From: Thermoproteota archaeon
Lineage (GTDB): Archaea > Asgardarchaeota > Jordiarchaeia > Jordiarchaeales > Freyrarchaeaceae
Direction: 5' to 3'
Length of the DNA stretch: 64,000 nt
NCBI GenBank assembly: GCA_029258835.1
Contig: JAPDJY010000030.1
Location: 99,606 to 163,605, forward strand
The notes beneath the pieces are model-generated. The model worked only from the letters and a program-made list of their open reading frames with translations, was not told where the DNA came from and did no database searches. Of this stretch, positions 1 through 64,000 are shown in pieces. Numbering within the stretch: the stretch's first letter is position 1; every line of letters begins with the position of its first letter. The position numbers were made by a program, and so were the translations under genes.

Positions 1-2
1 AA

Positions 3-437
3 TGCTCGGAAGAAATAAGTAGGGTACTTAAAAACAGGGGGAAACTATACATAACGTGCCCTAACAGGATCGCCCCCCTCATAGTGGCGAGAGATGGACA
101 CTATGGCCTCCCCCTCCAGTCTCTAATGCCAAAGAAGCTGGCTGACGCCTATGTTAGAGCCGCAAGAAGAGCAGTGCACGACAACGTACCCTACCAGCCA
201 ACCTTCACCGGTCTAGTTGAACGCTTCAGGAAGCTTGGAATAACCCTGTACTCCGTAGAGTTAAGCTTAAAACTAAAATCCTTCTTTGACAGCAAGGACA
301 ACAGTGTGCTTTCTAAGGTTAAGAGAGCAATAGCCAAAGTCTTCCCTGGACTCGTCGAAATATACTCTCGGCACTTCTTCCTAAAGTGGTTCACTCCCTT
401 ATGGAGGTTCATAGGAGTGAAAACCAGAGAAGGATGA
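3..437 (+). CDS. Class I SAM-dependent methyltransferase, C-terminal part (5' end outside window)
   Basis: The frame is open from the window edge: EEISRVLKNRGKLYITCPNR...DGHYGLP, typical of the end of a Methyltransf_11 domain. Confidence 0.6.
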   Translation, partial: CSEEISRVLKNRGKLYITCPNRIAPLIVARDGHYGLPLQSLMPKKLADAYVRAARRAVHDNVPYQPTFTGLVERFRKLGITLYSVELSLKLKSFFDSKDNSVLSKVKRAIAKVFPGLVEIYSRHFFLKWFTPLWRFIGVKTREG

Positions 438-459
438 GTAAGAGTCAAACTAAAGTGGA

Positions 460-591
460 TGGTGGACCCCGCGGGACTTGTCCACCCTTCAGGTTTTGAA
501 TTCGCGACCCATCCAAGGGTTCCCGCGGCCTCCCGGGTGCAAACCGGGTGCTCTCAGCGCCACAAGCTCTACCAAGCTGAGCTAGGGGCCC
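460..591 (-). tRNA. tRNA-Ala(UGC) with three non-canonical introns and encoded CCA
   Basis: Acceptor stem GGGCCCC/GGGGTCC with G3:U70 and A73-CCA; anticodon arm CCCGG-TTTGCAC-CCGGG. The T arm GCGGG-TTCAAGT-CCCGC is restored only after removing 501-521 and ~478-495. D-arm insert at ~554-569. Confidence 0.9.
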
Positions 592-612
592 CGATCCTAT
601 GAAACGAATAGA

Positions 613-627
613 CCTTATTTAAGGTTT
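613..627 (-). promoter_or_regulatory. TATA box of tRNA-Ala
   Basis: AAACCTTAAATAAGG about 25-30 nt upstream of the tRNA. Confidence 0.6.
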
Positions 628-720
628 ATGATAGCTTTCCACATACCTTAACCACCAACGAGTAATTGCAAAGGTTGGTGGCGGCGTCGGCAAGCTGTGC
701 GGAGACGGATCTGCCAATAG

Positions 721-735
721 TAAAATTTATATAGA
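721..735 (+). promoter_or_regulatory. Probable BRE/TATA promoter of the hsp20-thermosome operon
   Basis: TAAAATTTATATAG upstream of hsp20; GGAGG ribosome-binding site before ATG 831. Confidence 0.5.
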
Positions 736-830
736 AGTGCTGTTTCACCTGTTTGTTGACGGGAAACGTCCTGTCACTCTCTTCTTACCTTTTTGTTGGG
801 GGAGAATTAAATCTAATAGGAGGTTAAAAC

Positions 831-1388
831 ATGAGCTTCTGGGAGCGAAGGAGACGAAGGCGCTTTCCCTTTGACGAATTCACCGACTGGTTTGAAGAGT
901 TCGAGGAGATGATTGAAGAATTCTTCCGTACATCACCTTTCAGGGATCTAGACAAAATGCTTAAAGACCTGCCGAAAACACGGTTATCAGATGGGACAGA
1001 GGTTACTGGCCCTATAGTGTGGGGGTGGAGCATAAAGATCGGGCCTGACGGGAAACCTGAGGTCCGCGAATTTGGTAACGTCCCACGTTACACGGGTGAG
1101 CCGTCTCCATCCCTAATAAGGGAGGTTAGGGAGCCCCTCGTAGACGTAGTTGAAGGTGACAAGGAGATAATAGTTGTTGCGGAGACGCCTGGAGTTGATA
1201 AGGAAGAAATATCGCTGAATTGTACTGAAGATGAGCTTGAGATAAAAGCGGGAGATAAGTATTATAAGCGTGTTAAGCTTCCAGCACCTGTTAAGCCTGA
1301 TGAGGCTAAAGCAAGCTACAAGAATGGGATTTTAGAAGTGAAGATACCCAGGCTGGAAAAGAAAGGACACGGGATAAAAGTAGAGTGA
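831..1388 (+). CDS. hsp20: Archaeal small heat shock protein Hsp20
   Basis: [34 protein letters not shown] alpha-crystallin domain, C-terminal IKVE. Confidence 0.95.
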
Positions 1389-1419
1389 TCTGGATGCTCG
1401 TAAGTGGAGGTGTCAGAAG

Positions 1420-3063
1420 ATGAGTATGGGTGGAATACCCGTCCTAATATTGAAAGAAGGATCTGAAAGGACACGTGGACGCGACGCCCAGAGATCCAAC
1501 ATAATGGCTGCACGCGTGATAGCTGAAGCGGTCAGGACCACTCTTGGACCTAGGGGAATGGACAAGATGCTCGTGGACTCGCTTGGAGATATTACCATCA
1601 CGAACGATGGGGCAGCGATCCTAGACGAGATAGACGTGCAGCATCCCGCCGCTAAGATGATGGTTGAGGTGGCTAAGGCGCAGGATGACGAGGTCGGTGA
1701 CGGAACCACGACAGCAGTAATCGTCGCCGGTGAGCTACTTAAAAAGGCGGAGGAGTTACTAGATCAGAAGATCCATCCGACGGTCATAGTGGGAGGTTTC
1801 AAGAAAGCGGCTGATAAGGCTGAGGAAGTCCTAAAGAGCATGGCTACGGACGTTAAACCAGAGGATAAAGAGACGCTGTTTAAGATTGCTGCCACGGCAA
1901 TGAACAGTAAGGCTGTAGCCGGCGCTAGGGAGCACCTTGCTAGGATAGCCGTGGACGCCATACTTCAAGTTGCTGAGGAGGTTGACGGGAAGCTTGAAGC
2001 CGACAGGGACATGGTCAACCTTCTTAAGAAGCAAGGTAAGAGCCTACTTGAGACCGAACTAGTTAGGGGCATGGTCATCGACAAAGAGGTAGTGCATCCA
2101 GCGATGCCGAAGAGGGTTAAAGATGCAAAGATAGCGCTCCTAGACGCGCCGCTCGAAGTCGAGAAGACGGAGTTCGATGCGGAGATCAGGATAACAGACC
2201 CATCCCAGATGAAGATGTTCCTCGAAGAGGAGCAAAGGATCCTTAAGGATATGGTTGAAAAGATAAAGGCGTGCGGTGCCACGGTCCTCTTCTGCCAGAA
2301 GGGTATCGACGACCTAGCCCAACACTACCTAGCGAAGGCAGGAATAATGGCTGTTAGACGTGTGAAGAAGTCTGACATGGAGAAGCTATCTAAGGCTACG
2401 GGAGCAAGAATAGTGACGAACCTCGACGACTTGACATCTGAATCCTTAGGTGAAGCTGGACTGGTTGAGGAAGTTAAAATAGGCGAGGATAAAGTGGTGT
2501 ACGTCAGGGACTGCAAGAATCCTAAGGCGGTAACGATAGTTATACGTGGCGGAACCGAGCACGTAGTCGACGAGGCTGAAAGAGCACTTAACGATGCTCT
2601 TTGCGTTGTACGAGACGTGATAGAGGATCAGAAGATCGTCCCGGGCGGAGGCGCCGCAGAGGTGGAAGTTGCAAGGCAGCTAAGGAAGTACGCTGAGTCC
2701 ATAGGAGGCAGGGAGCAGCTGGCGATTGAAGCCTTCGCAGACGCGATAGAAGTAGTCCCTAGGACCTTAGCCGAGAACTCAGGTCATGACCCGCTCGACG
2801 TGATAGTGTCCTTAAGGGCGAAGCACGACAAGGATGGCACAGCAATAGGTTTAAACATTCAAACCGGCGAGCCTGACGACATGGTTAAGCTTGGAGTCCT
2901 TGAGCCACTCAGAGTTAAAATGCACGCCATAAAAACAGCAAGCGAAGCCGCATCGATGATCCTCAGGATAGACGACGTGATTGCATCGAAGCCTCACAAG
3001 GAGGAGAAGGAGAAGGGTAAGGGCGGACCAGAAACCATGCCTGGAATGGGCGGTGAATTCTAA
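1420..3063 (+). CDS. ths: Thermosome (group II chaperonin) subunit
   Basis: [24 protein letters not shown] and VPGGGA motifs; GMGG tail. Confidence 0.98.
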
Positions 3064-3067
3064 AACC

Positions 3068-3092
3068 ATCTTTTTCTCTCTTTCCTTAATTA
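3068..3092 (+). terminator. Pyrimidine-rich archaeal terminator
   Basis: TCTTTTTCTCTCTTTCC directly after the stop codon. Confidence 0.5.
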
Positions 3093-3219
3093 TTCCCGGT
3101 TCTATTCCGATTTCTAAGGGTTCCCTAAATGCTTGAAATTATATCTTAAACCAGGGATAAACCCCCACCTGTCTTCGCTGGTAGTTTATGACCTTACAGG
3201 AACCCTCTACCCTGTTTTG

Positions 3220-4131
3220 TCATGAAGAGGTTCTTGCCGGAACCTTACCGGATTCTCCTTCCGCTTCATTTCTCAACTTGCATCTGAGTTTATCCAACAA
3301 GTGTTGATAGGTTTCGATTGGCAGTATGTCCTTCTTAATCGGTACTTTCATTCTCATCTTTCTCATGGCTTCCAAGTTTATGATTCCAACCTTGAAATCC
3401 TCCTCTCCAACTTTGCACTCAACAGTCACCCTACCTAGCGGGTCTATCACCCTACTATGGCCAAAGAATGAAACACCTCTTTGCTCCCCTGCAACGTTAA
3501 CATAAACGAGGTATGCTGCGTTCTCGAATGCTCTTACTGGAAGTACCATGTCGAAGAGGCGCTTTGAAGTTACTGGGGCAGCAGAGATATTTATTATTAT
3601 ATCAACGTCACAGTATCCGTATATTCTTGACGCCTCGGGAAAGGCGAAGTCGCGGCAAACTTGCAAGCCTATCCTCCCCAGCCGTGTATCGCAAACTTTC
3701 ATTTCCTCCCCTGGCCTGCAGTACAAATGCTCGAAGAACACTCCCCTACCATACTTTCCAGTCGGTAGGTGAACCTTGTTGTAAACGTTAACTTTCCCGT
3801 CCGGCTCTAGGAGGATCGCACTGTTGTAAACCACCCCCCTCTGTTTTGACGGCTCTGTTGGAGCGCCGAAAACGATGTGTAGACCTGTTTTAGAAGCTAA
3901 AGATGAAAGTTTCCTTATCGACTCCCCGTCAAGTCGCTGGACACACCTGTAAAACGTTTCAAAATCCTTTCCGTCCATGACCATGTAACCGCAAAGGCAC
4001 ATTTCCGGGAAAACTATCATTTCCGCCTCTAAACCTGCTGCCCTCTCAATGAGAGAACACATTCTCTTAAGGTTTCCGTCAACGTCTCCACACACGCTAT
4101 TGATCTGCGCTAAGGCGACCTTAAACTCCAT
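3220..4131 (-). CDS. Carbon-nitrogen hydrolase (nitrilase family)
   Basis: Catalytic triad motifs VFPE, YNKVHL, QVCRD. Start at MEFKV (4131), preceded by GGAGGTG. Confidence 0.9.
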   Translation of the reverse strand: MEFKVALAQINSVCGDVDGNLKRMCSLIERAAGLEAEMIVFPEMCLCGYMVMDGKDFETFYRCVQRLDGESIRKLSSLASKTGLHIVFGAPTEPSKQRGVVYNSAILLEPDGKVNVYNKVHLPTGKYGRGVFFEHLYCRPGEEMKVCDTRLGRIGLQVCRDFAFPEASRIYGYCDVDIIINISAAPVTSKRLFDMVLPVRAFENAAYLVYVNVAGEQRGVSFFGHSRVIDPLGRVTVECKVGEEDFKVGIINLEAMRKMRMKVPIKKDILPIETYQHLLDKLRCKLRNEAEGESGKVPARTSS

Positions 4132-4238
4132 AAATACACCTCCAAACGGCTCAGCTGAAAGAGAAGTTATAGCTGAAAGAATATATAACGTTATAAGTCC
4201 CCTCCCCCCTTCCGGCGCCAAACCTTTTTATCTCCTCC

Positions 4239-5267
4239 TTGCTCAGTAAGAGAAGGAAGCCCTTTAAGAACCAGCTGAACCGGGGATGCGCCTTGACTCC
4301 CCTCGAAGCCGTCGTTTGGCCATGTACATTAAGGTGTAATGGTACCTGTGTTCACTGCTATGTTAGAGGCCGCTTTCACAGAGAGCTGGGGGTAGGCGAC
4401 GGGAAGCGTATCGTGGCTGAAGCGGCGAGGGCGGGAGCTAAAATGATCTCCTTCGTCGGCGGGGAGCCTCTTCTGAGGGAAGACTTGCCATCCCTCATGA
4501 AATACGCTGCAGACCTTGGAATGAAGGTTGAAGTGGTGACGAACGGCTTTCTTATGAACATTAGGGTGGCAAGCGTCCTCGCCCGCCTCGAAGCAAAGGT
4601 GTTGTTAAGCGTTGATGGAGCATCTAAGGTAACATGTGAGTCCATAAGGGGGCAAGGAGCATGGAAAAAAATAATGACCGCTGTGGATGTTATGAACTCG
4701 GCGGGTCTAGAGTTTATCCCCGTAATGGTTATAACAGGTCTTAACGCTCATGAAGCCGGAGATTTCGTCTCTTTTTCATGCGACATTGGGGGGAAGCTAG
4801 CATCCTTCCTAACGCTAATTCCCTCTGGAGCGGCAAAGGACAACAGGCTTCTAGACTTAAGCCCTGAGCAGTTAAAGCAGTCGCTGCTCAGCATAGATGA
4901 ATCAGCAGACCGTCTTTCCTACTCGGCAGAGGTCCGCTGCACCCCCTTCGCAGAAAGAATCATCACGTCAAAACATGTTAAGGTGTGGGGCTGTTACTAT
5001 AACGTCATGGACCTTAATCCAGTCGGCGACGTGCTTCTCTGCGACGTTTTAGATGTTAAGCTCGGCAACATACTGGAGGATGGTGGTCCGGAAAGCTGGA
5101 AAAAGCTTTACAGCAGGAGAGTGGACATGGGCTTACTGGACTGGGAGAACTTGGAGGGTAAATGCTTAACCTGTCCTGTTAGGGGTTTCTGCCTTGGAGG
5201 ATGTAGGGCGAGAGCCTACCTGGCAACTGGCTCCTTCTTTAAACCCGATCCCTTATGTCCCTTCTGA
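4239..5267 (+). CDS. Radical SAM/SPASM domain protein
   Basis: CNGTCVHC, GGEP, C-terminal CxxC...CxGGC...DPLC. The true start may lie slightly downstream. Confidence 0.9.
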   Translation: MLSKRRKPFKNQLNRGCALTPLEAVVWPCTLRCNGTCVHCYVRGRFHRELGVGDGKRIVAEAARAGAKMISFVGGEPLLREDLPSLMKYAADLGMKVEVVTNGFLMNIRVASVLARLEAKVLLSVDGASKVTCESIRGQGAWKKIMTAVDVMNSAGLEFIPVMVITGLNAHEAGDFVSFSCDIGGKLASFLTLIPSGAAKDNRLLDLSPEQLKQSLLSIDESADRLSYSAEVRCTPFAERIITSKHVKVWGCYYNVMDLNPVGDVLLCDVLDVKLGNILEDGGPESWKKLYSRRVDMGLLDWENLEGKCLTCPVRGFCLGGCRARAYLATGSFFKPDPLCPF

Positions 5268-5294
5268 AAGCCGACCACGAGCATTAAGCAATTT

Positions 5295-6623
5295 TTAGTG
5301 TAAGCTGTATTTCTCTCCCAATTGAGGTATCGTGACGCTTGTCCCAACCCCTTTAATGAACTTTGCGAATACCTCCGGGTGCTCACAGTGAATGGGGAAG
5401 ACTTGCTTCGGCTTTATTCTGCTTACAACATTCTTCAGCTCGATTGGCATTATGTGGCCTGAAACATGCACACGGTACTGGGGTAGCCCGTAGTGCCTCA
5501 GCCAGTTAAGCATCTTATTGAAGTCTATCTCCATTTCTTCGTTGAACGGCTCTGAGGAGGAATACACGTAGCAGCTTCCAGGTACAGGTTTAATATCGAT
5601 TAGCTCTTCGAAATCGTAGAGGGACGCAACCAGTATTACCTCTCTTTGCCTTTTTGAGACTTCATAGGCGTCAACGACGGTCTCTCCCTCTAAAACCTCC
5701 CTCTCCCACCTCTTGTATGATTTCTTCTTTTTCTTGAAGATTAGGATGTGCTCGTCTTTCACGTCTGGGATGTTGAGATGTGGGTCTTCTTTCAGCCTGC
5801 TCAGGAGGTAGGCTTGTCTCGCTGATACAATTAGCCTCCTCCCGCTTTCTTTAGCGACCTCGTAAAAAGTTCTCAGCCTGTCAATGTCTGTGCTGGCAAA
5901 GTAGGTGACTATTAACCCGTCGGTGTTACCCACTATATAGCTAAGTTTATTCTTGACCTCTACTTCGGATGAGACGTGTGCAGCCGATATGTTTGTGGCC
6001 TCCGTTACCAAAACGTCGACGTCCTCCGATGCAGCTTCATCTACGAAGTCCTCGGTTAACTCCTTCTTGGCTCCATGCATCCTGAAGTCTCCTGTGTAAA
6101 CTATAGTTCCTTCCGAGGTATAGATGATGAACCCGTATGACCCGGGAACCGAGTGGTCCACGTGAACTGGTTTAACTTCGACGCCACCCACCTCAATTTT
6201 CCTCCCAGTCCTGAACGTTTGAAGCCTTTCTCTTCCAACGCCTCCCCCAACAATCCATTTTCCCATGTTGGTAAATACATCCATCATCGTTGCCGCCGTC
6301 TCACCGCAGAAAACAGAGATCTCATCCTTAACTATGGGGACATAGCCAGCGTGGTCCATGTGAACATGGGATACTATGACCGCGTCGACTGCAGCTTCCT
6401 CCCTGTCGAACCGGTAGACGCCTCTAAGCGGTGGTATCATCCCAAGATCTATCAGTCCTTCCTCCCTTCTAGGTGATAGGAAGGGTGTAGCGTAGAACTT
6501 CCCCATTTGAGCAAATGAAACGCCGAAATCCAGGAAAATCTGTACATCCCCATCCTCAAGTAAAACCTTATTCCCTCCAACCTCCCTCAATCCACCATAG
6601 AACGTTAGACTGACCAAAGGCAA
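5295..6623 (-). CDS. MBL-fold/beta-CASP hydrolase, RNase J-like
   Basis: SHVHMDH, VDHS, YTGDFRMHG, HVSGH and PIHCEH motifs. Confidence 0.85.
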   Translation of the reverse strand: MPLVSLTFYGGLREVGGNKVLLEDGDVQIFLDFGVSFAQMGKFYATPFLSPRREEGLIDLGMIPPLRGVYRFDREEAAVDAVIVSHVHMDHAGYVPIVKDEISVFCGETAATMMDVFTNMGKWIVGGGVGRERLQTFRTGRKIEVGGVEVKPVHVDHSVPGSYGFIIYTSEGTIVYTGDFRMHGAKKELTEDFVDEAASEDVDVLVTEATNISAAHVSSEVEVKNKLSYIVGNTDGLIVTYFASTDIDRLRTFYEVAKESGRRLIVSARQAYLLSRLKEDPHLNIPDVKDEHILIFKKKKKSYKRWEREVLEGETVVDAYEVSKRQREVILVASLYDFEELIDIKPVPGSCYVYSSSEPFNEEMEIDFNKMLNWLRHYGLPQYRVHVSGHIMPIELKNVVSRIKPKQVFPIHCEHPEVFAKFIKGVGTSVTIPQLGEKYSLH

Positions 6624-6665
6624 CCTTCCTCCTCAGCGAGCTTAAAGCACTCCGAAACTTCCCTA

Positions 6666-7001
6666 TCAACTTTTCTTCTCTTTCTCGGCCACCTTCAAGG
6701 TTTTCACGTCGCTTTCTATGTCATGGTATATTCTCAGCTCTAAATCCCCTTCAGGAATGGCGACGATTTTCCCGTGTACCATTTTAACCATGCAACTGGT
6801 GATCTCCGCCTCACTCACCACTTCTTCAGCAACAGTCCTTTCCTCCCGCTTTCCTCCTCTATCGATAACTAAGATCACGGTTACCCTCCAAGCCTTCCCC
6901 TCAGGAGCGACCTCAAGCTTCTGGAAGCCATCATACACGACCATTTTTTTAACCATGATCCCCCTCTCGAACTCGTTCACGCTAAAAATGCTTTCAGTCA
7001 A
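6666..7001 (-). CDS. Hypothetical beta-rich protein (probable start MVKK ~6957)
   Basis: Fits gene spacing and codon style; no recognisable motif. Confidence 0.6.
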   Translation of the reverse strand: MTESIFSVNEFERGIMVKKMVVYDGFQKLEVAPEGKAWRVTVILVIDRGGKREERTVAEEVVSEAEITSCMVKMVHGKIVAIPEGDLELRIYHDIESDVKTLKVAEKEKKS

Positions 7002-7145
7002 AACTCACGTTTTCTCCTCTAAAAAGGTTAGCTGTAAACCTCTTTAAGCTAGATCCCCTACGATAGGAAAACGTAAATCTTGCCTCGAAGAATTCTCCAG
7101 TGGAGAACCTGTTCAAAGTAGAGAGCATAGCTGGAGCTTGATACG

Positions 7146-8576
7146 TTGCTCCTCCTTAACGATAAGGATGAGGGAAAAACCATAGGATTCTTCGTGGTCG
7201 ACGTCCATACGCACCTAGGTAAAGAGGAAGTAATGGACGGCAGAGGAGTAGCCTACCGGTCTAACACCCCTAGACAGACAATTGACTTCTACCATCGCCT
7301 CCAGTTTGAAATAAGGTCTTCCATAGACTCCTCCCCTGATAAGTATCGTTTCACACCTGCTTCCCCCCTAACTATGCCACCCCCTCCATTAAAACCATTC
7401 TACGATGCCATTGGAAGGTCATGGGGGTGGACTGTAGACCAGTTCGTGGCTTTCCCATTTAACGATTTTAGAGCCTACTCTACTAAGCCAAGCTTCCAGA
7501 AGCCTAACAACCTGATTCTAAAGCGCTCGTTGACCCTCCCATTTTCACCACGTCTTTTGGGATTCATTAGGGTTGACCCGCATGACGGTGAAGACGCCGT
7601 TAAGGAAGTTGAAAGATGTGCTGAGATCGGCGCAAGAGGATTGAAACTTCACCCGATCTCTCAGAACTTTCTAGACGAAATACTCTCGAAGAACGTGAAG
7701 AACGTCACCTTAGCCGCAGTCAACAATGGACTGCCCGTCCTGTTCGACTGTCGCTACTACGCCACAGCAGAGGACATATACCAGCTTACACAGGAAGTAC
7801 GTGGAGAAGCAAAAAGAGGGGACTTCGCAATCATACTCGGCCATTCATGTATGGAATACGCGAAGGACGGACTCTACGAAATACTCGGCGACCCGAACAT
7901 TTACGGTGACACGTCAGGAGTGCGAGGGGACGACATCCCCCTTTTCTTCAGGAAGCTCAAATCCCACCTTGAAGACAGCTGGTCAAGCAAAATACTCTTC
8001 GGAACAGACTACAACTACTTTACAATCCCTCAAGCCTTAGACTTTATAACCTACCTTTTAACGTGGGAATTCCATGAAGAAACGGATGCGTCTTGGATGG
8101 ACATCCAGAGAATACTTGGAGCAAACGCCCTATCACTCATAAAACCATACATCCACCGTTCACGTGGTGAAATTTTTTTCGCGACACTTAAAGGAACCGC
8201 ACAGGACGCATTCCTAAGCTCCCTACAACGCAGGTTAAGTGAAAAAGCACGTAGGAAGGAAGTGAACAGTTTAACCTACGACCCCCTCGTCACCGGAAGA
8301 GGGAGAATAGACCCCTCAAGCTTCATTTCATCGTTTGGCAAGATGGATGGAAGGCAAATGAGAGCCATCCTTTTTAAAAAGTCCCTTCTACATCCCGAAC
8401 AAGCCATGATAATATCTATCCCAATCAAACCACCATTCCTTCCAAACCTGAGAATAAGAAGCCATAACTCAAGCCAGTACTTCGAAATCGTACGGTTCTC
8501 CCTCACCAGAAAGCCGGTGGAAGCATCCTCCAGTATCGACGCCGAAAAATTGACGGAAAAAATCTGCCGTCTGTAA
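7146..8576 (+). CDS. Amidohydrolase_2 family metallohydrolase with C-terminal extension
   Basis: VDVHTH, GLKLHP, LGHS, GDTSG and LFGTDY motifs. Confidence 0.85.
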   Translation: MLLLNDKDEGKTIGFFVVDVHTHLGKEEVMDGRGVAYRSNTPRQTIDFYHRLQFEIRSSIDSSPDKYRFTPASPLTMPPPPLKPFYDAIGRSWGWTVDQFVAFPFNDFRAYSTKPSFQKPNNLILKRSLTLPFSPRLLGFIRVDPHDGEDAVKEVERCAEIGARGLKLHPISQNFLDEILSKNVKNVTLAAVNNGLPVLFDCRYYATAEDIYQLTQEVRGEAKRGDFAIILGHSCMEYAKDGLYEILGDPNIYGDTSGVRGDDIPLFFRKLKSHLEDSWSSKILFGTDYNYFTIPQALDFITYLLTWEFHEETDASWMDIQRILGANALSLIKPYIHRSRGEIFFATLKGTAQDAFLSSLQRRLSEKARRKEVNSLTYDPLVTGRGRIDPSSFISSFGKMDGRQMRAILFKKSLLHPEQAMIISIPIKPPFLPNLRIRSHNSSQYFEIVRFSLTRKPVEASSSIDAEKLTEKICRL

Positions 8577-8718
8577 TTTGTTCATCCATCTTCTTTCCTC
8601 CATGCACTTATAGTTTCGTGTAAAACACCGTGAATGCGCATTTTCCTCCATTACGGGTTTTTCCAGAAACTTTTTAACATTTACACCTACTAAAAGGTGT
8701 AAGCGGGGGGATGTTTTT

Positions 8719-10044
8719 ATGTCCGTCAAACTTGAGGTCGTCAACGCAGGAGCCGCCGATGGACGTGCATTCATGAACAAGAACGACATGAACCAGCTTG
8801 GCGTCGACGACTTCGACGTGGTGGTTTTCATTAACGAGTACGAGGACTGGGGGGCCGTGCAGGTCATGTCAAGAGAAGACTGCCCTGAAGGATACATCAT
8901 GATCGACGAGGACGTCCTAGACTCCGCAAACGTCTCCGAGGGAGACACCGTCACCGTCAAGAAGAAGAAAGTCACAGGTGGAATAAAATTCGTTCAGCTC
9001 GGCGTTGAACCAATGGAAGGCCAGTCGACGGAGGACGTGGTCGTGTGGGTCGCAGATCATGTAGGCGAACTAGCACGAATACTCAAAAAGAGACCCATAT
9101 ACAGGAACCTTGAGTTAAGCTGGCGAGACGCCGAGTGCGGCCACATCAAGCTCAGAGTCCAATCCACCAAACCTGAACTCTACGGTGAAGATGTCGGAAT
9201 AGTCGACCCGACCGGGCACGAGGTAACCTTCGAGATAGTCCCCGCCTTAGACATGACGTTTAACGCCATCCTCATGATCGATGTTTCGGGCTCCATGCAA
9301 AAGAAGGACATGAAAGTTAAGAACGTTGACGGCGCAATAGAGGGACTTAGAAAAGGCATGAGAGAGACGCCTCGCCTCCAAGAATTCCTAATAGGAATGG
9401 AGGAAGGCGGCATGGTCAGCAGGATAAAGGCCGCCGCCTTAGCGACGCTGCTCTACCTCTCCCTCAAGATCGGGAGAGGATGGGGTGAAAACGTTCAAGT
9501 GATAACGTTCGCCGACCAAGTAGAACCGTTAACGATAACAGATCAGGATGGCAACACAACCACAGTAATTAAGTGTACTGGCGAGAGCAGGGCGCTCGGC
9601 CTTGAAGTCATAGGCGAGTACATATTAGAGAGGTGTCAAGAGGGAAGCGGGTTAACGTTCATGAGCGGCGCCCTAAAAACAGCAGCCGAACTCGCTGAAA
9701 GGTTCCCGCCAAACCCAAAAACAGGAAAGCCAAACCCGGTGATGTTCGTGCTCCTCTCGGATGGCTACCCTAACACTGGCGATGAGGCGGCTGGGATACC
9801 TGTTAATCCAATACCGGTGGTAAGGAACTACTTCTCCGGAAGGCCGGAGTGGGTCCTCTACACTATTGGGATAGGCGAGGCGGACGTAGAGCTCATGCGT
9901 AGGTTAGCCGAGATCGGTAGGGGTGAGTTCTTCAAGGCAGACGACTTCGGCGACCTAACACGTTGGTACGATCTCCTAGCACAGCGTTTTGCCATATCCG
10001 TTAGGACCACACCTTCGCAGTTCGCCGAGGCAAGCGAACTCTAA
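8719..10044 (+). CDS. vWA-domain protein with N-terminal CDC48-N-like domain
   Basis: Complete MIDAS (IDVSGSM, GLTFM, LLSDG). The N-terminal ~170 aa resemble a CDC48/VAT double-psi barrel (DMNQLGV...IMIDEDVLDSANVSEGDTVTV). Confidence 0.8.
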   Translation: MSVKLEVVNAGAADGRAFMNKNDMNQLGVDDFDVVVFINEYEDWGAVQVMSREDCPEGYIMIDEDVLDSANVSEGDTVTVKKKKVTGGIKFVQLGVEPMEGQSTEDVVVWVADHVGELARILKKRPIYRNLELSWRDAECGHIKLRVQSTKPELYGEDVGIVDPTGHEVTFEIVPALDMTFNAILMIDVSGSMQKKDMKVKNVDGAIEGLRKGMRETPRLQEFLIGMEEGGMVSRIKAAALATLLYLSLKIGRGWGENVQVITFADQVEPLTITDQDGNTTTVIKCTGESRALGLEVIGEYILERCQEGSGLTFMSGALKTAAELAERFPPNPKTGKPNPVMFVLLSDGYPNTGDEAAGIPVNPIPVVRNYFSGRPEWVLYTIGIGEADVELMRRLAEIGRGEFFKADDFGDLTRWYDLLAQRFAISVRTTPSQFAEASEL

Positions 10045-10080
10045 CTTCCCGCAACCTTAGAACGTGGAAAGAAGGAATCA

Positions 10081-13000
10081 TCATTTCCTCCTTTTTACTA
10101 TGATAACCTTCTTGCTGAAGGCGTCTATTATGTTAGGTGGAAGCTCTCGCTTATTAATGTCAACTTTAGCCTTCAGGTCAAACTCCATTCTGTAGGGAAC
10201 GCTGGGGGCAATCCATTCTATTGGTCCGATGTCTTTCTTTTCGTCTTTGATCTTTCCACTCCAGATTTCCTTAACGCCTAGGGGGCTCTCAGCCACTAGG
10301 CGTATCCTAACTGTTTCCTTAATTCTCTTTTCCACGAGCAAGTTAACTTTTATCTTGTCTCCTTCTCTTGTCAGCGTGGGTATAGCGGCATCCCTAACCT
10401 TGACCTTTACTAGTGGTCTTAACGGAGGGGTAACATCTACCGTTTGCGTAGCCCTCTGTTGCACGTAATTAGCCTCTTTTCCCTTGTAGCTTAAGGTGGC
10501 CAGCAGGTAGATTTTCTCCTCTACGAGCCATGGTGGAACCTCGATTTCACCATAGACATCCTCTCTTCCTTTAGGCTCTATGACCATACTAAACCCCTCC
10601 TTTCCTCCTTCCCCCGTCAGGGAGCATACCCGAACTTCTCCTCTGACCCTAACTCTTCCATTCCCGACGTTGCGCAGTCTTAAGTGGTATTTCACGTTCT
10701 CTCCCGCCTGCACGGAAGCTTTCTGAATTGTTAATCCATGAACGTTTACGGGGGGCTCGGGTAAAACTGGGATCGTAAGCTTCCTCTCGTAAACCTTAAC
10801 GTTCTCCACTTTAACTTTCAGGTTCACGGCGGCCTCCTCACCTTTAACGCCCTCCGTGCCTATGCTAATGGGGAGAACGTACCTCCCATTCGTTAACGAA
10901 TACTCCTGAACGCTGGAGCTTTTAGACGTGGCTGCAGTCAGGGAAACCCTAACAGGAGTGATTACCCCTCTAACTTCAACTTTAACCTTAAACACCGCAG
11001 CATCTACGGGTACAATCGCCTTGGGGGCTTCTACTCCTAGAACCTTAACAGTCTTCCTTGCCGACAGCGGCGCCACCTCTATGATCCGCGTCTGCCCTTG
11101 GGCGACGACCACCCCGTCATAAAGTATTTCACATCTAACCCTAAACTTGCCGGCTTTGACGTCTCGGCCGGCTTTAACTTTATACGTTAATCTCCTCGAG
11201 TCGTGAACAACGATTTCCCTGTGATCCAACTGTTTAACTTCGGAGTCGACCACTAGGACCCGGACCCAGAACGGGCCAGGCAAGTCTGGGTTCAAGTTCC
11301 TTACGTTAAAAACAACCCTGCACGTTTCCCCCCACTGCACCCTGCTCTTAGATACTTTCTCGTCTAGTGCTACCTTGGGTTTAAGGGCTACATGGGAGAC
11401 GTCAAGTGCGCGTGAAACACGCACACTCCCCTTACTCTTGACTCTAAAGGGTGGAACAGCCTGTGCGGGTTCTGGAACGGTCAATAAGCGCCTTTCCTCC
11501 ACCCTCCCCTGCCTTCTTTTAACAGTAGCTCGTGCCTCCTTCCCCGCTCCTCTAACCCGGGCTGGTTCCTCCCTCCTCACCGTCACTTGAGGCTTCGCTT
11601 TCTCCACCTCCCGCCGCTCTTCCCTCTCCTTCACAGGTACAACTACCCTAATCAGCTGGGCTTCCTCCTTGGCGACAGGAACCCCTCTCCTTTCAATTTT
11701 AGCTTTCCTCTCCGTTTTTTCTTCCTGAACAATTATGGGTGATGACTCGTACTCCGCCACCAGTTTCTCCCTGTAGAAGACCTGTACTTTAACTGTATAT
11801 TCCCCTGCTCTAGCCGCTGGGAGAGATAGTGTTAAAGTTGTTGGGAGAGACACGTGCTTCGCCGCCAAGAGCTTAGCCTTATCTCCCTCCCTCAAGTATG
11901 CCCTAACCCGATACCTCCCCTTAAACTCCGCCGTCTGCGCCTCCACTCTCAACTTTATCTCTCCCCTCCTCCTCTCCACGATTTTCTTGGGGATGCTGAC
12001 CGGGAGGATCCTGATGATGGGGGTGGCAATGGCGGTGAACGTCTTGGTTTCTACCTCACAAAGCTCGTTTCTCACTTCGTCCTTCAAGATGAACTTTAAA
12101 CGGCACCTTCTCTTACCTTGAAACGCGGCGAATGGCACCTCTAGGGGGAGCTGCCCCCCCGTCACCTTGAGAACACCGTTCCCAGGGATTTCCACCCTCT
12201 TCACAGCCGTTCTAAGAACGGCTCCCCCCTCTAAAACAACCTTGGCTATCAGCGTCCCCTTCACGGGGGCACTACCGGTCACCTCCAGCGTGAATGGGAT
12301 CCGCTCTCCCGCAGCCACCCGCGTAGCGGTGACGCTTGCCATAGCCTTCACGTTAACTGCCGCCTTCCTCCTTTCAGCCACCTCGAACTCTTCCGCTTCT
12401 CCGAAGGCTGCGACTAGCGGGTCTCCATCCCCTATACAGTACTTTCTCGTCATCTCCATAAGGTGCGAAATAGTCCTGTCAATCCTAGACGCTGAGGCAT
12501 CGTAAAGGTAGAGAAGGAAGTCGGCTGGCGCACAGGGCGGCTCAACCCTGCTGGATCCGTAAACAGACACCAAGACGGGTTTTAGGTAGTCCCAGTATCC
12601 AAGTTCGTTTATTTCTTCTCTGATGAACTCTATCATTCCTTGGGCTGCCTCGAAGAGCTTGGAATTCGGCTTTCCAGCCGGGTTTATGTTATACTTCTCC
12701 GCAAATCCTCGGTCATGCTTCTCAAGCCCCCTGTCGGGGAAAAACTTGCCCAGCAAACCGTAAAGTACTGCTTTCTCCCTGTTCTCCACCAGGGTAGCTG
12801 AGGACACGTTCGGGATCTTTCCGCCTTTCCTCACGATTTTTACTGCTTTGAGGGCTAACGCCTGTAAGAGTGCTGCTACGGCGAGCCGCCTAGCTACGCT
12901 GAACTGTGCGTCGAAAACACGAACTTCTATTGTCCCGTACTCTGTAAAGGGGAAGACGTCAACGTACCTGTCGTCAGGCGGCTCCCTCATGACTGTTTCA

Positions 13001-13767
13001 TCAAAGGTCTTCCTGTTCAGTTCTTCAAGGTAGGGGACATAGTGATCCTTGTCTGCCGGCCCCGTCTGTCCAGTGTTGTACTTAAGCCTTAAGTCGCGTA
13101 CACAGTCCCTCCCTATGATGCTTGTTCTCCCTCTTCTTCGAACCCTAACCACTCCGGTGGGCTTCCCGTTCATGAATGGTGAGTTTACCGTTAAAGCTAT
13201 CAGATGGGGTATGAAGGCTCGAATCATGTTGTATACGGCGGCCTTCTCCTTTCCGTCATTAACGCCTATATGGTAGTGGTCGCCGAACGTTACCCCGCTC
13301 CTGTACTCCTCCTCAAGAGGGTTAAACCCTATGGATATCAAGTTGTAGCCTCGCGGAAGAGCGGCGAAAGCCACCTTGTAAAGCGTCTTTATCCACCATG
13401 AAAGCTCTTCCATCGACTCGCATGGGGGGGTTACAAGCTCTAGGATCCACGTTATCTGACTCACGTTCGGGTCAGGACCGAAGACGTCAACGTCGATCCT
13501 ACCCTTATCCGTCTTATAGGAAACAACTACGTAAGGAAGTCTCCTCCCCCTCCTTTCCTTTTCCTTAAGCGTAACCCCTAAAATTTTACTTGTAAAATCC
13601 AGCCCCTTCTCCTTTGACACGGTTTTCTGAAGGATGTTAGCGGCATTTTTCATGAGGTGGTCCCAGACACGTACGAGTCTCCCTCCTTGGAGGAGACGTC
13701 CCTTCTCGTCGACGACCTGGACCTCCATTTCTACTCCTTGGGTGAAGGGAAGCTTCGCCATTTCCAA
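10081..13767 (-). CDS. Glutamate-cysteine ligase 2 (carboxylate-amine ligase) domain fused to ~750 aa of beta-rich, probably Ig-like repeats
   Basis: GVEMEVQVVD, LELVTPPC, DHYHIG, NSPF and TIEVRVFDAQ motifs; the C-terminal region has alternating beta strands. Confidence 0.8.
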   Translation of the reverse strand: MEMAKLPFTQGVEMEVQVVDEKGRLLQGGRLVRVWDHLMKNAANILQKTVSKEKGLDFTSKILGVTLKEKERRGRRLPYVVVSYKTDKGRIDVDVFGPDPNVSQITWILELVTPPCESMEELSWWIKTLYKVAFAALPRGYNLISIGFNPLEEEYRSGVTFGDHYHIGVNDGKEKAAVYNMIRAFIPHLIALTVNSPFMNGKPTGVVRVRRRGRTSIIGRDCVRDLRLKYNTGQTGPADKDHYVPYLEELNRKTFDETVMREPPDDRYVDVFPFTEYGTIEVRVFDAQFSVARRLAVAALLQALALKAVKIVRKGGKIPNVSSATLVENREKAVLYGLLGKFFPDRGLEKHDRGFAEKYNINPAGKPNSKLFEAAQGMIEFIREEINELGYWDYLKPVLVSVYGSSRVEPPCAPADFLLYLYDASASRIDRTISHLMEMTRKYCIGDGDPLVAAFGEAEEFEVAERRKAAVNVKAMASVTATRVAAGERIPFTLEVTGSAPVKGTLIAKVVLEGGAVLRTAVKRVEIPGNGVLKVTGGQLPLEVPFAAFQGKRRCRLKFILKDEVRNELCEVETKTFTAIATPIIRILPVSIPKKIVERRRGEIKLRVEAQTAEFKGRYRVRAYLREGDKAKLLAAKHVSLPTTLTLSLPAARAGEYTVKVQVFYREKLVAEYESSPIIVQEEKTERKAKIERRGVPVAKEEAQLIRVVVPVKEREERREVEKAKPQVTVRREEPARVRGAGKEARATVKRRQGRVEERRLLTVPEPAQAVPPFRVKSKGSVRVSRALDVSHVALKPKVALDEKVSKSRVQWGETCRVVFNVRNLNPDLPGPFWVRVLVVDSEVKQLDHREIVVHDSRRLTYKVKAGRDVKAGKFRVRCEILYDGVVVAQGQTRIIEVAPLSARKTVKVLGVEAPKAIVPVDAAVFKVKVEVRGVITPVRVSLTAATSKSSSVQEYSLTNGRYVLPISIGTEGVKGEEAAVNLKVKVENVKVYERKLTIPVLPEPPVNVHGLTIQKASVQAGENVKYHLRLRNVGNGRVRVRGEVRVCSLTGEGGKEGFSMVIEPKGREDVYGEIEVPPWLVEEKIYLLATLSYKGKEANYVQQRATQTVDVTPPLRPLVKVKVRDAAIPTLTREGDKIKVNLLVEKRIKETVRIRLVAESPLGVKEIWSGKIKDEKKDIGPIEWIAPSVPYRMEFDLKAKVDINKRELPPNIIDAFSKKVIIVKRRK

Positions 13768-13865
13768 TCACGCCTTTAAGAAAGAAACAGTCCCCTTAAA
13801 GGTTAAAGGATCCTGAGGCGATAAACCTTTCTCCATCCCCACTAACCCACGGAGCTGTTCCCCGC

Positions 13866-15386
13866 TTAGAAGGCAGGCTTCAAGAAGCGGTCATAAAATG
13901 TTCTAATAGCCTTCTCCTCTCTTTCCCTTACAAGGTTCTTTTTTGAGAGCATCTCTAAACCCCTAGAGAACAGCTCCGCCACCTTCGGATTTAACAAGTA
14001 ATTAAACCTTTTCATGCCAGTCGAGATGAACTGTAGGCTTTTCCTTCTTTCCAGACTTCCTCTCACCGTCTTCTCTAAGTTTCTTGAGGCCTGAATTCCT
14101 CCTGCCTCATCTATGGTTAAAGGTGGAATAACTATAACCTCCTCCCTCCTATCCCTGCGAACCTTCGCAGCAAAAAACGGGACGTAAACGGTTACCGGAG
14201 CATCCACCTGGACAGTACTGGAAGAGAGAAGGAACCGCTTGTTCTCCTCAACCCCTCTCTTAGCACGAGGCAACCACTTCTGGAAGGATGCTACATACTC
14301 CTCTCTTAGCGTCATAGCCTTAAAAAGGAGCTCCTTAACCCTTTTAACGTCCAAGTCCATCCTCGCCACCTCCCTCTCAAACTCGTTAAGAATCCTCTTC
14401 CTCCTTTTCTGAAACCTTTTTTCCTCTCTTCTCTTCCTTCTCTCCTTTTCCGCTTCAAACCTCTCCTTCTGCTTAAGGTAGTTTTCGCACTTCCTCTCTA
14501 GGGAAACCAGCTTCTCCAAGATTTCCTCTAAAAACTCTATGGCATCCCCAAGCTTATCCAGCATGTCTTCAGGCTCGCTTACAGAGGATAAACCCGTAAG
14601 CTTACCCTCTACCCTCTTAGCGTACCGTGAAAGCACCGTGATCCTAGGAGGAACCCCGCCAAACTTCTCCCTATCTATTCTTTTAATTTCATCCTCCATC
14701 TCCTGGCTAGCCCTGCTTATCTCCCTCTCAGCTTTCTCCCTCAGCCTTCTCCTCTCTCTTTCCACATCCGCCTCAACCTCCTCCACCTTCCTCCTAAAGA
14801 AATCAAGTCTTTCCTCTAGGAAAGCAGTAAACCTCCTATACTCCCCAGAAGCGTCATCCACCTTCTCGTCTGTAAGAAACTGGGTGATTGCTGGATTTCT
14901 GCAAACGACGTCTAGAGTTACTTCTGCAGGGACAACCTCGTCAGGATTAACCCTCCACTCTTCTAAGAAGGAAAGCCGCTCCTTTAACTCCGATAGCACC
15001 CCCCCAAACAGTATCCCTTTCAATTCTATCTTCGACAGCTTGAGACTGTCCTTCACCAGTGAAACATATCTCTCTAAGCCAGCGACGAAATCCTGCAACT
15101 CGTTCGATTTAAGCTGATCATATGGTGGAGGCGGCACCCCTAAGCCACACTTAACACCCTCAGACCATGAAGCCGAGGAATCAATAGCCACCATGTTGCC
15201 TCCATCTACCTGAACTAAGTGTACCGCCGAGAAGAATCTTGAAACTTCGGCCAGCTCGTAATCTTTAGGGGCTCTTCTCCATATTTCTCGAAGCGCCAGG
15301 GCTATCTCAACGTATTCCCCCTCACTAGGACGGTATACTTTCCCTCTTTGAAGCACGAACGGGATAGATAAAATAGATACTGGCAT
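13866..15386 (-). CDS. Hypothetical coiled-coil protein
   Basis: 506 aa with a long E/R/K helical centre and globular ends (YVPFFAA motif). Confidence 0.75.
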   Translation of the reverse strand: MPVSILSIPFVLQRGKVYRPSEGEYVEIALALREIWRRAPKDYELAEVSRFFSAVHLVQVDGGNMVAIDSSASWSEGVKCGLGVPPPPYDQLKSNELQDFVAGLERYVSLVKDSLKLSKIELKGILFGGVLSELKERLSFLEEWRVNPDEVVPAEVTLDVVCRNPAITQFLTDEKVDDASGEYRRFTAFLEERLDFFRRKVEEVEADVERERRRLREKAEREISRASQEMEDEIKRIDREKFGGVPPRITVLSRYAKRVEGKLTGLSSVSEPEDMLDKLGDAIEFLEEILEKLVSLERKCENYLKQKERFEAEKERRKRREEKRFQKRRKRILNEFEREVARMDLDVKRVKELLFKAMTLREEYVASFQKWLPRAKRGVEENKRFLLSSSTVQVDAPVTVYVPFFAAKVRRDRREEVIVIPPLTIDEAGGIQASRNLEKTVRGSLERRKSLQFISTGMKRFNYLLNPKVAELFSRGLEMLSKKNLVREREEKAIRTFYDRFLKPAF

Positions 15387-15488
15387 ACCGCTCCCCTTCA
15401 GCCTCTCTCTAAGAGATTTCCAAACTACTACTTAACTCTTCCCTCCTTTGATTTTTAGGGGTTTAAAGGGGAAAGTGACGTCCTTTCT

Positions 15489-16325
15489 TTGGAAAAAAGG
15501 GAGGAGGATGCTTTGAAGCTTAAGGTCAAAGCTAGCTGCAACGTGTGCGGGGACGTATACCACGAAGTAGACCTTGAAGGAGAGCGCCTATCATGGTTCA
15601 ACGACCAGCTTAAGAAGAGCGGCGTAGCCCCTGTAAGCTGGGATCACGGAGACCACATACTCGTCGTATACGTGGATAAGCGCGGGTCAGCTAGAGCCTC
15701 CTACACCTATCCAGTCGTGAAGACGCGGCTGACAAAGCAAAACTGGAGAAGGGTGAAGGCGAAAGCCCTAGTCGACTCGAACGTGAACATGCTCTTCGCG
15801 AACTGGAACAACAAACTATACTGTGACTCATATTGGCGCTTGGCAACCGAGCCCGAGGAAGTTCTTCCTCACGCCGACACAGCCAGGATTGCCTCACTGG
15901 ACGGCCGCGAATTCTGGATTCTTTCATCGGGTGCTAACAGAATGATCATCGCAAGGATGCTCGGGTGGCATAGAGACTTCTTCCAAGCCATGCAGGAGCT
16001 TCTCACCCAAGCTACGCTAGCTGAACCGGACATAGTTGGAAATCCTGTAGTTCAAGCTGTTTTAGCCTCAATAGCGTCGACTCCCTTCTTCTACACTTCA
16101 AACTCCGCCAGCGTGTTCTCAGACCTAAACAAGCGAGTGAAGGCTACTAGAGCCGCCCTTCTAGCAAAGCACAGCTTAAACGGTGAGCTTGCACTCCTCA
16201 TAGACTCCCTTAACAGCCACGGCACGTTGAAGGACGCCCTCCTCTCAGCGACACCCCGTCAGATCTCCCTTCTCGTGAAGTACTATAGGACGTTGAAGAA
16301 TACGGGCGTTTTAAAAGCGGTCTAG
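15489..16325 (+). CDS. Hypothetical protein with N-terminal CxxC...HGDH putative zinc-binding domain
   Basis: CNVCG...DHGDHILVVYVD; first gene of a closely spaced three-gene operon. Confidence 0.7.
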   Translation: MEKREEDALKLKVKASCNVCGDVYHEVDLEGERLSWFNDQLKKSGVAPVSWDHGDHILVVYVDKRGSARASYTYPVVKTRLTKQNWRRVKAKALVDSNVNMLFANWNNKLYCDSYWRLATEPEEVLPHADTARIASLDGREFWILSSGANRMIIARMLGWHRDFFQAMQELLTQATLAEPDIVGNPVVQAVLASIASTPFFYTSNSASVFSDLNKRVKATRAALLAKHSLNGELALLIDSLNSHGTLKDALLSATPRQISLLVKYYRTLKNTGVLKAV

Positions 16326-16337
16326 GAGGGTGAAAAA

Positions 16338-17402
16338 TTGCTTATGGTAAGAAAGTTCAGGTGCGCTATGAAGCTTCTAAGAAATGTTAACTCACTTTTA
16401 AGCGTCTCAAGGCTTGGAAGAATGGTTAATGCCTTAGCTTTAGTCATAGGCCTCGACAAACTCGGCCTCTTAGCTCTCCTAGAGTCTCCAAGAAGCATCG
16501 AGGAGATCGCCGCCTTCATAGGGGACGTTAAACGCCAAGCCTTCCTAGAGGAATTACTGAAGGCGCTGGTCAACGAAGGGGTCCTAGATGGGTCAAACGG
16601 GCTATTCAGGGTAAACAAAGCAACAGTCAAAAAATTGTACAGTATGAGGGGCAGCCACCCCTTCTTTAAAGGCGCTGAATACCTCCTAGCCGGATTTGAA
16701 GAGTTCATGTATGAAATACTAGTTGAGGTTCTCAGAGGAGCCTCCTTCGACTTCGTCTCCCCAGAGGTAGCCACCCTATTCTACCTTCAAAATAGCAGTC
16801 CCGCCTACAAGATTGGAAGAGAAATCCTCCTAGAGCTTGGAGGCGGAAAAAATCTTAAAGGCAAGTGCATCCTCGACCTGGGCTGCGGCTTCGGAGTCGA
16901 ACCACTAACCATTCTGGAATATTTGGACTTTAACTGCCACCTCATCTGCGCCGACTTCTTCTCGAACGTGGTCGACGAGTGCATGCACACTATGGTTGAA
17001 GGTGAAAGCACGCCTCTTCCCGTACCTAAACCCCTCAAGGACCTCGACAACGTAGAGTTCGTGGTGCTAGACCCATCCATGAACACGCCTTTCCCCCTCC
17101 CCGACGAGTCGGTTGACTCGGTCTTCTCCTTCCAGCTCCTCCACTGGAGCAGCTACCCTCAAAGGATAATCAACGAGTGCGCAAGGGTTCTAAGGAAAGG
17201 CGGAACCCTCATGATCGCAACACCACTCAAGGACGATAACGAGACCACCACGATAGACGTGGTGGTGAAGGCATCTGGTGGAAACAGGATCTACACTGAA
17301 AGTGAGCTGTCAGCGTTCATGGAGGAGGCAGGGCTAGAAGTGCATTGTTCATTCCTTTCAAACTTTATGGTGGCAAGGAAACCTAACAACAGCCGGAAGT
17401 GA
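16338..17402 (+). CDS. Class I SAM methyltransferase with N-terminal winged-helix domain
   Basis: ILDLGCGFG, FPLPDESVD and RVLRKGG motifs. Confidence 0.9.
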   Translation: MLMVRKFRCAMKLLRNVNSLLSVSRLGRMVNALALVIGLDKLGLLALLESPRSIEEIAAFIGDVKRQAFLEELLKALVNEGVLDGSNGLFRVNKATVKKLYSMRGSHPFFKGAEYLLAGFEEFMYEILVEVLRGASFDFVSPEVATLFYLQNSSPAYKIGREILLELGGGKNLKGKCILDLGCGFGVEPLTILEYLDFNCHLICADFFSNVVDECMHTMVEGESTPLPVPKPLKDLDNVEFVVLDPSMNTPFPLPDESVDSVFSFQLLHWSSYPQRIINECARVLRKGGTLMIATPLKDDNETTTIDVVVKASGGNRIYTESELSAFMEEAGLEVHCSFLSNFMVARKPNNSRK

Positions 17403-18112
17403 TGCCTATGCTACGTGAACTCCTCATAATAAACGTTGACGGAGTGTGCGCTGTATCGGTCTCCCCCGACGGCGTCGGGGTAGACTCCCAGCTCATGGCG
17501 GGGGTGATCGCTGCGATTCAAAGGTTCTGGGCTGAGGTAACCGGCGAGGTCCCCACAACCATAACCCTTGAAAGCAGCGAAATAGCGATCAAACGCTTTA
17601 CGACGGGGAAAAGGGACTGGTTTCTAGTCTTAATAATGGACCCTGAGGGTAAGAGCTCCATTCCAAGCGTTGAAAACGCGGTGTTGAGTGTTGTAAGCAA
17701 GTGGAAAACTTTCTTTGAAGAATTTAACGGAGAGCTTTCAGCCATTAACAAACTGAAAAAGGAGTTCGTAATGGCTCTTTCAAAGGTCCCCTGTCCTAGG
17801 ATGAATAAATGCGTTTTCAGGGGTAAATTTTGGAAGCCTGAAGCATGCAGCGTCATAGCACCATGTCCTTACATAGACAAGAAGAAATGGGCGAGGAGAA
17901 TAGAGTTTTACAGTGCGGTGATAATGCCGAACGCGTACAAAATATTAACGGTAAGCAAGGAAGGCACCCCGCTCAGGCCAGGGATGACCGTCGCCGAAGC
18001 ACTGGAAAAGCTTAAAGGAAACGAGGAAGAACTCCTCGTCATGATCGAGAAAGGACTAGTTAAACTTGTGAAAAACGTGGATGGAATGCAGCTTGCAACA
18101 TCTAAAATGTGA
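17399..18112 (+). CDS. Longin/roadblock-like domain protein
   Basis: N-terminal LLIINVDGVC...DSQLMAGVIAAIQRF pattern; overlaps the upstream gene by 4 nt. Confidence 0.6.
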   Translation: MMPMLRELLIINVDGVCAVSVSPDGVGVDSQLMAGVIAAIQRFWAEVTGEVPTTITLESSEIAIKRFTTGKRDWFLVLIMDPEGKSSIPSVENAVLSVVSKWKTFFEEFNGELSAINKLKKEFVMALSKVPCPRMNKCVFRGKFWKPEACSVIAPCPYIDKKKWARRIEFYSAVIMPNAYKILTVSKEGTPLRPGMTVAEALEKLKGNEEELLVMIEKGLVKLVKNVDGMQLATSKM

Positions 18113-18173
18113 AAGGAAAAACGTTGCCGCATTAGCAGAACAATTTAAATCTCCCTCCTACACCGTTTAACCG

Positions 18174-19196
18174 ATGAAGCCTCAAGCCACAAGAAGGATC
18201 TTTGAAGTGTCAGAGGGAATTCCCCTGATAGGATGCATAGCTTTCGGGGTAATAGACAGAGGGACAAACCTGATCCAAGTTAGGCCAACTTCCATGTGCC
18301 CCCTCTCCTGCGTCTTCTGCTCCACCGACTCGGGTCCAAAGTCCAAAAACAGGCTTTCAGAATACTTGGTTCCATTAGACTACCTCGTTGAGGAATTTGA
18401 AAGGCTAGCTCGCGTTAAGGGCAGAGGCGTCGAAGCCCACATAGACACTGTTGGAGACCCGCTAACATATCCTAAGCTGGTGGAGCTCGTACACGAGCTC
18501 AGCAACGTGGAGAACGTGACCGTAGTATCCATGCAAACCCATGGCTCCCTCCTAACAGAGAAGGTCCTAGACAGGCTGTCGTCAGCAGGTTTGTCAAGGA
18601 TAAATCTCTCCATAGACTCCATGGATGTGGAGATGGCCAGGAAGCTCTCCGGCACCGAATGGTATAATGTTGAACGCGTGGCCAAGATGGCAAAATACAT
18701 CGTAGACAACACTGCAATAGACCTTTTAGTAGCTCCGGTCTGGGTTCCAGGCATGAACGATCAGGAAATACCGAAGATAATCGAGTTCGCCATCAGGGTT
18801 GGCGCTGGGAAAAGATGGCCTCCCCTCGGGATACAAAAGTACGAGGCACATAAACATGGCAGAAAACCTAAGGGAGTGCGCCCGATTCCGTGGCGTGCCT
18901 TCTATGGCAAGCTGAAAGAATGGGAGAGAAGGTTCAATGTTAAGTTAAAACTCGCCCCTTCGGACTTCTCTATAAGGAAAACTGCAACCATCCCAACTCC
19001 TTACAAGCTCTTCGAGAAAGTAAAGGTTAAAGTCGTGGCTTTGGGATGGCTGAAACATGAAAAGTTAGCTGTCACGGTGAGGGGGGACAGGACGGTGACC
19101 TTAATCAGGGCGGATCACGTACCCATAGGTGCAAAGGTGAAAGCAAGGGTGATCTCAAACAAGCATAATATATACGTAGCTGAACCAATACTATAA
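18174..19196 (+). CDS. Archaeal radical SAM protein with C-terminal TRAM-like domain
   Basis: PLIGCIAFGVIDRGTN and CPLSCVFC motifs. Confidence 0.9.
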   Translation: MKPQATRRIFEVSEGIPLIGCIAFGVIDRGTNLIQVRPTSMCPLSCVFCSTDSGPKSKNRLSEYLVPLDYLVEEFERLARVKGRGVEAHIDTVGDPLTYPKLVELVHELSNVENVTVVSMQTHGSLLTEKVLDRLSSAGLSRINLSIDSMDVEMARKLSGTEWYNVERVAKMAKYIVDNTAIDLLVAPVWVPGMNDQEIPKIIEFAIRVGAGKRWPPLGIQKYEAHKHGRKPKGVRPIPWRAFYGKLKEWERRFNVKLKLAPSDFSIRKTATIPTPYKLFEKVKVKVVALGWLKHEKLAVTVRGDRTVTLIRADHVPIGAKVKARVISNKHNIYVAEPIL

Positions 19197-19244
19197 CAGA
19201 TGACTCCGGAATCCACATTTAACCCCTTATAAGAAGGTGATCGC

Positions 19245-19931
19245 ATGTACGAGATCTTGTTTCTCGTCGATAACAGCGAGCTTGTGGAGGGAGTTAAGTC
19301 AACTTGGGGCTTATCGATCTTGGTTAAGTCACCCTCGGAAAAGCTTCTCTTCGACGTCGGCCCCTCATTCAGCCTCCTCACCGCAAACGCCAGCAAGCTT
19401 GGTGAAGACCTCAGCGACGTAAATACCGTGGTCATATCGCACATGCACTCTGACCATGCAGGCGCCCTTAAAGCCTTCATCGACTTTAATCCTGCCGTCC
19501 GCATATTCCTGCCTGCAAGCCCGCTTTCACCCCATTACTTCCATGCAAACTTAACCTACGTTAAAGGTTGGCTTGCCCTTTCTGAAGGCATCCACGTTAC
19601 AGGTCCTTTCCCGTCGTTTCCAGAGCAAGCCTTAGCTATACTAAGCAGACGCGGCCCCTTCATCCTAGTTGGCTGCTCCCACCCTGGACTGACTAGTATA
19701 CTGAAAAAGGTCGTTGAAGAAACAGGCGTAAGCGGGATTCTAGGTGTCGCAGGGGGATTCCACGTCTCAGTCTCTAAGGAACTCCTAATAGCTGCAGAGT
19801 ACTTGAAGACACTTTCCCCATCCATAGTAGTTCCCTCACACTGCACTTCTCAAGGAGCCATCGACTATCTTAAGTCGGAACTGGGTGAATGCGTTGTGAA
19901 GGGAGGTGTTGGGTTAAGACTAACCATTTAA
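19245..19931 (+). CDS. MBL-fold metallohydrolase
   Basis: SHMHSDH, GCSHPG, GGFH and PSHC motifs. Confidence 0.9.
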   Translation: MYEILFLVDNSELVEGVKSTWGLSILVKSPSEKLLFDVGPSFSLLTANASKLGEDLSDVNTVVISHMHSDHAGALKAFIDFNPAVRIFLPASPLSPHYFHANLTYVKGWLALSEGIHVTGPFPSFPEQALAILSRRGPFILVGCSHPGLTSILKKVVEETGVSGILGVAGGFHVSVSKELLIAAEYLKTLSPSIVVPSHCTSQGAIDYLKSELGECVVKGGVGLRLTI

Positions 19932-21754
19932 CCTTTATCAACCTCTTTAAATATTTCATCGAGCTCTTTCCTTAGGGCTCTCACGTTAACTTTCCCTATA
20001 ACCGTTACTGGAATTTTTTCCTTGATCACGAAGAGCTCTGGAACCTTATGTAGGGGGAGGTTGGCCCTACACCACGCCCTTAACTCCTCCTCCACCCCCT
20101 CCTTTCTCCTGTACTTTTCCTCCAGTTCTATGAAGGCTGCAACGACTTCGCCATAATCTGGATGGCTATGTTTGATCACTTTAGCTATTTTAACGGCAGG
20201 ATGCTTGGCTATTACCTCCTCCACCTCTGCTGGGTAGAACGGCGTTTCCATTTTACCTTCCTCAATTCTGCCCATATAATAAATGAAGCCGTCTTCATCG
20301 TACATTCCAATGTCTCCCGTTCGCATCCATCCGTCGATCAACGGTAAAGGTGCCCCCCTAGGCTTGCTAAAATAGCTTTTAGCCATCGCCGGGGACTTAA
20401 GCATGATCTCCCCTACTTCACCCGGCGGGAGGATTTTTCCCGTTTCCGGATCAACTATCTTAATGAACGTTTTTGGTGAGGGTATCCCGCAGAACACCCC
20501 GTTGTACCTCTCTGATCTTTCAACGTCAAGGTTCTCAATGAAAAACGCATTAGCTATGGTGTCGTACGTGTGGCTCTCAGCTAACCCGTAGCTTACCTCA
20601 CAGAGGACAACTCCTGTCAGGTCAAACCACCTCATCCTTAAACTCTTGGTTAAACGTGTTGTGATGCTCGTCCCAATGCAGCTCCTTAAACTTTTAAGAT
20701 TGTACCTTCCAACCTTAGGATGCCTTAGGATCTCATCGTAAAGGGAGAATTCAAGGTAGGTAATGGTTACCTTGTACCTTTCGATGGCTTGCATGGCGGA
20801 TACGGGATCCCACTTCTCCATTAAAACTACGGTTTTACCCCCAAAGATGGGGCCGTCCACGCAGCATAGCTTCCCCGCAATCCAGAAGCTTGGCATAGCA
20901 CCCAAAATAACGTCGTCTTCGAACTCCTTCTCCAGCACCTCAAACTTAACGCTTTGCTTCCTGTACTTTTTGACTATGGGGGCGGCGTTAACGTAAGTGT
21001 AGGTGAGAGCTGCTTTAAAGAGTACGTTCCAGTGCGTGTGCAGGCAAGGCTTTGGAAGCTTATAGGTTCCACCTGTAAAAACTATTGTTGCTGGGTCATC
21101 GAGTTTAACGTCAACTTTCCCCGTATCCGCCTCTGCTTCCTTTAAAACCTTCACCAGATCCCATCCTTCTCCAATGTCCTTCTTAGGCTCCTTAACCTCA
21201 GGAGGCGTCTCTATCTCAGCTTTCTCCATAAAGTCTGACAAACATGTTGCTACAATGCCCTCTACTCCCCCAGCCTTCCTGGCGACATCGGACATCATAG
21301 GGTAATTCCTGTCAAGGCACACCACAACCCTCGGCTCGATCTCCCCCAGCAAGTACTCGATTTCATATCTTTTCGCCCTAGGATTCATTAACGCCGCAAT
21401 GCACCCTGCCTTGAGGCTGCCAAAATACGTTATAAGGAGTTGAGGGCAGTTAGGGAGATGAAGCGCTACAACGTCCCCTTTCCTAACCCCTAACTCCTTA
21501 AGGAAGCATGCAAACCTATCACTCAACTCGTTTAGCTCATTGTAAGTAATCCTCGAACCATAAAATATCACAGCATCCCTCTCGGGATGATCCCTAGCCC
21601 ACCTCCTTAAGTACTCAGAGATCGGTACCTTACCATGGGGGTAGACCTCCTCCACGGGTAACGGGAGAGGCCAATTCTCCCTCCATTTCTCTAAAAGAAT
21701 TTTAAGGTACCTCTCTTCTTCAGCCTCTCTCACCACGATATCAGCCACAACCAC
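19928..21754 (-). CDS. AMP-binding acyl-CoA synthetase (long-chain fatty acid-CoA ligase-like)
   Basis: FTGGTYKLPK, SYGLAE, RTGD and GKV motifs. Confidence 0.9.
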   Translation of the reverse strand: MVVADIVVREAEEERYLKILLEKWRENWPLPLPVEEVYPHGKVPISEYLRRWARDHPERDAVIFYGSRITYNELNELSDRFACFLKELGVRKGDVVALHLPNCPQLLITYFGSLKAGCIAALMNPRAKRYEIEYLLGEIEPRVVVCLDRNYPMMSDVARKAGGVEGIVATCLSDFMEKAEIETPPEVKEPKKDIGEGWDLVKVLKEAEADTGKVDVKLDDPATIVFTGGTYKLPKPCLHTHWNVLFKAALTYTYVNAAPIVKKYRKQSVKFEVLEKEFEDDVILGAMPSFWIAGKLCCVDGPIFGGKTVVLMEKWDPVSAMQAIERYKVTITYLEFSLYDEILRHPKVGRYNLKSLRSCIGTSITTRLTKSLRMRWFDLTGVVLCEVSYGLAESHTYDTIANAFFIENLDVERSERYNGVFCGIPSPKTFIKIVDPETGKILPPGEVGEIMLKSPAMAKSYFSKPRGAPLPLIDGWMRTGDIGMYDEDGFIYYMGRIEEGKMETPFYPAEVEEVIAKHPAVKIAKVIKHSHPDYGEVVAAFIELEEKYRRKEGVEEELRAWCRANLPLHKVPELFVIKEKIPVTVIGKVNVRALRKELDEIFKEVDKG

Positions 21755-21889
21755 CTTTTAAGCAAGTGTAAAAACTGTGAACCACCAGCTGAATAAAGTT
21801 TTTGTCCTCCTCCCTCAGCCTTCTAAACCCTTACCTCCTCACCCCCAAAGACGCCGCCTTGCGAAGCAGTTAAATATTTTGTATGTGTT

Positions 21890-22012
21890 TGGGGTGCTGG
21901 CTTGGCCACGGGGTGGCCTATGGGTGGAGTCTTCGGACGCGTGGCTCCGGGGTCCCCCCGAAAGCCCCATCAGAGGCGCATGCCTCGATGACGGGGAAAC
22001 ACCTGACAGACC
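21890..22012 (+). ncRNA. GC-rich structured RNA resembling a TnpB omegaRNA scaffold (orphan)
   Basis: Several hairpins; TTAAATA at 21870-21876; shares TCCC.CCGAAAGCCC...CGATGA...GGGAA with the tnpB 3' end at 29760-29815. Confidence 0.55.
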
Positions 22013-22070
22013 AAAACATACATCCACCCATAAAAACCTATCAAGCGTGACCCCAACGTTTATCTCTTTT

Positions 22071-23576
22071 TTACCTCTTCCAGAATGCTTGGTGTCCCCC
22101 CCCGTGCTTTGTTCTTCTAGGCCTGATGTCGACTAGGATCGGCATTCTGGTCGCCATACCAGTGACCATCGCTGTCCCCGTGGGCAGAAGAGGTATTCTT
22201 TCAGCATCATCAGCGCTGGCATAGTCTAAGATAGGCTTTAAGTATTCTATGTCGTAGGCTCCTTCTATACGCAAGATGATCTTCGTGCCGCACTGCGTTA
22301 GGATGTCCTTATCGAGTCCTGCAACCCTCTGGCTGGTCAGGCAGAGGGTTACGCCGAACTTCCTCCCTTCCCGTGCTATCCTTCTCAGCACAGACCCGCA
22401 ATAACCTCCTGCACCCTGCGGGGCAAACCTGTGGCTCTCTTCGACGACGATGGTTAAGGGGGGGATTTCCCCTCTTCTTCTAGCGGTGAAGATCTTCTCT
22501 AAGACCACTCCAACTATCGTCCTCCTAACCCTCTCATCCACGTTTCCGCTTAGGTCCAGAACCGAGAGTCGTCCCGGCTTGACGAGCCCTCCTACGTCAA
22601 CGTTTCCTCCGAAGAAGACAAACTCGTTTAAAGCCTGTATCTTTCTAAGGGTAGCCATCAAAGTGTTCCTTTGAAACCCCCACTCCTCGGCTGCAGCCTT
22701 AACAGCGCTGACTAGCTCCTCTAACCCGTAACCTTCACCGTCAACTTTCTTGAAGGCCAAGTAAAGAAGGTCTGATTGGGCTCCGCTCAGGTCGCAAACC
22801 TCGGCTAAGGCGTAAGGGTTCAAGTCGCTTATCCCTATAGACAGCTTTCTGCCCTCCTCCTCTCCTAAAGAGTATACAGTGGTTGGAAACCCCTTCAACG
22901 TCAAACCAATCCTCTTTGCCCTCTCAACGTCCTCGGGGTTATCGTTCTCCCGGGAAAACCACTTGTATTCCCCATGTGGGTCTACGGCGACTACAGGCAT
23001 TCCTCTCTCTAAAAGCTCTTCAACCATCACACCAACAGCGTAGGACTTTCCGCTGCCAGTAGCTCCGAGAACCGCCACGTGATATGGGAGAAGCATTTCC
23101 GGGTTCAAGAGGACTTTAACGTCGTTGTTCCCCCTCATAAACCCTATGAAGATCCCATCCGACCGGAAGTTCAGGAAGCCCTCTAAAAGCTCAGGCTTAG
23201 CCCTGTAAACGGTGTCCCCCGGCTCAGGCGGCGTCTCGGGAGGTAACAGCTTATCCCCCCGAATCACCCCTACCACTCTAACCCTTGCCACCCTCCACCT
23301 TCCCACCCGTGTTGGGAAACGGGCGTGAACAGGGATTCCTGCGTCAAGGTGGTACTGGAGAAACTCGGGGCTTGAGAAGTACTCGTTATATGAGTGGATG
23401 GAGTAGACGCGTCCAACTATGACACTTAACCCTAATGGAACCTCAACGTACTCTCCAACTTTAACATCCACGTCCTTAGCCACTTGGAATGAGAAGGAGA
23501 GGTGGTTAGGGGTCTGCCCTTCACATATGATCGTACCTAGCTCAAATGCTTTTCCACTCACACCATCACTCCCCAA
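22071..23576 (-). CDS. herA: HerA/FtsK-family ATPase with HAS barrel
   Basis: GATGSGKS, DPHGEY, VVEESHRF, EGRKFG and SQR motifs. Confidence 0.9.
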   Translation of the reverse strand: MGSDGVSGKAFELGTIICEGQTPNHLSFSFQVAKDVDVKVGEYVEVPLGLSVIVGRVYSIHSYNEYFSSPEFLQYHLDAGIPVHARFPTRVGRWRVARVRVVGVIRGDKLLPPETPPEPGDTVYRAKPELLEGFLNFRSDGIFIGFMRGNNDVKVLLNPEMLLPYHVAVLGATGSGKSYAVGVMVEELLERGMPVVAVDPHGEYKWFSRENDNPEDVERAKRIGLTLKGFPTTVYSLGEEEGRKLSIGISDLNPYALAEVCDLSGAQSDLLYLAFKKVDGEGYGLEELVSAVKAAAEEWGFQRNTLMATLRKIQALNEFVFFGGNVDVGGLVKPGRLSVLDLSGNVDERVRRTIVGVVLEKIFTARRRGEIPPLTIVVEESHRFAPQGAGGYCGSVLRRIAREGRKFGVTLCLTSQRVAGLDKDILTQCGTKIILRIEGAYDIEYLKPILDYASADDAERIPLLPTGTAMVTGMATRMPILVDIRPRRTKHGGGHQAFWKR

Positions 23577-25011
23577 AGGCGGCCTTCGCCCTGTCAGCGT
23601 CCCTAGCCTTCTGAACTCTCTCCAGCATGCTCAGGAACCCTGCTTTAAGCCCGGCCTCAACGGACATCACAAGGTTCGTCAGATTATTCGTTGCCTCCTG
23701 CCTTGCGACAGACACCACGCTTGGCCCGGTCTCCACGCGCTCCCTTAAGGGAGCAGCCGTCAGCGTGTAAGCTACGTTCGCCACCCTCTTATGGTCCTTT
23801 AAGGGATCCTTCGATATGAACTCGTACTTTGTCACGAACCCTCTCCGCATGAGGTAAAACTCGTAGACGTCTCTCACCGGAGGTTTACCCTTCTCCTCTC
23901 CTCTCTCTATTAAGCAGGTAGAATCCCCGTCCTTTAACACCATAGAAAGGAAGTTGAGGTCGTTGGTTTTCCCCGCGCCCTCCCCTAACACAGGCCTGCA
24001 CGCCCTGAAAAATATGTTGTCCATTGATATTGGGCTTACGCCTACTAGGGTGATGTCCCTCTCATTAGCCACCTTAACCATTTCGTAGAATAGCCTATTG
24101 CACTCGTCCTTAAGTTTCACTAAGCTCTTAGACGCGACCAGGAACCCATGGGGCACCAGCGCTCCAAGCCTAAAGTAAACGTCAAACCTGTCACCGTACT
24201 CCTTGAGGAGGGCTATGCTCATCCTGTAATGCTGGATCTCCCTAAGGTATCTTGCAGCGATGCTTCTCCCCGCCTGAAGCAGCTCTGGAAAGTCTGTTGA
24301 AAGCTCAAAGAAGGGGTCCCCCTCCTCGAAGGGCTCCATTCCCTTGAAGGAGTGCAACTCTGGGATCCTCCTCCTAACGGATTTGTCAGGGTTAAGGATC
24401 CCTCTCTCAAAAAACCCTATAAACCCTCCAACGCTTAGGCATACTATCGTTAGTATGGTGAAGTCGTATAGGGCGAAGTTGCGAACCATGTGGGCTGGAG
24501 CCGAACCAGCCACATAAACATTATCCAGTAGAACTTCCTCGGCGAACTTTGGGAGGACAAGCGTCTCCCCTAAAAGCCTAACAGGGAAAACGTGGCCCTC
24601 AATCCTAGTGTTAACCAGCCTGCCCCTTACCTCCTCCCCAGAGATTAGGGGAAAGTCGAGCTTCCTCAGGACACGCTGAACCTTCCTTGAGACCGGCTCA
24701 GCAGCCAGCAGGTGAGCCTGCCTTCCCTCAAAATCCTCAATGAAGATTGTAGACCTAGGCTCAAAAAGGAGCTCGTCGGCAACCTCCCCCACAAACCTTT
24801 CATTAAGCTTGTACCTACCTGCCCCCTCATAGGACAAAACGTTCAAGCTTAAAAGGTCGTCAAGGTAGTCCTTCACCGCCCTCTCGGTCAAGTCAACCTT
24901 ACCTGCGAGCTTGGCCACATTCACCTCTCCCTCCTCGGCGTGGAGCTCCATGCAAGCGTGAAGGATCATTGTTAGCCTCGCCCTGTAAGTTGACCCTGTC
25001 CTTCCCAACAT
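23566..25011 (-). CDS. wHTH-fused NurA-like protein, apparently lacking the catalytic aspartates
   Basis: N-terminal HTH (VAKLAGKVDLTERAVKDYL); NurA-like layout; overlaps herA by 11 nt. Start at MLGR (25011) with a GGGTG ribosome-binding site. Confidence 0.65.
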   Translation of the reverse strand: MLGRTGSTYRARLTMILHACMELHAEEGEVNVAKLAGKVDLTERAVKDYLDDLLSLNVLSYEGAGRYKLNERFVGEVADELLFEPRSTIFIEDFEGRQAHLLAAEPVSRKVQRVLRKLDFPLISGEEVRGRLVNTRIEGHVFPVRLLGETLVLPKFAEEVLLDNVYVAGSAPAHMVRNFALYDFTILTIVCLSVGGFIGFFERGILNPDKSVRRRIPELHSFKGMEPFEEGDPFFELSTDFPELLQAGRSIAARYLREIQHYRMSIALLKEYGDRFDVYFRLGALVPHGFLVASKSLVKLKDECNRLFYEMVKVANERDITLVGVSPISMDNIFFRACRPVLGEGAGKTNDLNFLSMVLKDGDSTCLIERGEEKGKPPVRDVYEFYLMRRGFVTKYEFISKDPLKDHKRVANVAYTLTAAPLRERVETGPSVVSVARQEATNNLTNLVMSVEAGLKAGFLSMLERVQKARDADRAKAAFGE

Positions 25012-25214
25012 TCGCACCCTCAAAAATCTAGAAATAAATTTCCAAAATGTTAATATCAAGTAAGAGATAAAAAGATAGCGAAACACGAAAGCCACTTACG
25101 ATAGCAATTTTCACCCGAGCTACAAGTCAAACACACGCCCTCCCCAGCCACATTTTAAAATACTTCACGGGAAAAGTTATTAATAGCTTAAAGACTGGTT
25201 GAGAACGTAATGTC

Positions 25215-26079
25215 ATGGACAGGGACAACACTATCCACCTTCTCAAGCTTTTCTTCGAAAGCTTGGAAACGTAGAGTTTGCCGTGGTCTACGACTCCATT
25301 GCACGCGGAAACTCCACCTCTGCGAGTGATGTCGACGTAGCCGTTAAGTTCTGCACCCAAGTCACCTACGATGAAATAGGTGACATAATGCTGAGTCTGG
25401 CAAGCCTGCTAAAAACATGGTAGAGGGCAGGGTGGACTCCTAGTTTTACGGGACGACCTACCAGTAGAACTCTCTTCAAAGTTGCTTACGGTGATGTTTT
25501 CCTGGCAGGCGACTTAAAGGCTTACAAGAGATTCCGCGAAGACCGTTTCAATCACCTCGACTTTAAGTTTTTCAGGGAAAGTTAAAGCTTCGGAGGAAAA
25601 AATACCTGCATTTTGACAGCTGAGAAAACGGTGGGGTAGAGGTGAACTGGAAGACATGGTAGAGCACATTGGAACTCGTGTTAAAAGCATAGATTAGTTA
25701 CTCCACGAGAAAAAACCACGGGAATAGCGAGTGATTTCATCCTTCTTAATGCAATATTCTTAATGCAATACTGCACAATGCTCCAGACAAGCATCCAGTC
25801 GTTAATTGACTGCTCCTCCCGCCTTCCATCATAGGAGAGAAGCCTCCCAGAACCTACGGTGAAATACCGGAATCCCTCCTAAAACGCAACGTGCCGTCAC
25901 AAAGTGAAGCAGCCCTAGCACGAAAAGTAATCGGCTTCAGAAACGTTTTAGTCCACGCATACCTAGACGTAGATGAAAAATTACTTCTAACAATACCTGA
26001 GCAAAGAAAGTACCTTGACATACTCGACATGGCATTAACACTCCTAAAATACGTGCATGAACATGGAATAGACTTTTAA
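25215..26079 (+). pseudogene. Degraded MNT-HEPN (MntA/HepT) toxin-antitoxin pair
   Basis: Frameshifted fragments VEFAVVYDSIARG...SDVDVAVKF (MNT) and GFRNVLVHAY (HEPN RX4H). Confidence 0.75.
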
Positions 26080-26298
26080 CCGGACCTAATCAAGTCCGCC
26101 ATGCAACTTAGAAGCAATGTTAAAAGCAACGTAAGCAGCCGTCAAACACGGCTTACTTCATGGTGGAGCTGGCGGTGCACGGTAATCCCATAGAAACACA
26201 CGCAACCTATTAAAAATTCTTCTCTCCCAAAGAATTTGAGGCTGCGCTAACTGCGCTTCCTAAATCTACGAAGAATAAGAATCCCTTTTGAAGCAAGG

Positions 26299-27363
26299 GT
26301 GGTTTGCTTGATCCTGGTCAAAACCCCCCTAGGCATGGAGAGAATAGCAGCGTCACGTATTTCTGAGCTGGCTGAAGGCGTGGAAGCAGAAGCTAAACCT
26401 AACGGTTACTCCGGGATAGTTCTAGTTAAGGGCGACCATACGCTAGCCTCTAGGATTAAAAGTGAGGTGCTGGAAGCGGAGAAGGTGATGGTTGCAGAAG
26501 AGGTGGTGGATGCAGCGATCGAACCCATAGTGGATGCAGCGGTCAGGATCGCTAGGGAAAAGCTGGCGGGGGCAGCCAGCTTCGCGGTCAGAACGACCAG
26601 AAGAGGGTCACATGACTTCACAAGCATAGACGTGAACGTGAAGGTGGGGGCAGCCGTAAAGAACCAACTGGAAGTCCCGGTGGACTTGGAGAACCCTGAC
26701 AAAGTATTATTTGTAGAAATAATCGGCAGCCTAGCCCTTGTAGGGGTTATGGACGGGTCGGAACTTTACCGTAAAGGCGGCCCTGGAAAACACCCTGTCC
26801 TCCCATATCTCAGGAAGGCGGCGATTGTTCAGATGCCATACCTAGGGCCTCCAGACGCCACGAAGGAGATGGGTGTCAGGGTGGGCAGAGAAGTGCAGAC
26901 CTTCGAGGTCGGAGAGCTGGTTGTAGCATTCATAGGCTCAGTCGACGCGAAAAGCCTCCACCTCTTCCTTAAGGGCGTCTTCGAAGGGATCAGGTCACGT
27001 CTCGAAATCCAGCGGCGCACCTACGCCCATAAGCCACGCAGGGTCCCCGTCTACGTGCAAGACCTTTACCAGCTGGTAAGAGATAGAATAGAGGAGCCGA
27101 TCGTGGTCTTCGAACCAGAAGGAAAGCCGGTTTCATCCATAGCCGAAAAACTGGCATCCTTCTTCACGGGGAAAGCGAAGAGGGTTAACCTCCTGATAGG
27201 GTCACGTGAAGGCATACCAAGCGGCATATTCAGGTTCGCTAACCTAGTAGTCGACCTATGCCCGGGAGTAACCATATCAACAGACTTAGCGGCGGCATCA
27301 GCTCTCACAGCGGTAGCAGCAGCAATAGAAGACCAGCTCCTATCAAAACAAGAAAACACCTAA
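26299..27363 (+). CDS. THUMP-domain SPOUT-family RNA methyltransferase
   Basis: SFAVRTTRRG...VDLENPD THUMP domain; LIGSREGIP SPOUT knot. Confidence 0.85.
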   Translation: MVCLILVKTPLGMERIAASRISELAEGVEAEAKPNGYSGIVLVKGDHTLASRIKSEVLEAEKVMVAEEVVDAAIEPIVDAAVRIAREKLAGAASFAVRTTRRGSHDFTSIDVNVKVGAAVKNQLEVPVDLENPDKVLFVEIIGSLALVGVMDGSELYRKGGPGKHPVLPYLRKAAIVQMPYLGPPDATKEMGVRVGREVQTFEVGELVVAFIGSVDAKSLHLFLKGVFEGIRSRLEIQRRTYAHKPRRVPVYVQDLYQLVRDRIEEPIVVFEPEGKPVSSIAEKLASFFTGKAKRVNLLIGSREGIPSGIFRFANLVVDLCPGVTISTDLAAASALTAVAAAIEDQLLSKQENT

Positions 27364-27626
27364 AAACCCGCAACAGGAACGAGAGTAGGTGCCACCGTCC
27401 AAGCAACCCTCAAAGGCGACGCTTACCTGTTACCGCCTTCAAGCCGCCTTCCCCCTACTCATCTCCATCACCTACTTAACTCTACGTACCTCATCACCCT
27501 TCTTTTCCACCCATCCTCCCCCTAAACGTTTTAGGGGCCAACGCTCCAATAACTCTCCTTCATCCACCACGAGAACCCGCCAATCATATCACTTATATTT
27601 GTAAATTTTACATTAGATTAGAGTGA

Positions 27627-29672
27627 TTGGTGGAGGACGAAGGGGGGAAGATGGAAAGGCGTAAAGTAGCCCTCCTCCTGCTCTCAGTTCTACTTGCCGT
27701 CGGGGTGGTCACCCCGTTAGCGGTAAGCATAAGCTCTCCAAGCCTAGCCAGCCCATCACCTGTACACTTCCCTGAAGGGCAAAGTAGGAACGCCGCACGT
27801 GAGAGCGCAGTCACAATAGTGAACTTAACGATCCTCCACACTAACGACATACACTCCCACCTACTGCCATGGCCAGTCGCAGACTATAAGGATGGGGTTG
27901 GAAACGACCAGACCATAGGGGGCATCGCACGTATAGCAACCCTAGTAAGCCAGATAAGAGGTGAGAAGTCGTCCATCGGCGAAGGGGTTCTGCTAGTCGA
28001 CGCCGGCGACTTCCTGATGGGGACACCGTTCCAGTGGACGGGCGTCAACTCGTCAAAGAACGTCTCGGCAGAACTCCACATGATGAGCCTAATGGGGTAC
28101 GACGTCATATGCTTAGGCAACCACGAGTTCGACTACACGGACCACGGGTTGGCGGCCATCCTTAACAACACGAACTCGAGCGTAACCATGCCTCCAATCC
28201 TGTGCTCCAACCTTGAAATAGTTAACGACACCTACGGATTATCCCGCTTCATAAAAGACAACCTCACGCTCACCGTCACCACGAACGGTAAGACCGTAAA
28301 GGTGGGCTTCTTCTCCGTGATAGGCTACAACGCAAACTCAAGCATAATATTCCAAGAAAACTTCAGAATACTAGACCCGGTCACCGTCGCCAGGGAGGAA
28401 GTTAAATACCTTAAGAGTCAAGGCGTAGACCTCATCGTATTGCTTTCCCACAGTGGATGGAGGGAGGACATAGAACTGGCAAAGAATGTCTCCGGCATAG
28501 ACGTAATAATAGGCGGACACGACCATGAACTACTAGAGCAGCCAAAGTACGTAGTTAGAGATGATGGAACAAACACGACGATAGTAGATGTTAAATGCTA
28601 CTCCGAGTACCTCGGAAAGCTGGAAATAAGCTTCGCCCTCGGCCACCCAGGCCAAGGAGTACACGTCAGAGCCTTCCAGGCAATACCAATCAACGACTCC
28701 ATAGCTGAAAACGCCACGATAAAATCAGAGCTTAACAAATACATTCCAGCGATAAACGCCATACTCGCAGAGTACGGCTGGTCCTCGTACGACCAAGTGA
28801 TAGCCAGCGGGCACGTGGAGATAGGGTCAGAGGAGGAGGAGCACGCCATAGGAGACCTTGTTGCGGACGCAATGCGGTGGGCTGCCGAAAACATTACAGG
28901 CGAACACGTGGACTTTGCACTGGTCGAAAGCGGGGTTCTCAGGCAGGGGATGACGAGTGCAAGCGGAAACATAACGGTTTACGATGCGATAAGCGTAGCA
29001 CCCCTAGGAGGAATACCCTACCAGGGGCCATACACGGGCTTATACCTCTGCAAGTTCTACATTTACGGCTACGAGGTTAAGAGAGCCCTAGAGTTTGCAC
29101 TGGCTGGAGGGTTCTTCCTGCAGGTGTCAGGTCTCCGCTACGTGTACGACCCGACCGGCATCCCATCGCAGAAGGTGATGCGCATAAACCAGATCACCGA
29201 TAGCGGAGAAATAGTTCCGATAGAAGACGATAAACTGTACTCTGTGTGCGTTGACGTCTGGACGGCGGCGCTGATCCCAGAGGTGTCCAAAGCATACCCG
29301 ATATTCAGAATAGAGCCGAAGTACGCCAATGGAACCCTGATCAAGACGGAGCCAATGGAGGAGTACCTGGCGTCCATAATGATCGTTAACGGCACAAAGC
29401 TCGTCCCGGAGTGGCACGCCCTCACAGCCTACCTCAAGGACGCGTTGAAGGGAACGGTGCCAGACGAATACAGTAAGCCTCAAGGAAGGATAACTGCTTG
29501 GCAGTGGTTCACCCTTAACCCTGAAGACCTAGCAACATTCCTAACTCTCTACGCCATCGGGCAAGCAGCCGTGGCCCCCGCCGCATCAACATCGCTAATG
29601 GTGGGGGTTGCAGCAGCCATAATACTGGTCGGAGCAGCGGCTGCAGCGGCCATCACATCTAGGAGGACGTAG
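27627..29672 (+). CDS. Secreted, membrane-anchored 5'-nucleotidase/metallophosphoesterase
   Basis: Signal peptide; HTNDIH, DAGD, LGNHEFD and GGHDH motifs; C-terminal TM helix; many N-x-S/T sites. Confidence 0.9.
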   Translation: MVEDEGGKMERRKVALLLLSVLLAVGVVTPLAVSISSPSLASPSPVHFPEGQSRNAARESAVTIVNLTILHTNDIHSHLLPWPVADYKDGVGNDQTIGGIARIATLVSQIRGEKSSIGEGVLLVDAGDFLMGTPFQWTGVNSSKNVSAELHMMSLMGYDVICLGNHEFDYTDHGLAAILNNTNSSVTMPPILCSNLEIVNDTYGLSRFIKDNLTLTVTTNGKTVKVGFFSVIGYNANSSIIFQENFRILDPVTVAREEVKYLKSQGVDLIVLLSHSGWREDIELAKNVSGIDVIIGGHDHELLEQPKYVVRDDGTNTTIVDVKCYSEYLGKLEISFALGHPGQGVHVRAFQAIPINDSIAENATIKSELNKYIPAINAILAEYGWSSYDQVIASGHVEIGSEEEEHAIGDLVADAMRWAAENITGEHVDFALVESGVLRQGMTSASGNITVYDAISVAPLGGIPYQGPYTGLYLCKFYIYGYEVKRALEFALAGGFFLQVSGLRYVYDPTGIPSQKVMRINQITDSGEIVPIEDDKLYSVCVDVWTAALIPEVSKAYPIFRIEPKYANGTLIKTEPMEEYLASIMIVNGTKLVPEWHALTAYLKDALKGTVPDEYSKPQGRITAWQWFTLNPEDLATFLTLYAIGQAAVAPAASTSLMVGVAAAIILVGAAAAAAITSRRT

Positions 29673-29719
29673 CACCTCACACACCATCCTTTTCTTTTTT
29701 GTTCCGTTCCGACTCTCCG

Positions 29720-30139
29720 CTACTTTTATAACTTTCGTAACATTTGTAGTGGAGAGCCTTCCCTCCTCGGGTTTCATCGGAGGGCTTTCGGAGGGAACGG
29801 AAGCCCCCCACATCTTCAGGGCTTTCGAACGAATGTTCCAGCTTCCAATGACATCTTTATCCGCTTCCAAGCTGCATTCACACTTTAAAACCCTGTGCCC
29901 ATTCGGGCTTAATTTTCTCCCACATATCGGACACAGGGAGGAAGTATGGTTAGGATTCACAAAAACAACTTTGACGCCCTTCAGCTTTGCTTTATACTCG
30001 ATGATTGATTGGAGCTTTCTAAAGCTCCATCTGTGTAAGCGACCATTTATCTCTGCCGAGTGCTTAATTGAATCTCTGATATTGGTCAAATCCTCTAAAG
30101 CGATGCCACCATACTTCTCTGCTAGCTTTACAATTTTAT
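29720..30139 (-). pseudogene. tnpB: Outer tnpB, 3' part
   Basis: IALEDL, WSFRKLQ, CPICG...CEC and DVIGSWNI motifs. Confidence 0.85.
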
Positions 30140-31496
30140 CTTCCCGTTGCTTGCAAGACTCCGTCCGACAGGGAGGGGATACGCAAGGGGGGTGGGCGGG
30201 TAAGATTTAAATAGCTCTAATTTAAATAGCTCTAGAAATAAAATTTTCAGGGATGTTCCCATGAGAAAGGAAGTTCGGCTAACTGTGGTAGGAAAAGTTT
30301 TCAGACCGAACAAGAAGAAGGTTTTAGCTCTGAATAAGTGCTTAGAGGAGTATTTTAAACTCGTTATGTGGTATCTTAGCTTCGACTCAACATCAAAGAC
30401 CTTTCTACACAGAAATGGCTACGAAAGAGCCAAACAGCTGTTCAAGCTAAACACAGCCCTAATACAAACAGCAAGGGATAAGGCGGTGGAAACCCTAAAA
30501 AGCTTCAATGAAAAGGAGGAAGAAGGTAAAGTTAAATCAGAAAGACCGAAGCTAAAGAGGATCTCAATCCGCTTCGACAAGCGTTGCTACTCTTTTGCTA
30601 AAACAACAAATAAACTAACACCATACTGGCTAACTCTAAGCTTGAATCGTAAAGGGAGAATATCGCTGCCCATATTCTTTGGTGAAAGACAGCAAAGGTA
30701 CATTGAAGAAGCTTTGCGAGGGGGGTGGGAATTTTGCACGGTTGAAATGGTAAGGAGAAACGAGGAGTGGTATGCCCACTTCGTGCTCAAGAAAGAGATT
30801 GAGCTGATCGATGAAACAGAAACAGTCATTGGTGTGGATTTGGGAGAGTGGAATGTTGCTACTGCTATAGCTATTTCAAGGCAAAATCCAAAGCCTACGA
30901 GAGGCAGATTCTGGAGCGGTGCAAAGATAAGAGAAATCAGAGGAAAGTACGCACACATCAGGAGAAATTTGCAGAGAAAGAAGAGACTGGACTTGGTTAA
31001 GCAGATTGGTCATAAGGAGGAGAGGATGGTAAACCAACAACTACACATAATAGCAAATGAAATCATAGCCTACGTTAAACAGTTCGAAAAACCAGTAATA
31101 GCTATGGAGAAGCTTGACGGGATTAGAGAGAACATGAATAGTTCCGTTAAGCTAAACAGAAGGTTGCATGCTTGGAGCTTTCGAAAATTACAGCAGTGTA
31201 TTGAATACAAAGCTAATTTAGAGGGAATTCCCATAGTACATGTTAATCCAAAGAATACCTCGAAAAGATGTCATAAATGCGGGCATGTTACCCAAGTCAA
31301 TGGAAGAGAATTTAGATGTCTAAAATGGGGTTTGGTCTATAATCGGGATTTGAACTCTGCAATCAACATAGCCCACTCCTTAACAAGAGGAGCGGGATGG
31401 GGGAGCTGTGAACCTCCCCGAACTCCCAGATGAAGTCCTGACGAAAAGTCAGGATGGAACGGGAGAAGCCCCGTCCGTTAGGGCGGGGTAGTTCAC
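30140..31496 (+). mobile_element. Nested IS605/IS1341-type tnpB-only element
   Basis: Inserted 3' of TTTAT with no target duplication; left- and right-end hairpins; ends in TTCAC. Excision restores HKLA-NKIV of the outer tnpB. Confidence 0.9.
30261..31433 (+). CDS. tnpB: RNA-guided endonuclease TnpB
   Basis: RuvC motifs GVDLG, AMEKL and NRDLNSA; the last zinc-finger Cys is replaced by Trp (CLKWG). Confidence 0.92.
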   Translation: MRKEVRLTVVGKVFRPNKKKVLALNKCLEEYFKLVMWYLSFDSTSKTFLHRNGYERAKQLFKLNTALIQTARDKAVETLKSFNEKEEEGKVKSERPKLKRISIRFDKRCYSFAKTTNKLTPYWLTLSLNRKGRISLPIFFGERQQRYIEEALRGGWEFCTVEMVRRNEEWYAHFVLKKEIELIDETETVIGVDLGEWNVATAIAISRQNPKPTRGRFWSGAKIREIRGKYAHIRRNLQRKKRLDLVKQIGHKEERMVNQQLHIIANEIIAYVKQFEKPVIAMEKLDGIRENMNSSVKLNRRLHAWSFRKLQQCIEYKANLEGIPIVHVNPKNTSKRCHKCGHVTQVNGREFRCLKWGLVYNRDLNSAINIAHSLTRGAGWGSCEPPRTPR

Positions 31497-32250
31497 TAGC
31501 CAGTTTATGATAAAGGTCGTTTAGCCTGTTTCTTTCTCTCTTGCCATACTTTTCGAGAAGTTCTTTTCTCCATCCACCAATCTTAAGTTTCCTCTGAATC
31601 CTTCTTCTCTTCACGAAGTAGCCAGTCCTAATTTCTCTCTCGTGAGTGATAATCTGGACAAACCCGTCAGGAAACGCTAACGTTACATTATTCTCATTCA
31701 AATCTACTCCAACAAAGTTTCTTGGCTCTCTTGTCTCCACCTCTCTTGAGAAAACAACATTAACAAAAATGCCTTTAGGCGTTTCGACGAGCCAAGCCTG
31801 CCCAACCCTCCACTCTCTGAATTTCTCATGATATTTGGCTGGATAGAACCTTAGGGCAACTCTCCCGTTTGGGGTTGAGATCTTGATTATCCTCTTCTCC
31901 AAGTCGAGTTTGAACAAGTGGTCATCGAGCATTATTACGTGCTTTTTAAACAACGGTTTATCGGTCCCAAGCTTTCCTTTTCTCCTAAGTTTTTTGAAGG
32001 ATTTGTAGATAGAGCAAGCCATCTGACAAGCTGTGTAGATGTAATGAGATGGTAGCTTAGGATATCTCTGCCTTAACTCGTAATATTTTTCAGATCTCAA
32101 CTTCTTGAAAGACGTGATCCCCTTAGAGTGAGCGTAGCCTAACAACTCATTAACTATCGATCTGTAAGTTTCAAACAGGCTTTCATCCATACATTCATCG
32201 AGCTTGAACCTTGCAGTTAGTTTAACGGTCTCTAATTGCTTGCTTGACAC
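31497..32250 (-). pseudogene. tnpB: Outer tnpB, 5' part
   Basis: VGVDLNE; homology breaks at HKLA exactly at the insertion point. Confidence 0.85.
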
Positions 32251-32830
32251 TCTCCACCACCTTCCTCTTTCTGCGACTCCTCATTCCGTATAATCTACCA
32301 GCGAAAGATGTTACGATGGCAATCAAGTCTTCAATTAGTTCCTGTTGTAAATCTTTGGGTTCTCCGCCAAAAACAACCTCAACTCTAACTCCATGTGAGT
32401 TTAAAGAGCTCTTCTAAATACCTGAACCCAAATCTCGTGAGCCTATCCTTGCAGCTGATCACCACAACATCAACCTTTCTGTTTACAACATACTCAAACA
32501 GCTTTTTCACACCTCTGCGGTTCTCATTTAATCCAGAGGCTACATCCGTTAAGATGTCGATCACGTTGTATCCCTTGGCCGAGCAGTATCCTTTCAGGTA
32601 TTCAATTTGCCTTTCTAAGTCGTTCTTCTGGTCTGACGACGAAACTCTAGCATAAATAACTGCAATGTTAACCCCCCTTTCCCTTGAGCAACCTCTTCAC
32701 TTCAACCTCAGGAACCCTGTACTCCTACCAACTCTTACAGCTCTAATCTTACCTTCTTGATCCATCTAATTATCGTAACCTTATTCACTCCGAGCATCTC
32801 TGCAGCTTTACCAGTCCTATACAACTTCAT
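32222..32830 (-). pseudogene. tnpA: IS607 serine-recombinase transposase TnpA, frameshifted
   Basis: MKLYRTGKAAEMLGV HTH, IYARVSS and TSFAGRLYGMRS lie in different frames. Confidence 0.85.
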
Positions 32831-32988
32831 GCCATTCCACAAAAATGCAACAAAAACATTTAAATGTTACAGATACAACATTACATGCTTCTGCCCCATG
32901 CTACTCCCTCGCTACATGACCAGCCCCCTTAAGCTGGCGGGAACGGTTGTTGCCGTACGAGCCAACCTTCTCGTTTTCGCGCTTGCCG

Positions 32989-34044
32989 CTAGTCCTCTAG
33001 GTGATCGTAGAATTCAACTGGCCTGAGCTCTTTAAACGTTCCCTTCTCCACTAAGTGCCTTCTCACGTCCACGCATAAGTGGCACTTGGAAACGTATCCC
33101 TCCTCGTCCTCCCTGTAGCCATGCTCCCTTCCAAGCTCGTAGAGCCTCCTTAAATCCGTCAGCAAAGCCTTAAGCACCTTCATCCCCTTCAGGTTGATCC
33201 CCCTGCAGACCTCGTCGAGCCTCCGCGCGTCGCCCAGAGAGAGCCCGGCGCAGTACCCTGGAACGTAATTGCAGTAGTTGTCCACGTGGATGTGCCATTC
33301 TCTCAGGAGCTCCCCCCTACAGGACATCCCAAAGAAGCTCCTTGCAGGATGCCTCCTGTAAAGGTAGCCAAGCTTGTACGGCATCCTTCCAGCTGGAATG
33401 AGCTCAGCACGTTTCAAACTGTAACCCGCCACCCTTAGGAAGTCCTCAAACCTCATGGTTCCCTTCAACCTCATCCTTCTGAACAGGTCAAAGAAGACCT
33501 TCTGGTAGACTATCACGTTCCCGCCGAACACCTCCAACCCAACTCTGACCGCTCTCTCTATCCTTTCAAACGGAACTTTCTCGACTATGAACGGGTTAAC
33601 GCTCACGAGGATCCCGCTCAGCCCCGCCTCCTTCAGCTCCTCCAGCCTCTCCCTAACCACGTCGTCGCTCCTACACCAAAAGCAGTTCGTCTCCACGAAC
33701 GTCGAGGGAAGCCTGACCTCGCCCGCCGCCTCGACAAGCCTGAAAAGAAGGTCAAACCTTAGGAAGGGCTCGCCGCCCGTAAAGTGGAAGCCATAGTTAA
33801 TTCCGATCACCCCGGGGTGAGCGTACCGCCCCCTAGCTTTATCGGCAAGATGGGAAAGAACCCTCCGAGCATCCTCCTCCCCGATCCAGTCCCCCCTCCA
33901 CTTGGGGGAGCAAGCATACATGCAATGCCTGCAGCTAACGTTACACTTGTACGAAAGAAGTAATCCTCCCGAGAACGGCTCGGGAACCATGAGCTCAGCC
34001 ACGGCTGAGCTCCTCCTCAAGCCTCCTCGCAAACTCCGCGTCAA
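32989..34044 (-). CDS. Radical SAM protein
   Basis: CNVSCRHC and TGGEP motifs; C-terminal SKCHLC. Probable start at MVPEP. Confidence 0.85.
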   Translation of the reverse strand: MTRSLRGGLRRSSAVAELMVPEPFSGGLLLSYKCNVSCRHCMYACSPKWRGDWIGEEDARRVLSHLADKARGRYAHPGVIGINYGFHFTGGEPFLRFDLLFRLVEAAGEVRLPSTFVETNCFWCRSDDVVRERLEELKEAGLSGILVSVNPFIVEKVPFERIERAVRVGLEVFGGNVIVYQKVFFDLFRRMRLKGTMRFEDFLRVAGYSLKRAELIPAGRMPYKLGYLYRRHPARSFFGMSCRGELLREWHIHVDNYCNYVPGYCAGLSLGDARRLDEVCRGINLKGMKVLKALLTDLRRLYELGREHGYREDEEGYVSKCHLCVDVRRHLVEKGTFKELRPVEFYDHLED

Positions 34045-34855
34045 CGAAAGCCCTCAGCCGCATAACAGTAGTATCGTACATGTCCACCACCTCCTCTTCA
34101 AGGGTTTCAGGGTAATTGGCTTTAGGGTCTATCTCGTCCAGCATCGCGATCAGGATGCGCCTCTCCTCCTCAGGCATAACCCTGGGATCCGTCATGGCCG
34201 CAGCCCTAGCGTAGACGCCCTCGTCCAGAAGGTACCTGAGAGCTTTAAAGGGAAGCTCGTAATACTTCCCCGCAGCCCCAGTCCTCGACGTGAACCCTTC
34301 AGGGGTGGCTGCCTTGAAGGAAACCCTGACGTATATGAAGTCCGAGAACTCGGCGAGCCTCCTCACGTAGTCCCTGTCAGCCCCTAAAAGGATCCCGTTC
34401 GTCTCCAAGTAAAACGGGTAGCCAGCCCCCTCAACCTCGCCCAGCAGGCCTAGGAGGTGCTCCTTTCCGAGGGTGGGCTCACACCCTGAAACCCTAAGCT
34501 TCCTAACCTTAAGATGCCTAAACCTCTCCCAACCCGGGGAAGTGATCCCCTCCCTAGCAGCTTCAACGAGCTTCATAGCAGCCTTCCTTGGAGAGTAAAA
34601 CTCCCCAAACTTCTCCGGGAAATCCCTAGACCAGTTACTCCAGCAATAAATGCAACGCAGGCAGCACCCGACAGCGTACCCTGTGGCGATCCCCCTATAA
34701 ACAGGGGCGGAGTAGAAGCTAACATACTTCCTCTCAACTCCCTCCTCCCCCACCCGGGTCACTATCCTCTCTGTTTCCCTGGCAAGCTCTAACGGGTCGA
34801 AAGGCTTAAAGCCCCGTGTCAGAAAACGCTGGTAACCCCCCGACAGCACCTCCAC
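33995..34855 (-). CDS. Radical SAM protein (activase-like)
   Basis: CCLRCIYC, SGCEP and LETNG motifs. Confidence 0.85.
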   Translation of the reverse strand: MEVLSGGYQRFLTRGFKPFDPLELARETERIVTRVGEEGVERKYVSFYSAPVYRGIATGYAVGCCLRCIYCWSNWSRDFPEKFGEFYSPRKAAMKLVEAAREGITSPGWERFRHLKVRKLRVSGCEPTLGKEHLLGLLGEVEGAGYPFYLETNGILLGADRDYVRRLAEFSDFIYVRVSFKAATPEGFTSRTGAAGKYYELPFKALRYLLDEGVYARAAAMTDPRVMPEEERRILIAMLDEIDPKANYPETLEEEVVDMYDTTVMRLRAFVDAEFARRLEEELSRG

Positions 34856-35020
34856 CCCGCACGTCGCCGGCGAAAAACCTCCCTTTGACCTAAGTGTGCG
34901 TCAGCCACATGAACTGGTTAAGTGGACATCACCCTTTAAAAGTTAACGTAGGAAGCTAACTCCGCGTGCATTAGCTAGTCCATCAATCGCCGCTGGCCCA
35001 TTAAAGTTACGCCGACGAAG

Positions 35021-35974
35021 CTAAAACGCCGGCCTTCCCGTCAGCCTCTCCATTAGCATCTCCTTAAAAGCTTCATAGTCCGCATTCCAGCAGACGCCGA
35101 CCTCGCACCCCTCCTCGCTGAGAGCTAACCTCAGCTCCCCCCTTTCCACGTAAGCCTTAACCCTAACCTTCTCGATCTCGAAGATGCGCCTGTTGACGGC
35201 CACCGCGACCGTCAGCGGGTCGTGCATCCACAACCTCACCCTTTCAGGCGGCATCCCCGCCGCACGGCTCATCTCGCCTAAACGCTTAAGCCAGAGCCTG
35301 CTAGCCCTGAGCAGGGTTCGCGTCAAGGGCGTGTCAGCCTCCCTAAGCATCGAAAGCTCAGCCTCCCCAAGGGCGTTCTCAGCCCTCATCGTAGTGTTTA
35401 GAGGCACAAGCGTAATATTAGCCCCCGACTCGAGAACGGTGATCGTAGCCTCCGGGTCGCAGTTGACATTATACTCCGTTCGGATCGGCAACTCCCTGCC
35501 ATCCACCACCACCGGCCCCAAGACCCCTCCCATGATTATAACCTCCTCAACCCTTTCAGCCACCTCCATCCCGCCACGCAGAGCCACGGCCACGTTCGTC
35601 AGCGGCCCTATAGTGACAAGCGTCACCCCAGAAAGACACTTGGAAGCCAGAAACCGTATAGCACCGGTCGAAGCAGCGGCACCCGTCGAAGCAGCGGCAC
35701 GCTCCTCTTCCTCCAGTATCCCCTCCCCCTCAAAGCCGAACATGGGCGCCCTCCTGCCATCCGAAATCGGCTCCCCTAGCCCGGCCATAACGGGTATGTC
35801 CCCCCTCCCGGCAAGCGTCAAAACCCTGCGGGCAACCATCGCCCTGAGGACGGTGTCACCGCAGACGGTTGTAACCCCCTCAACAGAGATCTCAGGAGAC
35901 CTCGCAGCAAAAGCCAAAGCGTAGGCGTCGTCCACGTCGAAGCCGACGTCGGTGTCTATCACAACCCTCCTCAA
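35021..35974 (-). CDS. Inosine/uridine-preferring nucleoside hydrolase
   Basis: DTDVGFDVDD, GPLTN, EYN..CDPEA and HDP motifs. Confidence 0.93.
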   Translation of the reverse strand: MRRVVIDTDVGFDVDDAYALAFAARSPEISVEGVTTVCGDTVLRAMVARRVLTLAGRGDIPVMAGLGEPISDGRRAPMFGFEGEGILEEEERAAASTGAAASTGAIRFLASKCLSGVTLVTIGPLTNVAVALRGGMEVAERVEEVIIMGGVLGPVVVDGRELPIRTEYNVNCDPEATITVLESGANITLVPLNTTMRAENALGEAELSMLREADTPLTRTLLRASRLWLKRLGEMSRAAGMPPERVRLWMHDPLTVAVAVNRRIFEIEKVRVKAYVERGELRLALSEEGCEVGVCWNADYEAFKEMLMERLTGRPAF

Positions 35975-36198
35975 CGTTCCACCCCTTCACAGGCAACCTA
36001 CACTCACCCTCCCGCCTAACAATAATTAATGTTTCGTGGGAGCATCCGCACGAGCGAAGCCTCCTGATCAAACCCAACAGCCTTTATGGGAGGAACGCCT
36101 TCAACCCTAAGGAGAGATCACCGAGGCCGCCACCCACCCCCTCATTTGGAGAGGGATCAGCTACCCTTCCAAAAAGCCACTAAAAACCCGGTAAAACT

Positions 36199-36338
36199 TT
36201 TACACGTGTAAACCATACAGCCCACGCAGGCAAATTATAAGCAAATATTTACACGTTCATGAAAACCCGCGCTCTGACGCTCATTGCAGTTAAACTTGCA
36301 CGTGTAGGCTGGGGAGATGGCGCGACTTACACGTGTAA
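36199..36338. promoter_or_regulatory. Cluster of TTACACGTGTAA palindromes
   Basis: Perfect copies at 36199-36212 and 36327-36338; degenerate copies at ~36248 and ~36296. Confidence 0.55.
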
Positions 36339-36441
36339 AGAACTTTCTGCAGCTTCTCGCCATCAACTCTTAAGGCAATACCCCTCAACACCCCCACCAT
36401 CCACCCACCGCCAGAGCCCGTTAACACGGTCAAAACCCTAT

Positions 36442-36741
36442 TCACGCCTTCAGCCTTCTTCTAATCTCCCTTAGTGCCTCGTCGATGGTTAACCCGCTCA
36501 GCTCCTTAGCCACCTCGTAGTGCTCTCCACAGAACCACTCAGCGTACGGGGGATGCCCAACCCTACCCTCCTCCTTCATCGTCCTGTCCCACTCGTAGTC
36601 GCTCGGCCGCTTCCTAAAGTAAACTAGTCCACCCTCCCTCCTGTTATTGAACCTCCTGTTACATATGCAGCACACAGGCGGCCTCACACCATACCCTCCT
36701 ATGATTCCAGCACGGCACTCATCCAAAATATCATTTCTCAT
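36442..36741 (-). CDS. Small hypothetical Cys/His zinc-binding protein
   Basis: PPVCCIC...GHPP...WFCGEH. Confidence 0.65.
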   Translation of the reverse strand: MRNDILDECRAGIIGGYGVRPPVCCICNRRFNNRREGGLVYFRKRPSDYEWDRTMKEEGRVGHPPYAEWFCGEHYEVAKELSGLTIDEALREIRRRLKA

Positions 36742-37205
36742 ATAATCCTCCGCCTTAAACCTTCACGTTGCAAGCTTCTCGCAGCCCAACACACGTCTCA
36801 GCGTGCCCCCTGCCCTCCGTAAGCCTCCGGGACAACCCTGAAGCATCCTGTGCCCATTCAACCTCCATTCCACACCCCAACTCGGCGCCTTCCAAAACAT
36901 CACACGCCAGCTCGTAAACTATGACCTACCCCCCAGAACTCCCTTGGAAACGTGCCTGAGGCCGTTCGCCCACACCCTTCGGGCGCTTGACCCAAGCGCG
37001 ACCAGCACGGCCCTACCCTACACAACATTCAACGTTAAGATCAATAAGGTTCCTTCAGCCCCCTCTACGGCGAAATACGCGTCAAAACACGGCCTCCTTA
37101 GCTGAAAGACATCTACGTGTCATCCGCCGCCAAGATACCCCTTCCGTCCCTACCACTCTCGCCGCCACCCGCCGCGAAGCGGAAGCACCCCGGGCTGCAG
37201 CCACG

Positions 37206-37937
37206 CTACCCATCCCCACGCTCCCCGCCCAGGTGGGGTCCGTGCGCGGCGAAGAGCCCCCCAGCCTCCCGTAGAAGCCTCACAACGTCCTCATCCGTCA
37301 AGTCATACCACTTCCTGTAGGCGTCCGCCACCGCGAAGACGGGGCCAGACCTCACGTTCAAGCAGAAAACCCTGTCAGCGTGCGGCCTCACGAGGCTTAT
37401 AGCCCCTGACGAGGCGGTCGGGACGGCCACGACGACCTCCCCGACACCACATCCTCTCACCTCCCTCACCGTTGCAAGCATCGAAAACCCCGAAGCCATC
37501 CCGTCATCCACCACGATCACAACCCTACCCTCAAGATCCAAGGGGGGCACATCCCCCCTGAAGGCCCTCAGCCTCCTCTCAATAGCCTCCCTCTCCTCCT
37601 CGACGCACCTCTCCACCTCCTCCCATGTCAGCCCAAGGGCGTCAAGCAGAGGCCGGTTAATGAGCACGCTACCCCTCCAGGTCACCGCCCCAAACCCAGC
37701 CTCCCTATTCCACGGAATATGGATCTTCCTGGTAACAGCCAGGTCAAACCTGACACCAAGCCTCCTGCAGAGGGGGACAGCAACCTCCACCCCGCCGGCA
37801 GGAATGGCGAGAACCAGGCACCCCTCACACCCACGGTACTCCTCGAGCATCCCGGCAAGCAGCACCCCGGCATGAGAACGATCCTCGAAAACGTGGAACC
37901 TCTCCCTGAAAGCCGGCTCATCAACAACCACACCCAC
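37206..37937 (-). CDS. Type I phosphoribosyltransferase
   Basis: FEDRSHAG and VIVVDDGMASG PRPP-binding motif; GTG start at 37937 with a GGTGG ribosome-binding site. Confidence 0.88.
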   Translation of the reverse strand: MGVVVDEPAFRERFHVFEDRSHAGVLLAGMLEEYRGCEGCLVLAIPAGGVEVAVPLCRRLGVRFDLAVTRKIHIPWNREAGFGAVTWRGSVLINRPLLDALGLTWEEVERCVEEEREAIERRLRAFRGDVPPLDLEGRVVIVVDDGMASGFSMLATVREVRGCGVGEVVVAVPTASSGAISLVRPHADRVFCLNVRSGPVFAVADAYRKWYDLTDEDVVRLLREAGGLFAAHGPHLGGERGDG

Positions 37938-38297
37938 AGCAACCACCAAGAAAACAAGCAAGACAGGCAAAATAAACCCATCCATCGCCATCCACACGAA
38001 ACCCTCCAAAGAAGACAGCAAAGCCGAATCACCCTCCAACCCTGGAAAGAGAAGGGGGCTGCACACGTAACACGTACAACCCCGCCGCCCGGAGGAACCA
38101 GGAATCCCCGCTTAAAGCAGCCACACCCCTCTTGCATCCTCGTTTTAAGGGCGGACTTGGCTGATGCTAGCTGCGCATGCAGGGTTAAGGGGCTGACGGC
38201 TTAGCAGCCTGCCCCGATCCTATAAAGGTTAACCCCCTCCCGGGCGGGTACGAAGCGGAGAACCGTGAAGGTGGAGGAGCCGCCGCCACGCCTGCTC

Positions 38298-38771
38298 CTA
38301 CCCTTCAAGGCTTGCTTGCAGCTGCCGCAGGAACTCCTCGGGTTTAAGGATCTTAACCTTGTGCTCGAAGATGGAGGCCTCCTTGGTTTCCTCGTCCCTG
38401 ACGTCCAAGAGGTCTTTGTCGAGGGTTACGATGCAGTCGGCTTTCGCCTCGTACGCGACCTCAAGGAACTTGTCGTCCTCCGGATCCCTGCAGAGGGCGA
38501 CGCGCCTCTTCGGGTCGACGAGAGTCACCGAGCTGTTCACGAGAACGTAAGTCAGCGCCGCCACCTCACCCCTCCCCCTGAGAAGCCTCGCAACCCTCTC
38601 GCTGAAGAGAACCCTGTAAAGCTCGTCGAGCACCTCCCTCGAGGAGTAAGCCTGGAAAACCCCGGCGTACATCGCCCTCATCACCCTCGCCGGCGCAGCC
38701 TCGGGGTCGCCTAGGACGGATGAGAGGATAACGCTCGTGTCAACCACTACCCTTCTCTCCGCCGCGCTCAT
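38298..38771 (-). CDS. PIN-domain putative toxin
   Basis: VVVDTSV, CRDPEDDKFLE and IVTLDKDLL motifs. Confidence 0.9.
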   Translation of the reverse strand: MSAAERRVVVDTSVILSSVLGDPEAAPARVMRAMYAGVFQAYSSREVLDELYRVLFSERVARLLRGRGEVAALTYVLVNSSVTLVDPKRRVALCRDPEDDKFLEVAYEAKADCIVTLDKDLLDVRDEETKEASIFEHKVKILKPEEFLRQLQASLEG

Positions 38772-39045
38772 CCCTCAACACTCTGAGAACTTCTCCCTCG
38801 GAGAGGCGTGGGCTTACCTCCCTCAGCAGCTCAAAGTACCTGTCAACCAGCTCCGGAGCCACCTCAATCCTAACGCTCGAAAGATACCTTCTCAACGCCT
38901 CATAGATCGCGTAGTTGACGAAGTCACTCCTATCCTTGAAGAGTCCAAGGTCCACCAGGAGGCCGATCGCCCTAACCACGCTTTCAGGAGCCCTCACGCT
39001 GACGTGCACCGTGCGCCTGCCAGCAAGCCCCCCCTTAACCATCCC
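38740..39045 (-). CDS. Ribbon-helix-helix antitoxin
   Basis: VSVRAP...GLFKDRSDFVNYAI; overlaps the PIN gene; start uncertain. Confidence 0.75.
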   Translation of the reverse strand, partial: GMVKGGLAGRRTVHVSVRAPESVVRAIGLLVDLGLFKDRSDFVNYAIYEALRRYLSSVRIEVAPELVDRYFELLREVSPRLSEGEVLRVLRDERGGEKGSG

Positions 39046-39837
39046 GGATACCATTACAATCCCCGTATTACAAATGTAACACAAGAATAAAAGAGTTTCC
39101 ACCCGGAACACCGCCGCAAAAACCGTAGACCCCTAGGCAAGCACCCCAACACGCAACCCACAAAACCCTACCCTACACACCCATCACACCCACGAAAAAC
39201 ATCATCAAACAACTAAACGTTAAACCCCGGAAACAGGGACGGCAACGCAGCCGTCAACCATCAGCAGCCAGCCGAAGCCGCCAGCCAAGGTAAACACCCT
39301 CCTCGCCTCGCCCTCCTCCACCCCTCAGCTAACCCATCCTCCAACGCATTAAAATTCATTAGGCCTTCCCCGAGAACCCCGGAACCCTCTTCCTCTCAGC
39401 TAACCCCCCTTAAAGGCTTAAACAGCGCCAACCTCACCACGCAGCCCCTCGCCACCAGCCACCTCTTCAGCGATAACACACCCTGAGCGAAGCCGCAAGC
39501 AATCACCGCAGCCCTCCGCCGCCAGCACGCCGCCACACGCAGCCTCCCTCACACAGTCCACCTCAACGCTGCCTACAGGGGCGTGGAAAACAAAACTTAT
39601 GACGGCACTCCTCTGGGTGGATGACTTAGATTCCCACTGCCACGCCGCCTACAGGAGAGTGGAAAAGCTTATGGTGGCGCCCACCCTCCTAAGCCGCCGC
39701 AAAAGGATCCACGTCCACGTGCACGCTGAAGCTCCTCTGCAAGCGGCTGAACCGTAACGCTACAACCCCAAAACCAAAGGCCCTCAACCCGTCCCGAAGG
39801 ACCCCCCGTAAGCCGATGCCTTCCACCTCAAACCGGG

Positions 39838-40275
39838 TTAAACCTTCACGTTGAAAAACTCCTCAATAAGCCTCACACACGCCTCAACATGCCTCTTTGC
39901 TCTCTCGTAAGCCTCCGGGGCGTAATCCCTAAAGTACTCGGCGTCCACACCAACTTCATACCATACCCCGCCAGCCCCCTCAGCTCGGAAGCTCCGAAAC
40001 GTTACCCGCCACCCCGTCAACCATATACTTAAACCATCCGGGAACCCCTTTCACCCCGGGAACCATCCTGAGAGCAGCGCTCACATCATGCCCCCTCGGG
40101 TACCCGACTCCAAGCGCCAGCAGGACAGCCTTAGAAGCTTGCTCAACAGCCGTCTGCGACGAGTAAACCACGTCATCCCACCTGCCATCCTCCAAAGCCC
40201 TAAACGCACCCTAAGCCACCTGCAACCCCTCCTCAAGGCGGAAACGGCGACGTCAACGCTCGTAACACCGCTCAA
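39838..40275 (-). pseudogene. HEPN-domain protein, frameshifted
   Basis: AVEQASKAVL and PRGHDV motifs spread over three frames. Confidence 0.75.
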
Positions 40276-40810
40276 AACCTCACAACCTCCCCCGCCCTCG
40301 CCTCCCCGAAAACCCAGTACCGCTCACCACTAGGAAGAGTAACCCTCCTCGCCCCCATCCTCAGCATCCTCTCCCTAAGCGAGCCAAGCACCCCCTCCAG
40401 GAAGCCCCCCTATCATACAGGATCACCCCATCAAGCAAAGCATCAAGATACACCATGTTAAACCTCCCAGCCTCCTCCACGCTCAAAGGATAATTCTGGA
40501 CAACAGGCCAGAACCCACGCCGCAAAGCCTCCCCATACTCCACCGACCTCTCAAGCAACTCCTTCACCCTCCCAAGCTCCCTCACCCTCTCCCACACCGG
40601 AACACCCTCCCACCCCTCAACAACAACCACAAAATCAATATCACTATCCCTACCCCAATCCCCCCTGGCAACAGACCCAAACAGCATAACACTCACCAAC
40701 CCCCCAAACACCTCCCAAAGCAACTCACAATACCTCCTAACCACCGGAGCATAAACACCATGAGGTATCCTATCAACATTCCTAACCTCAAAACCACAAC
40801 GCAAAACCCA
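40272..40810 (-). pseudogene. Minimal nucleotidyltransferase (MNT) with one frameshift in a G run
   Basis: LFGSVARGD...SDID motif. Adding one G near 40405 restores DRGGFLE...RYWVF. Confidence 0.8.
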
Positions 40811-40849
40811 CCACCCCCAAAAGCAAGCCAGAAACCCTAACACCCCTAC

Positions 40850-41470
40850 CCGTCAACCTACACCCCACCAAAAACCCCAACCAGCCCCAAACCCCTAAGC
40901 AACCTCAACCTACCAGCAAGCGTCCCAGAATTACCAACAACACACCTAAAATCACTAAACCTAGCCTCCCCCCCTCCACCAAAAACCTAAGCAAACCCAA
41001 AACACAACGACCAATCAAAAACACCACCAAACCACACACTATACAAAAACACATTTAAAACTTAACCAAAAATACACCAACACCAAAACACAAAAACACA
41101 AATACACCAAACAACCACACCCACCAACCACACAAGCCACCAAACAACACAAACCCAGCAACCCCCAAAAGAAAACACCCAACAACCAACAGAAACCCCC
41201 ATCACCACACCTCAACACACCCCACAAAACCCCAACCCCATCCAAAAACCCCCACACCCACCCCAACCCCCAAGACCACCACTACAAACTTAATGAAATA
41301 ATTCCCTAATGCAAAATCTGCACAAAAAACGTTTAATCAAACCCTATCAAACCTTCAACCCCCATCCGGAAACCCCCTCTACAAGCCAACACCCTAACCC
41401 ACCACCCCGACACTACCCTCACCCTCCTCCACCCCCAACATCCAAGAACCCCCCTACAAGTCGGAACGAG
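40850..41470. repeat. Extremely C/A-rich (G/T-rich on the minus strand) low-complexity tract
   Basis: Very few G on the + strand over several hundred bp. Confidence 0.85.
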
Positions 41471-41639
41471 CATTATCATAATGACAGTTATGATAACCAC
41501 CTCAACCTCCACACCCAGAAACCCTCCTGCAAGCAAACTTTTTCGTTAAGACGTGATAACAAGCTGATAATGTCCTCCAACCCCCAGAGCCCCTTTTACA
41601 AGCCATTTCACACCTCCTCTCAAACAGGGTTGAAGAGCG

Positions 41640-41675
41640 CTCTCAACCCCCATGTCTGGGGACTCTTTTTGCAAG
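41640..41675 (-). CRISPR. Solitary CRISPR repeat
   Basis: 34/36 identical to the main array repeat. Confidence 0.9.
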
Positions 41676-41678
41676 GTG

Positions 41679-41704
41679 GGTGGTTCAAATCCACCCCGCT
41701 ACCA
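41679..41704 (+). other. tRNA 3' fragment (initiator-Met-like), probable att site
   Basis: GGTGG-TTCAAAT-CCACC T arm followed by CCGCT-A-CCA. Confidence 0.65.
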
Positions 41705-41789
41705 ATAGCTTTTTCTTATCTTCTAGAGGGAGTTTCTTCCGTTTCTTACCAACCTTTTTCTGTTTTAGCGCTAGGGGTTGGTAAGAAGG

Positions 41790-41938
41790 CAGAAACGCTC
41801 ACAGAAACATGGGCAGAAACACCAGAAACGGGCAGAAACCATCAGAACCATGCAGAAAACGCAAAAACAGAAACGATCTTCCCTTCGTGATAAGACCGTT
41901 CCCGTTTCTGTTTCTGCGTTTTCTGTTTCCGTTTCTGG
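41790..41938. repeat. Head-to-head CAGAAAC/GTTTCTG heptamer array
   Basis: About 8 forward copies (some imperfect), a short central spacer, then about 4-5 inverted copies. Confidence 0.8.
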
Positions 41939-42605
41939 CGCCCCCTCTCCCAAGATCGAATTTATGAACTCCCCCAGTAGTGGAATGCTTTGTTGGTGGG
42001 TTTAGGGTAGGCTTTAGGGGTGCTTAAGGAGGTGCTTAAGGGTGGGTTGAAGAACTGTTAAAACACCTGTTCTAACAGTATTTCATATGGCATATTGAAG
42101 AGGCAATGCCAACTCGCCATATGCGGCAGTCAGACTGAAGCTGACATACTAGAACATGAAAGCAAATTAAATTCAAACAAAAATAGATTTTTATTTCCTT
42201 TTGGCCTCCTGAGGAACCCATGTATTTTCGGGGCATTTCCAGAGCTGGAGAACTCTGCTGGCGTTTCACAATCTTAGGCTGGCAACCCTACAAAATGAAT
42301 TTCTGTCCATTTTAGTCTGAATTCTGTAGCATCCTAGTGTGCGCCTGCCACACTAGCTGAACTGGTAGGGATGCAGGCTTCGCCCGTTCAATAGTAATTA
42401 TCCATCTTGAGTGGCTTAGGTCAGAAGGGCTTGTTTTAAGGGAGAAAAGCTTGTGCTAGGGAGGGGCTCTCCTCCTATATAGGTAGTTGGTTCAAGCGTT
42501 TGTATGGTGCAATTACAGATATATGGTATCCTGTCGCCCATATGTATGAAGAGGTTTTATGCCGTTCCATCGTTGCGTTCTGTTCCCCGTTCCGCCCTTT
42601 GGGGG

Positions 42606-42764
42606 ATGGAGAGTGCCCGTTCCCGTGGATGTTGGAAAAGGATTGAGGAAAACCTAAGGCTTGTGGAGTCCGGTGAGCTGAGCCCCGCTAAGCTGGCCGA
42701 GCGGCACGACGTGTCCAAGAGCACCGTCTACCGTATGCAAAAGGCTGAGGAAGCAGGCGGATGA
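42606..42764 (+). CDS. Small HTH protein
   Basis: SPAKLAERHDVSKSTVYR. Confidence 0.55.
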   Translation: MESARSRGCWKRIEENLRLVESGELSPAKLAERHDVSKSTVYRMQKAEEAGG

Positions 42765-42930
42765 GGCAAAGGAGGAGGTTGCTCCACCCGGTTCTCGCTT
42801 TTCTTATCAACTCTCCCGCCCCCACTACCCCAAAAAAGTTGGTAAGACGCGCCCTATGTAACTGTTGTGTTTTAAGTAGGTTTATATGCTTGTTTGGTTT
42901 GTTTAGTTCATATGGAAAAATGTGAAAGGG

Positions 42931-43140
42931 ATGTTGAGGGCCAGCGAAGTCGCGAGGGTGCTAAACGTCGATAGGCATGCTGTGGCTAGGTGGATCAAGG
43001 AAGGGAAGATTAGGGCGGTGAGGTTCCCGAGCGGGAGGTACAGGATTCCTGAGGGTGAGGTGAGGAAGATACTTGAAGGTGGCTGTTAAGTCGTACAGGA
43101 TCCCCGTAGAAGCTCCGGGAGACCTAAGGGAAGCGTGTTT
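42931..43140 (+). mobile_element. IS607-like remnant: 52-aa MerR/Xis-type HTH gene (42931-43089) plus truncated tnpB start
   Basis: MLRASEVARVLNV..WIKEGKIRAV..YRIPE resembles the tnpA HTH at 32.8 kb; overlapping stub AVKSYRIPVEAP. Confidence 0.6.
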
Positions 43141-43329
43141 CGGAAAACAAACAAAAACCGATGAAAAGGAAAAACGGCAACGTTGGTAAGACGCGACATT
43201 ATATTTTATTCAAGATGCTAAGGTTCTGTTAGGTTTTCGGTTGACGGAGGTAAACGTTAAATTCGGTTGACGGGATCTGTTGATTTAAGGGTTATTCCAT
43301 TCGGTTGGAACCCCCTACTTCAGCGGGGG

Positions 43330-44082
43330 TCATATTCGGGAACCATATTCTGTACGGAGGACTCCAAGCCATTCTTCGAGGAACTCTTTTTCTTCACTTT
43401 TTAAATCGTTAAACTCTCTCCTCGATTTTATCAGGTCATTTGCAAGAACCTCTATTCTCGTGAAGCTTCCAAGTTCCTCGGGGGGGAGACCATAGGTTTG
43501 AATATATTTGATGGTGGTAGAGAGTAGTGCTTCGTCGAATGCTTCAGCTTCCGGAGTGCCCTCATAAGGTGCTTCTTCCACCAGAAGATGCCATAGCTTC
43601 GCAAAAGCATTCTTGATTCTGTAAAAGGGGTGGTTCATGGGGAGGAATGCTCCCCGTTCTAATTGCTTCCTTATTGCGTATTCTTTTCGCATCTCGTGGG
43701 TCGACTTCACGAAGTCTTCCGGGTCAACTACAATTATTTTCTCAGGCAGGTGTTTTCTCCACTCAGCTGGTTTCATGCCCAGAACCTCATCAGCGTCATC
43801 ATTGAGAACGATTAGGATGTCCACCTCGTTTTTCCTATGTCCATGACGAATGAAGTTACTCGATTTGGTTTCAACCTCAACAACCACTTTCTTCCCATTG
43901 TAAATCCCTTTAAAGTCGTAGCCTGTTTTAAAGGGCCCCTTAAGGTCGTCGAAACCCAGCTTCCTGTAGTTGTTTTTAACGTATAACTGCAGCCAATACT
44001 CTCTAAAGTTCCCCTTTTCAGCGCGCTCCACCGTCCTTCTAAAGTTTGCATCATCCTTATACATATTCATCGCAGCCTCCAA
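43330..44082 (-). CDS. PD-(D/E)XK nuclease domain protein
   Basis: GYD...VEVETKSSNF..HGH...D. Confidence 0.7.
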   Translation of the reverse strand: MEAAMNMYKDDANFRRTVERAEKGNFREYWLQLYVKNNYRKLGFDDLKGPFKTGYDFKGIYNGKKVVVEVETKSSNFIRHGHRKNEVDILIVLNDDADEVLGMKPAEWRKHLPEKIIVVDPEDFVKSTHEMRKEYAIRKQLERGAFLPMNHPFYRIKNAFAKLWHLLVEEAPYEGTPEAEAFDEALLSTTIKYIQTYGLPPEELGSFTRIEVLANDLIKSRREFNDLKSEEKEFLEEWLGVLRTEYGSRI

Positions 44083-44418
44083 ACATTCACCAACTCATCA
44101 CCTAAAGACAGATTATGTTGAATATACCTTTTAACGTTTAACTTATCAACCGAATTTAACACCTGCTTTTTCATCAACCGAAAACTTAACAGAACCAGAT
44201 GCAGAATGATATCATTCCCCCTTTTAATTACACACAAGCACCTTTTCAAAATGCACGCACACCTAACTTTCGACGCAACGGCTTTTCCACCGTTTCTTAC
44301 CAACTCCTTCACCCTTGAAACCGGGAAAAAACAGTTGGTAAGACGGGCAAACGAAAACAAGCAAAACCCGATGAAAAGGATATAACAATAGTTGGAACAC
44401 CTGTTCCAACACCCTTAC

Positions 44419-44661
44419 AAAACGTCGCTAAGAAAGCTTATGAATTCATTCATGGGATGAATTGGGGGAGGCGGGTGGGAAATTTTTTATGTTTTGAAGC
44501 CGATAGGGGTGCTGAAGCGAGGCTGGAGCTATAAGTTCCAGTCAGGGCTGCGGTGAGCCAGCCCTTAACACGCCGTGAAGCCCCGGCTCCGGAGCGGTGC
44601 TCCTAAAAGAGCCGGAGTGGAGAGGCGTGAAGCTCCCGACTTTAGTCGCGGAGCAGCTCAC
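44419..44661 (+). mobile_element. Non-autonomous IS200/IS605 derivative retaining an omegaRNA-like region
   Basis: Follows TTAC; left-end hairpin CTTATGAA/TTCATGGG; TATA at 44484; right-end hairpin GCTCCCGAC/GTCGCGGAGC; ends in TCAC. Confidence 0.7.
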
Positions 44662-44764
44662 GTAGGAAAGCAAATTTACTTCCATAAAAGAAAAAGACTG
44701 TAAGAAGTATACATTAAAATATATAATTAGAAAAAATTTCTATTTATAGAGGTTTGGGTGGTGT

Positions 44765-45820
44765 TTGATTATGTCTGGCGAACATGATGATGTGAAGTCG
44801 CTTATTGACAATTTAAGGGCGGAGGCGGCAAGCTTTGAGGAAGAGTTTAAAGAGACTCATTCGAGGGCTTTAAGGTTGCTTAGAGAGTTTCTTGCAAAGT
44901 TTCCCTTCTCCCAAGATCCTTCAAGCATCGATAGTTTGACGGAGATCGATGTTTATAATCCTGGCAGCCACGATTACTTCTTCTATTGGGTTGAGCATAA
45001 GCTTAAGCCTTTAGGTCACATTGCCGTCGGCAGCTCTAAGCCGTTTAAAAATGCGGCTGAGAATCTTGAGGTCTTCAAAGACCTGCTGAAGAAGGTTGTA
45101 GATCCAAAACTAAGTCTCTCCCAGAAGGTAGATGCGGAATGGGGGAAAATTAAGGGTTTGGGGGGAGACAGACACATTGCAAAGAAGATAATTTTCCTCT
45201 ATAATTTCGATCAGGTTATACCCATCTTTAAGACGGAGGATCTCGAGTATTTTGTTGAGAAGTTTAAGCTCGACAAGGAAGGTGAAGCCAAGAGTATCTT
45301 CGGTAAGCCATATGAGGAGCTATCGGTCGGGCAGAAATTCGAGGTTCTAAACAGGTTGCTCTCATCATTCAAGTCGCAGATCCAAGAATTCAAGAAATGG
45401 GATAACTTTATGTTCGAGAGTTTTCTCTACAAGATATTTAAGCCGCCGAGCCCAAGATTATCCGCATCCTACAGCGTTCAGGGCAGACCTCCACAGCCCC
45501 TCGGCAAGGCAGGGTTGCTATATGAGCCTCAAAGCGAGCTGGAGGTTATAGTTCTATTCGCAATGTACCATAGGGAGCTGGGATTCCCATACATACTTCG
45601 GGTTGGATCAGAATTTCCAGACGCCATCGTTCTAGATGAGAACGGCGAGAGAAAGAGTATAGAGTTCGAGTTGTTCAGCAAATCTTTCCTTCAGCATAAG
45701 CATCCCATAAGTGAATGCGATTACATTGTCTGCTGGGAGGACAACTGGAAGGATCCACCCGAAGAAGTTGCATCGAAAATAATATCGCTAAAGGAACGGT
45801 TACAAGACATACTGGGATAG
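44765..45820 (+). CDS. Putative restriction-type nuclease: N-terminal recognition domain plus C-terminal PD-(D/E)XK domain
   Basis: FPDA...IEFE..SKSF..HKH...CDYIVCW. Confidence 0.75.
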   Translation: MIMSGEHDDVKSLIDNLRAEAASFEEEFKETHSRALRLLREFLAKFPFSQDPSSIDSLTEIDVYNPGSHDYFFYWVEHKLKPLGHIAVGSSKPFKNAAENLEVFKDLLKKVVDPKLSLSQKVDAEWGKIKGLGGDRHIAKKIIFLYNFDQVIPIFKTEDLEYFVEKFKLDKEGEAKSIFGKPYEELSVGQKFEVLNRLLSSFKSQIQEFKKWDNFMFESFLYKIFKPPSPRLSASYSVQGRPPQPLGKAGLLYEPQSELEVIVLFAMYHRELGFPYILRVGSEFPDAIVLDENGERKSIEFELFSKSFLQHKHPISECDYIVCWEDNWKDPPEEVASKIISLKERLQDILG

Positions 45821-45943
45821 CAGTGTATAGTTCATATTTAGATAGCCGCTCAAGAAGATATTTTAGAAAACCTAACGGAAGAATGCCGGTTCTGATGAAG
45901 TCAAAATTCGAAGTGAACTATTAGAGCGCTTTCAATATCCCTA

Positions 45944-46654
45944 TTAACCAGCCGATGACCGACGAGACCTTTTAACCAGCTTTTCAAATCGTCTCAATCG
46001 AAGCAACAGGCCGAGGTCCTCGAGTAACCTCAGGAATAATCCTGGTCTTGGAGGCTCTTCATGCCTTAATATGAACTTTTCCCGGAGGTTTTTCCGGAAG
46101 AACCTGATGTAGAGTGTCCTGAGCTCTCCAAATCGATTAGAATAACTTACCTCAAAAGTGAACCCTTCAAGATCTTTGGGTGCCTCCCACACGGTCCATG
46201 AACAAAGGGGCTCTTCCTCGTTTGGTGGAAGACACTCGATCAGGTCTGTATGAAGCCACTTTTCCCACTCGTCTGGTTTCACGGGCAGAAGCGTCTCATC
46301 AAGCACCCTCACGAGCATCACGTTATAAGCGGGCCAGTCGCTGATATTCTTGAGCTTGAGAATCCTTGTATGTATCGTGCTAGCTCCATATATACCCGAA
46401 TGATCCATTCTTACAGCGAAACTAGGCTCTGATTGGTAGCGTGCGAGAGCTTGCTGTCTCATCCCTAGCTCCGCCTGAGCCCAAAGGAGGAGGAGCTGAA
46501 AGTAGATAAGCACAGGGATCAGCGCGTTTAAACCGTACGTATAAAAGAGAAGAGCAGGAACCAGCGTGAATAAGAAGATGACTTTAAGCGGAATAAACAA
46601 CCTTCTAAGCTTAATAGTTGCTTTTCCGCCCTTCAACCGAGGCTTCCTCCACAA
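45944..46654 (-). CDS. Hypothetical membrane protein
   Basis: Two N-terminal hydrophobic helices followed by a beta-rich domain. Confidence 0.65.
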   Translation of the reverse strand: MWRKPRLKGGKATIKLRRLFIPLKVIFLFTLVPALLFYTYGLNALIPVLIYFQLLLLWAQAELGMRQQALARYQSEPSFAVRMDHSGIYGASTIHTRILKLKNISDWPAYNVMLVRVLDETLLPVKPDEWEKWLHTDLIECLPPNEEEPLCSWTVWEAPKDLEGFTFEVSYSNRFGELRTLYIRFFRKNLREKFILRHEEPPRPGLFLRLLEDLGLLLRLRRFEKLVKRSRRSSAG

Positions 46655-47240
46655 AAAAGATGCTCTCCCCCCATCAAAAACCTTTCAATATCAACCATTC
46701 AACAAAACTGAAAAACTCAATAATTCTTAGCTAATTCTTAGGCATTTCTTCTTATCAAGATTTTCCTGCTTGGTAAAACTGTTGAACGTCCCAGCCTTAT
46801 TTTAGGTAGTGTTCCAGTTCCCTTTCGCTTACGATCCCTTTAGGGTCATTATTGTCAGCTTTTCGGAATACGGAATAGACACCTAAATTTTGCAAGTAAA
46901 AGATGAAACCTTTTATTAGACTCCTAAAGAATTAAGGAATTATTTTAATGCCCTGATACGGGTAGCATCTAAACCCGGGTACGCTAAGCCCTAGTAGTAT
47001 ATGAGGACTAATTTATAAAAAGCAGAGGAAGTCCATGAGCTACCTATGGGCTTCGAACTCCTCGAGCAACTCCGGGTCTCCCCTCTCAACCGTTCTTAAT
47101 TGTATCCCTCTGGAAATCCAAGAATCCTAACTATGTGGAATTAAATATGGACTCAAAAAAATAGGTGAGGATTTGTGGCTTAAAGTGCCGGGGATATCGC
47201 CAGCTGTCGACGGTTCGAAGCCCACCACCATCGTCTTTAG

Positions 47241-47345
47241 CTTTCAATCCCCGTGCTTAGGGACTCTTTTTTGCAAGAGTAGCTTAAAGTTGTAAGAGGA
47301 CGGTTAAAATTGCCTTTCAACTCCATCTTAGGGGCTCTTTCTGCT
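47241..47345 (-). CRISPR. Mini-array: two degenerate repeats and one spacer
   Basis: CTTTCAATCCCCGTGCTTAGGGACTCTTTTTTGCAAG, a ~36-nt spacer, then a more degenerate TTTCAACTCCATCTTAGGGGCTCTTTCTGC. Confidence 0.75.
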
Positions 47346-47391
47346 TAAGATGAGGCTCACCTTAGAGGGGTGCCGATTTATAAAATTTGAA

Positions 47392-48363
47392 TTATGTTAA
47401 AATATTCCAGATACCAAATTTCTCTATAACAATATCAATATCACAGGCGAATAGTGAGCCGGGGGTGATACAAATTTTTGCAATTTGAGTTATTTTTTGC
47501 CCTGAACCCCTTTCACCCCAGTCTCGCCCAACAAGTGGTTCAATGTCACCCCTAATCAATTTAGCGTCCAGATTTTCAATGTTAACATGGGAAAGGGCAA
47601 TAAAATGCCCGCTTTCGCCACTAACTGTTAATTGTTCTTTCGTAGTATCGATTACCATTCCAGAATCAAATAGGTCGATTTCCTCCTTGTTAGAGCTTTC
47701 TAAAAGTATTTTCACCCTTCCAAATCCATAATTTCTCTCTCCCCCAATCCATATTTCGTTTAATTTAACTTCATTAACTTCAATAGAATTAGTAAATGAT
47801 ATCTCAATCTTGACCTTATTCTTTTCTACTTCAAGTTCTAATGGTATATTCTTTACAAAAAGATAACCTACGAAAATTGTAGGTTTAATTCTTTCATTAC
47901 GCTTTATTTTATCCTTAATAAATTCAATCTCGTGAAGAGAACCTTCTTCTGCTGATCTTGAGGTCTTGTCTAGAGCTGTCGAGACAAAGGAAGAGATAAA
48001 CATTTGTTCAAATTCTTCTGAAGGAACAGACTCTCTATTTTTACACACTCCAAACCTTAGTCCATTCTTGGTATAGCATGGAGCAAAAACCTGTTGAACT
48101 TCTATCTTTTCGTTTCTTCTTCTGTATTCCACAGGGTAAAAGTAGGAGAACTTAATGTTTTCATTAAGAAATTCGCCGACTCTTTGATATACCTTTGGGC
48201 GGTAGTCTTTCATAACACTCTTAGCAACCAGATTTGTTAATGCGCCCCAAACATTCTTCGCTGGGATATAGTACCTAGTTCTGTCGACTATACCTAACCT
48301 TGCACCGTAACCAATGTGTATTGGTGCCTTTGCCTCCAGATAAAGTTTATAGCACACCCACAT
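47392..48363 (-). CDS. cmr3: Type III-C Cas5-group RAMP (Cmr3-like)
   Basis: PIHIG, YIPAKNVWGAL, IGGERNYGFG and PGS motifs; last gene of the operon. Confidence 0.8.
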   Translation of the reverse strand: MWVCYKLYLEAKAPIHIGYGARLGIVDRTRYYIPAKNVWGALTNLVAKSVMKDYRPKVYQRVGEFLNENIKFSYFYPVEYRRRNEKIEVQQVFAPCYTKNGLRFGVCKNRESVPSEEFEQMFISSFVSTALDKTSRSAEEGSLHEIEFIKDKIKRNERIKPTIFVGYLFVKNIPLELEVEKNKVKIEISFTNSIEVNEVKLNEIWIGGERNYGFGRVKILLESSNKEEIDLFDSGMVIDTTKEQLTVSGESGHFIALSHVNIENLDAKLIRGDIEPLVGRDWGERGSGQKITQIAKICITPGSLFACDIDIVIEKFGIWNILT

Positions 48364-48367
48364 GTGA

Positions 48368-48994
48368 TCACCTTAAAGACCTGGCCCTGTAGAGGGCGTA
48401 GGTTAGCATTTGCTCTAAGATTTGTTTAATGAAGAACATTTGGGGTATATCACTGCAAACTTCTAGAACCTCGTCTCTTAATTTATCGGGATCGCCACTA
48501 AATCTACCCTCTGCTCCGAAAATTTCGTGTAAAAATTTAGACATTTGATACTTAATTGCACAATAACTTTCTTCCTCTTTCTTAGACTCAATCCAGACTA
48601 TAGAAGCAAAGACACCCTCTGTTGATAATATACCCAAGACTTTTCTTAGGGAACTTTCACATTCGTTAGCAAAATCAGAAAAATTCCTTTCTCTAGTGAA
48701 CTTTTCAATTTTTTCTTCATCGCTAATATTCGAACTTTGAATCCTTTCTGCAAATTTTACAAGGTTATTAAGTACACCCATTTTTGTATAATTATTAAAA
48801 TTTTTTACATCTTCAGGCAAGGAATTGATAACAGCTCCATAAATGTCCTTTGCAACTTTTATCAGATCTGTCAAGTCCTTCTTCTGTAGCTCTTTAAGCT
48901 TCCTATTCAGCGTGTTGTATATTTCTAGAGCATAGTCACAAATTCTGAATCCGTACTCAGCGCATTTTTCATCAATGTTGACGTTTTCAACCAT
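48368..48994 (-). CDS. cmr5: Cas11 small subunit (Cmr5-like) with insertion
   Basis: All-helical; LRKVLGILSTEGVFA and LEQMLTYALYRARS; position in the operon. Confidence 0.8.
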   Translation of the reverse strand: MVENVNIDEKCAEYGFRICDYALEIYNTLNRKLKELQKKDLTDLIKVAKDIYGAVINSLPEDVKNFNNYTKMGVLNNLVKFAERIQSSNISDEEKIEKFTRERNFSDFANECESSLRKVLGILSTEGVFASIVWIESKKEEESYCAIKYQMSKFLHEIFGAEGRFSGDPDKLRDEVLEVCSDIPQMFFIKQILEQMLTYALYRARSLR

Positions 48995-48996
48995 TT

Positions 48997-50175
48997 TTAC
49001 ACTTCCTTATTTGCTTCTTCCCAGATAGAAGCTATCTTTTGTGCTTCTTCACTAATCGATTTAACCTTCTCTTTTAGCTCAATTATTCTTGCACTTATTT
49101 CCTCCTTCTCTTCTGGTTCCGCTTTCTCTAATCTCTTTTCTAATTCTTTTACCTCATTTACGAAATTTTGGGCTTGTATTTCGCTCAATTTCACCTTGTC
49201 ATACCGTTTATCCAGACCAAATAATTTTAACCTGCCAAACCCCCTCGTCCCCATCCCCCCGACGCCCAAGAACTCGAATAACACGAATCCGGTTTCTACA
49301 GTACTGACAATATCGTTTAATCCTAAACTCAATCCAAAATGTTCAGGCTTTTGGTATACAACATCAAAGTAGAATATCGTTGTTCTCGGTATAGCTTCGT
49401 ACGTAAATAACGCACCTTCTTCAGCAGCTCCAGTAGTCGGATCTATTGAAACCGACGTCCTCACCTCCAAGTTGGAATTTACTATCTGAGAAAACACCGA
49501 GTCGCTGACAATAACGAGTCTTTTAAATACATCCTCCACGTCAAAACCTCTATTTTTAAATTTCAACCGACTGCCATCTGCCTCAAATGTCGTTTCTGAA
49601 GTTATGCTATGCGTTATAACTTGACCATTTTCCCTTTTCAATTGAAGCAATAGCCAGCCAAAATTCAGGTATCCAACGTTTACTAGCTTTGATTCTAAAT
49701 ACTTCGACACTATGCATAACTCACTTTCGTCAAGATCCTGCCATGCAGCTTGGTCAACCTTCAATTCCCTAAGCCTACTTGGACAGGTAACCCAGATCGG
49801 GCCTATAAGAGAAGCAACCGGGAAGAACAGTATTTTTGCATCTGAAAATAGAGCTAAACCCTGGAGACTTTTAGGTTTTTCAACTAATTCACTGTCGGTA
49901 TATCCAAACGAAACGCATATAGGGCAGTCTTTGTTTCCCTTAGGGCATCTTCTTTTATGTTCTTCCTTGCTTGCACATGCAGGTTGCCTAAATTGAAATG
50001 CTGCATATGCCCTTGTTGCGCCTTCTATACTCGTCCCCGGTATTTTTGGTACTCCATCAAAATCCCTAAGCGTTGGATTGTCAACTCTTCCGAGCGTGTA
50101 GCCTCCTGTGCCAACGTGTATTGGGTCTATCGCCATTCCGAAATAGATTTTCTTCTCGTATATTTCATCCACCAT
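48997..50175 (-). CDS. cmr4: Cas7 RAMP Cmr4
   Basis: DPIHVGTGG..LGRVDN, PKIPGTS, GALFTYEAIP and GGMGTRGFG motifs. Confidence 0.93.
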   Translation of the reverse strand: MVDEIYEKKIYFGMAIDPIHVGTGGYTLGRVDNPTLRDFDGVPKIPGTSIEGATRAYAAFQFRQPACASKEEHKRRCPKGNKDCPICVSFGYTDSELVEKPKSLQGLALFSDAKILFFPVASLIGPIWVTCPSRLRELKVDQAAWQDLDESELCIVSKYLESKLVNVGYLNFGWLLLQLKRENGQVITHSITSETTFEADGSRLKFKNRGFDVEDVFKRLVIVSDSVFSQIVNSNLEVRTSVSIDPTTGAAEEGALFTYEAIPRTTIFYFDVVYQKPEHFGLSLGLNDIVSTVETGFVLFEFLGVGGMGTRGFGRLKLFGLDKRYDKVKLSEIQAQNFVNEVKELEKRLEKAEPEEKEEISARIIELKEKVKSISEEAQKIASIWEEANKEV

Positions 50176-50590
50176 TTCCGCCTCCTGAAATACTTATCCT
50201 TTTTAACTCCAACTTATCATAAACATCATCATCTGAAATAATTGAACGATCATACGTTTCAGCAGAAGCAGCTATTAAAGAGTCAAAGAAGGTTGCCCCA
50301 TGCCTATTTTCTATTGATATTTGCCTTAAAATTAAATTCTTATCGAGAGTTTTTATCTCTTTTATCCCATATTCTTTACAGATCTCATTAATTTTCTGGA
50401 AGATTACTTTGACTGCACCAGTCTTCCCTCGATTTCTCAGCACTATATAGGTTTCTAAGAGTGCAATGTCAGAAACAGCAACGTTCTTAATCTCTCCTGT
50501 TTTGATCTTCTCTAACACTTTAATAACATCATGGTGTCTTGGATCACTAGGATTTAATCCAAATATGAACTCTGTATCAAGGATCGGCAT
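50165..50590 (-). CDS. VapC-like PIN-domain ribonuclease
   Basis: Acidic residues present in ILDTE, LLE, FFDS and ISDD. Confidence 0.9.
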   Translation of the reverse strand: MPILDTEFIFGLNPSDPRHHDVIKVLEKIKTGEIKNVAVSDIALLETYIVLRNRGKTGAVKVIFQKINEICKEYGIKEIKTLDKNLILRQISIENRHGATFFDSLIAASAETYDRSIISDDDVYDKLELKRISISGGGNGG

Positions 50591-53500
50591 TTAAACCACC
50601 TTGTGACAGCAACCATTTTTCAGCTCTCTTTCTCTCCTCTTTACTATATTGAAAATCTATAAAAAACGAAATAACATCAAACGGACTTAATTCCTGCTTT
50701 AACTTTATAAATAATTCAACAGCATCAAAGAACGAACCATCGTTTATAGATTTGATTAAAAAGTCTTTTTCCTCCTCCCCCAGCTTTACGTTCACATTTC
50801 CAATCGTAGATTCTATAAAGTCCTCTATTAACCCATTCTTTCCCCACTCTCTAATCTTATCCGAGCAGACATACATAACTTTCATGATTTGAGACTTTGT
50901 AAATTTGCCCTTCTCCGGATTAAGTATTTCCCATAGCTTGATTAACTTCCCCAATTCTTCCAATAGGTAAGGTCTTGTCCCGGTTTTCCCCAGTATAGAA
51001 TGAGCTCGCTTTGACGATTCAAGCATCACTATATTAAACCTATTTTGAGTAGATTCTAAGTATTCATAGTCAAAAAAGTTATGATGAACTTTTATTTTGC
51101 CGCCATTAATTTCCAGCATAGGTCTATATTCATTATGATCTTCTCTTACTGTACAATAATACCAATCTTCACTTCCATCATCAAACTTTGGTACAAAATT
51201 CCACTTTAACTTATCAATTATGAAAATATCTTCATTCCTTTTAATTTCATAACTCTTCTCTTCATCTATCCTTCTAAGAGCTTCACTCTCAAACTCTTTT
51301 AGAAGCCTTCTCCCGGCATCAAGTACGAGATAAAGAGGCTGTTTGTACTTGAAATATATTACACCAAAGTTTATACTAAGCCTTCCAAGTACTTTATCAA
51401 ATCTATTAAAAAATAAGGACTTTATCCTTGTAATAATTGCTAACGCGTACTTTGCTGGACATAAGAACATAAATTCGCCAGCAGTCGTATACACCGAGAT
51501 TACTGGTATAAATTCTCTAATCTCTACATTTCTTATTCTATAAGCATCTTTACTACCATCCTCCCACTCTACTTCTATTTCCTCTCCTGAAAATAATTTT
51601 ATGATTTCCTCTTCTGGGATTTCGTCTAGTTTTTTCCCATTTCTTGTGTAATCGAGATAGTCTATGGTAACTATCTCCTTTTTCCCACTTATTACCGTGC
51701 CCAATTCTGATTTTCCAAGCACTCTTTCTTTTTTCAATTCCTTATCAATTTCCAAGATTAACTGTTTTCTTTTATCCAAAAACTCCTTTGCTATTTGTAC
51801 TGACTTCTCTGAAAACTCTTCAAATTCTTTCCACACTCTTCTTAAGCGTGAAGGGGAGGCAGGTTTTTTGGAAAGTATTTTACACAATTTTACTTTTGCA
51901 TCTTCAGAGTACTGCTCTAACTCAGAAACAAAATTCTCAGCTTCTGCATTAATCACTAGTCGAGAATGCATTTTATCCATCAGATATTTAACTCGTTGCA
52001 GAAATTTTTCTCTCTCTTCAACCGACCTAATGCCTTCCTGAGTGCTCTGCAATTCTCTTTTTAACTTGAACAAATCATCAATAACTGAAGTTTCTTCGAA
52101 TTTTATATCCTCTACCACTTTGGTTTTTCCTTTAATTAGTCCACCAAGCCCCCTTAACACCTCATCCAACTCTAATATTCTACTTTGAAAGTTTTCTTTC
52201 GTTAATCCCTTCCACCAATTTCTTAACTTGACATAATATTCCAGAAGTTCAATATTATTTCTCTTCCAATACGTTTTGTTATCATTTTTATAAATTTCTG
52301 GATCAGCTCCGTAAATGGTTCTAGTAGTTTCCTTTATGTATTCTCCATTCAACCATTTATCGGCAGGCCAAATTTTTCCAACAATTAAAGCTATCATATT
52401 ATTTTCATCTCTTATCTGATCAAGCCATACCGTCTCTTCCTTCCCCAATCTCTTTATTACACCCTCTAACCTGAGTTCATAACAATATTTGCATAATCTT
52501 TCACCTTTAATAGAGGCAACCCCTTCAGGAATTGGGTATTCTGGAGCATAACCACATACATAGCATTTTTCTCTTGGTTTTTGCCTCAACTTATTTGAGC
52601 CACATTTTGAACATTTATCAAGTTTTGCAGAACTAACACCAGTTTCATTACACTCATCACATTCCCACATCCAGCCTTTCTCCCAATCTTTTACCCAAGG
52701 TAGACTTCTTGCTTCTTGGCCAATCCTGTAGGGGAAATTCACATTTTCAGCAGCGATCTTTTTTGCGTTCTCGATTAGAGGACCAATATATTTGCTTGCT
52801 TCTCCATTCTTTCCACCACAAACCTCAACTAATGGCACAATTAGACCATTAGTTCCACTGATAACAGTTAAAAATATTCTTTTTCGCAATTCGCTTATAA
52901 TTTCATTTCCTTTATCAATTGACGTTAAATCTGGTATCAGAAAGCACATAACGTTTAAATCCTCATATATCAGATTACCAACAGGAATTTCAAATTCTAC
53001 GATCTCTCTAATTTTTCTTTTCACTTCATCGAATTTCTCAAACCTTCCTATGAAGTCAGGGAGCTTATTAACCTTCGTAATAAAGCTATAACCATCAAAT
53101 CCTACTACAAGAAGTTTAAATCCAACCTTTTCTGAGACATTCATTTCTTTAACTCTTTTCCTGAACTCTTCATCTGAAATACAACCTACAAGAATTGATT
53201 TAGTAATTGAACCCACCATGTATGCATGATCCACGAGCTTAACATCATTCGATGGTCGTCGTGTCTCAGCTAACGAGAGTGAAAAGAAATTATTGATTAA
53301 AGTTATTAGTTTCTCTCTAAGTTCAAAACTAAATCCCCCTTGCCTTGCTAATTGACCTATTAATTCAGATAGCCTTTTATATAACTCCATTCTGGCGGAA
53401 CGAAGAGGACTCTTTGTACCGTTCATCTTCAGAATCAGAGTTCTTTCATTAAGGTAATCGGAAAGCTTCTCTTCATAACCAAATGGAGTTGCGATAAAAA

Positions 53501-53870
53501 CTTCATCAAAACCAACATCCCTTTCCTCATGAACCCCTCTGTCCTCCCATGAATCCTGATTGTCGGCTATTGAAATGATCTTTTCAATAAGATTTGTAAG
53601 GTTGCGTCTTTCATGATGATTCTGAAATCCTTCTATTTTCACTCCCTTTAACCACTCTGGGACATCTTTGTTAAATATTTCATCTAATGATTTAGAGAAA
53701 AATTCACTAAGCGTACTTGGAACATCCCCACTTTTAACATCCTCTTCATAACGCCTTGCATGTTCTTTATATAACTTCTCATCCAACTTCCCTATATCAT
53801 GTAAAAACCCCATAAGTTCAACGGAAAGTATATAGTCTCTAAACTTGCTAAGAGTTTGGATTTTGCTCAT
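50577..53870 (-). CDS. cas10: Type III-C Cas10 (Csx11) with HD domain and degenerate Palm domain
   Basis: LHDIGK, AETRRPSND and SPSRLRRVW motifs; no GGDD (YTTAGEFM instead). Confidence 0.92.
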   Translation of the reverse strand: MSKIQTLSKFRDYILSVELMGFLHDIGKLDEKLYKEHARRYEEDVKSGDVPSTLSEFFSKSLDEIFNKDVPEWLKGVKIEGFQNHHERRNLTNLIEKIISIADNQDSWEDRGVHEERDVGFDEVFIATPFGYEEKLSDYLNERTLILKMNGTKSPLRSARMELYKRLSELIGQLARQGGFSFELREKLITLINNFFSLSLAETRRPSNDVKLVDHAYMVGSITKSILVGCISDEEFRKRVKEMNVSEKVGFKLLVVGFDGYSFITKVNKLPDFIGRFEKFDEVKRKIREIVEFEIPVGNLIYEDLNVMCFLIPDLTSIDKGNEIISELRKRIFLTVISGTNGLIVPLVEVCGGKNGEASKYIGPLIENAKKIAAENVNFPYRIGQEARSLPWVKDWEKGWMWECDECNETGVSSAKLDKCSKCGSNKLRQKPREKCYVCGYAPEYPIPEGVASIKGERLCKYCYELRLEGVIKRLGKEETVWLDQIRDENNMIALIVGKIWPADKWLNGEYIKETTRTIYGADPEIYKNDNKTYWKRNNIELLEYYVKLRNWWKGLTKENFQSRILELDEVLRGLGGLIKGKTKVVEDIKFEETSVIDDLFKLKRELQSTQEGIRSVEEREKFLQRVKYLMDKMHSRLVINAEAENFVSELEQYSEDAKVKLCKILSKKPASPSRLRRVWKEFEEFSEKSVQIAKEFLDKRKQLILEIDKELKKERVLGKSELGTVISGKKEIVTIDYLDYTRNGKKLDEIPEEEIIKLFSGEEIEVEWEDGSKDAYRIRNVEIREFIPVISVYTTAGEFMFLCPAKYALAIITRIKSLFFNRFDKVLGRLSINFGVIYFKYKQPLYLVLDAGRRLLKEFESEALRRIDEEKSYEIKRNEDIFIIDKLKWNFVPKFDDGSEDWYYCTVREDHNEYRPMLEINGGKIKVHHNFFDYEYLESTQNRFNIVMLESSKRAHSILGKTGTRPYLLEELGKLIKLWEILNPEKGKFTKSQIMKVMYVCSDKIREWGKNGLIEDFIESTIGNVNVKLGEEEKDFLIKSINDGSFFDAVELFIKLKQELSPFDVISFFIDFQYSKEERKRAEKWLLSQGGLNADP

Positions 53871-54789
53871 TTACCATCCTCCTATATTCATTCTCAACCA
53901 TTCTCTTGAACTCTTCAAATGACGCATTGCTCTTCGCCTGACCGTTAACCCTCACTTTAATCAATTTTTCTTCAACAACACCATATCCACTCGTCTTCTT
54001 AGCAGAAAATCCATATTCAAGCATCATTTTTGGAATTGCTTCTTTTAAAATGTCTAAATCTTCCTTAATCTCATTAAGTGCCATTTTTCTATCTTCTTCC
54101 CTTTCAGAAGAGAGTTTTTCTATTAGATCAAACGGCAGATAGATCAATTTAAATTCTCCTTTAGCACCCTCAGAGGCTATTTCGAATAATATCGGCCCCC
54201 TCACAGGCGTCTTCTTTACTCTGTCTAGAGGAGTAATCACATCCAAGCTTATTCTGTCCAGGACCGTAGAGTAGAAAAATAACCTCCCCTGTTTACTTTC
54301 TTTGCCCTCTTTTTCGTTTCCAAACAATCTAACTTCAAATTCTGGCGCTGCTATATCTTTTATAACACGTCTCAATGCACCTTTCCAAGTAGTTGAGCGG
54401 ATATACGGAATTTTGAAAACTTTTTCCTTAACTATCGGGTTATCTATAATGTAGAAGTCCTCATCGTCCCTACTTAGATAGGGCTTCCTCAACTTAAAAC
54501 TAATCCTTATAAATAGATAAGGAATAGTCAGATTGCATAAATCACCCAAGTCACTTTCTATTAATCCTTTAAGAAGGCTTTTCTCCGATGTAATTTTTCT
54601 TGGGTACTCCCTGATGATCCACTGTTTATATTTGTTCTCTCTTGCCCATTCTTTATTTTCTCTAGTAGTTAGATGTAAGGATGCCAGCTTTACTTTCTGG
54701 TAGGCATCACCAACCACCCTTTCAAGTTTACGGAAATCAGCCCCTCTCCTTCGATTATCCCAAAATTCAGCATAAATGTCATACTTCAT
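53848..54789 (-). CDS. cmr6: Cas7 RAMP Cmr6-like
   Basis: PYLSRDD, TWKGALR, RLFGNE and YGFSAKKTSGYG motifs. Confidence 0.88.
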   Translation of the reverse strand: MKYDIYAEFWDNRRRGADFRKLERVVGDAYQKVKLASLHLTTRENKEWARENKYKQWIIREYPRKITSEKSLLKGLIESDLGDLCNLTIPYLFIRISFKLRKPYLSRDDEDFYIIDNPIVKEKVFKIPYIRSTTWKGALRRVIKDIAAPEFEVRLFGNEKEGKESKQGRLFFYSTVLDRISLDVITPLDRVKKTPVRGPILFEIASEGAKGEFKLIYLPFDLIEKLSSEREEDRKMALNEIKEDLDILKEAIPKMMLEYGFSAKKTSGYGVVEEKLIKVRVNGQAKSNASFEEFKRMVENEYRRMVNEQNPNS

Positions 54790-55736
54790 TTTAAACCCTC
54801 TAAAATCTCTTCACCCGTTTTGAAATTTAGAGGAGAACGTAACAATTCTTCCAATCTTTCCCTAATTTCTGCAATCTCATCTTCCCCCCTAACATATCCA
54901 AAAACTTTGTTTGCAGCTTCAAATGAGAAAATCTTTTTAGTTACACCCCTCTCCCCTCCCAACCACTTGTTAAATTCTTTTTTAGGATCATCAAGGTACT
55001 TCTGAGGGTTATTGAGATCTCTTCTCACAATCCTGTTCATCCCTTCTCTATCCAGATGTTGACCTTCTACTATCCAGTAAAATCTAAAGTTAAACCACTC
55101 TTTACTATTGTCCCTCCCTAATTTCCTTTTATTTTCCTCAAGCCAACCTCTCACTCTACCCACATTTACAAAAGTATCCCACCTTTCAATTCCCCCATAA
55201 TCTTCTACTTCTATCAATCCATAATCAGTCCCCCACCTACCATCAGGCTTCCACGTTGTCCTACCTCCAATAGCCCCATAATTTTCAATAATCCACAAAG
55301 TCTTTTTAAATAGCCACTTTTGCTCGGGACTTAAATCTGAGATGAAGTGGAAGCTCCACCACATAGTTCTATTCGGTTTCAATCCCGATCGAGGACCTCT
55401 TCCCACATCCACATCATTACCCTTTATTCCACCTATCTCCAGTCTAAACCTCCTACTCCAACCCGTACATCCAAATAACTGGCATGCTGGACAAATTTGC
55501 TCATCTAAAGCTTCTTGAATAGATCTTCCCTCCTTAATAGCCCTTTGAAACCTCCCTTGATCCAACTCACATTTCCCTTTAGAAGTTGGATCACAAGCAT
55601 AACCACCCAACCCCCTAACCAAAGCCTCATACCACCATCTAAGGGAACCAATAACTCCAGTTTCCTTAATTCCACTACACTTCCCATCAACATCTCCTGT
55701 CCAAATCAACGTCAATGCTTTAATCTTAACCCTCAT
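54786..55736 (-). CDS. cmr1: Cas7 RAMP Cmr1
   Basis: IWTGD, TGVIGSLRWWYEAL and CPACQLFGCTGW motifs. Confidence 0.92.
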   Translation of the reverse strand: MRVKIKALTLIWTGDVDGKCSGIKETGVIGSLRWWYEALVRGLGGYACDPTSKGKCELDQGRFQRAIKEGRSIQEALDEQICPACQLFGCTGWSRRFRLEIGGIKGNDVDVGRGPRSGLKPNRTMWWSFHFISDLSPEQKWLFKKTLWIIENYGAIGGRTTWKPDGRWGTDYGLIEVEDYGGIERWDTFVNVGRVRGWLEENKRKLGRDNSKEWFNFRFYWIVEGQHLDREGMNRIVRRDLNNPQKYLDDPKKEFNKWLGGERGVTKKIFSFEAANKVFGYVRGEDEIAEIRERLEELLRSPLNFKTGEEILEGLK

Positions 55737-56056
55737 GCTACCACTTTCTCTTAAACACTTAATCCAAAACTGAATAATCCCCTACAATCCTCTTATATCT
55801 AACCCCCATCAGATCTCCAACATCCTAACAACTCCTTCAAGTAAAACCATCAGCACTTCAGAATAACAAACCCCCACACAACCCCCTCCAGCTATCCCAC
55901 TCAACATAAATAGTACATCTAAATTTCCCTTAAACGAATTCAATACCAATTCCCGCTCCTCCCAACCATCATCACCTACGAAAATGACCCATGCTTGGAG
56001 AACCCCTTCTTGCCTAAAAACAAGCCTATGCATCTTTACCCCAAACAACTGACTCG

Positions 56057-59000
56057 CTTTCAATCCCCATGCCTGAGGCCTCTTTTTGCTAGCTGGTTGC
56101 ATTAGCAGGTATGCTAGTTGGCTACTCGAACTTTCAATCCCCATGTCTGGGGACTCTTTTTGCAAGAGTGGGGTTGTCTCGGCTGTTGGTTTCAGGTTTA
56201 TCCGCTTTCAATCCCCATGTCTGGGGACTCTTTTTGCAAGCAGGTCATGTTTGGGCGTAAGGCTAGTGTGGTTAACTTGGCTTTCAATCCCCATGTCTGG
56301 GGACTCTTTTTGCAAGCTACACAGAATTCCCAGACTTCTACGCCGTCTATACCGACTTTCAATCCCCATGTCTGGGGACTCTTTTTGCAAGTCGGGGTTG
56401 CCTGTGGCTGGTTATGGAGGGGTTTATTATCTTTCAATCCCCATGTCTGGGGACTCTTTTTGCAAGTACATCCCGAAGGGGAGGATAGTGCACGCGGTGG
56501 GTAACACTTTCAATCCCCATGTCTGGGGACTCTTTTTGCAAGGTGTGAGGTCTTCGTCTAAGCCATACATTTCCCTAATACTTTCAATCCCCATGTCTGG
56601 GGACTCTTTTTGCAAGGAAAGTTTAGCACCCAATGAAGTAGAGGAGAGACCAGAACTTTCAATCCCCATGTCTGGGGACTCTTTTTGCAAGTTGTGTTTT
56701 GGCTGTTTTTTTGTTTTACAGGTGTAGGTCTTTCAATCCCCATGTCTGGGGACTCTTTTTGCAAGCAAACTCAAGGTCAACTAGGGGAAACACCAATTAC
56801 GCCCTTTCAATCCCCATGTCTGGGGACTCTTTTTGCAAGCAAGAGCAGGGAGGAGGCGTCCGCCTTCCAGACTGCTGCTTTCAATCCCCATGTCTGGGGA
56901 CTCTTTTTGCAAGTTGAGGAAACAATCAGGGTGCTTGGGGAACTGTTCGAGACTTTCAATCCCCATGTCTGGGGACTCTTTTTGCAAGTGATTAGTCCGA
57001 TGTCGGTTGCCCATGTTTCAGCCTTCTCTTTCAATCCCCATGTCTGGGGACTCTTTTTGCAAGGAGAAATGAGCTTAGAGAGTTAGGAGTTAGGGTTTTT
57101 GGCTTTCAATCCCCATGTCTGGGGACTCTTTTTGCAAGAAGACTCAAACACGGCGGTAAGAGAGGCAGAAACCCCGTCTTTCAATCCCCATGTCTGGGGA
57201 CTCTTTTTGCAAGTTGGAAGAAAGGGAAAGACTGTATGAAATGTTACTTTTACTTTCAATCCCCATGTCTGGGGACTCTTTTTGCAAGACGTCTTAAAAA
57301 ACACGCTACCCCTAATCGCAACTCTTCCTCCTTTCAATCCCCATGTCTGGGGACTCTTTTTGCAAGCCTTGCACTGTGCAGGGTGAACTCGGGCTACAAC
57401 GCCAACTTTCAATCCCCATGTCTGGGGACTCTTTTTGCAAGAGAACATGGATACTAGGATGTTCACGGGATGGCAAAGCTTTCAATCCCCATGTCTGGGG
57501 ACTCTTTTTGCAAGAAGTGAAGCAGGTCGCACGGGAGAACGCAAAGGCTAAGGACTTTCAATCCCCATGTCTGGGGACTCTTTTTGCAAGAAACGCTGCA
57601 CACTTGCTATGTCGTCTTAGCTCGTGGGACTTTCAATCCCCATGTCTGGGGACTCTTTTTGCAAGGCACCGTTGTGCATTAGATGAAGCTTGAAAGTGGT
57701 CTCATCTTTCAATCCCCATGTCTGGGGACTCTTTTTGCAAGTTTTCCGGCGGTATGGTTCGGTTGGAGAAGCCCGCTCCGAACTTTCAATCCCCATGTCT
57801 GGGGACTCTTTTTGCAAGAGGCAGACAACCCAAGCCCCCCCCACACATCCCCCGCTCTTTCAATCCCCATGTCTGGGGACTCTTTTTGCAAGGTCTGGAT
57901 GGTTGACAACGCCCCCCGATTCTACTACTTTCAATCCCCATGTCTGGGGACTCTTTTTGCAAGATGCATGACATTTATGATGCAGTTGATGACTGCCACA
58001 CTTTCAATCCCCATGTCTGGGGACTCTTTTTGCAAGCACACGCTTCCTTCCCCTGCCCAAGCACGTGATAATAATCTTTCAATCCCCATGTCTGGGGACT
58101 CTTTTTGCAAGCAGGGTTACCGCCGGGGCAACTGATCAGCTTAGCGCCGGACTTTCAATCCCCATGTCTGGGGACTCTTTTTGCAAGTGTGCATGCAGCA
58201 GCCTGTTTTTCACTCTAAAAATAGCACTTTCAATCCCCATGTCTGGGGACTCTTTTTGCAAGACAGGAGGATATGGCGGTTTTGGAAAAGCGATTTGGTA
58301 CTTTCAATCCCCATGTCTGGGGACTCTTTTTGCAAGTCGATACCGACACTTGGAGGTGAGGAGGAAGAATGAAAACTTTCAATCCCCATGTCTGGGGACT
58401 CTTTTTGCAAGGTTTTTAAAAACGTATACGCCGCCAACCTCTGGATCGTCTTTCAATCCCCATGTCTGGGGACTCTTTTTGCAAGCGTCAGTCATCGAAG
58501 AGATCGAACGTTCACTTTCCAGCACAACTTTCAATCCCCATGTCTGGGGACTCTTTTTGCAAGTCGTTCGCCAGTTGCAGTAGTGTAACAATGTAGTCGC
58601 GTGCTTTCAATCCCCATGTCTGGGGACTCTTTTTGCAAGCTCGTACTTAACCCATTGGCCGCCAAGCTGAACCCCGGCTTTCAATCCCCATGTCTGGGGA
58701 CTCTTTTTGCAAGAAAAAAACGCTTAAGGCAGAGGTGATACGGAGTGTGGCTTTCAATCCCCATGTCTGGGGACTCTTTTTGCAAGAGCGTGGAGCTTGT
58801 ATCTGTGTACACACCGTAAACATCTTTCAATCCCCATGTCTGGGGACTCTTTTTGCAAGTTGATGATTTCACGGTGGAACATGTCGAACCCTTCCAGACT
58901 TTCAATCCCCATGTCTGGGGACTCTTTTTGCAAGTTCTTTTTCGGAGGTGATTGAGAGTGGTGATCTACATTTCTTTCAATCCCCATGTCTGGGGACTCT

Positions 59001-62000
59001 TTTTGCAAGTCGGGACGTTGTCAAGGACGAAGGAAGAATACTCCTCAACTTTCAATCCCCATGTCTGGGGACTCTTTTTGCAAGACGCCTCGCGGAAAAC
59101 CGACTTGTGGGAGGGTCTTTACCCTTTCAATCCCCATGTCTGGGGACTCTTTTTGCAAGTCCCGATCCTGAAGGAGAGTCCACTTCTCCCCTACATCTTT
59201 CAATCCCCATGTCTGGGGACTCTTTTTGCAAGAAGTCCCTGTCGAAGTCGTCCTTGAAGGCGTAGGCTCGACTTTCAATCCCCATGTCTGGGGACTCTTT
59301 TTGCAAGAAGAAGACGGGAGAATTCTAACCGAACACGATAGCTATCTTTCAATCCCCATGTCTGGGGACTCTTTTTGCAAGTCGACCACCCTGACCGACA
59401 GCTCCAAGAGCTGGGCGGCCTTTCAATCCCCATGTCTGGGGACTCTTTTTGCAAGTCCAAGTGGGTTAAGTGGATGAGTGAGGAGGAAAAAAACTTTCAA
59501 TCCCCATGTCTGGGGACTCTTTTTGCAAGACTTGAGGAGGATGACGCCTACTCATGGCTCGAAGACGCTTTCAATCCCCATGTCTGGGGACTCTTTTTGC
59601 AAGAAACATTAGTTAAAATTGCAAGGGGGAACGGCTACGACTTTCAATCCCCATGTCTGGGGACTCTTTTTGCAAGCCAAATCTTTTGGCGAGGCATAAA
59701 TTTGTGGCGATCTTTCAATCCCCATGTCTGGGGACTCTTTTTGCAAGTTCAAGATCCTTGACCAGTTAGACGCTTACCCCACAAGCTTTCAATCCCCATG
59801 TCTGGGGACTCTTTTTGCAAGACGTTGCTGTTTGCTCCCTCACTCCAAGACCTTTACCAGCTTTCAATCCCCATGTCTGGGGACTCTTTTTGCAAGTTGC
59901 CTTCCCGTGTCGCTTGCTGTTTTAACTTGTAAACTTTCAATCCCCATGTCTGGGGACTCTTTTTGCAAGCCGTGTTCATGCGTCGATTTCCTCTGTTTCA
60001 CTTCCTCTTTCAATCCCCATGTCTGGGGACTCTTTTTGCAAGACAGTTTAAACAAACAACCACCTAAACTTACCCAAAAACTTTCAATCCCCATGTCTGG
60101 GGACTCTTTTTGCAAGTCGTGGACAATACTTCGGCGGACTTGAAGTATAGTAAACTTTCAATCCCCATGTCTGGGGACTCTTTTTGCAAGAAGGGGAGGT
60201 TCAGGTTTTCTAGCAAGAAGGATGTTGTAACTTTCAATCCCCATGTCTGGGGACTCTTTTTGCAAGACGTTGAGAGGGCGTTGCGGGGTCTCCTGATGGA
60301 CAAGACTTTCAATCCCCATGTCTGGGGACTCTTTTTGCAAGAAAGCATAATGTCCGTGAATGTAGAAAAACAAAGTATCTTTCAATCCCCATGTCTGGGG
60401 ACTCTTTTTGCAAGGTAGGAATTTTAGGAGGAACAGGTTGAAGAAGGTGTCTTTCAATCCCCATGTCTGGGGACTCTTTTTGCAAGTCCGTTCTGGGCGT
60501 TTGACCTTATTTTTGGTGTGAACTCGGCTTTCAATCCCCATGTCTGGGGACTCTTTTTGCAAGTTCCAGGCGGCCACGGAAAAACGATAACGATAAACGT
60601 CAGGCTTTCAATCCCCATGTCTGGGGACTCTTTTTGCAAGCACACCCCACAGCCAACCTGTCATTCCCAACCACACACGCTTTCAATCCCCATGTCTGGG
60701 GACTCTTTTTGCAAGGAGAAGGATGAGGACGGGTTTGAAACCATCGTCTACACTTTCAATCCCCATGTCTGGGGACTCTTTTTGCAAGCGAATTATCTCC
60801 CTGTGGAACATGTCGAAGCCCATATCCCTTTCAATCCCCATGTCTGGGGACTCTTTTTGCAAGTTGTGTGGGTGTGTGCTGGAAGGTTGTCTACAGTCAG
60901 CGCTTTCAATCCCCATGTCTGGGGACTCTTTTTGCAAGCAGCGGGCGTTAGAAAAACAATATTCCTTTATCGCTGACTTTCAATCCCCATGTCTGGGGAC
61001 TCTTTTTGCAAGAAAAAGTTTGGAGGTGTGAGTGATGGGCAAGTACCTCACTTTCAATCCCCATGTCTGGGGACTCTTTTTGCAAGATGACGATGCCCTT
61101 GTCCTTGTGAACCTTGACTTCGACCATCTTTCAATCCCCATGTCTGGGGACTCTTTTTGCAAGGTATTTCTCCGGGGACTTCACCATCGAAAAATACGCA
61201 ACTTTCAATCCCCATGTCTGGGGACTCTTTTTGCAAGACATGTACGACGTGACGCTGAAGCTTCCCATTATATCGAACTTTCAATCCCCATGTCTGGGGA
61301 CTCTTTTTGCAAGCCGTGAACCTTAGTCATCTTAGCGACGGCGAAGATCTCGGCTTTCAATCCCCATGTCTGGGGACTCTTTTTGCAAGACGGAGTAGCA
61401 ACTGGAGTAACCTCGGAGGCTGACCCGTCTTTCAATCCCCATGTCTGGGGACTCTTTTTGCAAGACGACATGCTTTTCGGCGTCCCCCCGGACGTCCTCT
61501 TGGCTTTCAATCCCCATGTCTGGGGACTCTTTTTGCAAGATAAAGAGGGGGCGGCATTCCCAGCCCAGCTCCGTCAGCCTTTCAATCCCCATGTCTGGGG
61601 ACTCTTTTTGCAAGCAGAAAACCACGCCAGCCCCCAGCACCAGAAACGTCACACTTTCAATCCCCATGTCTGGGGACTCTTTTTGCAAGGGACATGCTTA
61701 CCTACATGGGCGATCAGAAGTAACCTTCTTTCAATCCCCATGTCTGGGGACTCTTTTTGCAAGACCTCTAAACAGTTGTCGTAAGTCCCCCCACTATTGC
61801 TAACTTTCAATCCCCATGTCTGGGGACTCTTTTTGCAAGTCCAATCAGTTGACGAGGGTGGAGGGTCAACCTACAAGATCTTTCAATCCCCATGTCTGGG
61901 GACTCTTTTTGCAAGTTAAGTTACTTAAGAGTTTTTTTGAGGCTAAAGCGAAAACTTTCAATCCCCATGTCTGGGGACTCTTTTTGCAAGCAAAGTTGTC

Positions 62001-64000
62001 ACTGTCGGTCACCGGGTAATAAATTTGTTGTCTTTCAATCCCCATGTCTGGGGACTCTTTTTGCAAGAGATTGGAACACGGTAATAGGCGAGGAAAACAG
62101 TTGTATTGCTTTCAATCCCCATGTCTGGGGACTCTTTTTGCAAGCTCATTACTGGTGCAAGCAACACGGTTAGCACCATCTCCACTTTCAATCCCCATGT
62201 CTGGGGACTCTTTTTGCAAGCCGGACAGAAAGCTAATAAAGCTAACAGCGTTGATGGCTTTCAATCCCCATGTCTGGGGACTCTTTTTGCAAGATGCAAG
62301 AACTAAACTGGATGAAATCCTCGATATAGTCTTTCAATCCCCATGTCTGGGGACTCTTTTTGCAAGGATGATGATAGTAGCGATAAGGACTTTAAGTTAC
62401 TTACTTTCAATCCCCATGTCTGGGGACTCTTTTTGCAAGTTTGAGAAGTAAGACTTTACTGAGAAAAGGAGTTAATGAGCTTTCAATCCCCATGTCTGGG
62501 GACTCTTTTTGCAAGTCTGGCTTGCTTGACAGGGAGCGTTTCAAACGCTATGCCTTTCAATCCCCATGTCTGGGGACTCTTTTTGCAAGGTTGATTGCTG
62601 TGGGTTACAACTCTATTGTTTAAATACTTTCAATCCCCATGTCTGGGGACTCTTTTTGCAAGTTATAAAAATGGCTAAGGGATATGCTTACTTACACGGT
62701 CTTTCAATCCCCATGTCTGGGGACTCTTTTTGCAAGTTGGCTGGGTTGGATGGTGTTTGTTTAAGTGTTTGTTTATACTTTCAATCCCCATGTCTGGGGA
62801 CTCTTTTTGCAAGTGGGGAAGAACAGGCGGAAAGCTGGACATTTTAACAAACTTTCAATCCCCATGTCTGGGGACTCTTTTTGCAAGTGAATCCGACCTT
62901 ACCGAGACTCGCACTTTCCACATCCTCTTTCAATCCCCATGTCTGGGGACTCTTTTTGCAAGCAGAAAAATAAGCCTCGGACTACTGAGACGCCTGACTA
63001 CTTTCAATCCCCATGTCTGGGGACTCTTTTTGCAAGCTTTCTGTAGTGCCTCCTCGTAGCTGAAAAGTGCTTCAACTTTCAATCCCCATGTCTGGGGACT
63101 CTTTTTGCAAGAGCTACCGAGAAAGCCGGAGGGAATCCATGATTTAGCCTTTCAATCCCCATGTCTGGGGACTCTTTTTGCAAGTAAAAAATTCATCCTG
63201 GAAAAACTTGTGGATGAAATTAACTTTCAATCCCCATGTCTGGGGACTCTTTTTGCAAGTTGGGCGGAGAATACGACAACACGAACGAGTTTTTTGTCTT
63301 TCAATCCCCATGTCTGGGGACTCTTTTTGCAAGACAGCAAGGCTTAAATCGGAGTGTTCTTTCCTCTTTATACTTTCAATCCCCATGTCTGGGGACTCTT
63401 TTTGCAAGTGAGGGTGAAGGCGATCTTCGTTAAGAGGTCTTTTATCTTTCAATCCCCATGTCTGGGGACTCTTTTTGCAAGTAACCTTCCCGTTTTCCAC
63501 GCTTGAAAGGGGGCTGACGCCTTTCAATCCCCATGTCTGGGGACTCTTTTTGCAAGACTACAAGCGTTTCAGGGGGGACGTCTTCATATACCACGACTTT
63601 CAATCCCCATGTCTGGGGACTCTTTTTGCAAGTGAGTAGTGAAATCAGAAACGATGAGTTCAGGAAGAGCTTTCAATCCCCATGTCTGGGGACTCTTTTT
63701 GCAAGAAAGAAATTGAGGAACTAGAGAAACAGATTCAGGAGATCTTTCAATCCCCATGTCTGGGGACTCTTTTTGCAAGTTTCCAAGCTGACCTCAAAAA
63801 CTTGCCCATTGAGACGCCTTTCAATCCCCATGTCTGGGGACTCTTTTTGCAAGTAAGTAAGAAGCCTTTTTTTCGAAGTTACGGCTTTAACATCTTTCAA
63901 TCCCCATGTCTGGGGACTCTTTTTGCAAGCGACAGCAGCGAGGTTCCAGCTGGCTCAACTGCTAACGTCTTTCAATCCCCATGTCTGGGGACTCTTTTTG
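56057..64000 (-). CRISPR. CRISPR array of roughly 105-108 repeats, truncated by the window end
   Basis: 36-nt repeat CTTGCAAAAAGAGTCCCCAGACATGGGGATTGAAAG (minus strand) with spacers of about 35-43 nt. The ATTGAAAG 3' end and the degenerate terminal repeat at 56057-56092 put the leader beyond 64000. The count is estimated from length. Confidence 0.99.

Follow-up and report, generated by a model that had tools for sequence, protein, structure and literature searches.

Organization of the locus

The window (the whole stretch of DNA analysed, 64,000 nucleotides) carries a type III-C CRISPR operon of the archaeal type on the minus strand. The gene order is that of type III-C, RAMP-RAMP-cas10-cmr4-small subunit-RAMP, and the Cas10 is of the Csx11 type (Pfam, NCBIfam). 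Read along that strand, a Cmr1-like RAMP gene (54786-55736, 316 aa; Pfam RAMPs 9.8e-18 and NCBIfam Cmr1 2.5e-18, as a domain match) is followed by a second, Cas7/Cmr6-like RAMP gene (53848-54789, 313 aa; Pfam/NCBIfam search) and by cas10 (50577-53870, 1097 aa). The gene for the Cas7 backbone subunit, cmr4 (48997-50175, 392 aa), scored 117.3 bits with the NCBIfam Cmr4 model (cut-off 87). The Cmr5/Cas11 position, which is conserved across related loci, is occupied by a gene for a 208-aa protein (48368-48994) that had no family matches in Pfam or NCBIfam, and a terminal RAMP gene (47392-48363, 323 aa; Pfam/NCBIfam search) completes the operon.

A gene for a VapC-like PIN protein (50165-50590, minus strand, 141 aa) lies between cas10 and cmr4 and shares 14 nt with the former and 11 nt with the latter. 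The preliminary description of this DNA had reported it as intact, with these overlaps and with no separate antitoxin gene in the operon; the open reading frame coordinates and a match to Pfam PIN confirm the former, and an AbrB-type antitoxin ORF was found neither in the operon nor elsewhere on its contig.

A CRISPR array (56033-64000, minus strand) comprises more than 100 copies of a 37-nt repeat (families D1/D2) and continues past the end of the window. Since the repeat, read as its reverse complement, ends in ATTGAAAG, the array and the cas operon probably share their direction of transcription. A degenerate repeat is also present at 47224-47272, downstream of the operon, with no evident link to the PIN gene.

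Cas10 and the origin of its C-terminal tail

Cas10 scored 278.6 bits with the NCBIfam Csx11 profile (cut-off 248.95). The profile stops at residue 1056 and leaves about 41 residues unmatched, in agreement with the initial observation that the protein runs some 40 aa past its apparent end. Equally, the view that this is a cyclase-dead III-C Cas10 holds: GGDD is absent throughout the 1097 aa, and the cyclase site is degenerate (A797-G798-E799-F800, 51471-51482), lying inside a Pfam Palm2 match at residues 790-859. The HD motif (residues 24-25) and the catalytic motifs of Cmr4 are retained, and Cas10 has four CxxC motifs (aa 404-463). No close homologue was found among 40 related genomes searched with the Cas10 query. 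The full-length model (AlphaFold2, 12 sequences) had a mean pLDDT of 64 and was poor past about residue 930, with values below 50 for most of 930-1097.

The tail comprises the 36 residues S1062-P1097 (50580-50687, minus strand) and is absent from tail-less Cas10 relatives. Clues to its origin come from free-standing relatives of the PIN protein, which are 35-44% identical to it at four loci (L010-L013) and 36% identical in the case of a copy on another contig of this genome (C55). Each of these is preceded by an overlapping gene for a MazE/AbrB-type antitoxin of about 80 aa (Pfam PF04014, E ~1e-11), and the C-terminus of these free VapB proteins, DPYxVLExVIGEPYDExxDExKAEEWL, is collinear with the Cas10 tail, SPFDVISFFIDFQYSKEERKRAEKWLL. 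Profile-profile comparison (hhalign) gave P 5.6e-5 for the full VapB profile against the tail profile and P 2.2e-6 (score 27.7, 89% probability) when only the VapB C-terminus was compared with only the tail; none of 400 column shuffles reached that score (mean 7.7, maximum 15.5). These values, together with the collinearity, support the earlier proposal that a toxin-binding segment of the VapB/AbrB kind has been fused to Cas10.

The alignment covers VapB residues ~48-78 only, and the SpoVT/AbrB DNA-binding domain (PF04014), present in the free VapBs, was not found by Pfam in Cas10 1040-1097. Judged from its sequence, the tail is a VapB fragment, namely the C-terminal toxin-binding segment, and not a whole VapB. 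With HMMER the similarity between tail and VapB is weak (4-11 bits, profile to sequence); the best matches in tail-bearing Cas10s all fall inside the tail and in register, but are weak. In blind six-frame searches of the genome with HMMER, the VapB C-terminus profile placed the Cas10 ORF only at about rank 23 (E 22) and the tail profile placed the C55 VapB only at rank 23 (E 12). The case for homology is therefore based on the profile-profile comparison, the collinearity and the genomic context.

The tail is strongly conserved, with 81-89% identity as against 45-58% in the rest of Cas10. Over the C-terminal 62 residues, which take in the final helix of Cas10 together with the tail, 16 positions are invariant among proteins whose Cas10 identity falls as low as 30%.

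The PIN protein and its predicted complex with the tail

The PIN protein matched Pfam PIN with E 1.7e-9 (38.8 bits, cut-off 23.6). Its acidic residues D5, E46, D103 and D121 are invariant or nearly so in 14 sequences, the position of D103 being N in the PINs of two relatives (L001 and L054). The gene has an SD-like AGGTGG of its own, which sits within the last codons of the tail. The structural model (pLDDT 88.4) had VapC toxins as its best Foldseek matches (probability 1.0), whereas the structural comparison by VIA was middling (Z 5-7 over residues 1-81, rmsd 2.5-2.9); 8wmm_G (PcrIIC1) was among the structural neighbours. A PDB sequence search with the PIN profile returned nothing useful (best E 0.11). 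By these features the protein is of the VapC type and a putative RNase toxin. Nuclease activity is apparently not always kept across loci, because two relatives carry D103N and the PIN has been deleted at two other loci.

When the PIN was co-folded with Cas10 1056-1097, ipSAE was 0.68 (0.70, 0.67 and 0.68 in the individual runs) versus 0.00 for the best of three controls. Among solved complexes, 58 of 80 reached this ipSAE mark, as did 2 of 110 mismatched pairs. At least 95% of contacts were common to the runs, and the pLDDT of the partner was at least 72. The predicted interface takes in T6, E7, E46, D103 and D121 of the PIN and hence covers three of its four catalytic acidic residues. Co-folding had been named as a check at the outset, and its result supports binding of the tail over the active site, although the model may partly reflect memory of solved VapBC complexes, a group for which structures have been determined.

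Distribution, phylogeny and insertion boundaries

About 43 related loci were surveyed, in which a PIN gene was sought on the cas10 strand. It lies immediately downstream in 12 of the 12 tail-bearing contigs that have downstream sequence (one PIN is cut by the contig end); two of these twelve, among them the one with the cut PIN, were out-of-sample predictions. At two further loci the tail has been kept and the PIN has decayed or been deleted. No PIN was found among the 26 informative tail-less loci, in which cmr4 directly follows cas10, nor was a PIN without a tail seen on the cas10 strand anywhere in the survey. The asymmetry between tails that have lost their PIN and the lack of PINs without a tail is as expected if free PIN is toxic. 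A tail in III-C Cas10 proteins without a PIN gene had been put forward as an observation that would speak against a functional pair; what is found instead is a tail only where there is a PIN gene or what remains of one.

In quick trees (SH-aLRT support), and by AU tests, the tail-bearing Cas10s did not form a single clade (AU p 1.25e-8; 1.6e-4 without the long-branch row). Tail and PIN were thus jointly gained or lost at least twice.

The boundaries of the cassette can be read from junction DNA that tailed and tail-less loci have in common. The ancestral last six codons and stop of cas10 (GGxxxG*, 50165-50185, minus strand) contain the SD and start of cmr4; in the present locus they code for the C-terminal end of the PIN. 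The cmr4 SD/start block, GGAGGTGAA..ATGGATAAGCC, comes after '...LKSEI' in tail-less Cas10 and after '...RIGLS' in the PIN, which places the cassette before the last six cas10 codons. Comparison of these junctions points to an in-frame insertion of the VapB C-terminus plus PIN, with the cassette at about 50186-50687. Misassembly of the fusion, raised earlier as a possible artefact, is ruled out: the arrangement of Cas10 body, tail and PIN occurs on at least 12 independent contigs, and Logan contigs (low-depth DNA) from two other studies bridge the start of the tail with zero differences.

Proposed function

Computation shows that the tail is homologous to VapB C-termini, that it strictly co-occurs with the PIN and has been gained and lost with it, and where the boundaries of the insertion lie; it also predicts binding at the catalytic site. 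Binding, toxicity and neutralisation themselves are predictions. The reading that we hold to be probable is that the 3' end of a III-C cas10 received an in-frame insertion of a vapBC cassette about 500 bp long, that the AbrB DNA-binding domain was lost, and that the toxin-binding segment alone was kept as Cas10 residues 1062-1097, with the overlapping gene that follows encoding the VapC-type PIN RNase. The antitoxin would then be Cas10 and, through it, the Cmr-like effector complex: the tail would lie in the active-site groove of the PIN, and the masked PIN would be held on the complex. If Cas10 were truncated, lost or destroyed, the very last segment of the protein would go with it, and the PIN, translated from its own SD-like site, would persist and arrest the cell. 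The cassette would thereby stabilise a costly cas10 that has no cyclic-oligoadenylate signalling. The suggestion, made from the DNA at first sight, that the Cmr complex may itself be the antitoxin is in this way supported at its core by computation; as its consequence we infer most likely a guard or an addiction at the protein level.

Classical addiction requires an antitoxin that is less stable than its toxin, a condition that a tail borne by a large, stable subunit may not satisfy. The free VapB encoded on contig C55 might also cross-neutralise the PIN.

The same core, a tail that binds and masks the PIN, would serve a target-triggered effector, which we consider a possible but rather unlikely alternative. 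Binding of a cognate target RNA would shift the C-terminal domain of Cas10, the tail would leave the active site, and the tethered PIN would degrade RNA collaterally; the antitoxin segment would have been re-used as an allosteric latch in a messenger-free abortive infection that replaces cyclic-oligoadenylate signalling. The tail extends from the final helix of Cas10's C-terminal domain; in solved Csm and Cmr complexes, the filament of small subunits that contacts the target RNA has this domain at its head. Tail and cassette have, moreover, persisted while Cas10 diverged to about 30% identity. Such an effector would nevertheless require newly evolved allostery, and no switch is visible in the sequence; VapB C-termini are as a rule tightly bound, and it is proteolysis that removes them. 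In its favour, type III-C systems lack cyclase sites and have no known effectors (PMC11229360), and type III-E, as described in PMC13294483, offers a precedent, the Csx29 enzyme being bound to a type III effector and switched on by target RNA. Against it, the HD and Cmr4 catalytic motifs are retained, so that there is no lost activity to replace, and the D103N variants and PIN deletions indicate that some lineages can do without the nuclease.

A tail that is a docking peptide only, the PIN being an uninhibited, constitutively active extra subunit (e.g., for trimming of crRNA or target RNA) and no toxin, would also fit the strict co-occurrence and the predicted binding. A PIN protein in such a role is known, PcrIIC1 being a bound accessory of II-C Cas9 (PMC12669027; 8wmm_G). 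This reading is very improbable given that antitoxins use the segment homologous to the tail for inhibition and that the tail is predicted to sit over the catalytic residues, and docking alone does not predict the asymmetry between two cases of decay of the PIN only and zero loci with a PIN but no tail. That the insertion left the tail behind as a neutral remnant and that the PIN is harmless (because of the free C55 VapB, low expression or intrinsic inactivity) is very improbable: a paralogous vapBC is indeed present in the genome and one insertion event suffices to create the linkage, but conservation is far higher in the tail than in the remainder of Cas10, with invariant positions kept across deep Cas10 divergence, tail and PIN were lost or gained jointly more than once, and most of the related contigs belong to different organisms, in which a VapB of the C55 type need not be present.

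If confirmed, the reading of Cas10 as the antitoxin would provide the first case found in which a subunit of a Cas effector serves directly as a protein antitoxin, and a protein-level counterpart to the RNA-based CreTA/CrePA guards. No description of a Cas10 or III-C system with a PIN, VapC or antitoxin fusion was found in the literature searched, which mostly excludes subscription papers and is not proof of novelty. In this subclade the only visible antidote to the toxin is the Cas10 segment. The locus would, on confirmation, be a test bed both for defence systems that protect themselves by built-in toxins against loss or anti-CRISPR attack and for the re-use of antitoxin segments as latches of effector enzymes. 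The exact insertion boundaries and the natural variants with and without the cassette make experiments easy to design, and the tail of 36 aa and the PIN of 141 aa form a compact, portable pair that could make cells depend on any tagged protein.

Comparison with known systems

The closest comparison is with the VapBC modules whose VapB is of the AbrB/MazE type (L010-L013 and C55). Common to both are a PIN toxin with four acidic residues, an antitoxin coding sequence directly upstream that overlaps the start of the toxin gene, an antitoxin C-terminal segment over the active site (as predicted here), and the possibility that the toxin decays while the antitoxin part stays. Here, in contrast, the antitoxin has no gene of its own; a 1097-aa Cas10 carries the toxin-binding segment as its C-terminus, the AbrB DNA-binding/dimerisation domain and therefore autoregulation are lacking, and the pair lies within a cas operon with which it has translation signals in common.

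The CreTA/CrePA guards of type I and V systems (PMC9458426, PMC12737573) likewise consist of a toxin at a cas locus that is neutralised via the Cas effector, such that loss or inhibition of the effector is punished. There, a crRNA-like RNA serves as antitoxin by directing Cascade to repress transcription of the toxin, whereas direct protein-protein masking by a segment of Cas10 is proposed here for a III-C system. The Cas10-tail/PIN system would work like a guard, yet is not a member of CreTA.

The VapBC-like TA module of III-D2 (PMC13294483) likewise places a VapC-like PIN gene inside a type III locus. Toxin and antitoxin are two separate genes there, as opposed to an antitoxin fused to Cas10, and the III-D2 Cas10 is an active SAM-AMP synthase, as opposed to the present system, which has no messenger pathway. 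Degradation of the messenger was proposed by the authors as the role of the III-D2 PIN (PMC13294483); for the present PIN this role was considered and rejected, this Cas10 having no cyclase site.

In III-E Cas7-11/Csx29 (Craspase), too, a type III complex physically carries an effector enzyme and uses no cyclic nucleotide messenger. That enzyme is a caspase-like protease instead of a PIN, the complex has neither Cas10 nor an antitoxin-derived tether, and activation by target RNA is demonstrated there and conjectured here. PcrIIC1 on II-C Cas9 (PMC12669027; PDB 8wmm) is similarly a PIN-fold protein that is encoded at a cas locus and binds the effector, but its Cas protein carries no antitoxin-derived segment, and it belongs to a class 2 system in which it enhances DNA targeting.

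Operon organization and subtype

A seven-gene operon on the minus strand of the window encodes a Cmr1-like RAMP (55736..54786, 316 aa), a second RAMP (54789..53848, 313 aa), Cas10 (53870..50577, 1097 aa), a PIN protein (50590..50165, 141 aa), Cmr4 (50175..48997, 392 aa), a protein in the Cmr5 position (48994..48368, 208 aa) and the last RAMP (48363..47392, 323 aa), and is adjoined by a CRISPR array that holds over 100 repeats and extends from 56033 up to the end of the window. The overlaps of the PIN gene given in the preliminary description, 14 nt with cas10 and 11 nt with cmr4, were borne out by these coordinates. The 141-aa protein is a PIN domain above the Pfam cut-off, and the large protein is Csx11 above the NCBIfam cut-off, the profile stopping at residue 1056 of 1097. 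GGDD is absent from Cas10, as described earlier, the equivalent site being AGEF (797-800); Cas10 retains an HD motif at its N-terminus, as well as four CxxC pairs. This motif state matches the published description of subtype III-C, which has no cyclase sites, HD in about half of its members and no known effectors (PMC11229360; PMC12669027). The CxxC pairs (window 52481-52660, Cas10 aa 404-463) form two predicted zinc ribbons; C436, C439, C460 and C463 are invariant in relatives, the first set of pairs (CDEC...CSKC) is not.

The Cas10 tail and its probable antitoxin origin

In 9 of 35 Cas10 homologues the last conserved helix (FFD..ELF) is followed by the segment SPFDVISFF.DFQY.KEE..AE.WLL; the others end 9-15 residues beyond this helix. 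This tail is an add-on confined to few Cas10 lineages: when 1.84 billion representative proteins were searched with a profile, 1233 proved Csx11-like, and only 6 among the best 150 carried the tail. Tails are 81-89% identical, as against 45-58% for the rest of Cas10 (74% and 30%, respectively, in the most distant tail-bearing pair).

A search of one genome per species yielded just five further, more distantly related PIN proteins. In four of these (L010-L013, free-standing pairs in archaeal MAGs), a gene for a MazE/AbrB-type antitoxin (Pfam), VapB, of about 80 aa lies upstream of the PIN gene and overlaps it. The C-terminal third of VapB (PLP.DPY.VLE.VIGEPYDE..DE.KAEEWL) and the Cas10 tail (SPFDVISFFIDFQYSKEERKRAEKWLL) have the same order of motifs, and a single-residue gap is bridged by one VapB (P0058, GDFTY) and one tail (P0011, GDFQY). 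The profile of 14 VapBs, compared with that of 8 tails, gave P 5.6e-5; limited to the VapB C-terminus and the tail, the comparison gave a score of 27.7 (probability 89%, P 2.2e-6), against a mean of 7.7 and a maximum of 15.5 when the columns of the tail alignment were shuffled 400 times. The similarity is weak (4-11 bits with HMMER), and a blind genome-wide search would miss it; the best match nevertheless lies inside the tail and in register in every tail-bearing Cas10. The proposed likeness to antitoxins thus held up in a collinear alignment, and these computations show that Cas10 carries the end with which the PIN's ancestral antitoxin would have bound its toxin.

The genome from which the window comes contains, outside the window, one free-standing, canonical vapBC pair of this subfamily (contig C55, about 9400-10042). 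The PIN of this pair shares 36% identity with the CRISPR-embedded one, and the AbrB-type VapB, ending in ...DPFSVLAEVIGEPYREEVDEVKAEKWLEDEC, could cross-neutralise the operon's PIN.

Co-occurrence of tail and PIN gene

DNA around Cas10 homologues was taken from assemblies and metagenomes, and each locus was scored with a tail HMM and a PIN HMM. The tail occurs with a PIN gene directly downstream on 12 contigs (the window, L001, L004, L005, L006, L007, L025, L027, L031, L035, L054 and L055) and with a broken PIN gene at two loci (L002 and L022). The 26 informative loci with neither have cmr4 straight after cas10, and no locus in the scored set has a PIN gene without the tail. In L054 and L055 the PIN gene was predicted from the tail alone and the context checked afterwards, the gene in L055 being interrupted by the contig end. 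L002 (a Methanospirareceae MAG) retains the tail, and all that remains of its PIN is a 63-aa ORF (residues 28-67 and 121-136; L002:9174-9365). In L022, a close relative (Cas10 78% identical), a deletion makes the tail run on in frame into PIN residues 113-141, the last 29 or so (L022:8258-8446), and this chimera stands directly before cmr4. By this computation, tail and PIN were inherited and lost as a unit, and the PIN was never kept without the tail in the surveyed loci. A toxin-antitoxin pair predicts this asymmetry, since the toxin may decay with the antidote kept, never the converse.

The PINs of L001 (6472-6897) and L054 (3550-3969) are otherwise intact, with the third catalytic Asp replaced by Asn (FFNSL for FFDSL); their toxin activity may be attenuated. 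The counterpart in Shigella VapC, D98N, is among the solved mutant structures.

Boundaries of the cassette

The DNA immediately 5' of cmr4 (GGAGGTGAA and, after a few bases, ATGGATAAGCC...) is identical whether or not tail and PIN are present. It encodes the last six Cas10 residues in tail-less loci (...LKSEI|GGEQYG*) and the last PIN residues in the others (...RIGLS|GGEYDG*, or ...ISIS|GGGNGG* in the window). At the left boundary, Cas10 has ...KLKQEL|SPF... as against ...TLKSEI|GGE in tail-less proteins. These boundaries define a cassette of VapB C-terminus, stop and PIN to about residue 135. Judged from the junction DNA, it entered in frame ahead of the last six cas10 codons and occupies about 50186-50687 in the window, nearly coinciding with the interval flagged at the outset (50165-50700). 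AGGTGG, which encodes the conserved Gly-Gly near the end of the tail, precedes the PIN start by five bases and can be read as an SD-like site, so that PIN translation need not rely on read-through from cas10.

Misassembly does not account for the fusion. Independent contigs, drawn from many samples, contain the same junctions; in runs from two other studies the Cas10-body/tail boundary is bridged without difference, and one contig bridges the PIN/cmr4 boundary. A contig of hydrothermal-vent run X2 (record 8) matches the cmr4 start (window 50117-50152) and continues into the tail-less junction type (GGTGAACAATATGGATAAGCC), so a cassette-free relative co-occurs in the same sample.

Phylogeny

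In quick trees computed with the tail left out, tail-bearing proteins are scattered on the Cas10 tree, supported branches forcing at least three changes. A single tail-bearing clade was rejected by the AU test (p 1.25e-8; 1.6e-4 once the long-branch L005 was omitted). By these trees, the tail-PIN linkage is not one inherited event.

Regarding four loci without tail and PIN (L052, L053, L003 and L023), Cmr4, Cmr5 and the last RAMP are 60-79% identical to those of the window (Cmr5 of L053 only 32%, over a partial match), as close as those of cassette-bearing loci; the Cas10 C-terminal region is just 39-50% identical. These values point to shuffling of modules, or to a faster rate of Cas10 evolution, around the cas10/cmr4 junction.

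Predicted complex and proposed function

The PIN alone was predicted as a confident fold (pLDDT 88.4), with VapC toxins and PcrIIC1 as structural neighbours. Co-folding of the PIN with Cas10 1056-1097, from alignments of 14 and 8 sequences respectively, predicted the binding proposed earlier, with an ipSAE of 0.68 (0.70, 0.67, 0.68); the best of three controls scored 0.00. The mark obtained for this pair was attained by 58 of 80 solved complexes and by 2 of 110 mismatched pairs. The runs shared at least 95% of contacts, with partner pLDDT of at least 72. The confident predicted interface joins the active site of the PIN (T6, E7, E46, D103, D121) to Cas10 residues 1063-1088, the VapB-like motif. 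This result may reflect likeness to solved VapBC complexes: to the model the tail counts as a VapB C-terminus, which does not in itself show binding by this copy.

The tail would thus cover the active site of the PIN, making Cas10 the antitoxin and the effector complex the carrier of the toxin. Our best estimate, which we consider probable taken together with the masking itself, is that this masking serves as a guard or for addiction. The antidote would lie at the extreme end of the largest cas gene, and the PIN would be unmasked whenever Cas10 was truncated by mutation, deleted or destroyed. Toxin-antitoxin logic suffices here, with no new mechanism required, and there is a parallel in the CreTA and CrePA guards, which are RNA-based (PMC9458426, PMC12737573). 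A more exciting alternative, to which we give perhaps one chance in a few, is that binding of target RNA unlatches the PIN; III-C would then gain a collateral RNase, which its dead cyclase is unable to call up. Plain docking of the PIN as an active subunit and neutral hitch-hiking of tail and PIN are both improbable, fitting poorly with the tail-PIN asymmetry and the conservation of the tail.

Toxin-antitoxin pairs have been noted near archaeal type III modules (PMC6546367), and type III-D2 loci encode VapBC-like toxin and antitoxin as separate genes, their role being unclear (PMC13294483). In the literature searched, no report was found of an antitoxin segment fused to Cas10 or of an effector or toxin for III-C. 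Set against the known VapBC modules and CRISPR-coupled toxin guards, the Cas10-fused antitoxin segment would be a new form, and one that is readily testable.

Genomic surroundings

The cas operon (window 47000-55000) has 33-40% G+C, as against 56-60% in DNA 10 kb off (38000-41000), and looks horizontally acquired. Short CA-rich repeats occur in the region at 40-41.6 kb, whose plus strand is extremely C-rich (GC skew about -0.5). Downstream of the last RAMP gene, at a distance of about 120 nt, is a degenerate CRISPR repeat (47224-47272), and 14 kb from the array is a solitary near-perfect one (41616-41676); either could be a CreA-like regulatory RNA or array debris.
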